Translations under genes and position numbers: made by a program
DNA from: Candidatus Latescibacterota bacterium
Lineage (GTDB): Bacteria > Krumholzibacteriota > Krumholzibacteriia > WVZY01
Assembly: GCA_963791045.1 (NCBI GenBank)
Contig: CAWBQK010000017.1
Location: 1-64,000, forward strand
Direction: 5' to 3'
Length of the DNA stretch: 64,000 nucleotides
In this document: positions 1 to 64,000 of the stretch, one piece after another
Position numbering within the stretch: position 1 is the stretch's first letter
Layout of the letters: each line of letters begins with the position of its first letter
Notes under the pieces: generated by a model
The model's input: only the letters and a program-made list of their open reading frames with translations
Databases searched by the model: none
Told to the model about the DNA's origin: nothing

Positions 1-2
1 CG

Positions 3-404
3 AAGTCTGTCGTTGCAGTCGAAATACCTGGCCTTGTGAAACACACCAAACAAAATAACCGTATTTGCCTTTATGTTCGGTATAAGAATCGAGTATAAAC
101 GGCCCGCGTAGTAATAATCGTCATGGGGGCAGACCCCCGCTATAAATGCGGTGTCATCGGTGAGCCCGGTGGTGTCCTGGAGGAGGCGGCGGCGTTCGGC
201 GGCGGCGGCGTGCGTCTGATTGACTACCGCATCCATTTGATCCGCCGTCGTCACGAAGCCGACCACATCCATCTGGCCGCGCATGTCGCCGTCGGGCTTT
301 ATCCCGACGCCGGCGAGAAGGTCGTCGACGGTTGTGTCCCCGGCGGCCGCGACGCCGAATGACGCCAATACGGCGATCGCAATCACAACACCGACAATTC
401 TCAT
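3..404 (-). CDS. Memo/MEMO1-like (AmmeMemoRadiSam protein B-like) protein with N-terminal signal peptide; 5' part only, runs off window start
   Basis: Not in ORF track. Hand translation from ATG 404 (AAGGAG RBS upstream): MRIVGVVIAIAVLASFGVAAAGDTTVDD...AFIAGVCPHDDYYYAGRLYSILIPNIKANTVILFGVFHKARYF. PH-x2-Y-x-Y-AG followed by a hydrophobic strand ending G-x-x-H matches the Memo family. Frame is open to the window edge. Confidence 0.7.
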   Translation of the reverse strand, partial: MRIVGVVIAIAVLASFGVAAAGDTTVDDLLAGVGIKPDGDMRGQMDVVGFVTTADQMDAVVNQTHAAAAERRRLLQDTTGLTDDTAFIAGVCPHDDYYYAGRLYSILIPNIKANTVILFGVFHKARYFDCNDRL

Positions 405-541
405 TTGAAGACTCCTTTTTAAGGCCGTGTATCAACCGGCATCGAACACTTGAATTCGTGACGGATCAGGGATACTGTTGTCCGAAACACGCGAGGGCGG
501 CTGTCGCCCGGCGCTCGTTCTCGACTCGAGAAAGGATGGTC

Positions 542-3500
542 ATGTTTTCTCATTTTAGACGGATTGCGGGTATTTGGCTACTTGTTGTTATGGTCTGCGC
601 CACCATGTCGCAGGGCGCCTGGGCGGACGAAGAGGATGAACAATCGGACAAGACGACGCCGATCGAACAATGGTTGATGCTGGGACCAATCGTTACACCG
701 TTTCCCGCGTTCAACGGCGAGGGCGGGACGAAGATGTCCGCGAAGGACGTGCTCGCAGGAGATCATCTGAATATTCGAGCACTCGAGCCGGCCGCCGGGA
801 AGAGCGTTGCTGTATTCGACGCCGGTGATGTCGCGTGGCAAGAAGTCACACGCGGGGAGAAGGGCGTGTCGTTCGCGCCCAATGATAAGCTGCCCAGCGT
901 CGTGTACCTGGCCGCATATATCAAAGTTCCGCGATGGAGCAAGGTGGAATTCAAAGGACTTTCCACGCATCCGTTCGAAATGTTTGTCGATGGGACCTCT
1001 CTTTTTAAACAAACCAAAAATGGGAAGTTGGACGCGGCCGATGAAGCAAAGAAGGGGACGGCAAAGCTCGAGAAGGGCAAGCATGTCATCGTTGTCAAGG
1101 CCGTCCACGTGCCGGGCGATACGTTGACCGACTGGGGCGTCGATATTCGTATTGAGCCGTCCGATGCGCCGGACCTGGCGCCGGCGCTCAGTGGAACTCC
1201 TAAACGGGCGATGAACATCAACGATGTTCTCGACGCACCCAGTGTGGGGGCGATTCAGATGTCCCCCGATGGAATGTATGTATCGCTTGCGCTGTCAAAG
1301 CGGATTCCACCAGAAGGTGGGACGGAGTCGTGGCGCGAGATTCGGAGGGTCAAGGACGCCACTCTCGTACAGACCTTGACGGACATGTCCGATGCTTCGA
1401 ACTGGCAATGGGCTCCGGTGGGGCACCGGTTGTCCTTTGTCAGCACGAAGGACGAAATGGCGACTCTGCGTGTGATCGATCTCGATGCCGGGACGACGGA
1501 AAACATCATCGAGGGCGTAAAAGATTTTTCCGGGTACGATTGGGCGCCGGATGGATCGTTTATCGCCTACTCGGTGAACGTGGAGCCGAAGGAAAACAAG
1601 ACGGGAGTCAAACGCCTTGTCGGGGTTTACGACAGACGGAGGGGCGCGGGGGACAAGTCCTCGCTCTATATCGCGTCGGTCCCGCGCGGTTTCGTCCGCA
1701 AGATGACCGCGGGTGAGCACGGCAGTTATGTCTATGATATTCACCCAGACGGAAAGTCGCTCCTGCTCGGTCGCAACTTCGAAGACCTCTCCGACCGGCC
1801 GTATAGCCGGACGGAATTGTACCTGCTGAATATCGACGACCAGAGTACGGAGTTGTTGTGGAGTGGCGGCTGGTTGGGCAGTGTGCGGTGGTCTCCGGAC
1901 GGCAAGAAGATTCTCGCGACCGGCGGCCCATCCGCATTCGGCAAGGTCGGAGAGGATGTCCCCGAGGGCACAATTCCCAACAGCTACGATACGCAGGCCT
2001 ATATTTTCGATCCGGAAACACGGAAAGCGGAGCCGATCACAAAGGATTTCGATCCTGCCGTCGTGTCAGCCTATTGGCCCGAGGACAATTACATTTACAT
2101 CGCGGCGGAAGAAACAGAATTCGTCAGGTTCTACCGTTACGACATTAAGAAGAAGGAATACAAAAAGGTAGATTTGGATTGTGACGTGATTCGCCGGCGT
2201 GGTGTCGCTGCCGATAAGTCGGTTGCGGTGGTGTCGGGCTCCGGCGCGAGTCAGCCGGAAAAAGTATTCTGGGTGGATCTCAAGAACGGAAAGACTCGCC
2301 TCTTTCTCGATTACACGGCGGAACGGTTTGATGACGTCACGCTTGGACTCGTGGAGGATTGGAATTTCACGACCGCGAGTGGCGATGAGATAGTTGGCCG
2401 AATCCACTACCCGCCGGATTTTGACGCCTCGAAGACCTGGCCGTGCGTTGTCTACTATTACGGTGGAACCTCTCCGGTGAACAGGAGTTTTGGCGGCCGC
2501 TACCCCAAAAACCTCTGGGCCGCAAACGGCTATGTCGTGTATGTGCTCCAACCGAGCGGGGCGACGGGGTTTGGGCAGGAGTTTTCGGCGCGACACGTTA
2601 ACGATTGGGGCATCACGACGGCGGGCGAAATCATAGAGGGAACGCAGAAATTCCTGGAGGCGCACCCGTTTGTCGACCCGAAGCGGGTCGGTTGCATAGG
2701 GGCCTCGTACGGCGGTTTCATGACACAGCTTCTGGTTACCAAGACCGATATTTACGCGGCGGCGATATCGCACGCGGGGATCAGCTCGATCTCGAGTTAT
2801 TGGGGGGAGGGTTACTGGGGGTATGCGTATAATTCCGTTTCCGCTGCGAACAGTTTTCCGTGGAACCGTCCGGATATCTATATCGATCAAAGTCCGCTTT
2901 TCGCCGCCGACAAAATCGTCACCCCGCTTTTGCTCCTTCATGGGTCGGTGGATACGAACGTGCCGCGGGGAGAGAGCGAACAGATGTATACCGCTCTGAA
3001 ACTTCTTGGAAAAGAGGTCGAATATCTTCGCGTGGGCGGACAGAATCATTTTGTCATCGAGTACAAGAAACGCATCATGTGGTCGAACGCGATACTCTCG
3101 TGGTTCGACAAATGGCTCAAGGGTGAGCCTGAGTGGTGGGACGATACGTATCCTCCCGCGGACAAGAAAAAGCCGGAGAAGATGGGGATGAAGCGCGTCG
3201 AGCTGGAAAAACAGGGAACCGTACTGCTCGGCGAGGTGACTCGCGAGGACATCGTGGGTTCGCTGGACGGCTGGGGCGCCGAGTATCACGGATATCGTTC
3301 TGAATCCGGCGCAACCGAAGCTCTCAAGGCCGGGATGGAAGGTGTCGAATTCGTCTGTGTTCTGGGGACCTGGTGCGACGACTCGCGGCAGGTTGTGCCT
3401 CGGTTGTGGCGGATCATGGATGAGTTGTCGATTCCAGAGTCGAAAATAACCATGTATGCGGTGGGAAGTTCACGATTTACGCGGGATATGCCTATCCCGC

Positions 3501-3658
3501 CGGCCGTCTTTGACTGGTCGATTGATACAAAAAAGTGGTACGATGTCAAAGCCGTCGCGACGATCATCGTGATGCGCGAGGGCAAAGAGATCGGACGGAT
3601 TGTTGAGGCTCCGGCCGAAACACTCGAGAACGATCTCCTCAAAATTGTTGGAAAGTAA
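542..3658 (+). CDS. Secreted S9-family (prolyl oligopeptidase/acylaminoacyl) peptidase with beta-propeller and fused C-terminal thioredoxin-like domain
   Basis: Signal peptide; repeated W[AS]PDG propeller motifs; nucleophile elbow GASYGG; HGSVDTNV (Asp) and QNH (His); C-terminal VLGTWCDDSR thioredoxin-like motif. Start moved to ATG 542 (or 536) after AAAGGA. Confidence 0.9.
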   Translation: MFSHFRRIAGIWLLVVMVCATMSQGAWADEEDEQSDKTTPIEQWLMLGPIVTPFPAFNGEGGTKMSAKDVLAGDHLNIRALEPAAGKSVAVFDAGDVAWQEVTRGEKGVSFAPNDKLPSVVYLAAYIKVPRWSKVEFKGLSTHPFEMFVDGTSLFKQTKNGKLDAADEAKKGTAKLEKGKHVIVVKAVHVPGDTLTDWGVDIRIEPSDAPDLAPALSGTPKRAMNINDVLDAPSVGAIQMSPDGMYVSLALSKRIPPEGGTESWREIRRVKDATLVQTLTDMSDASNWQWAPVGHRLSFVSTKDEMATLRVIDLDAGTTENIIEGVKDFSGYDWAPDGSFIAYSVNVEPKENKTGVKRLVGVYDRRRGAGDKSSLYIASVPRGFVRKMTAGEHGSYVYDIHPDGKSLLLGRNFEDLSDRPYSRTELYLLNIDDQSTELLWSGGWLGSVRWSPDGKKILATGGPSAFGKVGEDVPEGTIPNSYDTQAYIFDPETRKAEPITKDFDPAVVSAYWPEDNYIYIAAEETEFVRFYRYDIKKKEYKKVDLDCDVIRRRGVAADKSVAVVSGSGASQPEKVFWVDLKNGKTRLFLDYTAERFDDVTLGLVEDWNFTTASGDEIVGRIHYPPDFDASKTWPCVVYYYGGTSPVNRSFGGRYPKNLWAANGYVVYVLQPSGATGFGQEFSARHVNDWGITTAGEIIEGTQKFLEAHPFVDPKRVGCIGASYGGFMTQLLVTKTDIYAAAISHAGISSISSYWGEGYWGYAYNSVSAANSFPWNRPDIYIDQSPLFAADKIVTPLLLLHGSVDTNVPRGESEQMYTALKLLGKEVEYLRVGGQNHFVIEYKKRIMWSNAILSWFDKWLKGEPEWWDDTYPPADKKKPEKMGMKRVELEKQGTVLLGEVTREDIVGSLDGWGAEYHGYRSESGATEALKAGMEGVEFVCVLGTWCDDSRQVVPRLWRIMDELSIPESKITMYAVGSSRFTRDMPIPPAVFDWSIDTKKWYDVKAVATIIVMREGKEIGRIVEAPAETLENDLLKIVGK

Positions 3659-3678
3659 CGTTTTTGCAAGGAGGGCTC

Positions 3679-3789
3679 ATGGGTAAAGGTGACCGCCGGA
3701 CAAAACGCGGCAAGCAGTGGAGAAAATCGTACGGCAAGACGCGTCTCCGCAAGAACAAGAGACTCAAGAAGAAGTTGGAAAATAAGTAG
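3679..3789 (+). CDS. thx: 30S ribosomal protein Thx (bS31 family)
   Basis: 36-aa ORF below the track cut-off: MGKGDRRTKRGKQWRKSYGKTRLRKNKRLKKKLENK. It has the Thx N-terminal signature MGKGDxxTxRGK...YGK and a strong AAGGAGG RBS. Confidence 0.9.
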   Translation: MGKGDRRTKRGKQWRKSYGKTRLRKNKRLKKKLENK

Positions 3790-3863
3790 CCCGGTCGTTT
3801 CGCCGGCCTCAAAAATCTGTTCGGTTACTTACGCCATGATTCACCTCGGCCGAAGGAGCGTCT

Positions 3864-4757
3864 ATGTCTTTTGCCAAAAAAAGACTCTTTGTTGTCGCCG
3901 GGATTTTGTTTTTAGCGGCAGCGTGTGTCACGCCCGCGGTGGCGGAAAAGACGGGTACTACGAGCCTGTGGAAAGTGAGTTCCGGGAATACCACCATTTA
4001 CCTCCTTGGATCGATCCACCTTTTAAAACCAGAAGACTATCCGCTCAGCGACAAGATGCTGGCCGCGTACGCCGAGGCTGAAGAACTTGTGTTCGAGGTG
4101 CATCCCGACAGTCTCCAGGCGCCGGCGCTCCAGGGCTACGTCCTTCAGAATGCGATGTACGACGAGGGCAAAACACTGATGTCGGAACTCGGAGAAGCGG
4201 ATTATGAAGAAGCAAGCACTTTGGCCAAAGCGCTGGATATCGACATCGGGATGTATTCGACCTTCAGGCCGTGGTTTGTTGCGATCGCGTTGACGATGGC
4301 CGAGATGCAAAAACTCGGTTTTGATCCCGCTCTGGGTGTCGAAATGCACTTCTCGGAAATGGCAAAAACGGACGGCAAGCAGATGTCCGGTTTAGAGACG
4401 GCTAAGTTTCAGATGGAGTTGTTCGTTGGGATGTCCGAGGAAATGCAGAAAGACATGCTCTTTTATACGTTGCGGCAGATGTCCGATATCGAGGCGGAAC
4501 TCGAAAAGATACTCGACTCGTGGAAAACCGGAGACCTCAAAGGCCTCGAGGAGACATTGAACAAGAGTTTGAAGGATTTTCCCGAGATCTCCGAAAAATT
4601 GATTGTCGCAAGAAATCTGACCTGGGCCGATCAGATCGACGGGTTCATGCAAGACGGCAAAACCCGTGTCATCATTGTCGGCGTCGGGCACATGCCCGGA
4701 GAACAGGGCCTGGTAAAATTGCTCGAGGGGCGTGGATACAAAGTGGAGCAACACTAA
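3864..4757 (+). CDS. TraB/GumN family protein, secreted
   Basis: Signal peptide; LWKVS...YLLGSIHL, GLET, RN..W and VGVGH motifs. Confidence 0.88.
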   Translation: MSFAKKRLFVVAGILFLAAACVTPAVAEKTGTTSLWKVSSGNTTIYLLGSIHLLKPEDYPLSDKMLAAYAEAEELVFEVHPDSLQAPALQGYVLQNAMYDEGKTLMSELGEADYEEASTLAKALDIDIGMYSTFRPWFVAIALTMAEMQKLGFDPALGVEMHFSEMAKTDGKQMSGLETAKFQMELFVGMSEEMQKDMLFYTLRQMSDIEAELEKILDSWKTGDLKGLEETLNKSLKDFPEISEKLIVARNLTWADQIDGFMQDGKTRVIIVGVGHMPGEQGLVKLLEGRGYKVEQH

Positions 4758-4897
4758 TAAAATACAGGAAGATAGGCCGTTCACTTACAGTGATGTTCTA
4801 AGGATTTACGCTGAGAATGGGAATGAACTCGCCGATATTTACTGGGTGGACGCCGTAATCCTTGAGACACTCAAGCCGAGCGAAAACCACTGACGGT

Positions 4898-6334
4898 ATG
4901 CACTACAAATACTCCAGCCTTTTTTGGGTCGTTTTGATTCCCGCCATTATTTGCTTTGTGGCGTCGTGCTCGAATATCCCGTACGTCGTCGGAGAGAGTC
5001 CGGCGCTTCCCTTTGAAGCGGCCAATCTCACGCCTTTTGATGCCTCGAGCCCATTCGATCTTACCGTGCTCGGCGGCAAGTTGTATTTTCGCGGCCATGG
5101 ACTGGGCGGTGTCGAATTGTGGGAAAGCGACGGGACGGACATTGGCTCGCGCGAGTTTATGGACATTAACCCGTTCGGGAGTTCGAATCCTGGGGCGCTA
5201 ACGGTCATGGGGGACGCGATCTACTTTGCGGCGGATGACGGTATTCACGGAAGAGAACTGTGGCGGTGCGATGGAACTCAGAACGGCACGAATATGATTG
5301 CGGACGTGTTTTCGGGACCGGCTGGGTCCGGGCCGTTCGATCTGGTCGCGGCGGGAGGAATTCTTTTCTTCAGCGCCACGGACGGAAACAGTGGGGTCGA
5401 ACTTTGGAAGACCGACGGCACAGCCGCCGGTACCATGATGGTCCGGGACATCAACAGCGGACTTCGCGATTCGAGCCCGGATTTCAAGTGCGCCGCGAAC
5501 AAGTATTTGTTGTTTGCCGCGGATGACGGCGTGAGCGGCATTGAATTATGGCGCTCCGACGGAACTTCCGCAGGTACCGTTCTCGCCAGGGACATTCTCC
5601 CCGGCGGAAGTTCTTTTCCCCAGGGAATCGTAAAGGTTGGGGGGAGGGCTATTTTTACGGCGGACGGACCGCTGGCCGGGCGGGAACTGTGGGTGAGCGA
5701 CGGGACGGAGCACGGAACACAAATGGTGGCGGATATACGGATGGGACCGCAAGGATCGAACCCCGATCAGCTGTTTACCACGGGCCGGCAAGTTTTGTTT
5801 GGGGCCGACGACGGTTTCAGCGGTAAGGAACTTTGGCGGAGCGACGGCACGGAAGAGGGGACCCAAATCGTCAGGGATATAAACCCCGGCCCCGACGGTT
5901 CCGATCCCTCCGACTTTGGAGAAGGCAAAGACGCGGTGTTCTTCACGGCGTACGAGGAATTGACCGGGAGGGAACTCTGGTCGATAGATGAGAATGGAGG
6001 GGAGACCGGGCTGGTGATGGATATCAACCCCGGCGCGTTCGACGCGTTTCCACGCCCGACGAAAAAGAAGTATTGGGCGCCCGGTTTCAGAAGGGTTCGC
6101 GGAAGAGCGTATTTTCCCGCGAATGACGGAGCGAGGGGCACGGAGCTTTGGGTGAGCGATGGCTCCGCCCAGGGGACCGCCCTTGCGATAGAAATAAATC
6201 CGTTTGGGGACGCAATGGAATTCGGCGGATTTACCCGCGGTGGGTGGGGAATTGTCGCCGTCGGCGATGCGTTGTATTTCAAGGCATCGGAAGGTTCGCG
6301 CGGCGGTTCGCTGTGGACGGTGAACCTGCGTTAG
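4898..6334 (+). CDS. ELWxxDGT-repeat beta-propeller protein, probable lipoprotein
   Basis: About 8 copies of ELW-x-x-DG[TS]; lipobox-like VASC. Start taken at ATG 4898. Confidence 0.88.
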   Translation: MHYKYSSLFWVVLIPAIICFVASCSNIPYVVGESPALPFEAANLTPFDASSPFDLTVLGGKLYFRGHGLGGVELWESDGTDIGSREFMDINPFGSSNPGALTVMGDAIYFAADDGIHGRELWRCDGTQNGTNMIADVFSGPAGSGPFDLVAAGGILFFSATDGNSGVELWKTDGTAAGTMMVRDINSGLRDSSPDFKCAANKYLLFAADDGVSGIELWRSDGTSAGTVLARDILPGGSSFPQGIVKVGGRAIFTADGPLAGRELWVSDGTEHGTQMVADIRMGPQGSNPDQLFTTGRQVLFGADDGFSGKELWRSDGTEEGTQIVRDINPGPDGSDPSDFGEGKDAVFFTAYEELTGRELWSIDENGGETGLVMDINPGAFDAFPRPTKKKYWAPGFRRVRGRAYFPANDGARGTELWVSDGSAQGTALAIEINPFGDAMEFGGFTRGGWGIVAVGDALYFKASEGSRGGSLWTVNLR

Positions 6335-6335
6335 G

Positions 6336-7559
6336 ATGTCAATGAGGCTGTTCAAGGTTCATCAACAACTGGTTTCGAATCCAATCGACAATATTCGTGA
6401 GGTGGTTCGCGGGCAGCTCGACGGACTCGCGATCGAAGTTCCCCGGGGACCGGTCGCGGTGACCGCGGGGAGCCGGGGCATCCGGAACATTGTCACGATC
6501 ACGAGGGCCGCGGGCGAGTGGCTGCGCGAGCGTGGAGCGGAACCGTTTCTCGTTCCCTGTATGGGGTCGCATAACGGGGCGACTGCCGAAGGGCAGAGAG
6601 AGATGGTGGAGTCGCTGGGTTTGGGGGAGGACGCGGTGGGGATGGAAATCCGCTCGAGCATGGATGTGGTCACGATCGGCTCTGTCGCAATGGGCGATGT
6701 TTTCATGGACCGCCACTGTGCCGATGCCGCGGGTGTGCTGGTTCTGAACCGGATCAAGCTCCACACATGTTTCTCGGGACCCGTGCAAAGCGGGCTGATG
6801 AAGATGATGGTTGTCGGGATGGGGAAGATTAACTCCGCGGAGACATTTCATAGAACGCCAACTCACGAAATGAAAAACATGATTGTCGAGATGGGACGCG
6901 CCATTCTCGACTCGGGCAAGATTCTCGCGGGGTTGGCGATTCTCGAAGACGGATTCGACGCCACCGCTGAGATACACGGGGTTCTTCCCGGGGACATCCC
7001 GGAGGTGGAACCGGTTCTTGTCGAGCGACATCGTGGTTATTTTCCTCGTCTTCCAGTCGACGATCTCAATGTCCTCGTCGTCGAATCGATTGGAAAAACC
7101 TGGAGCGGCACCGGCATGGATACGAACGTGATCGGGCGCCGGGGGATCAAAGGGTTTGAAGATGTCGAAAAACCCGACGTGAGGGTGATCGCGGCGCTTT
7201 CTCTCTCCCGTGAATCGCGGGGCAACGCGATTGGCGTCGGGCTCGCCGACTTCATCACGCGGCGGCTCAGGGACGCCATCGACGAACAAAAAACATTCGT
7301 GAATGTTTTTACGACGGGTGATATGGAAAGGGCAAAGATCCCCGCGACATTGAGCGACGATGAAGAGCTCGTGGGGCGAATACGCGAACGTTTTGGCGAC
7401 GCTCGATGGATGTTTATCCCGAACACGCTTCATCTCGGCGAATTGTATGTGACGGAAGATATCCGCAACGAACTCGAAGCGCATCCGCACTGCGACGTCG
7501 ATTCAACTCCGGTTAACCTCTCGTTCGAGGGAGGAAAGCTCGGGCTTGATTTCTCTTAA
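6336..7559 (+). CDS. Lactate racemase (LarA)-like N-terminal domain / DUF362-type protein
   Basis: VAVTAGSRGI, PCMGSHNGATAEGQ, NRIKLHT and GKTWSGTGMDTNVIGR motifs typical of this family. Confidence 0.7.
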   Translation: MSMRLFKVHQQLVSNPIDNIREVVRGQLDGLAIEVPRGPVAVTAGSRGIRNIVTITRAAGEWLRERGAEPFLVPCMGSHNGATAEGQREMVESLGLGEDAVGMEIRSSMDVVTIGSVAMGDVFMDRHCADAAGVLVLNRIKLHTCFSGPVQSGLMKMMVVGMGKINSAETFHRTPTHEMKNMIVEMGRAILDSGKILAGLAILEDGFDATAEIHGVLPGDIPEVEPVLVERHRGYFPRLPVDDLNVLVVESIGKTWSGTGMDTNVIGRRGIKGFEDVEKPDVRVIAALSLSRESRGNAIGVGLADFITRRLRDAIDEQKTFVNVFTTGDMERAKIPATLSDDEELVGRIRERFGDARWMFIPNTLHLGELYVTEDIRNELEAHPHCDVDSTPVNLSFEGGKLGLDFS

Positions 7560-7609
7560 GAATGAATGCCGGAAAAGTGGCGAGGCTTCTGGGGGCGACC
7601 GAAAATCAA

Positions 7610-8680
7610 TCAGCTGTGCAGCTCCACGATGTCGCCGTCGCGTACCACATGATCTTTACCGACCTGCTGGCCGTCGAACTTGGCGCTTCCCCATATCTTG
7701 GCATACTTGAGAGTGACGGCAAGCTCCCTGTGTACCAAACGAGCCACGTCCTTGACCGAGTCCCCCTGAAACACCGTAAACGGACGTGTGTGGTCCGGGG
7801 GATGCCCCGGGATCTTTGTGTACACGCGAACGATCCCAAGCCCGTCGAACAATGCCCGGCCAATTTTCTCAACCCCGTGACCTGTGGATACCGAAATGGA
7901 CAGGGCGGGGAAGCGGACACCGATGAGTTCCTCGAGTATCCCTATCTCTTCGGAATCCCAACTTAGATCGCTCTTGGCGGCGAGAAGCAGTGTTGGGATA
8001 TAAAGCCTGAACGGATCGGCTTCGTCGTCATCCTTTTCATCATCTGCTTCATCCGCAGCGGGTACGGACTCCGGTTCGGCGTCGAGTTCCACGTGGGCAA
8101 AACTGCCCGGCCACGCCGGGACCAGCGAGATTCGCTTCGCTTCGAGTTTCTCTTTAATGGCAGCGACATTCTCCACGCATCCCGCCGCACTTAAATCGAC
8201 AACGAGAAGCGCCGCGTGCGCGGGCTGCAATGCGTTTGGCATCCAGGTTTCCATATATTCGGCGGATATCGGCGGAAGGTCGACAAGTTGGAACGGCACA
8301 TCGTCAAAGACGAACATACCCGGCTGGGGAACGTTTGTCGTGTGCGGGTAGGGACCGATTTCAGCGTGGGATCCGGTGAGATGATCGTGAAGAGTTGACT
8401 TGCCCGAGTTCGGTGGCCCGAGGATCGCGACCTGGGCCGCACCGTCTGGAGGGACCGTGTGTGCCGGGCCTGTTCGAGCGCCGCCCTTTTTCGGGCCGGT
8501 GAGATCGTCGGTAAGCTGTTTGATCCGGGTCTTGATCTCCGCCTGAAGATGATCGGTTCCCTTGTGTTTGGGAACAGTCTTCAGCATCTCTTTCAGACAG
8601 CTTAGACGCTCATCGGGTTCACGCGCCCTGCGGAAGGCCTCTTTCGCCTTCTTGAATTCGGGTGTGACGTTTGTCGGCAT
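7610..8680 (-). CDS. DRG/OBG-class GTPase with C-terminal TGS domain
   Basis: PKHKGT N-terminal motif; G1 GPPNSGKS; G2 YPHTT; G4 AKSD; TGS tail WGSAKFDGQQVGKDHVVRDGDIVE. Confidence 0.85.
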   Translation of the reverse strand: MPTNVTPEFKKAKEAFRRAREPDERLSCLKEMLKTVPKHKGTDHLQAEIKTRIKQLTDDLTGPKKGGARTGPAHTVPPDGAAQVAILGPPNSGKSTLHDHLTGSHAEIGPYPHTTNVPQPGMFVFDDVPFQLVDLPPISAEYMETWMPNALQPAHAALLVVDLSAAGCVENVAAIKEKLEAKRISLVPAWPGSFAHVELDAEPESVPAADEADDEKDDDEADPFRLYIPTLLLAAKSDLSWDSEEIGILEELIGVRFPALSISVSTGHGVEKIGRALFDGLGIVRVYTKIPGHPPDHTRPFTVFQGDSVKDVARLVHRELAVTLKYAKIWGSAKFDGQQVGKDHVVRDGDIVELHS

Positions 8681-8869
8681 CGCAAAACCTCGTCGACGGC
8701 GGCCGGTGATCCCGCGGCGGGCATGAATTCGGTCGCTGGAAATTCAACCCTTCTTTTGTTCAGGCTCATAATACCACAAGTGCAGGCTCGTGCAATACGG
8801 GTTGATGCGCGTGAGATGTTTTGATTACGGGCGCTTATTTCCATGGCATAATGTGGTATAACTGTTCCC

Positions 8870-9595
8870 ATGGTATTTGGAAGCGAATTCGCCGCTGTCT
8901 ATCAGAAGCAATGGGACGTCTGGGTCCCCAGGGTATGGCCGTTCATTAAAAAGACGGTCGGGCGCCCCGGAAACCCGCCCCGCGCGTGGCTCGACCTGTG
9001 TTGCGGGACTGGTTCGCTCCTCGCGTTGGCCCACGGGGCACGGTTTGAGATGACCGGTGTCGATGTGTCGGCTCCGATGTTGGCGATCGCACGGAAAAAT
9101 GCGCCGGAGGCAAGGATAGTCCACTCGGACATCCGCGAGTTGTCGCTAAAGCTCAGGTACGATGTCATTACCTGTGTGTTCGACAGTCTCAACTATCTGG
9201 TCACGATTCGAGATATCGCACGAGTATTCAAACGCGTTGAGGATCATCTTGGAGACGGGGGTGTGTTCATTTTCGATGTGAACACTTACTCTGGGCTCCA
9301 GGAGCAATGGCATGAGACCACGGTGATCCGCGACGATGATTTCACCGTAATCGCTCAAACATCGTTTGAGCCGCGGACCGCGTTGGGACGCTGTTTGTTT
9401 ACCGGTTTTGTGCGCAGCGGCCGCGCGTTTAAAAAGTTCGAAGAGGAACACGTCGAACGCGGATACAAACCATTTGAAATCGAACAGCTGCTTTTGAAAC
9501 GCGGGTTTGATTACAAAAAATATGATGGGTATACTCTTGGCAGGGCGAAAGACAGCTCATCGAGGTTGTTGTATGTGTGCACGATGGATAGTTGA
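8870..9595 (+). CDS. Class I SAM-dependent methyltransferase
   Basis: LDLCCGTG motif I; GVDVSAPML; DSLNYL. Confidence 0.88.
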   Translation: MVFGSEFAAVYQKQWDVWVPRVWPFIKKTVGRPGNPPRAWLDLCCGTGSLLALAHGARFEMTGVDVSAPMLAIARKNAPEARIVHSDIRELSLKLRYDVITCVFDSLNYLVTIRDIARVFKRVEDHLGDGGVFIFDVNTYSGLQEQWHETTVIRDDDFTVIAQTSFEPRTALGRCLFTGFVRSGRAFKKFEEEHVERGYKPFEIEQLLLKRGFDYKKYDGYTLGRAKDSSSRLLYVCTMDS

Positions 9596-9604
9596 GGCGT
9601 TAAC

Positions 9605-10072
9605 ATGAGAATTCGCAGAGCCGTTATGGATGACATCCCGATGGTTGTCGAACTGTGGAAAGAAATGATGGACTTTCATTGCGAACGAGATTCGTTCTTC
9701 GCCCGCGCCGCGGAGGGTCACGAAGAGTTCGCCCGTTTCGCCCGGGAAAATCTTGGCCAACCCGATCGTCTGTTGATGGTGGCCGAAGGTGACGATGCTA
9801 TAGTTGGGTTCTGCGCCGCCGCGATAATGGTGTACCCTCCGGTCTTTGAGATCAAACGCTTCGGTTTCATCCAGGATATTGTCGTCACCGAAGCGAGGCG
9901 TGGCGAAGGGGTGGGGAGAGAGTTATGCGAAAGAGTCCTTGATTGGTTTCGCCGAGAATGCGTCACGCGCGTGGAGCTTCATGCGGCGACGACGAACGAA
10001 GTCTCGCTGGCCTTCTGGGATAAAATGGGGTTTGCTCCGTTCATCTACAAGATGACAAAGATGATCGATTGA
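9605..10072 (+). CDS. GNAT family N-acetyltransferase
   Basis: IRRA start; VTEARRGEGVG acetyl-CoA loop; AFWDKMGF. Confidence 0.85.
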   Translation: MRIRRAVMDDIPMVVELWKEMMDFHCERDSFFARAAEGHEEFARFARENLGQPDRLLMVAEGDDAIVGFCAAAIMVYPPVFEIKRFGFIQDIVVTEARRGEGVGRELCERVLDWFRRECVTRVELHAATTNEVSLAFWDKMGFAPFIYKMTKMID

Positions 10073-10210
10073 TACTGCCCGGCCGCCGCCGGAAGATTTT
10101 CCCCAAAAAGATTCGTTAACATGGTAAAATGGTGTTTCCCCTACCGTGAGTCGGCGGTTACACCTCCGGTGGTGTCCGCGTAACCATATATATAAAAGGA
10201 GTATATAGAA

Positions 10211-12307
10211 ATGAGACGTGTTCTGCTTCTCATTCTCGTTGCGGGTTTGGCCTTTGCAGCCATCGCTGTTGGCGCCGAAAATCCGTTTCTCGAGGCGTAT
10301 GACACGCCTTTTGGCGTGCCGCCGTTTGATGAAATCCGCCTCGAGCATTACATGCCCGCCTTTGAGGAAGGCATGAAACAGCACCAGGCCGAGATCGACG
10401 CGATTGTCAAGAGTACCGATCCCCCGACATTCGCCAATACAGTCGAGGCGATGGATCGCTCTGGCGCGCTACTCACCCGCGTGAGTAACGTGTTTTTTAA
10501 TCTGAATTCGTCGCTGACGAACGAAGAAATGCAGAACCTCGCAAGAGAGGTTGCTCCGAAGCTCTCAAAACATCAGGACGACATTGTTCTCAACGCGGCT
10601 CTTTTCGCGAAGGTAAAGGCCGTTTACGATCAGATGGGTGATCTCGAGCTTACCGCCGAACAGAAAAAGTTACTTGATGATTACTACAAAAACTTCGTCA
10701 GGAACGGCGCCAATCTCGAGGGCGAGCAAAAAGAAAAACTTCGGGAAATCAATGAGAAGCTCTCCGTGTTGACGCTCAAGTTCGGAGAGAACGTTCTCAA
10801 AGAAAACAATTCCTTTGAAATGGTAATCGAAAACGAGGCGGATCTCGCCGGGCTTCCCGCCAACGCGATATCCGGTGCGGCCGAAGCGGCGCAAGACAGA
10901 GGTCACGAGGGCAAGTGGGTATTCACGCTTCACAAGCCCAGTATGATCCCGTTCCTTCAGTACTCAGAAAAAAGAGCGCTCAGGGAAAAAATCTTCAAGG
11001 CATACATCAACCGCGGTGACAATGCCAACGATCTGGACAACAAAGACATCCTCACCGATATCGCCGCGCTGCGTGTCGAACGCGCCAACATCCTTGGGTA
11101 CGAGACGCACGCGCATTACGTTCTCGAGCTAGGAATGGCCAAGGTGCCGGGCAATGTGTATGACCTTCTCGGTGAACTTTGGGTCCCGGCGCTCGAGCGG
11201 GCGAAGGCGGAGACCGTCGAGCTACAGGGCATGATTACGGAGGAAGGCGGCGACTTCAAACTCGAAGCTTGGGACTGGTGGTACTACGCTGAAAAGCTCA
11301 AGAAAGCCAAGTACGATCTCGACGAAGAAATGATGAGACCGTATTTCCAGCTGGAGAATGTTCGCCAGGGCGCTTTCGATGTGGCGACGAAACTCTACGG
11401 AATCCAGTTCTCGGAAATCAAAGACATTCCGAAATATCACGAAGATGTTCGCGTCTTTGAGGTCAAGGAAGAGGATGGATCGCACATTGGAATTCTCTAC
11501 GTCGATTACTTTCCGAGAGAAAGCAAGCGCGGCGGCGCGTGGATGAGTGCTTTCAGGAGCCAGTCGAAGGTAGACGGCAAGAATATCCCGCCGATTATCG
11601 TCAACTGCGGCAACTTTTCAAAGCCCACGGGCGACACACCGGCGCTCTTGAGCTGGGATGAAGTCAACACGCTCTTTCACGAGTTCGGTCACGGCCTGCA
11701 TGGCCTTCTGTCGAACTGCACCTACGAGAGTTTGTCCGGGACGTCGGTGGCCACGGATTTTGTCGAGCTGCCCTCCCAGATCATGGAAAACTGGGCCGCC
11801 GAACCGGCCGTTATCGAGGAATACGCCCGGCATTACAAAACCGGTGAGCCGATGCCCGCCGAGTTGATCGAAAAGATCAGGAAATCGAGGCATTTCAACC
11901 AGGGTTTCGCGACGACCGAATATCTCGCCGCCTCTTTCCTCGACATGGATTGGCATACGCTTACCGAGCCGCAGAAGCTCGACGCACACCAGTTCGAGAA
12001 TCAGTCGCTCGAGAAAATTGGTTTGATCGATGAAATCGTGGTTCGTTACCGGAGTCCTTATTTCCGGCACATCTTCGCGGGCGGATACGCCGCGGGGTAT
12101 TACAGCTATATCTGGGCCGAAGTTCTCGACGCGGATGCCTTCCAGGCATTCAAGGAAACGAGCCTTTACGATCGGGAAACGGCCAATCGATTCCGTAAAT
12201 ATATCCTGGCCGCAGGGGGCACGGACGATCCCATGACCCTCTACGTGAAGTTCCGCGGCTCGGAGCCAAGTATTCAACCGCTGCTCGAAAAGAGAGGGTT
12301 GAACTAG
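10211..12307 (+). CDS. dcp: M3-family metallopeptidase (peptidyl-dipeptidase Dcp-like), secreted
   Basis: Signal peptide; KRGGAWM, FHEFGHGLH, DFVELPSQ, HIFAGGYAAGYYSY. Confidence 0.93.
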   Translation: MRRVLLLILVAGLAFAAIAVGAENPFLEAYDTPFGVPPFDEIRLEHYMPAFEEGMKQHQAEIDAIVKSTDPPTFANTVEAMDRSGALLTRVSNVFFNLNSSLTNEEMQNLAREVAPKLSKHQDDIVLNAALFAKVKAVYDQMGDLELTAEQKKLLDDYYKNFVRNGANLEGEQKEKLREINEKLSVLTLKFGENVLKENNSFEMVIENEADLAGLPANAISGAAEAAQDRGHEGKWVFTLHKPSMIPFLQYSEKRALREKIFKAYINRGDNANDLDNKDILTDIAALRVERANILGYETHAHYVLELGMAKVPGNVYDLLGELWVPALERAKAETVELQGMITEEGGDFKLEAWDWWYYAEKLKKAKYDLDEEMMRPYFQLENVRQGAFDVATKLYGIQFSEIKDIPKYHEDVRVFEVKEEDGSHIGILYVDYFPRESKRGGAWMSAFRSQSKVDGKNIPPIIVNCGNFSKPTGDTPALLSWDEVNTLFHEFGHGLHGLLSNCTYESLSGTSVATDFVELPSQIMENWAAEPAVIEEYARHYKTGEPMPAELIEKIRKSRHFNQGFATTEYLAASFLDMDWHTLTEPQKLDAHQFENQSLEKIGLIDEIVVRYRSPYFRHIFAGGYAAGYYSYIWAEVLDADAFQAFKETSLYDRETANRFRKYILAAGGTDDPMTLYVKFRGSEPSIQPLLEKRGLN

Positions 12308-12342
12308 ACCTCCAGCTTTGCTGGAGTGGTCTGGACTCGCTG

Positions 12343-12379
12343 GGTGCCGGCCGGGTTTTTGCCCGGCCGGTATCTTTTT
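12343..12379 (+). terminator. Rho-independent terminator after the dcp-like gene
   Basis: GGTGCCGGCCGGG / CCCGGCCGGTATC stem followed by TTTTT. Confidence 0.7.
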
Positions 12380-12502
12380 GTGCCCAACAAGCGGTTGACT
12401 TTGGGCGTCTCAACGAATACCATAGGCAATTATGGCCGATTCGGAGGCCGTGCTAAAGTGTTTATATCTCAATGACATATGTAACCACGGGAGTGTGGGG
12501 TC

Positions 12503-14018
12503 ATGGATTTCTTGAAAGAACTCGGTATCGAAAGCGTTAACCCGGGCGCGTGTTCGGGCCCGGGTGCGTGGACTTCGATGGAGGGACGCGACCTGATTAC
12601 ATCGTATCAACCCCGCCACCGGCGAGGAAATCGCGAAGGTTGCCCAGGCGTCCGAAGCCGATTACGAACAAGTAATGGCGGTCGCAACGGAAGCGTTCAA
12701 ACAGTGGCGGATGGTGCCCGCGCCTCAGCGCGGTCTGTTCGTTCGCGACATCGGCGAAGCGCTGCGCGACAAAAAAGACGCGCTCGGAAAACTCGTCAGC
12801 CTCGAGATGGGCAAGATCGCCCAGGAGGGTTGGGGAGAGGTTCAGGAAATGATCGACATCTGCGATTTTTCTCTTGGTTTGTCGCGTCAGCTCTACGGCT
12901 TGACGATGCATTCGGAACGCCCGATCCACAGGATGTACGAACAGTGGCATCCGCTCGGAGTGGTGGGCGTCATTTCGGCGTTCAATTTCCCGGTTGCCGT
13001 GTGGGCATGGAACGCTGCGATCGCGGCGGTGTGTGGCGACGTCACGCTGTGGAAGCCGTCTTCCGAGACACCGCTCACGGCGATCGCCGTACAGAACATC
13101 TGCAACGATGTGATGAAAGCGCACAACCTGAACGGAATTTTCAATACCGTGGTCGGCAGAGGTTCCGTGATTGGCGAGAAGCTCATCAACGACAAGCGCA
13201 TCCCGATGGTCTCGGCGACCGGTTCCTGCGAGATGGGCTACCGGATCGGCAAAGTCGTCGGCGAACGTCTCGGCCGGACGATTCTCGAACTCGGTGGCAA
13301 CAACGCGATCATCGTTGATGAAACCGCCGACCTCGACATGGCGATGCGCGCCGTTCTGTTTGGCGCGGTGGGTACCGCGGGTCAGCGCTGTACGTCGACG
13401 CGCCGCGTGTTTCTCGACAAGAGAATCGCAGGCGAATTCACCGAAAAATTGATCAAGGGATACAAGCAGGTTCGTATCGGCGATCCTCTCGATGAGAACA
13501 CCCTCATGGGACCGCTGGTCAACCAGGCGGCCGTCGAAGTGATGATGTCGGCGCTGGAGACGATCAAGAAGGCCGGTGGGGAAGTCCTTTACGGCGGCAA
13601 GACTGTTGACGGCGCCGGGTTCTTTGTCGAGCCGACGATCATTAAAGCCCAGCACGACTGGCAGATCGTTCATGACGAGACATTCGCGCCGATCCTTTAC
13701 CTGATCGAGTACGATAACTTCGACGAGGTCATCGAGTGGCACAACGAAGTGCCCCAGGGGCTCTCGTCCGCGGTCTTTACGACAAACCTTCTGCGCTCCG
13801 AGCAGTTCCTCTCGCATGCCGGTTCCGACTGCGGGATTGCCAATGTCAATATCGGCACATCGGGTGCTGAAATCGGCGGCGCGTTTGGCGGCGAAAAAGA
13901 AACGGGCGGTGGACGTGAATCGGGTTCGGATTCGTGGAAGGCGTACATGCGCCGGCAGACGAACACGATCAACTGGTCGAAAGAACTCCCGCTGGCGCAG
14001 GGAATCAAGTTCGAGTAG
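12503..14018 (+). CDS. ALDH7/antiquitin-family aldehyde dehydrogenase (aminoadipate-semialdehyde/piperideine-6-carboxylate dehydrogenase-like); one frameshift
   Basis: [38 protein letters not shown]. The N-terminus (MDFLKELGI...LITS) joins [10 protein letters not shown] if one extra base near 12605 is removed. Confidence 0.9.
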
Positions 14019-14086
14019 TATATCGAACCCTTCGATTGAACATGCCCATCGATCGTATCTATGATCGATTGAGAGGCTGATTGAAT

Positions 14087-14115
14087 GAGGCCCGTGCGCG
14101 TGTCGCACGGGCCTC
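14087..14115. repeat. 12-bp perfect inverted repeat (stem-loop) between the ALDH and methyltransferase genes
   Basis: GAGGCCCGTGCG-cgtgt-CGCACGGGCCTC; no U-tract. Confidence 0.55.
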
Positions 14116-14133
14116 GCTACGAAAGCGGTCATT

Positions 14134-14778
14134 ATGAGTATCTCAGGACGCCTGTATTATCGAGCACTTGTTTTTAAAAAGCGCGCGCTTCGGTACAGGG
14201 AGCTTTTCGATACGATTTACCGGAACAAGTGCCGTCGAATCGTAGAGATCGGAACGTATGACGGCGTTCACGGATGTCATATGATCCGGACGGCGGCGGC
14301 GCATTACAAACCGTCGGAAGTTGAATATTTCGGTTTCGATCTTTTTGAAGATCTGTCGGAAGAGCTTCTCGCAAGCGAACTGAGCAAAAAGCCGCCGTCG
14401 CGGGCGAACGTCGAATCACATCTTAAATCAACCGGTGCAAAGGTACGCCTGTACGCGGGAGACACGAGGGTCACTCTTGCCAACGCCGTGGGTGAAATCG
14501 GCGACGTAGATTTTGTGTTCATCGATGGCGGCCACTCGGTCGAGACCATCGGGTCGGACTGGGATAATGCGGAGAAGATGATGGGGAAGGGAACGACGGT
14601 TATTTTCGATGACTACTATCTGAATCACGACGCTGCGATCGAAGGAATGGGCTGTCAATCCATCGTCGACGGGTTGGACAGAAGCCGGTATGATGTGGAA
14701 GTTCTCTCGATCGAGAATGCGTTTCAGAAAGAATGGGGCGTGCTTCGTATCAAAATGGCCAGGGTGAAGTTACGTTGA
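14134..14778 (+). CDS. Class I SAM-dependent methyltransferase (Methyltransf_24-like)
   Basis: IVEIGTYDG, YFGFDLF, DFVFIDGGH, IFDDY. Confidence 0.82.
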   Translation: MSISGRLYYRALVFKKRALRYRELFDTIYRNKCRRIVEIGTYDGVHGCHMIRTAAAHYKPSEVEYFGFDLFEDLSEELLASELSKKPPSRANVESHLKSTGAKVRLYAGDTRVTLANAVGEIGDVDFVFIDGGHSVETIGSDWDNAEKMMGKGTTVIFDDYYLNHDAAIEGMGCQSIVDGLDRSRYDVEVLSIENAFQKEWGVLRIKMARVKLR

Positions 14779-15180
14779 CGGATCGGGTTCGACGAGTTCG
14801 TAGAGTACTTTTTCTGTGGACTTTGGGTGGATGAAGGCGACGCGCGAGTTCTCCTTGCCCGGCCGGGGCGTTTCATCGATAAGTTTGACACCTTCCGACT
14901 TGAGAGTGGCGATCGCATTCTCTATATCCTCGACGACCACCGCTATGTGATGGATGCCCGGACCCTTTGCGTCAACGAACTTGCGAATGGCCGAGTCCTC
15001 GGTCTTTCCCTCCACCAGCTCGATCGCGGAATCTCCGAGTTTGAAGGTAGCCGTGTCGGTTTTGAATTCCTCGACATACTCGCGGTGAGCGACGTCCATA
15101 CCAAGGATCTTTTTGTAGAGTTTGATTGATTCGTCGAGATTGTCGACGGCGATCGCAATGTGATCGATGCGTTTGATCAT
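14770..15180 (-). CDS. mce: Methylmalonyl-CoA epimerase
   Basis: IDHIAIAV, GPGIHHIA, AFIHPKS..VLYELVE; lies directly downstream of the mutase. Confidence 0.93.
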   Translation of the reverse strand: MIKRIDHIAIAVDNLDESIKLYKKILGMDVAHREYVEEFKTDTATFKLGDSAIELVEGKTEDSAIRKFVDAKGPGIHHIAVVVEDIENAIATLKSEGVKLIDETPRPGKENSRVAFIHPKSTEKVLYELVEPDPST

Positions 15181-15184
15181 TGTA

Positions 15185-16860
15185 TTACCTTATTGTGGTT
15201 CGTTCGCGGTAGCGCCCGAAGTGCCCGGCGAGATTGGAGCAGATTTCGCCAACCGTGGCCGATTGTTTGACGGCGTCGAGTATATAAGGGAAAAGATTTT
15301 CGTCTCCGAGCGCGGCGCGGTCGAGCGCGGCGAGGGAGCTATTTGCCGCGGCGGCGTTGCGTTCGGCTTTTCGTTTGTTAAGGCTTTTGACCTGGTTGTC
15401 TTCTATGGCCGGATCCACATTGAACACATCGATCCCCGCGCCGCCGCCATCCTGGAATGCGTTAACGCCGACGACTTTCTGGTCGCCATTTTCAACGGAC
15501 TTCTGGTAGCTGTAACTCGCCTTTTCAATCTCACGCTGGGGATAGGCCTGTTCGATGGCCTTGACCATCCCACCCATCTCGTCGATGGTCTCGATGAGAC
15601 GATTTGCGTCAGCCTCGATCGAGTCGGTCAGTGATTCAACCATGTAGCTGCCGCCGAGCGGATCGATCGAGTCGGGAATGCCGGACTCTTCGAGGATAAT
15701 CTGCTGGGTGCGCACGGCGATTCGAGCGGTATTATCGCTTGGAAGACCCAGGGCCTCATCGAGGCTGTTTGTATGGAGGGACTGTGTGCCGCCGAGTACC
15801 GCGGCGAGGGCCTGCAAGGTGACACGGATGACGTTGTTTTCGGGCTGTTGCGCGGTGAGGGTGCAGCCGGCAGTCTGCGTGTGGAACCTCAGCAGCATAC
15901 TCTTGTCTTTTTTTGCCCCAAAACGATTCTTCATTATCCGCGCCCACATTCTTCTCGCCGCCCGGAACTTGGCGACTTCTTCGATGAGATTATTGTGCGC
16001 GTTGAAGAAAAAGGACAGTCGCGGCGCAAAGACATCGACATCGAGACCCGCGCTTATGCCCGCTTCGACATAGCATATTGCGTCCGCAAGGGTAAATGCG
16101 ACCTCCTGGACGGCCGTAGATCCCGCCTCGCGGATATGATAACCGCTGATACTAATCGGATTCCAATTGGGAAGGTTTTCTGCGCACCAGGCGAACACGT
16201 CGGTAATGAGACGCACGGATGGCGCGGGAGGAAAAACATACGTTCCGCGCGCGATGTACTCTTTTAGGATGTCGTTCTGGATGGTGCCGCTCAAAGCCTG
16301 TCTGTCGACGCCTTGTTCGTCGGCGAGCGCCACGTAAAGTGCGAGCAGAATGGCCGCGGTCGAATTGATCGTCATCGACGTGCTTATTTTGTCGAGCGGG
16401 ATTCCAGCGAAAAGGATTCTCATGTCATCGATCGAATCGATCGCGACGCCGACCTTTCCCACTTCGCCGGCGACCATTGGATCGTCTGAATCGTAACCCA
16501 TCTGGGTCGGAAGATCGAAAGCGACGGAAAGTCCCTTCTGGCCTTTGTCGAGAAGGAAGTGAAAGCGTTCGTTTGTTTCCTTTGCCGTGCCGAATCCCGC
16601 GTACTGCCGGATCGTCCATGGCCGCCCCCGGTACATGGATGGATAAACGCCGCGAGTGTATGGATAGTCGCCGGGGAAGCCAAGATTGTCGGGATAGTGT
16701 CCTGGTCTCAAAATCGGCCGGCGTGTACAGCGGTTCGACGGTTTTGTGGGAGGATGTTTCGAATGCCGATTTTCTTTCGGGTTTTTTCTGGGCTTCTCGG
16801 TTTGTACTTCTCCTCGAGCCACTTGCTGTGGTCCTCCTCAATCCGCTTGCGCTCGCTCAT
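15185..16860 (-). CDS. Methylmalonyl-CoA mutase-family large (substrate-binding) subunit, no B12 domain; two N-terminal frameshifts
   Basis: [48 protein letters not shown]. The N-terminus [20 protein letters not shown] is spread over 3 frames (shifts near 16797 and 16705). Confidence 0.92.
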
Positions 16861-17379
16861 TCCGCCCTCTCGATTTCAATTAGGGGTGCTTGTGATTCAA
16901 CCGCGTCCTGCGGGTCGACGTTTATCGCCGTGACCGTTCCTTCGATCTCGGACACCAGCTCGTTTTGCATCTTCATGGCTTCCATGATTGCCACCGGCGT
17001 GCCCTTCTTGACCTTGTCGCCGATTTTGACGCGGATGTCGACGATGAGTCCCGGCATCGGTGATGCGATCACGTACGGTCCGTCTTCTTTGGCCAGCGCG
17101 CCGGCCTGGCGTGTGGCGATCAGACCGTTCGTCGAGGACTTCGAGGTTGTATCGCCGGCCCGAAATGTTTGCGTAGTATGTGCCCTCATCGATTTTGAGC
17201 GGGGCACTTTCGATGAGATAAGATTTGTTGTCAATGATCAACGATAGGTAATCACGGTGTCCGGCCGTCCGGCAGTCGACTTCGCGCGTCTTGCCATCCA
17301 CCTCGACGATGTATCGGCCGTCTTTCTCTTGTATGTTGACCCGTTTTTCCTGCGATTCTACCCGTATCCAGAATTTCAT
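16857..17379 (-). CDS. Biotin carboxyl carrier subunit; one frameshift
   Basis: SPMPG...MEAMKMQNE biotinylation motif; N-terminal half is in another frame, junction near 17125. Confidence 0.88.
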
Positions 17380-17425
17380 GCTCGACCTCGTGATTTCAAA
17401 CAGTAGTGCCGACGAAAGGGGCGGA

Positions 17426-18941
17426 TTACATTCTTGGCTTTGCGAAGCCCTTCGGTCCTGGCGACCCGGCGCCAGGTGTTTTCGGCGACGTCGGGGCCGC
17501 GTCCCACGGACAATCTCTGAAGACTCCTGAACGCGGTGATCCCTCCCACAATCGCCGCAAGCTCGAGTTCGTCCTCGCGGCTGTGGAGATGGTCGGGTGA
17601 AAAATGACGTTCAATGTAGGTCGTGTCGTATGTGCCATCGACGAATCCTTTTTCGTCGAGAGCCCACAGCAAAAATTCGATATTGGTTTTGACGCCATCC
17701 ACCTGGTATTCACACAGCGCCCGTTTGCACCGTTGGATTGCCGTTCGCACGATCTTCGGCCCAAACGAGAACCTTGCCGACGAGTGGGTCGTAATAGATT
17801 GGTATCTCGTACCCGGGGTAGATTCCGTTCTCGTTGCGGACGCCGGGCCCCTCGGGAAGCACCAGCTGCTTGATCAGTCCGGTCGAAGGCATAAAATTCG
17901 ACTGCGGGTCTTCCGCGTACAGCCGGGTTTCCAGCGCATGACCGCGGATCTTGATATCGGACTGATCCAGCGACAGCGGTTCGCCCGACGCGATACGAAA
18001 CTGTTCCTTTACGATGTCGATGCCGTATATCAATTCGGTGACGGGGTGTTCGACCTGGAGGCGTGTGTTCATTTCGAGAAAATAGAAATTGTGATCGGAC
18101 CCCATGATGAACTCAACCGTGCCTGCGCCGACGTAGTCGACGGCGGCGGCGGCCTTGGACGCCGCATCGCTCAATCTGGCGCGCAGGTCCGGGTCGACGA
18201 CGGACGAAGGCGCCTCCTCTATTACTTTCTGATACCTGCGCTGCATCGAACACTCGCGTTCGCCAAGTGTGACGATATTACCTTGCGTGTCTGCGAGGAG
18301 CTGGATCTCGATGTGTTTGGGCATCTCGATGAATTTTTCGACAAAAACGCTGGAATCGCCAAAAGCACTCTCCGCCTCGCCCATGGTCATCTGCAAAACT
18401 TTCTCAAAATCCGTTCTCGTCCCGGACGATTCGCATTCCCTTGCCGCCACCCCCGGCTGCAGCCTTGATCATGACGGGATAGCCAATGGTGCGTGCGATC
18501 GATCCGCGGCGTCTGATGCTGATTTGACCGCTTCGTTACCGCCGGGTATGATGGGAACGCCGGAGGCTTTCATGGTGTCGCGCGCTTCGAGCTTGTTGCC
18601 CATTCGGCGGATCGCATGCGCGCGAGGGGCCGATGAAACACGATGCCCGCCGCTTCGCACGCTTCGGCAAACTCCGCGTTTTCGGCGAGAAAGCCATAAC
18701 CGGGATGGATGGCCTCTGCGCCGCAAGTTTTCGCTGCGGCGATTATCTTGTCGATGGCGAGATAGCTGTCTTTGCTCGGCGAAGGGCCAACGTGGTATGT
18801 CTCATCGGCATAAGTGACGTGGAGAGCCAAACGATCCGCGTCGGAATAAACGGCGACAGACGTAATATCCATCTCTTTGCATGCGCGCATGATCCGGATC
18901 GCGATTTCACCACGGTTGGCAATCAGAATCTTCTTGAACAT
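17426..18941 (-). CDS. Biotin carboxylase subunit of acyl-CoA carboxylase; about 6 frameshifts
   Basis: [42 protein letters not shown] (after frame correction), [28 protein letters not shown]. Confidence 0.9.
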
Positions 18942-18980
18942 CTAGTATCCTTTCGTCCCCATCTAACCCGATTAGCGCCT

Positions 18981-20538
18981 TTAGAGAGGGAGATTGCCGT
19001 GCTTTTTGGGCGGAACGCTCTGGCGTTTGTTGGCAAGGGTCTCGAGCGTGGCGATCAGTTTTGCCCGTGTATCCTTGGGCTCGATAATATCGTCGACATA
19101 CCCGAGTTGCGCTGCGATATAGGGATTGGCAAATTTGTCGTTGTACTCTTCGATCATGGCCTTACGTAGCGCCTCCGGATCGTCGGACTTCTCGATTTCT
19201 TTTCGGTTGAGAATGTTAACCGCGCCTTCGGCCCCCATTACCGCAAGTTCTCCCGTCGGCCATGCGATGTTGTAGTCGGCGCTTATGTGTTTCGACGACA
19301 TAACGTCATATGCGCCTCCATAAGCTTTGCGCGTAATGACTGTGATCTTCGGAACGGTCGCTTCGCAATACGCATAGAGCAGCTTTGCGCCGTGTTTGAT
19401 AATTCCGCCCCACTCCTGTTCGGTCCCGGGGAGAAATCCCGGCACATCTTCAAATGTTATTATCGGTATGTTAAAGGCATCACAGAAACGAACAAACCGC
19501 GCACCCTTGTTCGATGACTTGATGTCGAGCACGCCGGCGAGGAACTTGGGTTGATTCCCGAGAATACCGACCGTCCGGCCGTTCATTCTCGCAAAGCCAA
19601 TCACGATGTTCTGCGCGTATAGAGGTTGGATTTCGAGAAAGTCCCCGTTGTCCACGATATGTTTAATGACTCGATCATGTCATAGGGTTCTTTGGGATTG
19701 TCGGGAATGATCGAGTTGAGGGACGTGTCGGCGCGGTTGACGTCATCGCCCGTTTCTACCCGCAGCGATTCGTCGAGGTTATTCTGGGGAAGATACTGGA
19801 GAAGTCTTCTGATCTGGACGATACAATCCTGGTCATTCTTCGCCATAAAATGAGCCACACCGCTCTTGGAATTGTGCGTGCGGGCGCCGCCGAGGTCTTC
19901 GAAAGAAACTTCCTCGTTTGTTACCATCTTGATCACGTTCGGGCCCGTGACAAACATATGGCTCGTGTGATCGACCATGATAATGAAATCGGTAATGGCG
20001 GGGGAGTAGACCGCTCCGCCAGCGCACGGTCCCATGACCGCCGAGATTTGCGGCACGACACCTGAGGCCAGCGTATTGCGTCAAGAATACGTCCGCGTAT
20101 CCGCCGAGACTCGCAACACCTTCCTGGATTCGGGCGCCGCCGCTGTCGTTGAGCCCAACGATGGGTGCGCCGTTCTCCATGGCGAGATCCATCAAACGAC
20201 ATATTTTCGCCGCGTTTGCCTCGCTCATCGTGCCGCCAAAAACCGTGAAATCCTGAGCGAACGCGAATGGTCAGTCTGCCCGTTGACTTTGCCGTGTCCG
20301 GCGACAACGCCGTCACCGGTGATTTTTTGGTTTTCCATACCGAAATCGGTGCACCGGTGGGTCACGAATACACCCAACTCCTGAAACGTCCCCGGATCGA
20401 AGAGAACGTTTATCCGCTCGCGCGCCGTTAACCGTCCCGCGTCATGGATCTTCTTGATCCTCTTGCCTCGCCGCCGCCGAGCAGCGCGGCCTTGCGTTTC
20501 TCTCGGAGTTCCTGGAGTTTTTGTTCGGTCGTTTTCAT
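18981..20538 (-). CDS. Acyl-CoA carboxylase carboxyltransferase (PccB/MmdA-like) subunit; about 5 frameshifts
   Basis: [77 protein letters not shown] spread across frames. Confidence 0.9.
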
Positions 20539-20646
20539 GTATACCCCTGTAAGTCAACACCTTGGAAACTGCGGCCTCCAGGCGGTTGAACCGGATACGC
20601 CTAAGCCGAATAATGGCAGAAAGTTAGATTAATCGGTACGCGTTGA

Positions 20647-20675
20647 ATTTTAAACGAGCAACCCCCCTTCGTCAA
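20647..20675 (-). promoter_or_regulatory. Sigma70-like promoter of the carboxylase-mutase-epimerase operon
   Basis: TTGACG-N17-TAAAAT on the minus strand. Confidence 0.6.
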
Positions 20676-20864
20676 CCGGTATTCGATTGGCCGTTGGGCG
20701 ATCTTGTTGAAATTAACTGAGTTCCGCGACCCAATCGCGAAGGGCGAAGTCATTTCGAGATAGACACCGGGTTTGTTAGTGGGTTATCATTAAACGAGTT
20801 GAAGGGGGGGTATGTGTAGTCGTGCGCGCCTGCGCACTTTATTTTTTAAAAGAGGATAGGACAT

Positions 20865-21440
20865 ATGAAAAGGATCTTCGTTTTACTGTTGGTCGTATGG
20901 TTGACGGCGTCGTGTAGCGGCACTGGTGACGAGTCGACTGGAGACGCGGGTGTGGCTCAGAAGGGTGAGCCGGTCAAGATGATCCCGGACGAAGAATTCA
21001 CCGAATATGAGAAACTTGCGAAGGCCTATATCAAGCCGTATTTCGATGCCAACGGAACCCAAACGGAAAAAACCGTAAAGCCCGGTGACACTATTGAACT
21101 CTATGTCGTTGCCGAGTTCAGCGAGGATTACACGATGTCGGCGGGGGAATTCAAACTCGTCGTGCCCGAGGGATTAACGATTCTCGCTTCGACCGTTTGC
21201 GACAGCACTATTTTGAATCTTGGTAAATACGATAGCGATTTCGCAATTGCGTTTCATTGTGCCTCAGGACCGAGCATGTGGCTGGTAAGATACATGTGTA
21301 AGATCGAAGAGGGATTCATGGGCGGCACAATAGAAACACGAAAAGGTGATAACCAGAATTTTCTTGGTTTTACCATGTGCGACGTGCAGAAGACGCTGAT
21401 CAAGGCAAGGCCGGGGAAAGCGACAATCTCTGTAAAATAG
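20865..21440 (+). CDS. Hypothetical lipoprotein
   Basis: AGAGGA RBS; lipobox LTASC; beta-rich mature part with 4 Cys. Confidence 0.75.
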   Translation: MKRIFVLLLVVWLTASCSGTGDESTGDAGVAQKGEPVKMIPDEEFTEYEKLAKAYIKPYFDANGTQTEKTVKPGDTIELYVVAEFSEDYTMSAGEFKLVVPEGLTILASTVCDSTILNLGKYDSDFAIAFHCASGPSMWLVRYMCKIEEGFMGGTIETRKGDNQNFLGFTMCDVQKTLIKARPGKATISVK

Positions 21441-21512
21441 ATTGCCCCTGACGATGGACTCATCGACGCCAAATCGATTTGTGAGAGCCGGAACAACACA
21501 AGGAATCGCACC

Positions 21513-24362
21513 ATGAGGCACTCAATCTGGCTGTTTTTCGTTGCCATTGGTATTGGTATTGGTTTGCCCGCGCGTGCCATTATCGCTCCGAGACACGGCG
21601 GTCCTCTTCCGGAACCATACTTTGAAGTCAAGGCGCGTGATGCCGGCGCGTTCTTGATGACGCGGGGCTGGATTCAGAAAGCCGAACGCGTCAGGCTTCA
21701 ACGTGAGTTGTATTTGAATTCGGACTTGTTCCAGCCCACCGCGCCACTGGCGGCACGCTACCAGGTTAGCGGTGATTTCAGCTTCCCCGTTCTCCTCGGT
21801 GAATTCGTAAACCAGCCTGGGGTGTTTCAACCTGACAGTCTCGCCAAAGAATTGTTCACCGGGCCGTGGCCGACGGGAACACTCGACGAGTACTACGGAG
21901 AAGTATCGTACGGCTCATTGAGTATTTCCGGCGTCGTCGCCGACTGGGTGACGACGTTTCAACAGGATTTTCATTACGAGGGGGCCAGCAACGGGTTGGT
22001 GCCCAACGATGCACGGACGGGTGAGTTCATAAAGGAGCTGCTCGACGCGAACGATGCGGGAATCGATTTCAGCCAGTATGACAACGACGGTCCGGACGGC
22101 GAGCCCAACTCGGGCGACGACGACGGCTATGTCGATTTTATAGTCTTTGTTCACAGCGAAAGCGGATCCGAGTGCGACGAGTTCAGTCCGAACATCTTGT
22201 CTCATTCGTGGGTTTATCGCGGTTGGCCGATTTCCGGAAGCGCTCCGTACACTACGGGTGATGCCTGCGAAAACGGCGGCAATATCCTTATTGATGACTA
22301 CACGATTCAGTCGGGGCTGTCATGCGATACGGGGATTATCGAGATTGGGAGCTTCGCCCATCACATCGGTCATGCGCTCGGACTCCCCGATCTTTTTGAC
22401 CCCAATGGTGGAAGCAGCGGGGTGGGTCATTGGGACCTGATGGGTTCCGGATACTGGAACACGCCGGCCTCTCCGGCGCACCTGTCCGTCTGGTGCAGAA
22501 AAGAGTTGGGGTGGGTCGTCCCCACGCTTGCAACCGGGGTGGAACAAACCGTGTTGATTCCACAGATTGAGACAAGCCCAACATGTTTCGAACTCCCATT
22601 TACCGACAACCTTTTTCAAAGAGCCGCCGACTGCGCGATCGACGGGACGTATTCGCTTCGGTGCGGCCTTGACGCCTCGGAAGCGACGGCGCGTGGTTGG
22701 GATGGCGGCGCCGGATATGGGAACGGGTGGACCGAGTCCGTCGAGCATCAGTTCGATTTTGACGGCACCGTTCCCGTGACATTTTCTTACGACTTCAGTC
22801 ACGAACTCGAACCGCTCGCGGATTCCGTGACGGTTTACATCACGGTTGCGGGGGGGCACTCGGCGCTCATCGGGTATACGGGAAATGGATTCGGTTCGGA
22901 ATCGATCGATATATCGTCATACCTTGCGGCGGCGGTGGCCCCGTTCGAATACACACTGGAGTTTGTTGTCGAAACAGACGAAGCGTGGTCCGACGAGGAC
23001 GGTAAACACGTGACGACCTGCGGCGCGTTCGTCGTCGATAACGTTGCCGTGACCGGTGGTGGGGAGGCGTACTCCTGTGATTTCGAAAGCTCGGTGGATG
23101 GTTGGTATCAGAATCCGGTGAAAAACCCGGCGACCGAATACTGGCTGGTCGAGAACAGGCAGCCCGTCGGGTTCGACTCAGAACTCCACAATTCCGGCTT
23201 GCTCATCTGGCATGTCGACGAAACGACACTTCGATCGGCACTCGGAAATTCCGGTGGAACGACAAACAACTCCGTTCGAGGTCTCGTTCTCGAGGAAGCC
23301 GATGGCGTGGGACATCTGCTTCAGGATCCAAAAACGACCGGCAACGCCGGTGATACGGGAGACCCGTTTCCGGGCTCGACAACGAATACCGAATTTAGTT
23401 CGGGGTCGACGCCAAACAGCAACAACAATTCCGATCACTCGACACAAATAGGGGCTTACACAATTAGCCCATCGTCGGAGACTATGACCGCGCAGCTGCG
23501 GGCGGGCGATCCGGGCCCCGTCTTGTCCGCGGTGAGCCCTGATGTTGTTAACAACGATCTCTTGTGGGTTGAAATACAAATCGACGGGGATGCTTTCATG
23601 CCGGGAGCGACCGTTTGGTTTACGAGGCCGGACGCGGATGATTTCCATGCGTCCAATGTGCGATGGAAAGACCCGAGTACACTTTTTGCGGATTTCTATG
23701 TATACAGCAAACCAGGCGGACAGTGGGAACTCCATGTGATGAACCCAGACGGTGGGATGGCGTTCATGGTTGGTGCGGTGACGATGGTTCAGATCGTTGC
23801 CACCCAGCTTGTCGCGGCGATGATCGAAATTCGTTCCGACGCGGTGGAGCTTGTTTTTGAACTTCGATCCAAAGAAGAAAGAGAACAGCTCGTCGTGTCG
23901 AGATCGGATGCCCCGTCGGGACCGTGGGCGCGGCTCGCGATAGAGCCGGAAGAGTTTTCACTCGACATGTATCGGTTCGTCGACGCGTCCGTCGAGCCCG
24001 GGCGATCGTACTCCTATCGGCTTGAAGTGTGGGATGGGGGAGAAATGAGGGAGTTATATCGCACCAGTGTAGAGTTCCCGTCGGTCACATTTGCCCTCGA
24101 ACAGAACATCCCCAATCCATTCAATCCCACGACGACCATTGCTTTCTTCTTGCCGACAACAGCGTGGGTGGCGCTCGATGTGTTTGATGTTTCCGGCCGG
24201 TTGGTCCGATCGCTGGCAGCCGAAGAGCTGCCACCAGGGCGGCACGAGCGGATGTGGGATGGCGCCGACCAAGGCGGAGACAGAGTTGTGTCGGGGATTT
24301 ACTTCTGCAAGTTGACGGCTGGCAAGGATACCCAGACCCGTAAGATGATTTTTCTCAAATGA
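21513..24362 (+). CDS. M6 (immune inhibitor A)-family metalloprotease homologue with FlgD-Ig/T9SS-like C-terminal domain; HExxH altered to HHIGH
   Basis: Signal peptide; YYGEVSYG, DFSQYDNDG, SHSW, FAHHIGHALGLPDL, WDLMGSG Met-turn, EYWLVENRQ, GLLIWHVDE; tail LEQNIPNPFNPTTTI...FDVSGRLV...SGIYF. Confidence 0.88.
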   Translation: MRHSIWLFFVAIGIGIGLPARAIIAPRHGGPLPEPYFEVKARDAGAFLMTRGWIQKAERVRLQRELYLNSDLFQPTAPLAARYQVSGDFSFPVLLGEFVNQPGVFQPDSLAKELFTGPWPTGTLDEYYGEVSYGSLSISGVVADWVTTFQQDFHYEGASNGLVPNDARTGEFIKELLDANDAGIDFSQYDNDGPDGEPNSGDDDGYVDFIVFVHSESGSECDEFSPNILSHSWVYRGWPISGSAPYTTGDACENGGNILIDDYTIQSGLSCDTGIIEIGSFAHHIGHALGLPDLFDPNGGSSGVGHWDLMGSGYWNTPASPAHLSVWCRKELGWVVPTLATGVEQTVLIPQIETSPTCFELPFTDNLFQRAADCAIDGTYSLRCGLDASEATARGWDGGAGYGNGWTESVEHQFDFDGTVPVTFSYDFSHELEPLADSVTVYITVAGGHSALIGYTGNGFGSESIDISSYLAAAVAPFEYTLEFVVETDEAWSDEDGKHVTTCGAFVVDNVAVTGGGEAYSCDFESSVDGWYQNPVKNPATEYWLVENRQPVGFDSELHNSGLLIWHVDETTLRSALGNSGGTTNNSVRGLVLEEADGVGHLLQDPKTTGNAGDTGDPFPGSTTNTEFSSGSTPNSNNNSDHSTQIGAYTISPSSETMTAQLRAGDPGPVLSAVSPDVVNNDLLWVEIQIDGDAFMPGATVWFTRPDADDFHASNVRWKDPSTLFADFYVYSKPGGQWELHVMNPDGGMAFMVGAVTMVQIVATQLVAAMIEIRSDAVELVFELRSKEEREQLVVSRSDAPSGPWARLAIEPEEFSLDMYRFVDASVEPGRSYSYRLEVWDGGEMRELYRTSVEFPSVTFALEQNIPNPFNPTTTIAFFLPTTAWVALDVFDVSGRLVRSLAAEELPPGRHERMWDGADQGGDRVVSGIYFCKLTAGKDTQTRKMIFLK

Positions 24363-24533
24363 TTCGGTTCGCGACTTTTTGGGGACTTTCGGAGCCCTGG
24401 GGCGAGTGGGGGAAGGAATGGATCGGGGCTGGGCGATCATCTTGTCTATCCCTGCGGAGTTAGCGTCGGATCAGAATCCCATTGCAATATACATATTCTT
24501 TCAACTATATTATACTACTTGTAGTTGTGGAGT

Positions 24534-24549
24534 GTTAGATGGCCCTAAC
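24534..24549. promoter_or_regulatory. Candidate DtxR/SirR-type operator
   Basis: GTTAG-ATGGCC-CTAAC inverted repeat (TTAG-N6-CTAA) lying between an AT-rich promoter region and the RBS of the DtxR-family gene. Confidence 0.55.
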
Positions 24550-24563
24550 TTGGGCCTGGAGAG

Positions 24564-25265
24564 GTGGACGAGGTGTTTCAAGACAAAGATCACGAATCGG
24601 AACTTCAGGACGAGATCCTCTCGGTTCTTTACGAGAAATGGGAACGTGAGGAAACGACGAGTCTCGAGAAGCTCGCCGAGTTTCAGCATGGAGAGCATCG
24701 TTTCAACCGCGGCGCCGTGGATCTCGCCGTGGGTACTGGTTTTATCGTCCAGCGAAACGGTCATGTCGAACTCACCGAGTCGGGTTTCCGGCAGGCCAAG
24801 ATGGTCACGCGATGTGCCAGGCTTGCCGAGAGATTGCTCGTCGACGTGTTGCGTGTCCGCGACGATTTGGTGGAGCCTTCGGCGTGCAGGCTCGAACACA
24901 ATCTCTCTAAAGAAGTAGCCGACAGCATCTGTACACTTCTTGGGCATCCCAGGACGTGCCCGCACGGACACCCGATCCCACCGGGTGAGTGCTGCCGCCG
25001 CGCAATGACGGAAGTCCAACCAATAGTCCGCCCGCTTTCTTCTTTGCGATCAGGTGAAGAGGGGACGGTGGCGTATATCAGTTCGAGGTTCCACAGTCGC
25101 TTGACGCGGCTGGCAAGCCTCGGAATCATGCCGGGGCAAATCGTGTTGGTCAAACAGGTCTTGCCCTCGATTGTGATTTCGTATGGCGAAACCGAATTGG
25201 CTCTCGAGAAAGATGTCGCCGACGAGATATATCTCAGAACTCTCAACCAAAAACAAAAACCTTAA
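24564..25265 (+). CDS. DtxR/MntR-family metal-dependent regulator with C-terminal FeoA domain
   Basis: VELTESG, RLAERLL, ACRLEH, CPHGHPIP; FeoA-like RLASLGIMPG; GTG start after GGAGAGG. Confidence 0.88.
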   Translation: MDEVFQDKDHESELQDEILSVLYEKWEREETTSLEKLAEFQHGEHRFNRGAVDLAVGTGFIVQRNGHVELTESGFRQAKMVTRCARLAERLLVDVLRVRDDLVEPSACRLEHNLSKEVADSICTLLGHPRTCPHGHPIPPGECCRRAMTEVQPIVRPLSSLRSGEEGTVAYISSRFHSRLTRLASLGIMPGQIVLVKQVLPSIVISYGETELALEKDVADEIYLRTLNQKQKP

Positions 25266-25302
25266 TCCGCAAGCACTGATCCGGGGATGACGTGACGGTC
25301 GA

Positions 25303-27465
25303 GTGTTTACGATGGGAAATCCACCTATGCAGGACCCGCTTGCCATAGCGAAAGATGTCAAAGACAAACCCGCGGTAATCCTCGTGGGGAATCCCAATGT
25401 GGGGAAGAGCGTTGTTTTTGCCTTTTTGACGGGCCGGTACACGTGGGTGTCGAATTTTCCGGGAACCACGGTCGAGGTTTCGCGCGGGAAACTACTGCGT
25501 CACGGCAACCGGACGGTTATCGACACACCCGGTGTCAACAGCCTTCATCCGCAGTCGGTGGACGAAAAAGTTACCCGCGACATTCTGCTTTCGTCTTTTG
25601 ACCGGCAAGTACTCCAGGTCGCCGATGCGAAGAATCTCCGCCGTAGTCTGACGATCACAACCCAACTGGCCGAGATGGGACTTCCCGTCGTTTTGGAACT
25701 CAACCTGATGGACGAAGCGAAGCGGTGCGGGGTCACGGTGTCCAGTTCCGCGCTCGCCGAGCGGATCGGCATTCCGGTGATCGAGACTGTTGCCACCGAG
25801 AAAAAGGGCCTCAAGGATGTCGAAAAGGGGCTCATGGAAGCGCCAAAAGTGCCGGATATCCAGGTTCGATACCCAGAGATTATTGAAGATACTATCGATA
25901 GAATCTCCCGCATTCTCCCGGACATGTCCATCAACAGCCGTGCGATCGCGCTCTTGTTTATGTCCGATCCGGCGGAGGCGACGGCGGCCTTCTCCTCTCG
26001 GATGACGCATGATGAGTGTGAGAGCGCGGCGGAAATAGCGAGAGAGACGCAATCGAGGTTTTCGCATCCGTTGAGTTATATCATCGGCGTGTCCCGGTCA
26101 AAGGTCGTCGACCAGCTTCTCGACGCTGTTTATAAAAAAGACGCAACACTTCTCGGTGAGAAAGCGGAACACAAGACTCGGGTCAAGAGTCTTTATGTCG
26201 CGATTTCCATCGCCGTTCTTTCCGCCGTTTTGTACGGCTTTTTTGGAATACAGACTCTTGGAGAGTGGGGTCTCCACCCTCTTCTTCTGCACGCGATCGG
26301 TCTTTTCGTTCTTTTCGCGGCGCTTCCATACCGCATGCTGACCAGGCTGACTACCCACCATATATTGGGCGCCGTGTTTTTGTTGGAGGTCCTCTATATG
26401 ACCTACAAATTTGTGGGTGTGTTTGGGGCCGGTACGCTCGTGGATCTACTTGAAGCGAAACTATTCGGTCAGCTTCTCCTTCCGCCGTTAACGCAGTTTC
26501 TCGACAAGATGGTCCCGTCCGAATTCGTTAAGGATCTGCTGGTCGGTGATTACGGGATCGTGTCGATGGGGTTGACCTACGCGATAGCCATCGTTCTTCC
26601 GATCGTCGCTACCTTCTTCATCGCTTTTGGAATTCTCGAAGATTCGGGTTATCTTCCGCGACTCTCGGTGATTGCCGATCGGGTGATGAAGCGGATGGGT
26701 CTTAATGGGAAGGCCGTCCTGCCCATGGTCCTCGGTTTGGGTTGTGTCACGATGGCAACCCTTACGACCCGGATTCTCGATTCGAGAAAAGAGAGGCTCA
26801 TCGCGACGCTTCTTCTCGCGCTGGGCGTGCCGTGCTCGGCGCAACTTGGCGTGATAATGGCGATGGCCGCTGGGAGTTCGATCGCTTGTGTGGCGACGGT
26901 ACTCGTCGTAGTTACAATGCAGCTCTTTATCGTTGGTTCATTGTCCAACAAAATTGTAAGAGGGCGGACGACGGATTTTATAGTCGAACTTCCGCCGCTG
27001 CGCGTGCCGCAGTTGGGGAACATCTGGCTAAAAACACGGCACCGGATAGTGTGGTTTCTCAAGGAAGCGGTGCCGCTATTTATTATTGGCACGTTCGTTC
27101 TGTTTATACTTGCCCGCTTTGGAGCGCTGGCCATGATGGAAATCGCCGCCCAGCCGGTGATTGGGGGTCTGCTCGGGCTTCCCGTGGAGAGCACCGCGGC
27201 GTTTATTGCAGGTTTCTTCCGTCGTGATTATGGAGCGGCGGGTTTGTTTGATCTCTTCTCGCAGGGAATGCTGTCCCCGAATCAGGTGGCTGTGAGCATG
27301 GTTGTCATTACATTGTTCGTTCCGTGTATTGCCAGCTTCTTCGTGATGATAAAAGAACGCGGTGTTTATGCCGCGCTGGTGATGGTCGCTTTTATTCTGC
27401 CGTTCTCGATTCTTATCGGATCGCTCCTGAATCTATTTCTCCATGTGACCGGGATACAGCTTTGA
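25303..27465 (+). CDS. feoB: Ferrous iron transporter FeoB
   Basis: GNPNVGKS, NFPGTTVE, DTPG, NLMD, LEDSGYLPR, GLGC, PCSAQ, FVPCIAS. Confidence 0.93.
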   Translation: MFTMGNPPMQDPLAIAKDVKDKPAVILVGNPNVGKSVVFAFLTGRYTWVSNFPGTTVEVSRGKLLRHGNRTVIDTPGVNSLHPQSVDEKVTRDILLSSFDRQVLQVADAKNLRRSLTITTQLAEMGLPVVLELNLMDEAKRCGVTVSSSALAERIGIPVIETVATEKKGLKDVEKGLMEAPKVPDIQVRYPEIIEDTIDRISRILPDMSINSRAIALLFMSDPAEATAAFSSRMTHDECESAAEIARETQSRFSHPLSYIIGVSRSKVVDQLLDAVYKKDATLLGEKAEHKTRVKSLYVAISIAVLSAVLYGFFGIQTLGEWGLHPLLLHAIGLFVLFAALPYRMLTRLTTHHILGAVFLLEVLYMTYKFVGVFGAGTLVDLLEAKLFGQLLLPPLTQFLDKMVPSEFVKDLLVGDYGIVSMGLTYAIAIVLPIVATFFIAFGILEDSGYLPRLSVIADRVMKRMGLNGKAVLPMVLGLGCVTMATLTTRILDSRKERLIATLLLALGVPCSAQLGVIMAMAAGSSIACVATVLVVVTMQLFIVGSLSNKIVRGRTTDFIVELPPLRVPQLGNIWLKTRHRIVWFLKEAVPLFIIGTFVLFILARFGALAMMEIAAQPVIGGLLGLPVESTAAFIAGFFRRDYGAAGLFDLFSQGMLSPNQVAVSMVVITLFVPCIASFFVMIKERGVYAALVMVAFILPFSILIGSLLNLFLHVTGIQL

Positions 27466-27490
27466 TCCACGCCCGGGTCATCGTTCGATT

Positions 27491-30328
27491 CTACTGAACA
27501 TACAAGACGGAATTGTGTCCGCCGTACCCGTCCGGTTCCTGCTCGGGAGTGGCGGGATCGAGAATCTCGTGACTGTTATTCACAAGAAAACGGTATGCGT
27601 AACGCCCCGGGGACAAGAAGAGGCTGATTTCCCATTTCCCCAAATTGTTTTTCCGCATGTTTGTGTTTGCCCCCGACCACCCGTTAAACGTTCCGACGAC
27701 CGAAACCGAATTGGCCTCGGAATCCGAGTAGGTGAGCGTTATCTGACGTTTGGTTTGACTTGGGTTTTCACCGTGGTCGTCCGGCCGCGCCGAAACACGG
27801 GCGCCAAGTTCCGCGTAGCCATCGATCAGTTCATAGAGGTTGTTGTTGAATTGATCGGACGCAAGATCCTCCTCATTGCCCAGCTGGAAGAACACCGTGG
27901 GTTGCTCTCTTGACACGGCCTTGATCATCACGTCATTCAAGCCCTGTTGGAGCGCTACACGAGCGTGTTTGAAAGGTGACGGATCGCCCGCCTCTACGCG
28001 AATGATTGGGTTGCCATTGATATAGAGCAGCGCCGGTGTATCGGATCCGAAAAACACCGTCGTCGTTTTTGGCGTTTCTGTTTCGATAACCGTATACAGA
28101 AATCCAACACTCCCCGTCGGCAATTGCTTGTCGAGCGTGATTCGGCCTTCATCCGCGTACGCGTCGTCGGCGAGGGGCCGCCAGCTTACTTCACCATAGG
28201 CTCCCTGGTAGTTGTGAAAAAGATTTACGCGCGACTCGGGCGCGAATCTTGCGTCGAGTCCTTCGAGTTTGTCCGCAAATGGTCCCACGAACATCCATCT
28301 GTAGTGTTTAAAAAAGTGTGATGATACGACGCCAACTTCTTCACCGTTGGACAGTACCTTCAGCGTAAAAGGAAACGACCCCGGTCGGCACGGATTGGGA
28401 ACAAGGATGTTCATATGAAAGGTGAAATGGTCGACGTGCGCCGGCATGCGGGCCTCGAGGGCCGGACCCTCCACGGGATTGAGTCCGACGGGGCTGAACC
28501 ACCTGGCATTGATCAGAGAGTCAAACGATCTGTGTTTCGTTATGTCGACTTCGACGGGCATTGTTCCTTCGGAAAGCGAAGTTCCCGCGGGGAATCTCAC
28601 GACGAAGGTCACAGGTTTGGTTACAAACACGCCTTTTTTGAAATGGCGTCGCGCGCTGCTTCCATCGGCGAACCGAATTTCGGCCGAAAGCGAAAAGGAA
28701 TGAATTCCCAACTCGGCTGTTCTCAGGTGCGTATACAAATAGGGAAAGCTATGAAGCGTGTCGGACGCCGAGATGTCCAGTGGCGGATCGGCGCTGAACA
28801 ATGTGTCGACACCCTGGTCGGTCATGACGACAATCGAACGAATGGCTACCGCGTTGCCGAGCGTCGACACAACGAAACGAACTGGAATGGATTCTCCGGG
28901 CGCAACGGTTTCCTTTAGCATCGTTGCCGTGAGGTTTAAGCCGTCGCTCGAGAGCCGCCGGGCTGATGCGAGGTCTTCGGCTTTCTTGAGTGTCTCAACG
29001 ACGTCGTCCCACAGGTCCGACACGGCTGAGTAAATATCGAATCCGGGCACAATCGAATTTTCGTTACGGTTGAAAAGCGTTTGATTTTTCCATCTCTCTC
29101 GAAGAGCTGAGATGCCGAAGTAAACCCGCCGAGCGGATTTGACAACAGACTCGGTGTCGGAAGCCGTTGTACCTCTCGGGGGCGTGGAACCGGCAGTGAG
29201 GAAATCGCGAATGTCGGTGATCGCCTCTCGAAGCTCGGCCGTGCCGGCCGCGTCGAGGAGCGATTTCTGAAATACGAGTTTGTCAAGAATATCGAGTTCG
29301 AGATACTCAGGAAACGGCGCGAAGGGTCCGCCACCGGAAAGGATACATCGTGTATACGCGTCGAGCGCATCCGATGGGGGTGTGTTCGGCGCGGTTTGAC
29401 GAGTGTTGGCTTCGTTGATTTGATATGTTTTAGCCCAGGTCTCGACCTCAACGTCAAAACTGTTCCTTTCGAGAGCCCCGAAAAGAAGCCTTGTTCGCAG
29501 CGCGCGGCTTGCCGAACCGGTCGCGGCTAGTTCGTTGTCTGTGAAATGTCCGGTCACGTAGTGCGACGGTGTTTCGGGCAAGAGGGTCTGGTCGTTTAAA
29601 ACATAGTTACGAATGACCGACGTCGATATGTTATCCCCGAGCAATTGTGAGAAATAGACAGGCAGCGCAGAGAGACCAAAAAAGAGACTCTCACGACGTC
29701 GCGCGTTTGCGCGGGTCGGAAGAAAAAAACCGGCGTCAGCGTCGAAACTCATCGCGACGATTCGTTTGCTGATTGTCTCCGCGCCCTGGTACCAGAAAAG
29801 GGCTTCGACGGGCATTTGCAGTTCAAGACAGATTGCTGAGAGGCTCAACATATCGAGCGCGAGCATCGTGTTGAAACCTACGTCCTCGAGATCCGGAGCG
29901 TAGTGGGTGGTGGTCGATGATCGTTCGATAAGGAAATCACCGTCGACGTCGTGATAAATGAAGAGATAATTGAAATAATTTTTTGAAACGACCTGGGCCT
30001 GCTGCAAAATGGCCGGGTCATGGGATTCACGATACAATTCGAGTGCAAGGGTAGCCATCAGCGGGTGATAGTAGAAAACACTGTCCGCGCCCTGAAAACG
30101 GATGTCACCGTTTGATTGCTGGTTTGAAAATAAGTTCTCGAGTCGCAGGCGAAGCCCCGTCTCGTCCCCGCTGCACAAGTTGGTGTCGTGTGCGCCCGGG
30201 GACGACGAAGCGCCGGTTTTGCGGGGTTCGTTATTGTCGGCGGAGGCCGAGTTGAGCGGGCTTGCCGAAGTGAGAAGACAAATCAGCCCGAAGGCCAGCA
30301 CAACGAAAATTTTGACCGACGTGTTCAT
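27491..30328 (-). CDS. Large secreted protein with C-terminal glycogen-binding (CBM48/AMPK-CBM) domain and possible N-terminal helical glycoside-hydrolase-like domain
   Basis: Signal peptide; C-terminal ANSVSVVGTFNGWS...LSPGRYAYRFLVN...DGYGGHNS. Confidence 0.7.
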   Translation of the reverse strand: MNTSVKIFVVLAFGLICLLTSASPLNSASADNNEPRKTGASSSPGAHDTNLCSGDETGLRLRLENLFSNQQSNGDIRFQGADSVFYYHPLMATLALELYRESHDPAILQQAQVVSKNYFNYLFIYHDVDGDFLIERSSTTTHYAPDLEDVGFNTMLALDMLSLSAICLELQMPVEALFWYQGAETISKRIVAMSFDADAGFFLPTRANARRRESLFFGLSALPVYFSQLLGDNISTSVIRNYVLNDQTLLPETPSHYVTGHFTDNELAATGSASRALRTRLLFGALERNSFDVEVETWAKTYQINEANTRQTAPNTPPSDALDAYTRCILSGGGPFAPFPEYLELDILDKLVFQKSLLDAAGTAELREAITDIRDFLTAGSTPPRGTTASDTESVVKSARRVYFGISALRERWKNQTLFNRNENSIVPGFDIYSAVSDLWDDVVETLKKAEDLASARRLSSDGLNLTATMLKETVAPGESIPVRFVVSTLGNAVAIRSIVVMTDQGVDTLFSADPPLDISASDTLHSFPYLYTHLRTAELGIHSFSLSAEIRFADGSSARRHFKKGVFVTKPVTFVVRFPAGTSLSEGTMPVEVDITKHRSFDSLINARWFSPVGLNPVEGPALEARMPAHVDHFTFHMNILVPNPCRPGSFPFTLKVLSNGEEVGVVSSHFFKHYRWMFVGPFADKLEGLDARFAPESRVNLFHNYQGAYGEVSWRPLADDAYADEGRITLDKQLPTGSVGFLYTVIETETPKTTTVFFGSDTPALLYINGNPIIRVEAGDPSPFKHARVALQQGLNDVMIKAVSREQPTVFFQLGNEEDLASDQFNNNLYELIDGYAELGARVSARPDDHGENPSQTKRQITLTYSDSEANSVSVVGTFNGWSGANTNMRKNNLGKWEISLFLSPGRYAYRFLVNNSHEILDPATPEQEPDGYGGHNSVLYVQ

Positions 30329-30750
30329 CGTCCGACTGTTCCACGGGCAAAGAGTGGATTGTTTTTGATTTCAGCCAATTTGTGTGCCGGCGCGCGATGC
30401 GGGCCAGCGTAACCTGTGTATGCAAATACGGTTCCGTAAACGGCCTCCGTGGAGTTTTTTGTTGACGGGGAGGGGATCGTGGGGTAGTCTCAGGCCAAGC
30501 AACTTATTACTACACAATTGCTTAAATGATTTGCGCGGAAAGATGGGCGAGACGCCCGGCCCGTCGGCGAAACCGATTCTCTGGGGCGGGTCGACCGCGG
30601 TGTCTCTTGTGAATTGCTCGCCAATCCGGCATCGATATTCCACACCATAAAATGCCGAACTTCGGTTTGGCTAACGCACATGGGCTATCGCGCGCAGGTT
30701 GGCGCACACAGGCTCTCAGGCACAAGACAACGGTGACAAGGAGGACGAAA

Positions 30751-31533
30751 GTGGCATACGAGCACGTAACGATCGAGAAAAAAGATGGAACCGCCTATAT
30801 AACGCTGAACCGGCCCAAGGTACTGAACGCGCTCAACGACGCGCTTATGGGGGAACTCGGCGATGTTTTTGAAGATGTTGGCAAAGACGACTCGATTTCA
30901 GTTCTGATACTCACGGGGTCGGGAGAGAAAGCGTTTGCCGCCGGCGCGGACATCTCCGAAATTACGAAGAAGGACGCCCTCAAGGGACTGGCAATGGCCG
31001 AAAACGGCCAGCGTGTCTTGCGTTTGCTGGAAACGATGCGCAAGCCGTCGATTGCGGCCGTGAATGGTTTTGCGCTTGGCGGCGGATGTGAGATTTCGAT
31101 GGCGTGCACGATCCGTATTGCCGCCGACAACGCGAAATTCGGACAACCCGAAGTCAACCTCGGTATCATCCCCGGTTATGCGGGTACCCAACGTCTGTGT
31201 CGGATCGTCGGGCGTGGCGTTGCGATGGAATTGGTTCTCACAGGCAGAATCATCGACGCCGACGAGGCGTTGAGAATTGGACTGGTCACGCAGGTTGTGC
31301 CCGCGGCGGATTTGATGGCGGCGGCCGACAAGCTGGCGAAGACACTAAAAGGCAAGGGCCCGATAGCGCTTCGCGCCGCGATGGAAGTGATCAACCAGGG
31401 ATTTGATTTGAGTTTTGATGACGCGTGTCGTCTCGAAGCAAATATGTTCGGCGTGTTGTGCGCCACCGAAGACATGAAAGAGGGAACGGGGGCGTTCCTC
31501 GAAAAGCGGAAACCTGATTTCAAAGGTAAGTAA
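30751..31533 (+). CDS. Enoyl-CoA hydratase (crotonase)
   Basis: LNRPKVLNAL, AFAAGADI, GFALGGGCE, FGQPEVNLG; GTG start after AAGGAGG. Confidence 0.93.
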   Translation: MAYEHVTIEKKDGTAYITLNRPKVLNALNDALMGELGDVFEDVGKDDSISVLILTGSGEKAFAAGADISEITKKDALKGLAMAENGQRVLRLLETMRKPSIAAVNGFALGGGCEISMACTIRIAADNAKFGQPEVNLGIIPGYAGTQRLCRIVGRGVAMELVLTGRIIDADEALRIGLVTQVVPAADLMAAADKLAKTLKGKGPIALRAAMEVINQGFDLSFDDACRLEANMFGVLCATEDMKEGTGAFLEKRKPDFKGK

Positions 31534-31534
31534 G

Positions 31535-32701
31535 ATGCGGAAATTTTACGGCCTCGACTTTTTGTCGATCGAAAACGATCTCTCGGAAGACGAACGCCTG
31601 ATACGGGATACCGTTCGGGCATTTGTCGAAGAGCAAATTCTGCCCGTGATTCACGATCATTACGAGAACGCGACGTTTCCGCGAGAGTTGATCAAACCGC
31701 TCGCGGATCTCGGAGTGTTTGGCGCGACGATCCAGGGGTACGAATGCGCCGGCATCAACAACGTAGCATACGGATTGATGATGCAGGAACTCGAACGTGG
31801 CGACTCAGGATTCCGGAGCTTCGCTTCGGTGCAGTCGTCGCTTGTGATGTACCCGATTCATGAGTTCGGTGATGACGCGCAGAAAGAAAAGTGGCTGCCG
31901 GCGCTCGCCCATGCGGAGTCGATCGGTTGTTTCGGTCTCACCGAACCCGACTACGGGAGCAACCCGGGCGGGCTGATCACCACCGCCGTTAAAGACGGCA
32001 ACGACTACGTGTTGAACGGCGCGAAGATGTGGATCACCAACGGTTCTTACGCCGACGTTGCGATAGTCTGGGCCAAGGTCGACGGGGAGATTCGCGGGTT
32101 CATCGTCGAGAAGGACCGGCAGGGTTTTGAGGCCAGGGAAATGAAGTACAAGCTCTCACTGCGGGCGAGCGACACGAGCGAGCTGATGTTTTCAGACTGC
32201 CGAGTGCCGAAGGAAAACATGCTTCCCGGCGCCGGCGGATTGAAGAGCCCGTTGATGTGTCTCAGCCAGGCTCGGTACGGGATCGCGTGGGGAGCCGTGG
32301 GCGCCGCCCTGGCGTGCTTCCACGAGGCGGTGGAGTACGCCAAGGAGAGAGTCCAATTCGATAAACCCATTGCCGCGTATCAGCTGACTCAGAAAAAGCT
32401 TGCGGACATGGCGACGGAGATCACCCTCGGTCAGCTCCTTGTCCTCCAACTCGGGCGGGTCAAGGATCGCGGGCAGGACACGTTCAAGCAGATTTCGATG
32501 GCCAAGAGAAATAACGTCCGCAAGGCCCTGGAAATCGCCCGCCTCGCCCGTACCATCCTCGGGGCGAACGGCATCAGCGGCGAGTATCAGAGCATGCGAC
32601 ATATGTGCAATCTGGAGTCGGTCGACACATACGAGGGGACTTACGACATACACACGCTGATTATAGGCCACGAGGTGACGGGAATCGATGCGTACAGCTA
32701 G
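31535..32701 (+). CDS. Acyl-CoA dehydrogenase, glutaryl-CoA dehydrogenase subfamily
   Basis: ELERGDSG, SVQSSL, GCFGLTEPDYGS, GAKMWITNG, TYEGT.DIH. Confidence 0.88.
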   Translation: MRKFYGLDFLSIENDLSEDERLIRDTVRAFVEEQILPVIHDHYENATFPRELIKPLADLGVFGATIQGYECAGINNVAYGLMMQELERGDSGFRSFASVQSSLVMYPIHEFGDDAQKEKWLPALAHAESIGCFGLTEPDYGSNPGGLITTAVKDGNDYVLNGAKMWITNGSYADVAIVWAKVDGEIRGFIVEKDRQGFEAREMKYKLSLRASDTSELMFSDCRVPKENMLPGAGGLKSPLMCLSQARYGIAWGAVGAALACFHEAVEYAKERVQFDKPIAAYQLTQKKLADMATEITLGQLLVLQLGRVKDRGQDTFKQISMAKRNNVRKALEIARLARTILGANGISGEYQSMRHMCNLESVDTYEGTYDIHTLIIGHEVTGIDAYS

Positions 32702-32802
32702 ATGGATGGGCGATTACGTAACACATGTGATGGCAATGGGATGTGGTGTTGTCTTAATGTGGTTTGGCGTTTGGCGGCCCACGTCCGCCCGCTTTATTTG
32801 AC

Positions 32803-32832
32803 TTGACCGCCCTTCCAGGCGATTCATACTAT
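32803..32832 (+). promoter_or_regulatory. Sigma70-like promoter upstream of tRNA-Leu/tig
   Basis: TTGACC-N18-TACTAT. Confidence 0.45.
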
Positions 32833-32897
32833 TGCCGTCGGGCCGTCACGGCTGTATATTGCCAAAATATTTGACGTTCCGGCGAGGAAACGAATCG

Positions 32898-32985
<88 letters not shown>

Positions 32986-33001
32986 CAAACTGGAGAGACT
33001 T

Positions 33002-34315
33002 ATGGCTAAAGAGTTTACAGATAATATGAAATCAGAAAGAAAATTTACCGTGACGGTATCGAGCCCGTCGCAATGCAAGCGGGTGCTTGCGCTCCAAATC
33101 TCCAAAGAGGAAGTCGAGAAGGAGAAGGCTTTAGCCATCGATGAACTGCGCCGCGACCTCAAGGTGCCGGGTTTTCGTAAGGGCAAGGTGCCGCTCAAGT
33201 TCATAGAAAAGAATTACGGTCCCGTAATCCATCAGGATGCGGTCCGAAACCTGCTACCGGCGGTATTGGACGATGCGCTTATCAACGAGAATATTTTCCC
33301 GGTCGGAGATCCGAAGTTCGAGAACTTGAAGGCCGAGGAAGGGGAGGACATCACCGTCGATGTCGAGGTGGAGGTTCGCCCCGATCTTGAAATCAAAGAT
33401 TACACCGGTGTGAAGGTTCTGGTCGAGAAGCGTGTGATCGAGGATAAGGACGTCCGTGAAACCCTCGAAAGGGTGGCCGAGCAGAAAGCGGTTTTGACCG
33501 TCGTAGACCGCCCGGCCAAAGAAGGCGATTTTGTGCTGATCGATTACGCGCCGGTTCTTCCCGATGGCGAGGTCGACTTGACCAACCTGGCGGAGAACTA
33601 CCCGATCGATCTCGGGGCCGAAGCGGTGTTGCCGGAATTCAGGAAAGCGCTTGTCGGCCTGGAGATTAAGGAAGAAACGGACGTGACGGTCAAGTATCCC
33701 GAGGATTTCCCGGAAAAAGAACTCGCCGGGACCGAGAAGGTTTTTCACGCGACGGTAAAAGAGATTAAAGAAAAGAGACTTCCAGAGATCAACGACGAAT
33801 TTGCCAAGGAGCTCGGTGGACAGTTCGAGTCCCTGGCGGCTCTCGAAGGGCAGATCAAGGATGATCTCGAGCAGGAAGAAGAAAAGAGACGCGCGCACGA
33901 TGTCGAAGAGAAGATCGTCGACGGTGTGATAGCGGCCAACGAGTTTGATGTGCCGGACGCGATGGTTGATAACTATATCGCGTCGATTCTCGAACAGGAC
34001 AAGAAGAGGCGGCCGGATGTGCCCGACGAGGCCGAACGGGAGAAGGAAGTGCGGGAACATTTCCGCGAACCCGCTGTACGCACCATTAAGAAGTTTTTGA
34101 TTCTCGATGCCATCCGAAAACAAGAGACCATCGAGCTTGGCGCGGAAGAGGTTGAAGAGCGAATCGAGGATTTGACCAAAGACGCCGGCGACAAAGCGGA
34201 TGAAGTGAGGGCTTACTTCGCCCATCCCGAACGGCGCCGTAATCTCGAAAACGAGCTTATGGACAAGAAGGTTATGGACTTTTTACGCGAGAAGGCGGAA
34301 GTGAAAGTTACTTGA
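33002..34315 (+). CDS. tig: Trigger factor
   Basis: VPGFRKGKVP signature; FKBP region; tRNA-Leu-tig-clpP-clpX-lon synteny. The track start at 32906 lies inside the tRNA. Confidence 0.95.
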   Translation: MAKEFTDNMKSERKFTVTVSSPSQCKRVLALQISKEEVEKEKALAIDELRRDLKVPGFRKGKVPLKFIEKNYGPVIHQDAVRNLLPAVLDDALINENIFPVGDPKFENLKAEEGEDITVDVEVEVRPDLEIKDYTGVKVLVEKRVIEDKDVRETLERVAEQKAVLTVVDRPAKEGDFVLIDYAPVLPDGEVDLTNLAENYPIDLGAEAVLPEFRKALVGLEIKEETDVTVKYPEDFPEKELAGTEKVFHATVKEIKEKRLPEINDEFAKELGGQFESLAALEGQIKDDLEQEEEKRRAHDVEEKIVDGVIAANEFDVPDAMVDNYIASILEQDKKRRPDVPDEAEREKEVREHFREPAVRTIKKFLILDAIRKQETIELGAEEVEERIEDLTKDAGDKADEVRAYFAHPERRRNLENELMDKKVMDFLREKAEVKVT

Positions 34316-34370
34316 TGATTTAGCTTCTAACGTTTAATTAGACCGGTTATATTGCCACTGGAGAAAGGAA

Positions 34371-35000
34371 ATGTCAAAGATGCCGCAGAATCAGTACCCA
34401 ATACCGTTTGTCGTGGAGCAGACAGGCCGTTACGAGAGGTCCTATGATATCTATTCCAGGCTCCTCAAGGACCGGATCGTATTTCTCGGCCTGCCGATCA
34501 ACGATATGGTTGCGAATCTCGTGATAGCGCAAATGCTGTTTCTCGAGGCGGAGGACTCAGAAAGGGACATTTTCCTGTATATCAACAGCCCCGGCGGGGT
34601 TATCTCTTCCGGGATGGCGATCTATGATACGATGCATTATATTGCTCCAGACGTGGCGACTATATGTATGGGCCAGGCGGCGAGCATGGCCGCGGTTCTT
34701 CTCGCTTCGGGGACTAAGGGCAAACGCTCGATCTTGCCTCACGGCCGCGTAATGATCCACCAGCCTTCGGGCGGGTCGGAGGGCCAGGCGGCTTCGATCG
34801 AGATCTACACCAAGGAAATCCTCAAAATGAGGGATCAGCTCAATGGAATTCTCGCCGACCATACGGGTCAGCCGGTGAAGAGGATCGCGAAAGACACCGA
34901 TCGGGATTATTTCATGTCGGCGGATGAGGCCAAAGAGTACGGAATTATCGATAACATTTTCCAGCATCGTTCTGACGAAGTCGACATGAGCGGCGAATAG
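34371..35000 (+). CDS. clpP: ATP-dependent Clp protease proteolytic subunit
   Basis: [35 protein letters not shown]. Confidence 0.97.
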
Positions 35001-35019
35001 CAACACAACAGGAGCTTTG

Positions 35020-36273
<1,254 letters not shown>

Positions 36274-36379
36274 TATCGCGCGCCGCCATCTTGTTGCGGG
36301 TTAATCGGATTTTACTTTCCAGACGTGATATTGTGTTCTACAATCCGGACGTTTAGTTTAACGTTCCGAAGGTGAAAGC

Positions 36380-38815
36380 ATGGCTATTCTTGAGAGAGAA
36401 GACGAAGTTATAGAAATTCCCGATTCGCTGCCCGTTCTGCCACTGCGCGATGTCGTGATTTTCCCCGGTATGATTACACCGCTGCTCGTCGGGCGGCCGA
36501 AATCGCTTGCCTCGCTCGATGAGGCCATGAAAGGCGACCGGCTCCTGCTGGTTATAACGCAGCGCGAGATGAATGTCGATGAACCCGGCACCGACGACCT
36601 GTACAAGATGGGTACCGTGGTCAAGATCCTCCAGATCATGCGTCTCGTTGAGGGGACGATGAGGATTCTCGTCGAAGGGCTCACGCGTGCAGAGGTGAAG
36701 CGTTTCCTCGCTTCGAAGAAGTATTTCAAATCGAAGATCGCACTCCACATTCCGCCCGCCGTATCGAATCGAAAAATGCAGGCGCTGGTGCGGAGTGTGA
36801 CCAACCAGTTTACCGAGTATGTTCAGTTGAACAAGCGTATACCGGACGAAGTCTTGCGGACCGTTCTTCCCATCGAGGACTTCGACAGGCTTGCGGACTC
36901 GATGGCGGCGCATCTGGTGACCAAGATCGAGATCAAACAGCCCGTGCTCGAGGCGGTGGACGTAGAGTCTCGTTTTAAGACCATCGGGATGCTTTTGGCG
37001 GAAGAACTTGAGATTCTCAAACTCGAGAAAAAGATCGAGAGCGACGTCAAAAGCCAGGTGCAGAAGAATCAGAAGGAGTTCTATCTCCACGAACAATTAA
37101 AAGCAATCCGTAAAGAGCTCGGCGACAACGCCGACGAATCTTCGGAAATCGAAGAACTCGGTGAAAAGATCGAGAAAAGCGGAATGCACGCCGAAGCCTA
37201 TGAAGTGGCGATGAAAGAGCTCGACCGCCTGGCGCGGATGCCGAGCATGTCGCCCGAGGGGACGGTTGTCAGGAATTACTTGGACACGATGCTGTCGCTG
37301 CCCTGGCAGATCCGGACCGGTGACCGGCTCGAGATCAAGGCGGTAAAACGGCGGCTCGACGCGGACCACTACGGTCTCAAAAAGGTCAAGGAACGGATTC
37401 TTGAGTTTCTTGCCGTTCTCAAGCTGTCAAAGACGCTTAAAGGCCCGATTCTTTGTTTTGTCGGCCCTCCCGGTGTTGGGAAAACGTCGCTCGGACGGTC
37501 AATCGCCGAAGCGCTTGGCCGGCGGTTCGTTCATTTCTCGCTGGGTGGCGTTCGGGACGAGGCGGAGATACGCGGCCACAGGCGCACCTATATCGGGTCG
37601 ATGCCCGGTCGAATCATCCAGTCGCTCATAAAGGCGCAGAGCAAGAACCCCGTACTGCTTCTTGATGAGGTCGACAAGATGTCGAGCGATTTTCGCGGCG
37701 ATCCCGCCGCGGCGCTGCTTGAGGTGCTGGACCCAGAGCAGAACCACACGTTCAGCGACCATTACCTCGAAGTCGAATTCGACCTCAGCGAGGTAATGTT
37801 CATCACCACGGCCAACGTGACCCACACGATTCCGCCGGCTCTCCAGGACAGAATGGAAATGATTAGGCTTCCCGGTTATCTCGAGACCGAGAAAGTCAAG
37901 ATCGCGCAGAATTTCCTGCTCCCTCGGATGTTGTCGCGTCACGGGCTCAAGACTTCGGATCTCAAGGTAAGCGATCCCGGGGTCAAAAAAATCATTCAGC
38001 TCTATACCCGTGAGTCGGGTGTGCGGAATCTGGAACGCGAGCTTTCAAAGATCCTGAGAAAAACGGCGGTTAACTTCGCTTCCGCCGGAAGAAGATCGAA
38101 TGTCTCGGTGACACCGAAAAACCTGGAGCGCTTTCTTGGCGTGCCGCACTTCACCGAGAAGGAACTCCCCGGAACGCCGATGATCGGTGTGGTGACCGGT
38201 CTCGCGTGGACCAGTTCGGGTGGGGACATCCTCAGAATCGAAGTCGGTTTTATGCCGGGTACAGGAAAGCTGTCTTTGACGGGACTTCTCGGGGATACGA
38301 TGAAAGAGTCCGCCCAGATCGCGCTGACGTATGCCCGCGGAGTGGCGGAAGTGCTCCCGCTCAAAAAGAATTTCTTCAACGAGATCGATGTTCACATCCA
38401 TGTGCCCGAAGGCGCGATTCCCAAAGATGGCCCCAGCGCCGGTGTTGCCATGGCGACCGCGCTCGTGTCGAATTTCTTTGGAATCCCGATAAAGAAAGAC
38501 ATCGCCGTCACGGGCGAATTGACGCTTAAGGGTGAGGTGCTAGCCGTCGGTGGGCTCGCCGAAAAAACCGTCGCGGCGCTACGTGCCGGTGTCAAAGAGG
38601 TGATCCTCCCCAAGGCCGTCGCGCAGAGCATCAAGGAACTGCCGAAAGAGGTGCGGGCCGGACTCAAATTACACGCGGTGTCCGACATGCGGGATGTTCT
38701 CAAGATCGCGCTTGCGAAGCCTCTTCCGCGTTCTCCGCGCAAGGCTGCTAAAAGGAATCTGGAGGGCGAGGTTGGATTCTTCGAATACATGAAGAAAACA
38801 TCGACCGCTCACTAG
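36380..38815 (+). CDS. lon: Endopeptidase La (Lon)
   Basis: LPLRD N-domain; GPPGVGKTS; GHRRTYIG; PKDGPSAG; GGLAEK. Confidence 0.97.
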   Translation: MAILEREDEVIEIPDSLPVLPLRDVVIFPGMITPLLVGRPKSLASLDEAMKGDRLLLVITQREMNVDEPGTDDLYKMGTVVKILQIMRLVEGTMRILVEGLTRAEVKRFLASKKYFKSKIALHIPPAVSNRKMQALVRSVTNQFTEYVQLNKRIPDEVLRTVLPIEDFDRLADSMAAHLVTKIEIKQPVLEAVDVESRFKTIGMLLAEELEILKLEKKIESDVKSQVQKNQKEFYLHEQLKAIRKELGDNADESSEIEELGEKIEKSGMHAEAYEVAMKELDRLARMPSMSPEGTVVRNYLDTMLSLPWQIRTGDRLEIKAVKRRLDADHYGLKKVKERILEFLAVLKLSKTLKGPILCFVGPPGVGKTSLGRSIAEALGRRFVHFSLGGVRDEAEIRGHRRTYIGSMPGRIIQSLIKAQSKNPVLLLDEVDKMSSDFRGDPAAALLEVLDPEQNHTFSDHYLEVEFDLSEVMFITTANVTHTIPPALQDRMEMIRLPGYLETEKVKIAQNFLLPRMLSRHGLKTSDLKVSDPGVKKIIQLYTRESGVRNLERELSKILRKTAVNFASAGRRSNVSVTPKNLERFLGVPHFTEKELPGTPMIGVVTGLAWTSSGGDILRIEVGFMPGTGKLSLTGLLGDTMKESAQIALTYARGVAEVLPLKKNFFNEIDVHIHVPEGAIPKDGPSAGVAMATALVSNFFGIPIKKDIAVTGELTLKGEVLAVGGLAEKTVAALRAGVKEVILPKAVAQSIKELPKEVRAGLKLHAVSDMRDVLKIALAKPLPRSPRKAAKRNLEGEVGFFEYMKKTSTAH

Positions 38816-38879
38816 ATACTCCGTGCAGGCCTCGTGTGTGCGAGTATCGTCCACGAGGATCGCGAGGAGGAGAAACCGC

Positions 38880-39473
38880 GTGAAAATAAAAGCCGTTAAG
38901 TATCTCGGGTCGTTTGGGGATGCCGGATCGTTTCCTGCTCCTCAAGGGCCCGAGATTGTTTTTTTGGGACGATCGAATGTTGGGAAGTCCTCGTTGATAA
39001 ATTCCCTGGTTGGAGGGCGCCGCGACGTGGCGCGAACATCCAACACTCCGGGAAAAACCCGCACGGCGAACTACTATCTTGTAAACGAAGAGTTCTGTTT
39101 TGTTGACATGCCGGGGTACGGGTATGCCCAGGTATCGAAGAACGAACGGGCACAGTGGACACGGCTGATAAACAGTTATGTGACTGAGCGTGAGGTGCTG
39201 AAAGGGGTCGTTCTTCTTCTCGACATCCGGCATTCGCCCAGCACAGCGGACAAGGAAACCGCCGAATCACTTAGAGAGTCAGGCAACCGTTGTTGTCTGG
39301 TATTTGCCAAGATGGACAAAATCAAGAAGAGCGCTGTAGACAAAAACATCACCGCGCACCTTAAGGGGTTTCCGGTCAATCCGGACACCGGTGTCGTCGC
39401 ATATTCGAGCGAAACGGGGCAGGGAAGACGCGAGCTGTGGGCATGGATATCCGAAAGTTTTGAAGCGGAATAG
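38880..39473 (+). CDS. engB: Ribosome biogenesis GTP-binding protein YihA/YsxC
   Basis: GRSNVGKSS, TPGKT, DMPGYGY; GTG start after GAGGAG; follows lon. Confidence 0.93.
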   Translation: MKIKAVKYLGSFGDAGSFPAPQGPEIVFLGRSNVGKSSLINSLVGGRRDVARTSNTPGKTRTANYYLVNEEFCFVDMPGYGYAQVSKNERAQWTRLINSYVTEREVLKGVVLLLDIRHSPSTADKETAESLRESGNRCCLVFAKMDKIKKSAVDKNITAHLKGFPVNPDTGVVAYSSETGQGRRELWAWISESFEAE

Positions 39474-39534
39474 TGTCGTTGTTGGCTTCGCTTCGCTCGC
39501 CCGTTGTTTGTATTTAGAAACTCAGAGGTAACGA

Positions 39535-40677
39535 ATGAACCACCAAAGACTATTTACTCCGGGACCGACAGAGGTCCCGTCGCAGGTTCGCGAGTGTATG
39601 GCGAGACCCCTCGTTCACCACAGAACGGAGGAGTACCGGACTATCCAACGCGAAGTTATCGAAAACCTCCAGTGGTTGATGAAAACCAAGAACCCCATCT
39701 TTCTTCTCGCGTCATCGGGGACGGGTGCGATGGAGGCCGCAGTCAGTAATTTGACGGGTCCGGGGGACAAAGTGCTCGTCACCGCATTGGGTAAGTTCAG
39801 CCATCGTTGGAAAGAGATTGGCGAAGCGTTTGGTCTGGATGTCGTGACAATAGATACGACCTGGGGCGACGCCACGACTCCGGAGCTGGTTGCCGCGGCC
39901 TTCGACGCGAATCCGGGGATCAGTGTTTTGTTCACCACGCATTCCGAGACGTCGACGGCCGTCCTCCAGGACGTCAAATCGATGGCGCGAATCGCGCACG
40001 AACGCGGCGCTCTCATCGTCGTGGATGGAATCACCAGCATCGGTGCGGAGGTTCTCGAAACGGACGCCTGGGGGCTCGACGTGGTGATCGGCGGGGCTCA
40101 GAAAGGCGTGATGATTCCGCCGGGTCTGGCCTACTTGTCGATGTCGCAGGCCGCGCGGGAGAGAACGGAACGCGGTCGGCATCCTACATACTATTTTGAT
40201 TTGAACAAGGCTTTGAAATCGTATGAGGACGGGGACACACCATGGACTCCTCCGATTGTCCATGTGGTAGGTCTTCACAGGGCACTGGAAATGATGAAGG
40301 CGGAGGGACTTGACAACGTCATCGCCCGCCATCAACGCAACGCGGGAGCGACGCGCGCCGCCGTGGAGGCGCTTGGCCTACGACTTCTGTCGTCGTCACC
40401 CGCGAGCTGTACCACGGCGGTTGTTTTCGATGATGGGAACGCGGACAAAGTCCGCTCTCACCTCAACGATGCGTACAGTATTAGAGTTGCCGGCGGGCAA
40501 GCACGGTTGAAGGGGAAGATCGTGCGCCTCGGCCATCTCGGATATTATTTCGAAGCGGACATTCTGATGATGATTACCGCTTTTGAATCAACCCTTCTCG
40601 ATCTGGGTTTGATAGAGAACGCGGGGCGTGGAATCGAAGCGGCGCTAAAAGAATTTCATCGCGCGAAGAAGGGTTAA
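39535..40677 (+). CDS. Class V PLP aminotransferase (alanine-glyoxylate/serine-pyruvate type), probably acting as phosphoserine aminotransferase
   Basis: LFTPGPT, SSGTGAME, HSETST, GAQKG; adjacent to the serA-like gene. Confidence 0.88.
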   Translation: MNHQRLFTPGPTEVPSQVRECMARPLVHHRTEEYRTIQREVIENLQWLMKTKNPIFLLASSGTGAMEAAVSNLTGPGDKVLVTALGKFSHRWKEIGEAFGLDVVTIDTTWGDATTPELVAAAFDANPGISVLFTTHSETSTAVLQDVKSMARIAHERGALIVVDGITSIGAEVLETDAWGLDVVIGGAQKGVMIPPGLAYLSMSQAARERTERGRHPTYYFDLNKALKSYEDGDTPWTPPIVHVVGLHRALEMMKAEGLDNVIARHQRNAGATRAAVEALGLRLLSSSPASCTTAVVFDDGNADKVRSHLNDAYSIRVAGGQARLKGKIVRLGHLGYYFEADILMMITAFESTLLDLGLIENAGRGIEAALKEFHRAKKG

Positions 40678-40695
40678 GCGGTGGGGATGTCTTCG

Positions 40696-41649
40696 ATGGC
40701 AAAATTCAAAGTGCTTCTCACAGACAACATTTCGAGCGAAGCGGTCGATGTGTTTTCGTTCCACGATGACATCGAAACCGTCGCCGTCGGCACACTCGAT
40801 CCGCGCGAGCTGGAGGAGTTGATCGATGGGTTCGACGCGGTGATCGTGAGGAGCCCGACGAAATTGACCCGCGAGATCATCGCCGCGGGGACGCGGCTCA
40901 AGTTTATTGGCCGCGCGGGGGTGGGCACCGACAACATCGACATCGAAACCGCCAAAGAAAATGGGGTCACAGTCATGAATGCTCCGGGCGGCAATGCCGT
41001 GTCGACGGCCGAGCACACCGTCGGAATGATCCTCGCCCTGGCAAGGCGAATCCCCGAGGCGGACAGGTCCCTGAGAGCGGAAAAATGGGACCGTAAAGCC
41101 CTTCGCGGTGTAGAACTCGAGGGAAAGACACTTGGGATCATCGGGTTAGGCCGAGTGGGCCGGGAAGTGGCCCGGCGTATGCATGCTTTCTCGATGGAAG
41201 TACTCGCGTGTGATCCCTACGTCTCCGAATCGGATGCCGCAAATGCCGGTGCGAACCTTGTCGAGCTAGGGGAACTGATTGCCCGAAGTGACGTTATAAC
41301 CATTCACGTGGGGCTCACGCCGGAGACGAAGTCGCTTATCGCCGAGGGCGAGATTGAAGCCATGAAAGACGGCGTTTTTCTCGTGAATTGCGCCCGCGGC
41401 GGGATTGTTGACGAGACCGCGGTTCGAACGGCCCTTGAGAATGGAAAAGTGGCCGGGATTGCATTTGATGTTTATTTATCGGAACCACCGGGAAAAAGTC
41501 CGCTATTCGAACATCCGCGCTCGGTGTTTACACCCCATGTCGGGGCCGCGACACCGGAGGCCCAGGTGAGGGTGGCTGTTCAGATCGCGGAAACCGTCGC
41601 CAACGCCTTGATGGGAAAAGGATTACGAAACGTCGTCGGCGGGAATTGA
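40696..41649 (+). CDS. serA: D-3-phosphoglycerate dehydrogenase (short form, no ACT domain)
   Basis: GRAGVGTDNID, STAEH, GLGRVG, NCARGG, TPHVGAAT. Confidence 0.8.
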   Translation: MAKFKVLLTDNISSEAVDVFSFHDDIETVAVGTLDPRELEELIDGFDAVIVRSPTKLTREIIAAGTRLKFIGRAGVGTDNIDIETAKENGVTVMNAPGGNAVSTAEHTVGMILALARRIPEADRSLRAEKWDRKALRGVELEGKTLGIIGLGRVGREVARRMHAFSMEVLACDPYVSESDAANAGANLVELGELIARSDVITIHVGLTPETKSLIAEGEIEAMKDGVFLVNCARGGIVDETAVRTALENGKVAGIAFDVYLSEPPGKSPLFEHPRSVFTPHVGAATPEAQVRVAVQIAETVANALMGKGLRNVVGGN

Positions 41650-41687
41650 ACTGCATGATCGTCCCGAATCAAAACAGGTCTCGATGG

Positions 41688-41716
41688 TTGACGAATCACG
41701 TGATTAGGCTTATAAT
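41688..41716 (+). promoter_or_regulatory. Sigma70-like promoter with a 12-bp palindrome in the spacer
   Basis: TTGACG-N17-TATAAT; AATCACGTGATT at 41694-41705. Confidence 0.65.
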
Positions 41717-41732
41717 TAAATAGGTTACGAAC

Positions 41733-42242
41733 ATGTTGGACAAGTCTACCCATAGGATCATCGGCGCCGTAATCGTCGTTCTGGCGTGCCTGGCTCCGGT
41801 GGCGGCACTCCTGGGACCTCAGGATGCGGTTGGTACGACGGAGTTCATGATCGAACTCCCCGCGTACAGCAAGTACCAGTGTGCCCTCTGCCACACCTCG
41901 GCCACGCCCACAGCGGGAGCGGCCGACCTCAATGTATTCGGAGTGGATTTCCAGAATAACGAGAATATCTGGGACGCGACTCTTGCCCTCCTCAATTCCG
42001 ACAATGACAAGTGCCTGAACGGCTTCGAAATTGGCGATCAGGACGGGGACGGGGTATATGACTACCAGGGCCAGGCCGTCGAGCACGCCAACCCGGGCGA
42101 CGGGGCGGATTGTTCGATCGCACTGACCATCCAGACCTGGGGCAAGATTAAAGACGTTTTCCGCAGCGAACTGCCCAATTACCTGGACGGTTGCGAAGGC
42201 GACGAGGATTGCTTCGCCGACTGGCGCGCCCATTTCCCTTGA
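41733..42242 (+). CDS. Secreted CxxCH-containing, temptin-like protein with TWGKIK motif
   Basis: Signal peptide; CALCH; LNVFGVDF...W...NSDNDKCLNGFEIGDQDGDG; IQTWGKIKDVF. Confidence 0.6.
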   Translation: MLDKSTHRIIGAVIVVLACLAPVAALLGPQDAVGTTEFMIELPAYSKYQCALCHTSATPTAGAADLNVFGVDFQNNENIWDATLALLNSDNDKCLNGFEIGDQDGDGVYDYQGQAVEHANPGDGADCSIALTIQTWGKIKDVFRSELPNYLDGCEGDEDCFADWRAHFP

Positions 42243-42286
42243 TTTTCCCACGCGAACGTAGTATAAATACCTGGTTTTGAACGTCT

Positions 42287-42312
42287 AACCGCCTGCACGA
42301 GCGGTTGTTTTT
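42287..42312 (+). terminator. Probable intrinsic terminator upstream of purA
   Basis: AACCGC-N8-GCGGTT followed by GTTTTT. Confidence 0.45.
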
Positions 42313-42356
42313 ATGTCTGTTTCGCGAGACTTTTCAGAGTTATCAAGGAGTCATTC

Positions 42357-43631
42357 ATGGCGGTAACGCTGGTTGTCGGCGGCCAATGGGGCGACGAGGG
42401 CAAGGCTAAGATCATCGACTTCCTCGCAGAGGATGCCGATTTCGTCGCGAGATATCAGGGCGGCGCAAACGCCGGCCACACCGTCGTCGTCGGCGATGAC
42501 CGTTTTGCGTTTCACCTGGTGCCGTCCGGGATTCTGTATCCGCACGCGAGTTGTATTCTCGGCGGCGGGATGGTCATCGACCCTTCCGCGTTGACTCGTG
42601 AGATAGACGGGATCGTGGAAAAGGGAATCGATGTCGGGGGGCGCATTTTTATCAGCGAACAAGCCCACATCGTCCTTCCTTATCATATCGCTATGGATTG
42701 CGGCTCCGAAGAGAGTTTGGGCGATTCGTCGATCGGCACGACAAGAAAAGGGATCACCCCGGCATATGTGGACAAGATCGGACGGCGCGGAATCCGGATG
42801 GGTGACTTGCTGCGGCCGCGCGCGGATCTCGAACGTCTCCTCGAGACGAGAATCAGGGAAAACAACAAACAACTGCGGGCTCAAGGCCACAAAACAATTC
42901 CTGTTAAAAAAACCATAAAAACATTGTTTGAAATCAAGAAGAAGATCGGGCCGATGATCACCGACACGAGACTCATTCTGTGGGCGGCGCTCGAGAAGAA
43001 GAAAAACATTTTGTGCGAAGGCGCCCAGGGCACGCTTCTCGACATCGACCATGGGACTTACCCATTCGTCACATCGAGCTCGGCGTCGGCCGGGGGCGCT
43101 GTATCAGGAACGGGGTTGCCGCCGTCAGCCTTCACTCGCGTGATTGGAATTTTCAAAGCGTACTGCACTCGTGTGGGGAACGGGCCGTTTCCGAGCGAGG
43201 ATGAAGGGAAAGCGGGCAACACGCTGCGTGACATCGGAAATGAATACGGTACTACCACGGGCCGGCCGCGGCGCTGCGGTTGGTTCGACGCCGTCGCCGC
43301 AAGGACCGTCGTCAAATTGAACGGCCTCACGGAGATCGCGTTGACGAAGCTCGACGTTCTCGATGATTTCGATGAAATAAAGGTGTGCACGCAGTACAGG
43401 ATGGGGAAAGAACGACTGGATTATTTTCCGGTCAACACGAGGACACTCGAGAATTGCAGGCCCGAGTACGATGTGATCGATGGCTGGAACAAAAAATCGT
43501 TCACGAGTGGATCGGACAGGCTACCGGGCAAGGCGGCGTCCTACGTAAGATATCTGGAAAAACTCGTAGGATGCAAGATTCGCCTCGTCTCCCTCGGCCC
43601 CGAAAGAAGCGCGATGATCGATCGTGGTTGA
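42357..43631 (+). CDS. purA: Adenylosuccinate synthase
   Basis: QWGDEGKAK, GGANAGHT, EGAQG, TRVGNGPFP, TTGRPRRCGW, LTKLD. Confidence 0.97.
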   Translation: MAVTLVVGGQWGDEGKAKIIDFLAEDADFVARYQGGANAGHTVVVGDDRFAFHLVPSGILYPHASCILGGGMVIDPSALTREIDGIVEKGIDVGGRIFISEQAHIVLPYHIAMDCGSEESLGDSSIGTTRKGITPAYVDKIGRRGIRMGDLLRPRADLERLLETRIRENNKQLRAQGHKTIPVKKTIKTLFEIKKKIGPMITDTRLILWAALEKKKNILCEGAQGTLLDIDHGTYPFVTSSSASAGGAVSGTGLPPSAFTRVIGIFKAYCTRVGNGPFPSEDEGKAGNTLRDIGNEYGTTTGRPRRCGWFDAVAARTVVKLNGLTEIALTKLDVLDDFDEIKVCTQYRMGKERLDYFPVNTRTLENCRPEYDVIDGWNKKSFTSGSDRLPGKAASYVRYLEKLVGCKIRLVSLGPERSAMIDRG

Positions 43632-43676
43632 CGGGGGAGAGAATATCTTCGTCAAGTGACAGAGTTTATAACCGGC

Positions 43677-43705
43677 TTGACATGACAGGTTCATCTTATT
43701 ATCCT
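43677..43705 (+). promoter_or_regulatory. Sigma70-like promoter of tRNA-Lys
   Basis: TTGACA-N17-TATCCT. Confidence 0.55.
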
Positions 43706-43735
43706 GCAGACAAAATTAAGGTCACCACGTAAGGT

Positions 43736-43811
43736 GAGTCGCTAGCTCATCTGGTAGAGCACATGCCTTTTAAGCATGGGGTACTGGGTTCGAGTCCCAG
43801 GCGACTCACCA
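43736..43811 (+). tRNA. tRNA-Lys (anticodon TTT)
   Basis: Acceptor GAGTCGC/GCGACTC + ACCA; anticodon arm CATGC-CTTTTAA-GCATG; GGTTCGAGT; 76 nt. Confidence 0.96.
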
Positions 43812-43838
43812 TTTTTTTTGCCCTCCGGGAGGGGTGAA

Positions 43839-44768
43839 ATGGAGTTCGCGCGGTTTGTGGAGGATCACGCCGTGGTTCTCACCGAGGGATCGATAATCGA
43901 GAGGGTGAGGCGTTCGTTCGATGTTGCGCTCGACCCGCACATCGAAAATACCGGGTTGGTTTTTGATGACCGAGGCCGGGATATCCTGACGACTATTTAC
44001 CGCGAGTACCTTGACGTTGGTCGGGATACCGGTATGCCGATGATCATGTTGACGCCGACGTGGCGCGCGAATCCCGAGCGGCTCGCCAGGGCCGGTATTG
44101 TCGACGTGAAAGTGGTTCACGGCGAGTGCTTTGATTTGGTGTCATCGATACGGACTGGATACGGGGGATACGCGTCGAGCGTTCCGATCGGCGGGCTCAT
44201 GGGTTGTCGCGGAGACGCGTATCGTCCTGAAGAGGCGTTGGGAATAGATGAGGCGGAACTATTCCACTCGTCGCAGGTTGAGGCTCTTTCGGAGGCGGGG
44301 GTTGATTTCTTGTTGGCATCGACATTGCCGGCAAGAACCGAAGCCGTTGGAATCGCAAAGGCATTGGCGCGGAGCGGTCTCCCTTACATTCCCAGTTTTA
44401 TAGTGCGGCCGGACGCAACTCTTCTCGATGGATCGCCTCTGTGTGATGTGATCGAAGAGATAGACAGCACGGTCGATCCGTCGCCGGTTTTTTACATGAT
44501 GAATTGTATCCATCCCGCCGTGTACATACGCGCGCATTCGGCGCTGGAATCCGAACATGCGAAGCGGCGTGTGCTGGGCCTCCAGGCGAACGCGTCGCCC
44601 AAAACCCCGGAGGAGCTGGACAATCTGGACAGGCTGGACGCCGCGGACCCCGACGATTTCGGGGGGGCGATGATCGATGCCCACCAGGAGTGCGGCGCGA
44701 AAATACTCGGAGGGTGTTGTGGGACGGACTCACGGCACATCCGGAGTATCGCCCGGAAGCTCGCTTGA
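43839..44768 (+). CDS. Homocysteine S-methyltransferase family protein (stand-alone)
   Basis: TPTWRAN, GCRGDAY, MNCIHP, GGCCGTD Zn ligands. The track start at 43776 lies inside tRNA-Lys. Confidence 0.85.
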   Translation: MEFARFVEDHAVVLTEGSIIERVRRSFDVALDPHIENTGLVFDDRGRDILTTIYREYLDVGRDTGMPMIMLTPTWRANPERLARAGIVDVKVVHGECFDLVSSIRTGYGGYASSVPIGGLMGCRGDAYRPEEALGIDEAELFHSSQVEALSEAGVDFLLASTLPARTEAVGIAKALARSGLPYIPSFIVRPDATLLDGSPLCDVIEEIDSTVDPSPVFYMMNCIHPAVYIRAHSALESEHAKRRVLGLQANASPKTPEELDNLDRLDAADPDDFGGAMIDAHQECGAKILGGCCGTDSRHIRSIARKLA

Positions 44769-44914
44769 TCTCCTCGGACACACTACTCGGACCACGGTTC
44801 GTCTTCCATCCCACCCGTTTTCCGGTAAATATTGACACCGCCCCATCAGTGTGGTTGCCTCGTTCATAGAGACTTGTGATTGACAATACGATCAAGGAGC
44901 AAGGGAGGCTCGAG

Positions 44915-46561
44915 ATGTTCCTGATAACAAAAAAACTTCTGAGCGCAGTGGCTGTCGTCATCGCGTTCGCTTGTGTGGCGGGTGTGGCTTGGGCTCAACC
45001 GGGCACTGCGGTCGAGACGTTCGATACGCCAAGCAAGTACCCCGGCGGAATCGCCTTTGACGGAACATATTTCTATGTCGCCGACTGGCGGGAGGCGGCC
45101 ATCTATCGGGTGGATCCTTCCGATGGCGCCGTGGTTGACAAGAAGATAGCGCCGACACTCAAGCCCAAAGGGATGACGTTCGGAGACGGGCACCTCTTTG
45201 TGTCGGACGATCGTACCGGCGCCGTATTTGCCTGGAATTTCGATACGGGGATGGTGGATTGGACCTTCGCCGCCCCGGGCAAACAAGCTGCCGGTCTGGC
45301 GTGGGCCGGAGACGCGTTGTACATCCTCGAGAAGCGGAGCCGCAAGGTGTACAGGGTGTTGCCCGAGGACGGAACCATCCTCGCGAATTTTCCCGTTCCC
45401 AGCAAGTACTGCGAGAACCTCGCGTTTGATGGAAAGTATCTTTGGATTTCCAACCGCATTGACGACGAAATCTACATGGTCGATCCGGACACGGGGACGG
45501 TGATCGGCGTGATCGACGCGCCGGGGCCGTATGCTTCAGGTGTCGAATGGGTGGATGGATTTCTGTGGAATGTTGATTTCCAGAACCGATCGGTCTACAA
45601 GCTCGTGATCGACGCGGACAAACCGTACAGGTTGACCGATACTCGCATCGCCAGAGTGGAGTACTACTGGGGGCTGAATAACTATGGCCCGGGGGAAGTC
45701 AAAGACGTCGTTTTGAATATCGCCGTGCCCGAGACGCTTCCCAACCAGGAGCTACTGTCGGATATGACGTATTCAGCGGCGCCGGCTAAGCTGGACAAAG
45801 ACAAGTGGGACCAGCCGTGCGCGGTTTTCAACCTTGGTGGTGTCCGGGCGGGGAGCAAGGCGGAACTCTCGTACTCCGTCCAGGCGAAGGTATCGGCGAT
45901 CCGCTATTTGATCATTCCTGAAAAGACAGGCAAGCTCAGCGACATCCCGCGGGACGTGCGGGACAAGTACCTGGCCGACGGGTCGAGATACCGCATCTCA
46001 TCGCCTTATATCAAAAAGACTGCAAGAGAAATTGTGGGAGACGAAACCAACCCCTATTGGATCGCGCGCAAGATCTACAATTTTGTGATCGACAGACTCT
46101 ATTACGAGATGATCGGTGGGTGGGACGTGCCCGAAGTGGTGTTGAAACGGGGAAGCGGTTCGTGTTCCGAATACACGTTCTCGTTCGTCGCGCTTTGCAG
46201 GGCTGCCGGACTCCCCGCGCGTTACCAGGGCAGTGTCGTGGTTCGCGGTGACGATGCAAGTATAGACGAAGCGTTTCACCGATGGGCGCAAGTTTATCTT
46301 CCCAACTATGGCTGGGTCCCCGTGGACGCCAACAGGGGCGACAAAGAATCTCCGGTAGGCCAGGCGAAGGGGATTGGCGAACTCGCCAACAGATTTCTTA
46401 TTACAACGCACAGCGGGGGAGGATCGGAATATCTTTCCTGGGGATATAATTCGTTTGCCAGTTTCAAGATGAACGGCTACTGCAAGATCGAAGAGGACAA
46501 TCTAGGATTCTGGGAACCCCTGGATGGAGAAGGGGTCGAGTCGGCGTCGGTAAAGCCGTGA
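44915..46561 (+). CDS. Secreted beta-propeller + transglutaminase-like (Cys-His-Asp) protein
   Basis: Signal peptide; repeated G[IML][AT][FW]DG blades; GSCSEY, ALCRAAGLPAR, FHRWAQVY, GWVPVD. Confidence 0.85.
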   Translation: MFLITKKLLSAVAVVIAFACVAGVAWAQPGTAVETFDTPSKYPGGIAFDGTYFYVADWREAAIYRVDPSDGAVVDKKIAPTLKPKGMTFGDGHLFVSDDRTGAVFAWNFDTGMVDWTFAAPGKQAAGLAWAGDALYILEKRSRKVYRVLPEDGTILANFPVPSKYCENLAFDGKYLWISNRIDDEIYMVDPDTGTVIGVIDAPGPYASGVEWVDGFLWNVDFQNRSVYKLVIDADKPYRLTDTRIARVEYYWGLNNYGPGEVKDVVLNIAVPETLPNQELLSDMTYSAAPAKLDKDKWDQPCAVFNLGGVRAGSKAELSYSVQAKVSAIRYLIIPEKTGKLSDIPRDVRDKYLADGSRYRISSPYIKKTAREIVGDETNPYWIARKIYNFVIDRLYYEMIGGWDVPEVVLKRGSGSCSEYTFSFVALCRAAGLPARYQGSVVVRGDDASIDEAFHRWAQVYLPNYGWVPVDANRGDKESPVGQAKGIGELANRFLITTHSGGGSEYLSWGYNSFASFKMNGYCKIEEDNLGFWEPLDGEGVESASVKP

Positions 46562-46576
46562 TTGTTCGATAAATGA

Positions 46577-46622
46577 AAAAGGAAAAGTCCTGTCACACAA
46601 TGGCGACAGGGCTTTTCCTTTT
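46577..46622. terminator. Bidirectional intrinsic terminator between convergent genes
   Basis: AAAAGGAAAAGTCCTGTC ... GACAGGGCTTTTCCTTTT. Confidence 0.8.
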
Positions 46623-46636
46623 GTATCCGCGTGCGG

Positions 46637-48226
46637 TCACTCGATCTCAAAAACACGGGAATGCGAGAAAACGTTTCCGTACTCGTCGGTGGTGCGAACG
46701 GTGATCGTATGTACGCCGGTTTCGAGATCGAGCGGGAGTTCCGCGGTCCAGATGTGTGATGCCGGAATGGGTTGGATCCAATCCGGATACTTTTTGGGGT
46801 TGTTTTTGATAAGACTCTCGATGAACGGATCGTTCATCACGGTTCTCTCCATGCGGACATACTCGGCCCCGCCAAGCCGGTACTCGACGGTCGAATGTTT
46901 ATTGCCGTTGAAGACGTTGGCGACGACGTCGATGTTGCTCTCCGAGGTGAGTTTGACGCGGCCCGCCGGCGCGCTGATTCGGATCTGAAGGTCCTCATCG
47001 AATCCGGCCGCTTTGAATCTCTGTGTGTATTTGGAGCCGTCGAAGCTAAAAATGTGATAGCCGTTTGGTGCGCCGTCACGTTGTTCGGTCGACGGGATGC
47101 CCCTCTCGTTCCGAGGGCCGCTCCACCATGATCCAGAAACGGCTCCGCAGGTAATCTGCTGGAATCTGCGGTCACCCATCCATCCGGCGTTCTCGTCCAG
47201 GTCGTACTGCTCGATCAGGTGCATATGACCGGTCACCGCGAGAAGGTGGCTCCTGTCCTTCAACAAATCAAAGAGATCGTCCCTGTCAATGACGTTGACG
47301 TCCTCCTCGGAGCTTCCCGGTGAGTAAAGTGGGATGTGCATGGTGAACACGATCAGGCGGTCCGAGGACACATGTTCGAGGTAGTTTTCAATCCAGGCGG
47401 TCTGCCGGTTGCCGAGTTTGCCCCTGTAATTTCCTGTTTCCTTTTCTTCGTCCTCTCCCATCCACTCGACGTTATCAAGAACGATGAAAGAAACCTTGCC
47501 GTATTCGAAAGCATAGTATGTGGGGCCGAAATGACGCCGGAAGGTCTCCAGGGCAAAGCGATCGTCCTCGGCGTCGAAATTCATGTCGTGGTTGCCGGGA
47601 ACGTTGAAGAAAGGAATCCCCGCGGCCGCTACGATCCCGTTATACCGGTCGTAGAGGGAGAGGTCGTTGTACATGATATCGCCGAGTGTAATGCCGAACG
47701 CGGCTTGGGTTCCCACGAGTTCGGAGACGACATCGTCACGTATATAGTCGATCTCACGATTGGATCGTGGTTGGGGGTCGGAAAAAACCACGACATCAAA
47801 CTTGTTGGTTTTGTTTTTCGCTTTCAGTAGAGGAAAGTCCACGGACTCCGGCAGCGGTCCCGTGGGCAGCAACCCCTCATGTTTGAACTCGGGTGATCCT
47901 TCGGGCCGATGAACGTAGTAAAATCTTGGGATATGATTCTCGTCGAGCGAGAGATCATAGTCGGCGGGTTTGACAACAAAAATGGTGGCGTTCTCACCAT
48001 GGAGGGAGATTTTGTAGTGTCCCTTTCGGTTGGTTTTGACGACGTCAAACTGGTTCGATACGAGAACACCGCCGACACCTTTTTCCCCGTCGTCCCTTTG
48101 GGCGTTGTCATTCGTATCTTCGAAGACGACACCCTCGACAAATTTGAGCTCCTTCGTGTCTTTTCGCCCGCAGCCGAGGATCAGCATGGACGCAGCGATT
48201 ATGATCATGACACCAAGCGATTTCAT
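46637..48226 (-). CDS. Calcineurin-like metallophosphoesterase lipoprotein (MetallophosN/C flanking domains)
   Basis: Lipobox ILGC; SDPQ, LGD, PGNHD, MHIP, GHMH, GAVSGSWWSG. Confidence 0.88.
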   Translation of the reverse strand: MKSLGVMIIIAASMLILGCGRKDTKELKFVEGVVFEDTNDNAQRDDGEKGVGGVLVSNQFDVVKTNRKGHYKISLHGENATIFVVKPADYDLSLDENHIPRFYYVHRPEGSPEFKHEGLLPTGPLPESVDFPLLKAKNKTNKFDVVVFSDPQPRSNREIDYIRDDVVSELVGTQAAFGITLGDIMYNDLSLYDRYNGIVAAAGIPFFNVPGNHDMNFDAEDDRFALETFRRHFGPTYYAFEYGKVSFIVLDNVEWMGEDEEKETGNYRGKLGNRQTAWIENYLEHVSSDRLIVFTMHIPLYSPGSSEEDVNVIDRDDLFDLLKDRSHLLAVTGHMHLIEQYDLDENAGWMGDRRFQQITCGAVSGSWWSGPRNERGIPSTEQRDGAPNGYHIFSFDGSKYTQRFKAAGFDEDLQIRISAPAGRVKLTSESNIDVVANVFNGNKHSTVEYRLGGAEYVRMERTVMNDPFIESLIKNNPKKYPDWIQPIPASHIWTAELPLDLETGVHTITVRTTDEYGNVFSHSRVFEIE

Positions 48227-48588
48227 ACGGAAAAGCCCCCTCGTCAAATACGCACAGCAAGAGAACGCAATGTGTTGCGATTGTTATTTGTGAGCATGAG
48301 AATTACACAACTGCCGGTTGAATGCCGATATTCTAATGGTTTCGGCCCTGTACGTCAAAGCAACGGTTTGCGTGAATGGCGGAATTTCTGGTGTGGGCCA
48401 ATTGCCGCCCTCCAAGAATGGCCTTGAATTCAACTCCGACGGGCGCTACATTCGCTCCTCATGGGGGGGGCAGGCCCCCGGCCGTTGCCTCTTGGCTTTG
48501 AAGTTGCGATTAGGCGATGGGTGTATGATGTTGTCAGTATATGAGTTGCGGTGGTCGATGTGGCGAGTTTGACCTGTTGAGGATTCAG

Positions 48589-50040
48589 ATGTCAGACGAC
48601 AAAATTGGGAAAAAGCCGGGCATTGTTATGATCGTGGTCGACACGCTCAGGGCCGATTTCTTGGGCTGTTACGGCTACCACGAGCCCATAACCGAGAACA
48701 TCGACCGCCTGGCCGCCGGGGGAGCGCGTTTTACCAGGGCGTGGTCTGCCTCTAATTTCACCGCGCCGGCATTCGCTTCTCTCTTTACGTCGCTATATCC
48801 GACGCACCACGGCGTCTACGACTTCAACATCAAGAAACTCCCCGAGAGCCCGCTGATGCGGATCGTAAAAAATGCCGGTTACATGCGCAAAGCCGTCGTT
48901 GATTTTGGCTTTTTCAAAAGCTATCTCGGCGAGTCTTTCGATCATATGGAATCACTGACCGACCTTGGGCCGAACTGGTCGACTGAAGGGCCGGTCCTCG
49001 AGACCGAGCGGGCAGTGGATTGGCTCAAAGAAAACAGCCGCGCACCATTCTTTCTTTTTCTTCACTTGTCTCCGCCGCATACACCGTACCGGTTTCCGGA
49101 TGAGTTCTACACGATTCTACGGGCGAGTCAAAGTTGTTCGGATGGGATGGAGAGGCTTCGCGCTCATGAGATACTCGGCTCGCTTCTCCCAACGCCGGAG
49201 GATGGTAAGATCTCAGACGATCAGATCGACAGGTTCAACCGCTGCTCGCCGCTTTTGGGCGACGTGGATGTCGGCGAGGATCTTGTAGCTATCATTAAGA
49301 ATCTCTACCGTATGGAAGTAAAGGTGGTCGACGAAATGATCGGGCGCGTGATGAGGACGCTCGAAGATATCGGAATTCTGGACGATACGATCGTGAGCGT
49401 ATCGTCGGATCACGGGGAGGAGTTCTGGGAGCACGGTGGTTTCAGTCACGGGGCATCGGCCATGCACAACGAGGTGATCCGGACTCCGTGGGTGGTGAGT
49501 TGTCCGTCGGTGATTTGCTCAACGGCTGAAATCAACTCGAACGTATCTCACACGAATATCCTTCCGACCCTGATGGATCTTGCGGGGATCGATCTGCCCG
49601 TTTCTGCAAGAAGAAAGAGTGTGCGGGGTTTGATCGAAACACAGGGAGACGGCGGCGAGGAAGCGCGGTCAAAGGGAAGAACTGTTTACTGTGAGACGGC
49701 GACACGGATCAGCGTCATGGATGGGGAGATGAAATTGATCGCGCCAAATGAACGCGCTCGATATCGCGGCACGAAAGAGAAGTTGAAATATCGGATGTCT
49801 CTGGCCAAGAAACGTTTGAAGGGTTCGGGTGGGGAGCAGGTCGAACTGTACGATCTCGGGGATGATCCCGGCGAACGAAAGAATATTGCGGATTCGAACC
49901 CGGATGTGGTCAAACGGCTGAAGGGCTTGATCGATGAATATCATGCGAGTGATGACACGACACTGGGGGCGGGGGAGGACCTGACGCCGGAAGAAGAAGA
50001 GCGTATTAAGAAGGAACTCGAAGGTCTCGGTTATTACTAG
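48589..50040 (+). CDS. Sulfatase-like / alkaline-phosphatase-superfamily protein
   Basis: VDTLRAD, FTAPAFASLFTSLYP, PHTPY, SDHGEEFWEHG, ELYDLGDDPGE, LEGLGY. Confidence 0.85.
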   Translation: MSDDKIGKKPGIVMIVVDTLRADFLGCYGYHEPITENIDRLAAGGARFTRAWSASNFTAPAFASLFTSLYPTHHGVYDFNIKKLPESPLMRIVKNAGYMRKAVVDFGFFKSYLGESFDHMESLTDLGPNWSTEGPVLETERAVDWLKENSRAPFFLFLHLSPPHTPYRFPDEFYTILRASQSCSDGMERLRAHEILGSLLPTPEDGKISDDQIDRFNRCSPLLGDVDVGEDLVAIIKNLYRMEVKVVDEMIGRVMRTLEDIGILDDTIVSVSSDHGEEFWEHGGFSHGASAMHNEVIRTPWVVSCPSVICSTAEINSNVSHTNILPTLMDLAGIDLPVSARRKSVRGLIETQGDGGEEARSKGRTVYCETATRISVMDGEMKLIAPNERARYRGTKEKLKYRMSLAKKRLKGSGGEQVELYDLGDDPGERKNIADSNPDVVKRLKGLIDEYHASDDTTLGAGEDLTPEEEERIKKELEGLGYY

Positions 50041-50047
50041 GCCGTGG

Positions 50048-51517
50048 TTAATACAGGCGCCATGCTGGGAGTGATTCCACTCCGTGACGCGCAGCGTCTT
50101 CCGTCATGATGACCAACAGTTTGTCGATCAACTCTTCGGACGCTTTTGAGAGCGAGGGGTTTTCGAGAAGTTTCTGTGCCGTGTCATGCGCCCGTGCTGC
50201 CGCAGTCTTGCCACCCGCCATCTCCCAATCACCATATGTGCCGCGATCCACGACATCCGACGGATAATACACTTCGTCTCTGAAATGACTCCGTGTGTGC
50301 TCGGAGGTCATAAACGTTTTTGCTCCCGATGTCACAAACTCGCGGAGAACATCGATTCCAGCGGTCGCGTCTTTAAAGGTGATGCCTTCCTTGAGCCGGC
50401 GGGCCATCATGCACACTTCCGCGTCGAGAACGAGTTTCTCCAGGCTCTGACAGGCGACAAAGTCAAGGATGCCGGGCCCCGATACAATATTGACGCCGGC
50501 AATTGCGGCAAGCACGGCGCCTATCCCCGTTTCGAAGCCGGCCTGGTAGTCGGGGCTCTTGGCGTCGCTGAGAGCCATGTAGGCGTGTACGGGAAGTCTC
50601 AGCGATTTGCCGATTTGGGCGTAGCCGATATCAACCATCATGGTCTCAATCGCGCCCAGCGGTGTCGTGGCCTTGCGCATGTCAAAAATCGCGGGAGCTC
50701 CGCCGTACACAATCGGCGCGCCGGGATTGGTGAGTTGATGGATGACGAGACCGCTCAAGCTCTCCGCCGTGTGCTGAACGAGTGACCCTGTGAGTGTGAC
50801 CGGGGCGGTGGCGCCGGACAGCGGCATCGATACCGTCTCCGCCGGAACTCCGTGGGCGGCACAATCCATAAGTGCCTGGCATGTAAGATCGCTCCATGAC
50901 AACGGTGGAGAGGGGCAACAATCGAAGATGGCGAGCGGTTTGTCTCGGAGCGCGTCGGCGCTCCCGCGGGCGGCGACGAGCATGTCGAACATTACGGGAA
51001 ACGCTTCCTTCAAAAATGTGCCGGTGATGACCGGCTTCTTGCTGTAGACAAGAGCGAGAAAAAGTCTGTACCTGTCGGCAAGTTTATCGGGCAGGTCGGA
51101 AGGGACAACGCCCGTGCTCTGAACATCGAAAGCCGGCGTCTGGTCGGTGACCGCGATGAATTCGACAACGTCTTTGGTTGTTGGTTTAACTGCTTTGTTG
51201 TTTTGAAAGTCAAAAACGGATATTGCCGCGGAGCCGGGGTCAAAGATCAGGTTGTTCCGCCCGACACATCCGACCTCGTCGCCATCGCGATCGTAGAGGA
51301 AAAAATGATCGGGAGCGGTACGAAGACTCTGGTCGACGAGGTTTTCACTTATGAGAACGCGAGTCCCGTCGTCGCTCGCCTTTGCGCCGCCCGCGCTTAA
51401 CCGTTCGACCGCTTCTTTATTCTCGACAATGACGCCGACTTCGGAGAGAACAGAAATCGCCTCGCCGACGATTTGCTCGATCTGTGCGGGGGACAGAAGC
51501 AGCGGATTTGACGACAT
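50048..51517 (-). CDS. MttB-superfamily (trimethylamine/quaternary amine) methyltransferase, non-pyrrolysine
   Basis: SPPL, GATAPVTLTG, PGAPIVYG, SDAKSPDYQAGFE, SLEKLVLDAE; no in-frame amber codon. Confidence 0.9.
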   Translation of the reverse strand: MSSNPLLLSPAQIEQIVGEAISVLSEVGVIVENKEAVERLSAGGAKASDDGTRVLISENLVDQSLRTAPDHFFLYDRDGDEVGCVGRNNLIFDPGSAAISVFDFQNNKAVKPTTKDVVEFIAVTDQTPAFDVQSTGVVPSDLPDKLADRYRLFLALVYSKKPVITGTFLKEAFPVMFDMLVAARGSADALRDKPLAIFDCCPSPPLSWSDLTCQALMDCAAHGVPAETVSMPLSGATAPVTLTGSLVQHTAESLSGLVIHQLTNPGAPIVYGGAPAIFDMRKATTPLGAIETMMVDIGYAQIGKSLRLPVHAYMALSDAKSPDYQAGFETGIGAVLAAIAGVNIVSGPGILDFVACQSLEKLVLDAEVCMMARRLKEGITFKDATAGIDVLREFVTSGAKTFMTSEHTRSHFRDEVYYPSDVVDRGTYGDWEMAGGKTAAARAHDTAQKLLENPSLSKASEELIDKLLVIMTEDAARHGVESLPAWRLY

Positions 51518-51533
51518 GAACGTGATCCCCGGT

Positions 51534-52178
51534 TTAAGTTTTATCTTCGTGCTTGAATCGGCAGTTCACCATTCCGCAGTACTCGCACACGTCGGTATTG
51601 CGCATGTCGATGGGGTGATCACCAATGGCGACGGCGAACGTTATCGATTTTCTGGGGACCATCATCGCGCCTTCGGTCAGGTGAACGCCCAGCGAGTCGC
51701 CCTCGACCGCCGCGTAGAGCCATTTTTGCTCGGCGACATTCCAGCCCCCGTAGCCAGGACTGAACCGGCGGCTGCATTTAAGGCCCGACTTCGAGATCTT
51801 GTCACATATGATTTTGTTCGCCTGGTCGGCGGCCGCTTCGGTTGCCGCGGAACCGTAACTATCGAGGATGAGCGCACGGCTCAGGTCGCCGGCAAACTTG
51901 AACTCGTTGACGACTTCTTCGAGCTTGGGACCAATGGTGACGAGGCAAACAACGAGTGCGCTGATATGACAGACAAAATGCGAGTGGAAATACTCGTCGC
52001 TCGTCATCGTGCGAAACGCGCACACGGGCGCCAGAAGAGTCGGAGCAATCTTTTCAATTTCATCTATTGCCGTCATCACCCTGGGTGGAATTTGGGTTTC
52101 GCCATACCCCAGGCAACGCGCGATCTCGTCGCGGGCTACTGTGATTTGAAATCCGTCGACTCTTTCGATCTTGCTCAT
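51534..52178 (-). CDS. B12-dependent methionine synthase activation-domain protein
   Basis: LVTIG..LE, LDSYGS, RFSPGYG, MMVPRKSIT, C-terminal CEYC...C. Confidence 0.85.
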   Translation of the reverse strand: MSKIERVDGFQITVARDEIARCLGYGETQIPPRVMTAIDEIEKIAPTLLAPVCAFRTMTSDEYFHSHFVCHISALVVCLVTIGPKLEEVVNEFKFAGDLSRALILDSYGSAATEAAADQANKIICDKISKSGLKCSRRFSPGYGGWNVAEQKWLYAAVEGDSLGVHLTEGAMMVPRKSITFAVAIGDHPIDMRNTDVCEYCGMVNCRFKHEDKT

Positions 52179-52211
52179 TGCTATACCTCTGTTATTGGTT
52201 GGTATCTGATT

Positions 52212-53159
52212 TCAAACTGACACCCGGTCTGACACTTCTTGAATAAATGCCGGTGTCGTCCCGCAACACCCGCCCACCGCGTTGATTCCGATCTCAAACA
52301 TTTGTTCGACATCGTCGGCGAATTCCGCCGGGGTCTGGTCGTACGCCGGCATACCGTCGCGAACGGTGGGCTGCCCGGCGTTGGGCTGACACAGAAGAGG
52401 GAGGTTCGTACCATCGCGCAGAACGCGTGCGAGTTGCGTCATGTCGGAACTCGTGAGCGTGCAGTTTGCGCCGACGACATCCGCTCCGGCGTTCTCGAGA
52501 ACTCTGAGAGATTCGCACACTTCGTTTCCCATGACCGTATAGAAACCGCGAGGGTTCTTGTTGTATGTCAGCGTCACAACTGTGACGGCGGCAAGAGATT
52601 TCCTTGCGACCTCGAGGGCGATCAGCGCTTCTCTAATATCGAACATTGTCTCGATGAGAACAATATCAACCGCCGCGTCCAACCCCTCGATCATTCCGGA
52701 AAACTCTTTTTCGAGCTCAGGCTCGGTGGCATTTCCGACCGGTGGCAGCATTTTACCGGTTGGGCCGATCGAGAGGGCGACGAATCGCTCGCGTGCTCCG
52801 GGTCGGGTCCTGCCGCCGGGGGAACCGCACGGAGCGCAGGTATCGTGGATCGAGTTGAATCGTGACACGGCGTCGCGCGCGAGACGGACCCCGGCTGTAT
52901 TGATGGCGCCGGCATCGCGGCCGAGTTTGAAGCCCTCGAGCCGTGACGGCGTCGAACCAAAGGTGTTGGTTCCGACAACATCCGCACCGGCCTCGAGGTA
53001 TGCGGCGTGGACATCCCGGATCACCGACGGACGGGTGATGTTCCACTCTTCCGGCGATTTGCCGGGAGCGAGCCCTTCAGCGATCAGCATGGAACCCATC
53101 GCTCCGTCGAAAAGAACGCCGCCGTTTGTGATTCGATCGAGTACGATTTGTTTTCTCAC
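52212..53159 (-). CDS. Homocysteine S-methyltransferase domain protein (MetH N-terminal module)
   Basis: FDGAMGS, HAAYLEAGAD, TNTFG, SIGPTG, IETM, GANC, QPNAG, GGCCGTTP. Confidence 0.9.
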   Translation of the reverse strand: MRKQIVLDRITNGGVLFDGAMGSMLIAEGLAPGKSPEEWNITRPSVIRDVHAAYLEAGADVVGTNTFGSTPSRLEGFKLGRDAGAINTAGVRLARDAVSRFNSIHDTCAPCGSPGGRTRPGARERFVALSIGPTGKMLPPVGNATEPELEKEFSGMIEGLDAAVDIVLIETMFDIREALIALEVARKSLAAVTVVTLTYNKNPRGFYTVMGNEVCESLRVLENAGADVVGANCTLTSSDMTQLARVLRDGTNLPLLCQPNAGQPTVRDGMPAYDQTPAEFADDVEQMFEIGINAVGGCCGTTPAFIQEVSDRVSV

Positions 53160-53171
53160 ATTATTCCGATT

Positions 53172-53813
53172 TCAGGAAAGCAGCGAACGGGCTTTCTTGA
53201 CCGCCTCGACCGCGTTTTCCGCATACGCGTCCGCTCCGATTTCGTTTGCCCACGAGGCGCTTGCCGGCGCGCCACCGACGAGTATCTTGACTTTGTTTCT
53301 AAGCCCTTCGTCGGCCAGTTTGTCGATGACTGTTTTCTGGCCGGCCATCGTGGTGGTCAGGAGCGCCGACATGCACACAAGGGACGATGGATGCGGGCGC
53401 GCCTCTTCGACGAAACGGTCATAGGCGACGTCGGCGCCAAGGTCGATTACACGATAACCATTGGCGGCGAACATCGTCGCGACGAGCGTTTTGCCAATAT
53501 CATGAATGTCACCCTGCACGGTGCCGATAATCACGAGTCCCCTGGAATCAATTTTGGCCTCGTCGTCGAGAAGGGCGGGTTGGAGGACGTCCATCGCCGC
53601 CTTCATTGATTCAGCGCTGAAGGCGAGTTCGGGAAGGAAATACTCGCCCTCTTCCCACAGTTCACCGGCGCGGCGTATCCCCGGAGAAAAGCCGTTCTCG
53701 ATGATATCGAGCACGTCGTATCGATTATCCAGGGTGTCGGCCGCCAGCTGAACGGCACGCTCACGGTCGCCTTTGAGCACGGCGTCTTCGCACTGTTTCA
53801 GAAACTCCATCAT
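53172..53813 (-). CDS. Corrinoid (cobalamin-binding) protein
   Basis: Cap domain GEYFLPEL; GDIHDIGK; SALLTTTM; VGGAP. Confidence 0.92.
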   Translation of the reverse strand: MMEFLKQCEDAVLKGDRERAVQLAADTLDNRYDVLDIIENGFSPGIRRAGELWEEGEYFLPELAFSAESMKAAMDVLQPALLDDEAKIDSRGLVIIGTVQGDIHDIGKTLVATMFAANGYRVIDLGADVAYDRFVEEARPHPSSLVCMSALLTTTMAGQKTVIDKLADEGLRNKVKILVGGAPASASWANEIGADAYAENAVEAVKKARSLLS

Positions 53814-53878
53814 ATTTGCTATCCCAGGTTAATCATTCTCAGTGCGGGTGCCGCGTCTCGGCGTCGTAACCTTTAAGG

Positions 53879-53908
53879 ATTCTATGGGATAAACCGTTTC
53901 ACTGTCAA
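53879..53908 (-). promoter_or_regulatory. Sigma70-like promoter of the corrinoid methyltransferase operon
   Basis: TTGACA-N18-TAGAAT on the minus strand. Confidence 0.6.
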
Positions 53909-54007
53909 GGTGCCCGCGTTTCGGGGGAGCGTCAATTCGGGCGGACAAACACCAAAAAACCGCGATATAAGAAAAGCCCGATTGTGGCTTACGGACGGGC
54001 AAAATCG

Positions 54008-54036
54008 TTGATTCGATTCAGGTTGTGTGATATAAT
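54008..54036 (+). promoter_or_regulatory. Sigma70-like promoter (extended -10) of the 54207 gene
   Basis: TTGATT-N17-TATAAT with TG upstream of -10. Confidence 0.6.
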
Positions 54037-54206
54037 GCCAGGCGCAAGCGATGGGGGCTTACGAACCGGGCTTTTTGGTGCGGCCTGGAAATATTGGATT
54101 CACCAAAATTGATAAGCCTGTTTGTAGGCGGTGACGCGGTTCTGGCGGCACACGTAGCGTGTGCTAGCATGGGGCGAAACTCTGACGATAACAGCAGGAG
54201 GTTGTC

Positions 54207-54950
54207 ATGCGCCGTTTGTTACTTGGTTTTCTTTTTGTAGGTGTCGTATCGATGCTTGCGTTCGCGCCGGCTCTTGCAGAGAGGGTCGTGGATCCGCAGC
54301 CTATCGATCGGGCTACGGTGACGGAAATTAACTTAGGGCCCGCCGGATATTCAGAGGCCTGCCAGGTTGGAAACTTGAATTCGCCCGCTTTCGCGTTAGG
54401 GGACTTCGCCGCCGCGCCTGAGGAATACAAGTTGGTTTTCGATCCGAAGGCAACGTGTTCAGTGTGTCCAATTGGTTTTCTTGTGAACACCGTGCATTTT
54501 CTCGTCCAGACATCCGAAGCGATGGATATGGTGTGCGCGGTGAACGTGGAAGAGGCCATTTTCCCGACGAGCCCGGATTGTCCCGAACCGGGCCAGGTTC
54601 TTTGCCAGTCGGGGTTCTTCACTGTGAACCTCCCAGGCGCGGGTCTGTGGGACATAGCGCTCCCGATCGCCTGCGAGTGCTACACGATGGAGAGAATCTA
54701 TCTCTTGAGCGTTCATTTTGACTCGTTCACGAGTGCGACCGGAGCCGTTCCCGATCTGATTACGGATGCGGGTCCGGCAACGCTTTGTACGAACTGGAAC
54801 AACTATGGTGCGGGTTGGTACGATCTCGTTTCGGCCTTCCCGACCTGGCCGGGTCAGCTGATATTTTTTGCCGATGCCGAATGCTGTACACCACCAGTAC
54901 CGGTTGAGGGCAAAACGTGGGGCGCCATAAAGGACCTCTACGATAATTAA
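54207..54950 (+). CDS. Secreted Cys-rich hypothetical protein ending in PVPVEGKTWGAIKDLY
   Basis: AGGAGG RBS; signal peptide ending ALA; about 11 Cys; TWGxIK tail. Confidence 0.8.
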   Translation: MRRLLLGFLFVGVVSMLAFAPALAERVVDPQPIDRATVTEINLGPAGYSEACQVGNLNSPAFALGDFAAAPEEYKLVFDPKATCSVCPIGFLVNTVHFLVQTSEAMDMVCAVNVEEAIFPTSPDCPEPGQVLCQSGFFTVNLPGAGLWDIALPIACECYTMERIYLLSVHFDSFTSATGAVPDLITDAGPATLCTNWNNYGAGWYDLVSAFPTWPGQLIFFADAECCTPPVPVEGKTWGAIKDLYDN

Positions 54951-55022
54951 CGGATCACCTCGCAGCATTCCTGTGTGGCGAGGCGTGAATATTTGCGCCG
55001 GACCGACACGGGAAAAGTGAGT

Positions 55023-55058
55023 AAACGGGACCTTCGATTTTCGAAGGTCCCGTTTTTT
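55023..55058 (+). terminator. Intrinsic terminator
   Basis: AAACGGGACCTTCGA-TTT-TCGAAGGTCCCGTTT followed by TTT. Confidence 0.85.
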
Positions 55059-55198
55059 GTGGTGTGATGGGAGTGATGTCCGGACCACCGATTTCCGGAA
55101 TGCGGGGCCGAGCAGGCCATCGCTTCTGTTCGACGATTCGTCCGATATATGTTATATTTTCCCAGGTACAAGATCGACCCCGCAGCGGAAATCTATTT

Positions 55199-57958
55199 AT
55201 GGCGCCATTGAACAACCCTATATCCGACATCCCCAAATACACACACCTCAAGGTCCACTCGTCATTCAGTCTCGGTGTGGGTCTGAACACGCCCGCTGAG
55301 ATCTGCGCACACGCTCATAGAATGGGTTATGAGAGCGTTGCAATTACCGACAATGATGGCACTTATGGGTTTGTTGAGATGCACCTTGCGGCGAAGAAAT
55401 ACGGGATAAAGCCGATCTACGGAGTCGTCGTCCGTCACCATCCCGTGGCGAACAGCGGTGAAGACCAGTTCGCTTTGACGTTGATTGCGCTTTCTCCCCT
55501 CGGGCTAAAGCACATCGCCGCGCTGGCCAGTTTTTCCGCCGCGGGCCTGGAGGGTGGGGGCGCGCTCGATCTCGACGTGATGGCGCCCCACACGGATGAT
55601 GTCGTCGCTTTTGCCGGGGGGGCGGACAGTGAGATCGGACGGATGCTTTTGGAGGGGGACGAGGAGAGTGCCGGACGTGTGGCCGGCGCGTTCAAGGAAC
55701 TCTTTGCCGACCGCTTCTTTATTGAAATCCACGATCACGGCATAAGCGACGAACGAGCGCTGGCCGACAAGCTTCTCTCGATTTCCGCCGCCACGCAATC
55801 GGCGCCGCTGCTTACGCAGGAAGTCCGGTACATGGAAAAGGGAATGCGCGAAATGTACGGGACGCTTCGTGGAATCCGGCAGCCGGACGGCGAGAGGGAT
55901 TTCTTCAAGATCGACAGACGGCTTGCGGATTGGAGCATGAAGTCCGCGTTGGAGGTCAGTCAGCTTCATCCGTTTTATGAAGCGGCATACGAGAACACGC
56001 GTCTTGTTGATGAAATGATCCCCGGTGACCTTCTGGCCGGCGCGACCGAAGCGGGGAAGGCCGGGGCGCTACTCGATTCCGGAGAGGTTACGCGTGATGA
56101 TGTTCGTGATTTGTGCACCAAAGTAATCCGAAGACAGTATGAGAACTTGTCCAACACCGAGATTCTTCGTTATCAGGGCCTCCTGGACGGTGAGCTCGAC
56201 CGGGCGTTTTCAGCAGGGATCGGACCCACGCTGTATCTGTATCACCGCATCGTGGGAAGCTTGAGAGAAGCCAACGTCGAGCTTGGCCCCGCGACGGGCC
56301 TCGGTATACAGTCGTTGTGCGCGTATCTCCTCGGAATCACGCTATTCGACCCCTACCGTTACGACCAGGGCTTCGAACCGATACTCGACGCGGAGTCGAG
56401 AGAGTTCGGGGAATTCGAACTCCAGCTGACCGGCGAAACCCGCGACACCGCAATAAACACTCTTTTCGAACTCTTCGATTTTGGCTCTGTGGCCTACCTT
56501 CCCGCGATTGAGCGCGTGACACCCGCACGTGCGGTTCGGATGGTATCGAGTGTTGTCGAAGCGCCCGAGGGAGAACTTCAAGAAATCCTTCGGATCATCG
56601 GTCGTCATCCGGGCGTTTCACTAAAGAAACTCAATGAGCAGGACTGGCAGCTGGGACGGTTGTACAAACGCTCGCTGCCGGTGAGGGATCTTCTGTCGAG
56701 GGCGGCGCTTCTCGAGAACCTGCCGATTGGTTTTATCCGGTCGAGGCGGAGTATGGCTCTGTCCGCGCTGCCGCTCACCGATTTTCTCGGGCATTCGATT
56801 GACTCGGATACCGGGGACTTGTTTATCCAGGCGGGACGGGATTGCTTTCCATTCGAGAGTGTGTTCCGTCTGGACGTTTCAACGCTCAGCGCGCTTAGCG
56901 TCGCGACGGGTGCCGACGTCGAACTGCGCAAGGCGCGGATTGCCGACTACGGGTGGGATGGTTTTTCCATCAATGACGACGACGTGTGGCGCATGGTGCA
57001 GCGAGGAGATACCACCGGGGTGTTTCTTTTTGAAGGACCCGCGACGCTTCAGCAAAGGGAAAATTTCCCGCTGGGGTCGATGGCCGATCTCACGAGTTTT
57101 CTTGCGTTGATGCGGATCCGCGAGGACGACCAGTCATTGAGCGAGCGTTTCGCGGCGTTTCTCGAGGAGCCCAGTGAGCAGAGCGAAGACGACGCTCTGT
57201 TGGGACATGTTCTTCGGAGCACGCGCGGTCACGTTCTCTTCCACGAACAGATACGTGAAATCATCGAAACGCTCACTTGCGAGAGCGGACCCGACGCATG
57301 GAGAATGATGGATGAAATGCGTTCCTCGTCGCCCGCCGATTTGTCGTCGGCGAGGAAGCATTTCATGATGGGGACGGCGGAAAAGAATGTGCCCCTGGAC
57401 ACGGCGAACAAATGGTTCGAGCGGCTTTTGCATTTCGTCAACTTCACCATCAGCAGAAAACGCGTGTTCGCGGACGCGCTTCTCGTTTACAAACTGTTCT
57501 TCCAAAAAACAAAACACGAGATCGAATTCTTTGCGGCGCTTCTCAATGCAAATCTTGCCAATGAAAGCAAGCGACGTCGCTACATGGGACCCCTGCGCGA
57601 ACGGGATCTGATTCGGGAACTTGACGTGAACATAAGCGAGCCTGAATACGCCGTTGAAGACGGGCGGATTCGTGTCGGGCTGCGATCGGTAACGGGTGTG
57701 GACCGGGACATGGCCGTGAGGATTGTCAGAGCGCGCGGTCGGGGGGCGTTTCAATCTCTCGAAGATTTTATAAAGAAAGTCGGAGCGAAGCACATCGGCA
57801 GGGATGAGGTTCGCCGGATTGTCGACGCCGGCGGGTTTGATTCAGCCGGCGTGGATCGCGCGCATCTCCTCAAGGTTTTGCCGAGGCTGTATGAAAGCAG
57901 GAAACCGGTTGTTGAGGCGAGGAAGAAGGGACAGATGGAGCTTCCTTTCGACGCTTAG
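55199..57958 (+). CDS. DnaE (Pol III alpha)-like protein with PHP, palm, fingers and HhH regions, degenerate active site and C-terminal clamp-binding-like motif
   Basis: HLKVHSSFSL, AITD, GIKPIYG, SLCAYLLGITLFDP, GDTTGVF, EFFAALLN, DVN.S, IRVGLRSVTGV, GGFDS are collinear with DnaE. The PDxDxDF motif reads GEFELQL; the protein ends QMELPFDA. Confidence 0.88.
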   Translation: MAPLNNPISDIPKYTHLKVHSSFSLGVGLNTPAEICAHAHRMGYESVAITDNDGTYGFVEMHLAAKKYGIKPIYGVVVRHHPVANSGEDQFALTLIALSPLGLKHIAALASFSAAGLEGGGALDLDVMAPHTDDVVAFAGGADSEIGRMLLEGDEESAGRVAGAFKELFADRFFIEIHDHGISDERALADKLLSISAATQSAPLLTQEVRYMEKGMREMYGTLRGIRQPDGERDFFKIDRRLADWSMKSALEVSQLHPFYEAAYENTRLVDEMIPGDLLAGATEAGKAGALLDSGEVTRDDVRDLCTKVIRRQYENLSNTEILRYQGLLDGELDRAFSAGIGPTLYLYHRIVGSLREANVELGPATGLGIQSLCAYLLGITLFDPYRYDQGFEPILDAESREFGEFELQLTGETRDTAINTLFELFDFGSVAYLPAIERVTPARAVRMVSSVVEAPEGELQEILRIIGRHPGVSLKKLNEQDWQLGRLYKRSLPVRDLLSRAALLENLPIGFIRSRRSMALSALPLTDFLGHSIDSDTGDLFIQAGRDCFPFESVFRLDVSTLSALSVATGADVELRKARIADYGWDGFSINDDDVWRMVQRGDTTGVFLFEGPATLQQRENFPLGSMADLTSFLALMRIREDDQSLSERFAAFLEEPSEQSEDDALLGHVLRSTRGHVLFHEQIREIIETLTCESGPDAWRMMDEMRSSSPADLSSARKHFMMGTAEKNVPLDTANKWFERLLHFVNFTISRKRVFADALLVYKLFFQKTKHEIEFFAALLNANLANESKRRRYMGPLRERDLIRELDVNISEPEYAVEDGRIRVGLRSVTGVDRDMAVRIVRARGRGAFQSLEDFIKKVGAKHIGRDEVRRIVDAGGFDSAGVDRAHLLKVLPRLYESRKPVVEARKKGQMELPFDA

Positions 57959-58114
57959 AGCCTGTCGCCGGGATGTTGACCGGGAGGGGTGTTTTTTGGG
58001 AATCGGCGGGGTTAAAGTCTGACTCCTTGCTGACGCGGAAAATATTTGACTTTTCCGATCTAAGGTGTTATTTGTATGTAACTTCACAAAAATAGCTTAC
58101 TTAGATCTCTGAGC

Positions 58115-58192
58115 GTCCCCATCGTCTAGCCTGGCCTAGGACACCGCCCTTTCACGGCGGCGACAGGGGTTCAAATCCCCTTGGGGACGCCA
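58115..58192 (+). tRNA. tRNA-Glu (anticodon TTC)
   Basis: Acceptor GTCCCCA/TGGGGAC + GCCA; anticodon arm CCGCC-CTTTCAC-GGCGG; GGTTCAAAT. Confidence 0.96.
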
Positions 58193-58306
58193 CCGTCTTC
58201 TCCAGACGTTCTTCGTCTGATTCAAACCGACTTCGGCTTTGCCAACAGGGCCTTCGCACCTACGTTTCCAGGTTCGAGCACATTCACCCTCTCAGGAGGA
58301 CTCGCC

Positions 58307-59388
58307 ATGTCGATTCTCTACTCACAAACCAGTCTCGGCCCTCTGACGCTACAAAACCATCTGGTCATGGCGACCGATGACGCGCAGCCGCGCAACCGAC
58401 AATATTCCCAACGAGCTCATGATGGAGTACTACGCGCAACGCGGCTCGGCGGGACTGATTATTGCCGAGGGTACGTCGCCCTCACCGAATGGGTTGGGTT
58501 ACCCGCGCATACCGGGAATATTCTCCCCGCCCCAGGTCGAAGGCTGGAAACGTATTACCGATGCAGTGCACGCCAAGGGCGCGAAGATGTTCATCCAGCT
58601 CATGCATTGCGGACGGATTGCTCATCCACTGAACTTGCCCGCGGGGAATCGTGTGCTGGCGCCTTCGGCCGTGGTGGCCTCGGGCGAGATGTTCACAGAT
58701 GAGGAGGGCTATGAAGCCTCATCCGGTGCCGCAGGCGATGACCGCGGAGGACATTACGGCCACGATCGCGGAGTATGCTCAGGCCGCCAAGAATGCCGTG
58801 ACAGCGGGGTTTGACGGCGTCGAGTTGCACAGCGCCAACGGCTATCTGCTGGAACAGTTCATCCGCCCGAATACGAATCAGCGCACTGATGGATATGGCG
58901 GTCCGATCGAGAACCGCGCACGTTTCGTGCTGGAAGTGGTTGAGGCGGTAATTGGTGCTATTGGCAAGGACAAGGTGGGCATCCGGCTTTCGCCATTCGG
59001 CGTGTTCAACGATATGCCGTCGTACGACGCGATGGAGACGGATTATACCTACCTGGCGCAACAACTCGACGCCAGCGGGCTGGTGTATATCCACCTGGTG
59101 GATCACTCGTCAATGGGAGCGCCGCCGGTGCCCGATGCCATAAAGGAAATGTTCCGCACGGAATTCAAGCGCACGTTGATTCTCTCCGGCGGTTACGATG
59201 CCGAGCGCGCTGAAAGCGATCTGGCCACTGGCAAATGCGATCTAATCGCCGTGGGGCGGCCGTTTCTTGCTAATCCCGACCTGGTGGATCGATGGAAAAC
59301 CGGTGCGGCTGTGAACGAGCCGGATATGGATACGTTCTACACGCCGGGACCGAAGGGCTATACCGACTACCCGGCGTTGAAGAAATAG
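58307..59388 (+). CDS. Old Yellow Enzyme-family alkene reductase (NemA-like); two frameshifts
   Basis: AGGAGG RBS; LVMA|PMTRSRA (extra base near 58372); YYAQR; QLMHCGR; second shift near 58711; GFDGVELHSANGYL, ENRARF, GRPFLANPDL, KGYTDYP. Confidence 0.88.
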
Positions 59389-59536
59389 GGCTCGACAATG
59401 AAGGCAGCCAAATGAACAAAATGGAAGACCAATGTGCTGCCCACAAATCGGGTCTTCATGAGTTGAATGAGGACCTGAATGAGGGACCGTTCTAAGGGGA
59501 CGGGATCGAAATTGTATGCTTCCGGCGGGTGCTAGG

Positions 59537-59812
59537 TTATTTTGGTTTATTTTCCGACCGGATGCGATCGAGAGCGGCTTCGATGGGTTGCGGGTCTATA
59601 TGTCGCATGAGTGCGCCGATGTACCGAACCTGCCTTCGCCGGGCGCCATGCTTGCGTATTTTGCGTGCGAATTCAATGGCTGTCAGAAGTTCATCCGGAA
59701 GCTCCATGCTCTCAAGTTGGCTGGACGACAGGGCGACCAGTTGTTCGGCCAGGCGTTGCAGGGCTCGGTCTTCATTTTATTTTCGGGTTCTGCTTTTATA
59801 ATCCTTATCCAT
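59537..59812 (-). pseudogene. darP: DarP/YjgA (DUF615)-like ribosome-associated protein, N-terminal half only, with in-frame TAA at codon 12
   Basis: Not in ORF track. Hand translation: MDKDYKSRTRK*NEDRALQRLAEQLVALSSSQLESMELPDELLTAIEFARKIRKHGARRRQVRYIGALMRHIDPQPIEAALDRIRSENKPK*. RRRQxxYIGxLMR is the YjgA signature; AAGGAGG lies upstream. Confidence 0.75.
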
Positions 59813-60070
59813 TTTGCAGGCATCCTCCTTTCGGTGTACTCAATATCACCACCCGTTTATATTGTTCTCAAGCGACGCACTGGCGTTCTTTCTGCCGAAG
59901 CACGGACTTTCCCGCAATTCAATTGATTTTCCATCCAATCTCTTGCATCATCTATCCCTGTGTGGCAGGGCAGGTTTCATTCAGGCACGTAACAGCTAAT
60001 ATTGCAGAAGATATGAAATGATCAAGCGATATCTCAAGTGTTCTTGCCGAACCAAATTGAAAAGGAATCA

Positions 60071-61217
60071 GTGACAAACATATCAATATCAGAAGGATTG
60101 CCGCTATTTTGCTAAGGTAGCCGACGGCTTAGAAGAAGCCGGCGTGGGGGAACTAGCTGAACTCGGCGCAGAAGATGTCAGACCGGAATTCAGCGGAATT
60201 AGTTTCAAGGCGGACAAATCAACCCTGTATCGAATTAATTATCTGACCAGGTTTCTTTCACGGTGCCTTGCCCCCTTAATATCCTTCGCTTGCCATGATA
60301 CCGATACGCTGTATCAGAAGGCTAAACAGATCGAGTGGGAAGATTTTTTTGCGGAAGGCAATACCTTTGCTGTATCGGGGGATGTCTCCAACAGTGCGAT
60401 CTCGCATTCGAAGTTCGCGTCCCTGCGCCTTAAAGATGCGGTTGCCGACTATTTCAAGGAAAAAACCGGTCAGCGTCCGAATGTGTCGGTAAAAAGTCCG
60501 GATATCTTGCTGAACCTTTATATAAGGAACGATAAGGCAGTAATAAGCCTCGACACTTCCGGCGGCGCGCTTCACCGGAGAGGATACAGAGAGGAGACAG
60601 TTCCGGCACCGATGCAGGAAACCGTTGCTGCCGCGATTATCCGATACAGCGAATGGGACGGTTCTGTTCCTTTATATGATCCTTTGTGCGGTTCGGGAAC
60701 CCTTTTGTGTGAAGCGCTCATGCGGTATAGCAATATTCCTGCGGGTGTTTTCAGGAAACAATTCGGTTTTGAATTTCTGCCCGATTTTGGTGGCGCTGTC
60801 TGGAAGCAGGTAAAAAAAGAGGCCGACGGACACATTCGGGAACTGCCGGCAGGCTTGATTGCGGGCAGTGATGTGTCCGCGAAGGCTGTCAGTGCGGCGC
60901 GAACAAACTTGATGAGGCTTCATTACGGAAATAACGTAAGCGTAGGAAAGGCGGACTTCAGAAAGCTTCCCGCCCTTGAAGAGCATGTAATTGTAACCAA
61001 TCCGCCTTACGGTATTCGGTTGGGGAGAGACGAGAACCTTGAAATGTTTTATAAATATCTTGGCGATTTTCTGAAACAGAAATGCAAAGGCTCGGCCGCT
61101 TTTGTTTATTTCGGAGAACGGGAGTATATCAAAAAAATAGGGCTGAAAACATCATGGAAAAAACCGATCAAGGCCGGCGGGCTTGACGGCAGGCTGGTCA
61201 AATACGAGATGTACTGA
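60071..61217 (+). CDS. THUMP-domain RNA methyltransferase (RlmL-like); 5' end apparently frameshifted
   Basis: SLDTSGGALHRRGYR, APMQETVAAA, DPLCGSGT, TNPPYG. The in-frame N-terminal extension YQYQKDCRYFAKVADGLEE (from 60081) has no start codon; GTG 60071 after AAAGGA is one base out of frame. Confidence 0.85.
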
Positions 61218-61394
61218 GAACACTAAGGGGGACTGCACCTGGTATTTGAAAAACCGGGTCCAAGGATACAATCTAGACGGATATTGATAAGATTCCGAGC
61301 AAATGGCATAACAAAATGATTGAGCAGAAGCCCAAATCGGGCATTCTGCGGGCGATTGTCTGTCAGATCAAGCTGCGATCCGTTTTCCCTCCGC

Positions 61395-61679
61395 GAAGCA
61401 AGAATGTGTTGGCGTTCTGGCTCTACAGCTGGTTGACGTTCGGCAAACCGCCCTATTTGAATTTGCCGTCAAATGGTTGGGATACCTATGGTCGTGGTGG
61501 CCGCGGATATCTCGCTGGGCGGATCCGGACTCCGGGGAGTGTTTTCGGCTTGATCCCGGCGCCGGGATTAGTTTGCGTATCAAGTTCAACAAGAATACAG
61601 GCACGAAATTGAGTCTCGACTACGGTTGGGGCCGCGCAGATTCCCATTTTTTTTCCTCGGCATGACCGAGGTATTCTAG
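61395..61679 (+). pseudogene. C-terminal remnant of an Omp85/BamA-TamA-like outer-membrane protein
   Basis: VLAFWLYSWLTFGKPPYLNLPSNGWDTYGRGGRGYLAGRIR, then in other frames DPGAGISLRIKFNKNTGTKLSLDYGWG and FLGMTEVF* (beta-signal ending in Phe). No 5' part; internal frame breaks. Confidence 0.6.
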
Positions 61680-61749
61680 GAACGCGAAGAAATCCGAATG
61701 TAGCTTCGGATAAGCCCCTTAAGACAGAGATAAGCAAAAGGGAAATGAT

Positions 61750-62892
61750 ATGAATCCGTATGAGCTTTCTCTCGAAGCCATCGAGCAACTGGTCCATCGT
61801 CACGGAACGCCCATCTACATCGTAAGCAAAAGTAAACTCATTGAGAATTTCCAACGGCTGGACAGGGCGCTGCCCGGAGTGAGTCTCTTCTACGCGATGA
61901 AGGCGAATCCACACGAGGAAATCCTTAAGATCCTCACCGGAATCGGGGCGGGTTTTGATGTGGCGTCGAAGGGTGAAATCCTCGCGGCGATCAAGGCCGG
62001 CGCCAACGCCAGAGATGACTTGATCTTTGCCGATACGGTGAAGGATCCCAAGCAGATTGCTTTCGCGTTCAGTATCGGACTGGATGATTTCACGTATGAC
62101 AACATGTCGGAAATCCATCAGATCGCGAAGCATGCGCCGGGATCGAACGTCCACCTCAGGATCGCTGTTTCCAATAAGGGAAGCGTGGCGCACCTCAGCA
62201 AAAAGTTTGGCGCCCAGGTCGAAGATGCCGTACCTCTTCTTCTCGCCGCTCGAGACCAGGGACTGAAGCCCCGGGGAATCAGTTTTCATGTGGGCAGTCA
62301 GTGCCTCGACGCGATGCGTTATGTGGAGGCGCTTGACTCGACCAGATACATTTTCGAGAAGGTCAAGAGGGAAGGACTGACGCTCGAAATGATCGACATC
62401 GGCGGAGGGTTTCCCGTCAAGTATATCGACGAGAACATAAACCTCGAAAAGATGTGCGGTACGATTGTCGATCACGGCGGGAAATTGTTCGGCGAGGAAG
62501 TCAAGTTTGTGGCGGAGCCGGGCCGGAGTATCGTTGGCGATGCCGTGATCCTCGTCACCAAGGTTATCTCCGAGTCGGTTCGCGAGGGAAGAAACTGGCT
62601 GTATTTTGACGACGGCACCTACGGGAGTTTTATGGAGGTGCTTCTGTACAAAATGAAATTCCCGATGAGAACCAACACGTCGGGCGATATGACGAAATAT
62701 GTGCTGGCGGGCCCCACTTGTGACTCAATCGACGTATTCTCAAGGGATGCGCAGGGCGAAGTCTGTGAGGTTGATCTGCCCGAGATGCACGTCGATGACC
62801 TGTTGATTGCGGGAAGCATGGGTGCCTACACATATTCGGAATCGACACGGTTCAATGGCTTCGACCCGCCGAAGTTTGTTTATATCGACTGA
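61750..62892 (+). CDS. Type III PLP-dependent (ornithine/lysine) decarboxylase
   Basis: FYAMKANP, FDVAS, KFG, SFHVGSQ, DIGGGF, EPGR, GPTCDSID, MGAYT. Confidence 0.9.
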   Translation: MNPYELSLEAIEQLVHRHGTPIYIVSKSKLIENFQRLDRALPGVSLFYAMKANPHEEILKILTGIGAGFDVASKGEILAAIKAGANARDDLIFADTVKDPKQIAFAFSIGLDDFTYDNMSEIHQIAKHAPGSNVHLRIAVSNKGSVAHLSKKFGAQVEDAVPLLLAARDQGLKPRGISFHVGSQCLDAMRYVEALDSTRYIFEKVKREGLTLEMIDIGGGFPVKYIDENINLEKMCGTIVDHGGKLFGEEVKFVAEPGRSIVGDAVILVTKVISESVREGRNWLYFDDGTYGSFMEVLLYKMKFPMRTNTSGDMTKYVLAGPTCDSIDVFSRDAQGEVCEVDLPEMHVDDLLIAGSMGAYTYSESTRFNGFDPPKFVYID

Positions 62893-62980
62893 GAGCCCTT
62901 TCCAGGGCCGATATTGACACGGGTTCCGCGATTGTTTATGGTTCGAGGGGTGAGTCCGAAATTCTTAAAAGGAGAGAACA

Positions 62981-63175
62981 ATGGCTATCTACAAATGTGA
63001 CAAATGCGGGATGAGCGTCGGAACAATGACATGTGGCGAGTGTGGCAAAGAACTCGTGCACGACACGCTCGACCTGGATTCGGGCGTCAAAGTAGACATC
63101 GCCAAATGTCCGGATGGACACGGCAAGGTCAAATCACCGCAGTGTTGTGGTGAGGACATGACCTGTTCTATTTAG
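62981..63175 (+). CDS. Small Cys-rich metal-binding (zinc-ribbon/desulforedoxin-like) protein
   Basis: AAGGAG RBS; CDKC, CGEC, CPDGH, CCG..M.C in 64 aa. Confidence 0.75.
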   Translation: MAIYKCDKCGMSVGTMTCGECGKELVHDTLDLDSGVKVDIAKCPDGHGKVKSPQCCGEDMTCSI

Positions 63176-63229
63176 TTAGGCGGCGATTCGCGTTATGAGA
63201 GATTGCCGGTCAGAACGAACATGACAATG

Positions 63230-63265
63230 AAAAGAGGGCCGAAGCAGCATTGCGCTTCGGCCCTC
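63230..63265. terminator. Intrinsic terminator between convergent genes
   Basis: GAGGGCCGAAGC / GCTTCGGCCCTC stem; A-tract on the left gives a U-tract on the minus strand. Confidence 0.7.
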
Positions 63266-63296
63266 GATGTATTTCTAGGTGGTTTTGCGTAAGACG

Positions 63297-63998
63297 CTAC
63301 TTGCCGACGATCAACATGCACTCGCTGGCCTCAAACGTCGTACCGTCACTGAGCATGCCGGTGAGTGTGAGCTCAATGACATCGCCGCGTGACAGGGGAC
63401 CCAGAGTGGCGACAATCGCCTGGGTCGAGAACTTCAATGTCAGGTCGGTGATGCCGTCTTCGTAGCCTTCCGCACACTCGCAATCCTCGGTGGTTTCTCC
63501 CGCGGGTCCGGCTACGTCCTCATGATTGGAACGAAGCGGGGACACGCCATTGATTTCGATCGAAGATACGTCGATATCGTCGATGTCCATGCCGTCACTT
63601 CCGAGGAGCGCCATTGGAAGCACGCCTTTGGATCTGGGATTCAACGGGTTGGGGCAGCCTCCAGGCTTGATCACGAGAGTCATTTCAGCGACTTCGGGGT
63701 CGCCACAGTCGCCGCCGCCCTGGCCGCAAACTGGCGCAAAACCCATGCCCTGGGGGGTTGTACCGGTGACGGGAATAATATTTGAGACGGCCGCGGTTGC
63801 GACGTCGATCTCAAACAGTTCGCCGCCGCTGTATTTCGCGGTACCGTAGAGGGTATTGCCGGTGGGGTCGAAAGCGATCGTGCCGATTATGCTTTGGCCA
63901 AGGGCAAGAGTGTCGATCTCCGTGAACGCGGCGGTCTCAATGTCGATAGTGCCGAAACGATTGGTTCCTCCCAACTCGGCGCCGTATAGAACGCCGGT
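63297..63998 (-). CDS. 3' part of a probable secreted propeller-repeat protein with C-terminal IKPGxCPNPLN domain; runs off window end
   Basis: Frame open to the edge (TGVLYGAELGG...); AFDPTGNTLYG blades; IKPGGCPNPLNPRSKGVLPMALLG...DGITDLTLKF. Confidence 0.7.
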   Translation of the reverse strand, partial: TGVLYGAELGGTNRFGTIDIETAAFTEIDTLALGQSIIGTIAFDPTGNTLYGTAKYSGGELFEIDVATAAVSNIIPVTGTTPQGMGFAPVCGQGGGDCGDPEVAEMTLVIKPGGCPNPLNPRSKGVLPMALLGSDGMDIDDIDVSSIEINGVSPLRSNHEDVAGPAGETTEDCECAEGYEDGITDLTLKFSTQAIVATLGPLSRGDVIELTLTGMLSDGTTFEASECMLIVGK

Positions 63999-64000
63999 CA

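Follow-up and report, generated by a model that had tools for sequence, protein, structure and literature searches.

The gene at 55199–57958 on the forward strand of the window, the 64,000-nucleotide stretch of DNA analysed here, encodes a 919-residue DnaE paralogue, P0001, which is very probably maintained by selection in a polymerase-dead and PHP-dead form. P0001 is one of 52 proteins (32–78% identity) that share a common rewritten active site, hereafter the dead-DnaE family. The reading that we favour, and hold to be probable, is that this vertically inherited paralogue can neither polymerise nor proofread and is selectively kept as a non-catalytic DNA-and-clamp binder. The more specific mechanism of a clamp-tethered placeholder or brake has, in our judgement, slightly less than an even chance of being correct.

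The P0001 ORF is unbroken (919 aa plus stop), and its frame is open back to a GTG at 55064. Homologue N-termini line up with the ATG at 55199, and a terminator and a promoter-like site (TCGACG-17-TATATT with a TG extension) fall between these candidate starts. The features of the gene are as follows.

55023–55055, either strand: intrinsic-terminator-like hairpin, bidirectional, with a 15-pair stem followed by a T run, closing the upstream unit
55130–55158, forward strand: promoter-like site with extended −10 (TG-n-TATATT), a candidate from a consensus scan
55199–57958, forward strand: coding sequence of P0001, the polymerase-dead, PHP-dead DnaE paralogue of 919 aa (from ORF, domains, fold and alignment columns)
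55244–55738, forward strand: PHP domain with 1 of 9 metal ligands kept (Pfam PF02811, 91 bits; ligand table)
56105–56725, forward strand: palm/thumb region (DNA_pol3_alpha), a weak match (59.3 and 62.7 bits versus 335 bits for the genome's DnaE1)
56285–56302, forward strand: GPATGL in place of the nucleotide-binding motif GPGRGS (alignment columns)
56411–56425, forward strand: EFELQ where the catalytic D-x-D-x-D belongs (alignment and translation)
56867–56875, forward strand: RLD, with the third Asp (E. coli D555) kept and a family-invariant Arg at E. coli K553 (alignment)
56954–57388, forward strand: fingers domain, RRAMGKK not kept (Pfam PF17657, 53 bits; alignment columns)
57611–57868, forward strand: tandem helix-hairpin-helix (HhH) domain, dsDNA- or β-binding (Pfam PF14579, 69.8 bits)
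57932–57949, forward strand: QMELPF, a C-terminal β-clamp-binding-type motif in a disordered tail (column conservation, pLDDT and predicted docking)

Four Pfam domains lie in DnaE order, each above its cut-off: PHP (residues 16–180, 91 bits), DNA_pol3_alpha (303–509, 59 bits), finger (586–730, 53 bits) and HHH_6 (805–890, 70 bits). By contrast, P0001 falls below the cut-offs of the full-length models, scoring 352.5 bits against the NCBIfam DnaE1 equivalog NF004226 (cut-off 1002), 341.5 bits against TIGR00594 (cut-off 434.35) and 180 bits against the DnaE2 model NF004225 (cut-off 939).

Against the solved E. coli Pol III α subunit (5m1s_A), phmmer aligned P0001 with an E value of 6.6e-60, and the palm was gap-free, each P0001 residue number being that of E. 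coli plus 4. In this alignment D401, D403 and D405 become E405, E407 and Q409, GRGS becomes ATGL (with R362, G363 and S364 replaced by T, G and L), and the triphosphate arginines R390 and R396 become P394 and S400. The finger motifs RRAMGKK and YGFNKSH read MDEMRSS and FTISRKR, leaving D559 (E. coli D555) as the sole surviving catalytic Asp. The first-pass annotation, made from the sequence alone, had described just such a protein, and the alignment reproduced its account of the gapless palm, the fingers and the third Asp; the ORF that it gave as ~920 aa running uninterrupted from PHP to HhH was borne out, and the codons at 56411–56425 and 57932–57949 do translate to EFELQ and QMELPF. What it had not remarked on is that the PHP site is erased too, that OB-domain loss is specific to a sub-lineage and that the ancestral gene overlaps a lexA paralogue.

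These substitutions are a property of the whole family. We compared the active-site columns of the 52 dead-DnaE proteins with those of 18 canonical DnaEs, all 18 of which are invariant at the compared positions save for one non-Arg residue at R396. In the dead-DnaE proteins the D401 column holds E in 31, D in 2 and I, V or L in 19, the D403 column holds E in 41 and D in 11, and the D405 column is Q in 52 of 52. None has Asp at both the D401 and D403 columns, and GRGS is likewise gone from all 52, in agreement with the earlier expectation that orthologues with the same substitutions exist. The R362 column is T in 49 and S in 3, Ser is found at the S364 column in none, the R390 column is P in 49 and A in 3, and replacement of RRAMGKK and YGFNKSH is family-wide, while D555 is retained in 51 of 51 rows. 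The text of PMC3919608 drawn on here calls the catalytic Asp triad (E. coli D401, D403 and D555), together with D405, absolutely conserved in the C family. The former active-site region is where conservation is highest: residues 364–378, which begin at GPATGL, form the most conserved block of the family (score 0.87), and mean identity within palm-C is 0.53. E405, E407 and D559 of P0001 could in principle still hold metal.

The PHP centre fared no better. At the nine ligand positions (HHDHEHCDH) P0001 reads K H V N V A G E R, and across the family 0–2 of 9 metal ligands are kept, versus 9 of 9 in the genome's DnaE1. With the PHP centre erased as well as the polymerase centre, no catalytic centre is left in the family. 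Contig C7 of the same genome carries a canonical dnaE in which all the motifs are intact, and DnaE1 and a dead-DnaE protein occur together in 5 of 5 further genomes checked. DnaE2 and DinB are also present in most genomes of the order, and ImuB-like genes adjoin lexA2 and dnaE2 there (those beside lexA2 being weak PF00817 matches of 23–44 bits).

Among the 35 other genomes in the window's order, the dead-DnaE family was found in 31 (11 of 12 in f1 and 20 of 23 in f2), and it was found in none of 165 genomes from seven other families of the phylum; the four genomes of the order in which it was not found are all 75–85% complete. A profile search of 1.84 billion representatives returned about 13 full-length and 8 fragment dead-DnaE clusters at 504–1367 bits, the weakest full-length cluster scoring 878 bits and canonical DnaE following at 498 bits or less. 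In all seven close pairs dN/dS was 0.125–0.232, which argues for selection rather than decay, as had been proposed from P0001 alone. The dN of the gene is 1.6–2.7 times that of DnaE1 across six usable genome pairs, a comparison that leaves out two rows involving G012. The copy in G126 covers residues 1–553 only, which indicates that the gene can be lost. In the phylogenetic tree the dead-DnaE proteins group together with 100% support and apart from the DnaE2 clade sampled. A long stem (1.3 + 0.59 changes per column) places them between the DnaE1 and DnaE2 sequences in the sample; built without a PolC outgroup, this tree is compatible with an origin from either DnaE1 or DnaE2.

The predicted structure of P0001 retains the full Pol III α fold (AF2; pLDDT 87.6, pTM 0.84) and matches E. 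coli α (2hnh) with a Foldseek TM score of 0.80 over ~920 columns. The protein ends at residue 919, where the internal clamp motif of DnaE sits, with no OB or tau-binding part after it, and a split-off OB gene was not found in the genome with eight C-terminal queries (best E 0.036). An OB domain (PF01336) was found only in the sister clade of the window's OB-less clade, and the tau-binding C-terminal domain appears, from lengths and C-terminal sequences, to be absent from every family member. β-clamp-binding motifs follow a consensus of the QL[SD]LF or QLxLxL type, with Q-x-x-(L/F)-x-(F/L) as the peptide pattern. The P0001 tail reads ...GQMELPFDA, and of the 50 family rows filled at the column of the Q of QMELPF, 49 have that Q. 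Residues 902–919 are disordered in the model (pLDDT < 50), and residues 910–917 of this tail are predicted to sit in the β-clamp cleft, with a complex score of 0.68 versus 0.01 for the best control, although clamp–peptide complexes are textbook structures and the score may thus mirror likeness only. The clamp modelled was that of the relative G126, since dnaN in the P0001 genome is broken into two frames. A score of 0.68 is attained by 58 of 80 solved complexes and by 2 of 110 mismatched pairs; contact agreement between runs was at least 88% and partner pLDDT at least 62, and the predicted contacts join P0001 residues 910–917 to clamp residues 170–175, 240–245, 273–276, 318, 342–344 and 361–366. 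The remaining statements of the first-pass annotation, and the checks that it had proposed, were upheld as well, namely that the protein stops at the clamp-motif position without OB and tau-binding domains, that a canonical dnaE is encoded elsewhere in the genome, that the fold is that of Pol III α, that the tail suits the clamp cleft (as predicted with the G126 clamp) and that imuA and imuB are not among the neighbours. From these features we infer for P0001 a non-catalytic role, whether as binder, decoy or adaptor.

In OB-bearing relatives, the surroundings of the gene link it to lexA. Three synteny anchors were recognised in the window.

42357–43631, forward strand: purA (adenylosuccinate synthetase), upstream anchor (Pfam PF00709, 553.6 bits)
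43736–43811, forward strand: tRNA-Lys(ttt), upstream anchor (ARAGORN)
58115–58192, forward strand: tRNA-Glu(ttc), downstream anchor (ARAGORN)

purA also lies upstream of the orthologues in loci L038 and L040–L044, and most relatives have tRNA-Lys immediately 5′ of the gene, with ~11.4 kb of metabolic genes intervening in the window. Relatives with an OB domain have lexA and the 3′ end that codes for this domain in the interval between the clamp motif and tRNA-Glu. The ancestral order is purA, tRNA-Lys, the dead-DnaE gene with its OB domain, an overlapping lexA paralogue and tRNA-Glu; the window's lineage has kept both tRNA anchors and lost the OB domain and lexA, OB loss being specific to this sub-lineage. 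lexA adjoins the gene in 19 of 29 loci with a 3′ flank, and in all 18 OB-bearing loci measured the overlap with the 3′ end of the gene is 43 nt or more. lexA lies beside the gene in none of the 7 OB-less loci of the window's own sub-lineage, and it was not found in the 80.9% complete assembly that encodes P0001. This ancestral overlap points to the DNA-damage response. RecA-triggered induction is nonetheless not assured, since in 12 of the 13 f2 loci that were inspected the linked LexA paralogue carries a Cys where the nucleophile belongs. The other neighbours of the P0001 gene are metabolic genes and tRNAs. A 247-aa ORF upstream (54207–54950) was considered as a conserved neighbour and rejected, having no Pfam match and no counterpart in 10 related loci. 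For 54900–58100, no RNA data set was listed as containing the sequence; four DNA data sets were, with small shares (0.10 or less).

In the mechanism that we propose, the flexible C-terminal QMELPF peptide would dock in the hydrophobic cleft of the β sliding clamp while the HhH, thumb and fingers scaffold would sit on the primer–template junction without extending it, so that clamp-loaded 3′ ends would be occupied by P0001. There it might compete with Pol III α or hold its place, and the outcome would be slowed or paused synthesis, or a mediated exchange with the translesion enzymes DinB or ImuB–DnaE2. Ancestrally the protein may have been part of a LexA-linked damage response, encoded in an operon of tRNA-Lys, the OB-containing gene, lexA and tRNA-Glu; in the window's sub-lineage, from which the OB domain and lexA were deleted, the gene would now be under its own extended −10 promoter. 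In its boldest form, which we put forward tentatively and with less assurance than the brake itself, the proposal is that these proteins are the first polymerase-dead branch of the C family, a "dead replicase" born in a lexA operon, whose docking at clamp and primer end pauses the replisome or hands it over after damage, making it a C-family counterpart of ImuB and ancestrally perhaps a module with the overlapping Cys-nucleophile LexA.

That the scaffold is an ImuB-like adaptor through which DnaE2 or DinB, as the active translesion polymerase, reaches the clamp, and not a rival to Pol III, is unlikely. The design logic would be the same (a dead polymerase fold, a clamp motif and a LexA association), and most genomes of the order do have DnaE2 and DinB. 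However, the separate ImuB-like genes beside lexA2 and dnaE2 indicate that the adaptor role is already filled; moreover, the dead-DnaE gene adjoins dnaE2 or dinB in 0 of 10 extended loci, and G027 has the family but no DnaE2 match. The atypical, Cys-nucleophile LexA and the overlap conserved in every OB-bearing locus measured could instead suggest a two-protein module resembling umuD–umuC, in which detection of DNA ends or damage by the dead polymerase would govern cleavage or DNA binding of the linked LexA. Gene overlap of this kind is typical of translationally coupled partners. Nevertheless, the window's lineage and G029 retain the gene without a linked lexA, which implies a lexA-independent function, and we consider such a partnership distinctly improbable.

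No more credible is a re-modelled enzyme in which the OB-less clade, through its E-x-E ... D triad, binds metal for some nucleotidyl transfer or hydrolysis. All three triad positions are acidic in the window's clade, family-wide the first is E in 31 and D in 2 of 52, the second E or D in 52 of 52 and the third D in 51 of 51, and the former active site is the best-conserved region of the family; yet 19 of the 52 members carry I, V or L at the first position, all compared triphosphate-binding residues are replaced (R362, S364, R390, R396, RRAMGKK and YGFNKSH) and the PHP ligands are lost. That the gene is a relic of a dnaE duplication, decaying or without function, was already disfavoured and is very improbable. 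The raised dN, the truncation in G126 and the 4 of 35 order genomes (75–85% complete) without a detected copy would fit decay, but frames of ~900–1100 aa are intact across 32–78% identity, dN/dS is low, residues specific to the family are invariant and the P0001 ORF is intact even though dnaN and dnaE2 are frame-shifted in the same assembly.

Set beside known systems, P0001 shares with DnaE1 (E. coli 2hnh/5m1s and its own genome's copy on C7) the order of PHP, palm, thumb, fingers and HhH, a predicted TM of 0.80, the third catalytic Asp and a clamp motif at the same position. It differs in the replacement of D401, D403, D405, GRGS, R390, R396, RRAMGKK and YGFNKSH, in the lost PHP ligands and in having neither an OB nor a tau-binding C-terminal domain. 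Like DnaE2, the family is a non-essential second C-family paralogue beside DnaE1 with a degenerate PHP domain and a LexA association, and its OB-bearing members end at the OB domain. The catalytic triad is still present in DnaE2, unlike in the dead-DnaE family (DnaE2 fragments from the order read QGRGS and PPDIDLDI), and the dead-DnaE proteins form a separate clade and have no imuA or imuB neighbours. Eukaryotic Pol ε contains an inactive C-terminal polymerase module, likewise the dead fold of a replicative polymerase, retained for its structural part in the replisome; unlike dead DnaE, that module is of the B family, eukaryotic and fused to an active one. PMC10421592 and PMC11791113 describe ImuB as a catalytically dead Y-family polymerase that serves as a clamp adaptor. 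The analogy with ImuB is functional and lies in a polymerase fold stripped of its catalytic residues, combined with a clamp-binding motif and a link to SOS/LexA, whereas the dead-DnaE proteins are of the C family, not Y, and ImuB-like genes are separately present in the same order. A bacterial PolX1 clade is, in the part of PMC12926913 relied on, conserved with an inactivated polymerase site and an active PHP exonuclease, the latter accounting for its retention. The dead-DnaE family resembles PolX1 as a homologue clade conserved after loss of polymerase catalytic residues, but its PHP site is erased too.

PMC12926913 further recognises four C-family groups only and describes inactive homologues for the Y and X families only. 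Consistent with the first-pass annotation, which knew of no C-family equivalent, our literature searches turned up no C-family clade described as polymerase-dead, the supplements of two polymerase surveys aside. A clade with polymerase and PHP centres erased, under selection and with its clamp motif kept, is an exception among C-family polymerases and a natural experiment on what the α-subunit scaffold does apart from catalysis. Its ancestral lexA-operon membership gives a concrete, testable tie of the damage response to a protein with the shape of a replicase, and a clamp-bound brake or hand-off factor would, if true, be a new type of replisome regulator made from the replicase itself.

Upstream of the dead-DnaE gene no shared LexA operator was found; none was recognisable at 55000–55199, and there is no copy of the lexA2 operator CAGACA-N2-TGTCTG around 55199. 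The sequence ATAC-N4-GTAT was rejected as a LexA operator, as it is not enriched genome-wide (8, 38 and 14 matches versus 23, 45 and 15 for the reversed control) and was not found at the other lexA gene. Perfect promoter palindromes in L019 and L021 are unlike each other and were not counted as evidence, chance being estimated to yield ~0.7 palindromes with 6-nt arms per region. ATAC-N4-GTAT does lie between the −35 and −10 boxes 5′ of the gene in G022 and G028. Read by eye, a TG(T/G)nTATATT element recurs 5′ of the OB-less orthologues.

The window gene occupies a single open frame at 55199–57958 (+), comprising 919 codons and a stop. The frame is open upstream as far as GTG 55064, and ATG 55199 was taken as the start because a terminator and a promoter-like site intervene and the N-termini of homologues coincide with this ATG. 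The control elements and the Pfam domains of the product, P0001, are as follows.

55023–55055: terminator hairpin with a 15-pair stem, listed between the candidate starts GTG 55064 and ATG 55199
55130–55158: promoter-like site with an extended -10 (TCGACG-17-TATATT, TG before it), between the two candidate starts
Residues 16–180: PHP
Residues 303–509: DNA_pol3_alpha, at only 59 bits
Residues 586–730: fingers
Residues 805–890: HHH_6

P0001 scores 352 bits against the NCBIfam DnaE1 equivalog (cut-off 1002) and 180 bits against the DnaE2 model (cut-off 939), and its C-terminal end (...GQMELPFDA) stands where DnaE has its internal clamp motif. An OYE-type flavin oxidoreductase in the window lies in two overlapping frames (58377–58814 and 58651–59388), the dnaN of the window's own genome, G000, is broken into frames of 191 and 159 aa (contig C2, L068:734–1860, minus strand), and stops are also present in dnaN of the related genome G079. 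The broken dnaN, dnaE2 and OYE frames look like indels introduced by long-read MAG assembly and not like real pseudogenes; next to them, the intact 919-codon frame stands out.

The first-pass annotation had described a DnaE whose active site is largely erased, and all the substitutions that it listed are reproduced by a phmmer alignment to the solved E. coli alpha subunit, in which the palm is gapless (P0001 residue = E. coli residue + 4). D401/D403/D405 become E405/E407/Q409, R362-G-S364 becomes T-G-L, R390 becomes P and R396 becomes S; the finger motifs RRAMGKK and YGFNKSH read MDEMRSS and FTISRKR, and the third catalytic Asp, E. coli D555, is retained as D559. The orthologues sharing these changes that it had proposed to seek are found in a family of 52 dead-DnaE proteins (P0001–P0052), which we compared with 18 canonical DnaEs at the active-site columns. 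No family member (0/52) has Asp at both the first and second triad positions: the D401 column holds E in 31, D in 2 and I/V/L in 19, the D403 column E in 41 and D in 11, and the D405 column Q in 52/52. R362 is replaced by T/S and R390 by P/A, S364 is never Ser, and the K553 and D555 columns are R and D, respectively, in 51/51. The canonical proteins are invariant at D401, D403, D405, R362, S364, R390, K553 and D555. The OB-less sub-clade, to which the window gene belongs, reads E-h-E-h-Q and the OB-bearing sub-clade (I/V/L)-h-(E/D)-h-Q. Family members keep 0–2 of the nine PHP metal ligands (1/9 in the window protein, 9/9 in the DnaE1 of G000). The replaced segments are conserved rather than drifting: of all 15-residue blocks in the family, 364–378 (PATGLGIQSLCAYLL), the former GRGS helix, scores highest for conservation (0.87), and among the domains mean pairwise identity peaks (0.53) in the palm segment 511–565, which carries the family motif GFIRSRRS together with R557-x-D559.

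An intact DnaE1 is encoded on contig C7 of G000 (GPGRGS, PDIDID, RKAMGKK, YGFNKSH, OB domain, C-terminal tail and QIALF), which answers the earlier question of a canonical dnaE elsewhere in the genome. G000 also has DinB on C11 and, on C2, DnaE2-like fragments spread over three or more frames. In five further genomes, DnaE1 and the dead-DnaE family occur in 5/5 and DnaE2 in 4/5.

Of 7998 candidates drawn from 5.8 billion proteins by a word-indexed search, 89 matched with E ≤ 0.001. Among these, 51 proteins (P0002–P0052) show 32–78% identity to the window protein at 406 bits or more; canonical DnaE comes next, after a gap (≤219 bits, 24% identity). Some members are labelled at source as MAG proteins of "Candidatus Latescibacterota", "Latescibacteria" or "Krumholzibacteria", with annotation that goes no further than "PHP domain-containing protein" or "DNA polymerase-3 subunit alpha". 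Among 1.84 billion representatives clustered at 50% identity, a profile built from 38 members (A1) matched ~13 full-length and ~8 fragment clusters at 504–1367 bits (weakest full-length, 878), with canonical DnaE from 498 bits downward. GRGS and D-x-D are missing in all family representatives covering the site, and the first 19 canonical matches retain both.

Family-level matches occur in 11/12 and 20/23 other genomes of the two families of the window's order, f1 and f2; the four genomes lacking one are 75–85% complete. Seven further families of the phylum, represented by 165 genomes, gave no family-level match; nine of these genomes gave canonical-level matches only (205–233 bits, 23–27% identity). 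Losses of the gene do occur, the related genome G126 being given as a case. Its orthologue (L046, G126:C1:3501400–3521300, minus strand 9081–10739) covers residues 1–553 only, after which the frame continues into unrelated sequence (735 aa in total); the B12-methyltransferase genes flanking it are syntenic with the window. Either the gene is truly truncated in G126 or the contig is misassembled.

The family forms a single clade (100% SH-aLRT) in a maximum-likelihood tree (44 rows, 1047 columns, LG+C20, quick search); its stem is long, and it falls outside both the DnaE1 and the DnaE2 groups sampled. In the same tree, a DnaE-type match of only 1009 aa in a genome of another family (L051, G111:C1:172900–177700) has a long branch (1.18) and is placed apart from the DnaE1 clade that holds its relatives. 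The dN/dS values proposed as a check are 0.125–0.232 (Nei-Gojobori) in seven pairs of orthologues sharing 62% identity or more, three of them with dS < 0.75, indicating purifying selection. The dN of the dead-DnaE gene is 1.6–2.7 times that of same-genome DnaE1 in six usable genome pairs, leaving out two rows involving G012 (wrong frame).

Structure prediction, alone and with DnaN, agreed with the first-pass reading of a Pol III alpha fold with a clamp-binding-like tail. An AlphaFold2 model of P0001 from the family alignment (pLDDT 87.6, pTM 0.84) is disordered at residues 1–8 and 902–919, and Foldseek places it closest to Pol III alpha subunits, among them 2hnh of E. coli (TM 0.80) and 7pu7 of M. 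tuberculosis (E 1e-50). As the dnaN of G000 is split, residues 850–919 were modelled with two copies of the G126 beta clamp. The complex scored 0.68 (best control, 0.01), a score attained by 58/80 solved complexes and 2/110 mismatched pairs; clamp-peptide complexes are common among solved structures, so the score shows likeness, not binding. Runs share at least 88% of contacts (partner pLDDT ≥ 62), all from residues 910–917 (KGQMELPF) to clamp residues 170–175, 240–245, 273–276, 318, 342–344 and 361–366, which we take to form the cleft that separates domains II and III of the clamp. Of the 50 family rows that are not gapped at the motif Q, 49 retain it.

In OB-bearing relatives the gene order is purA, tRNA-Lys(ttt), dead-DnaE gene, lexA, tRNA-Glu(ttc). 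A LexA paralogue (PF01726 + PF00717) lies directly downstream on the same strand at 19/29 loci with a 3' flank: 19/21 OB-bearing (exceptions G029 and G088) and 0/7 OB-less; it is also missing at the truncated G126 copy. The dead-DnaE stop codon lies 43 nt or more past the start of the conserved LexA N-terminus at 18/18 loci measured. Given this overlap, the two genes are predicted to be co-transcribed in OB-bearing loci and are probably translationally coupled. The window retains the anchors of this order, with an insert of metabolic genes (gene block 43776–53813).

42357–43631: purA, synteny anchor
43736–43811: tRNA-Lys, synteny anchor
43776–44768 (+) and 52212–53159 (−): homocysteine S-methyltransferase-like genes, insert
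44876–46561: transglutaminase-like protein, insert
46637–48247 (−): calcineurin-like phosphoesterase, insert
48541–50040: sulfatase, insert
50048–51517 (−): MttB-type trimethylamine methyltransferase, insert
53172–53813 (−): corrinoid-binding protein, insert
58115–58192: tRNA-Glu, synteny anchor, 157 nt past the stop of the window gene

Compared with other genomes of the order, ~11.4 kb is thus inserted between tRNA-Lys and the window gene, for which conserved neighbours were found in none of the relatives compared except G126. The window locus lacks both the OB-coding end and lexA; tRNA-Glu directly follows the gene in other OB-less genomes too (G079, G120, G116, G112 and G181), and G029 is intermediate, with the OB domain present and lexA gone. 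Since the anchors are kept and these two parts are missing, the window gene is the orthologue of the lexA-operon gene, and its lineage has deleted the OB domain and lexA from the ancestral locus. A 247-aa ORF just upstream of the terminator (54207–54950, +) has no Pfam match and no counterpart in 10 related loci compared, and may be spurious or lineage-specific.

The family combines a full alpha-subunit scaffold and a conserved clamp-type tail with the lack of a catalytic centre, under purifying selection. We regard it as a C-family homologue that has become a pseudo-enzyme and is restricted to a single uncultured order. The tail would tether the protein to the beta clamp, while the HhH, thumb and fingers, with the OB domain adding to this scaffold in ancestral forms, would hold primer-template or ssDNA without chemistry. 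Clamp-loaded ends would then be occupied by dead DnaE, which would brake synthesis, keep the place or serve in a hand-off; the ancestral form would have been co-produced with LexA in the damage response. Against this reading, the operator search for the dead-DnaE gene established none, the lexA link is missing in the window's lineage, and the linked LexA has Cys in place of the nucleophile Ser (G-D/E/G-C-M/L) in 12/13 f2 loci inspected (L019, L021, L022, L024, L026, L027, L029–L032, L034 and L035). Ser is kept in L033 and three f1 loci. The Ala-Gly cleavage site is also altered (L019 GG, L021 VG, L022 IG), and the catalytic Lys is Arg in L019 and L022, making classical RecA-dependent induction uncertain.

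We also considered that dead DnaE, like the dead Y-family adaptor ImuB, recruits DnaE2 or DinB, both represented in G000, or that it works with the linked LexA, as partner or as sensor, as the overlapping genes of OB-bearing loci might suggest. A re-modelled enzyme and a relic were considered as well. Full-text literature searches, together with a term search in a Bacteroidetes LexA paper (PMC8565304), found neither a polymerase-dead C-family clade nor a dnaE-like gene overlapping lexA described, though an unremarked listing in supplements is possible. A polymerase survey based on complete genomes alone treats inactive homologues just in the Y and X families and in exonuclease domains (PMC12926913).

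A second lexA adjoins an ImuB-like gene and dnaE2 in most genomes of the order, and a comparison of its upstream regions (L074–L080) revealed the palindrome CAGACA-N2-TGTCTG in its promoter. The 14-base form CAGACA-(A/T)(A/T)-TGTCTG lies between the -35 and -10 of this cassette lexA in G079, G126, G027, G112 and G181, and the core AGACA-N2-TGTCT is placed likewise in G019 and G114. G000, 80.9% complete, is the only genome of 36 without a lexA match, and the ImuB-like gene was not found in its assembly; a perfect CAGACA-N2-TGTCTG copy stands at G000:C2:12873–12886, directly upstream of the dnaE2 fragments. In G022, G028 and G029 (L072, L073 and L081), one lexA is instead preceded by a direct repeat, ACTTTCG-N4-ACTTTCG, lying between -35 and -10, with an inverted CCCGAAAGT ~80–120 nt further upstream; a further type of LexA within the order may use this design as its operator.
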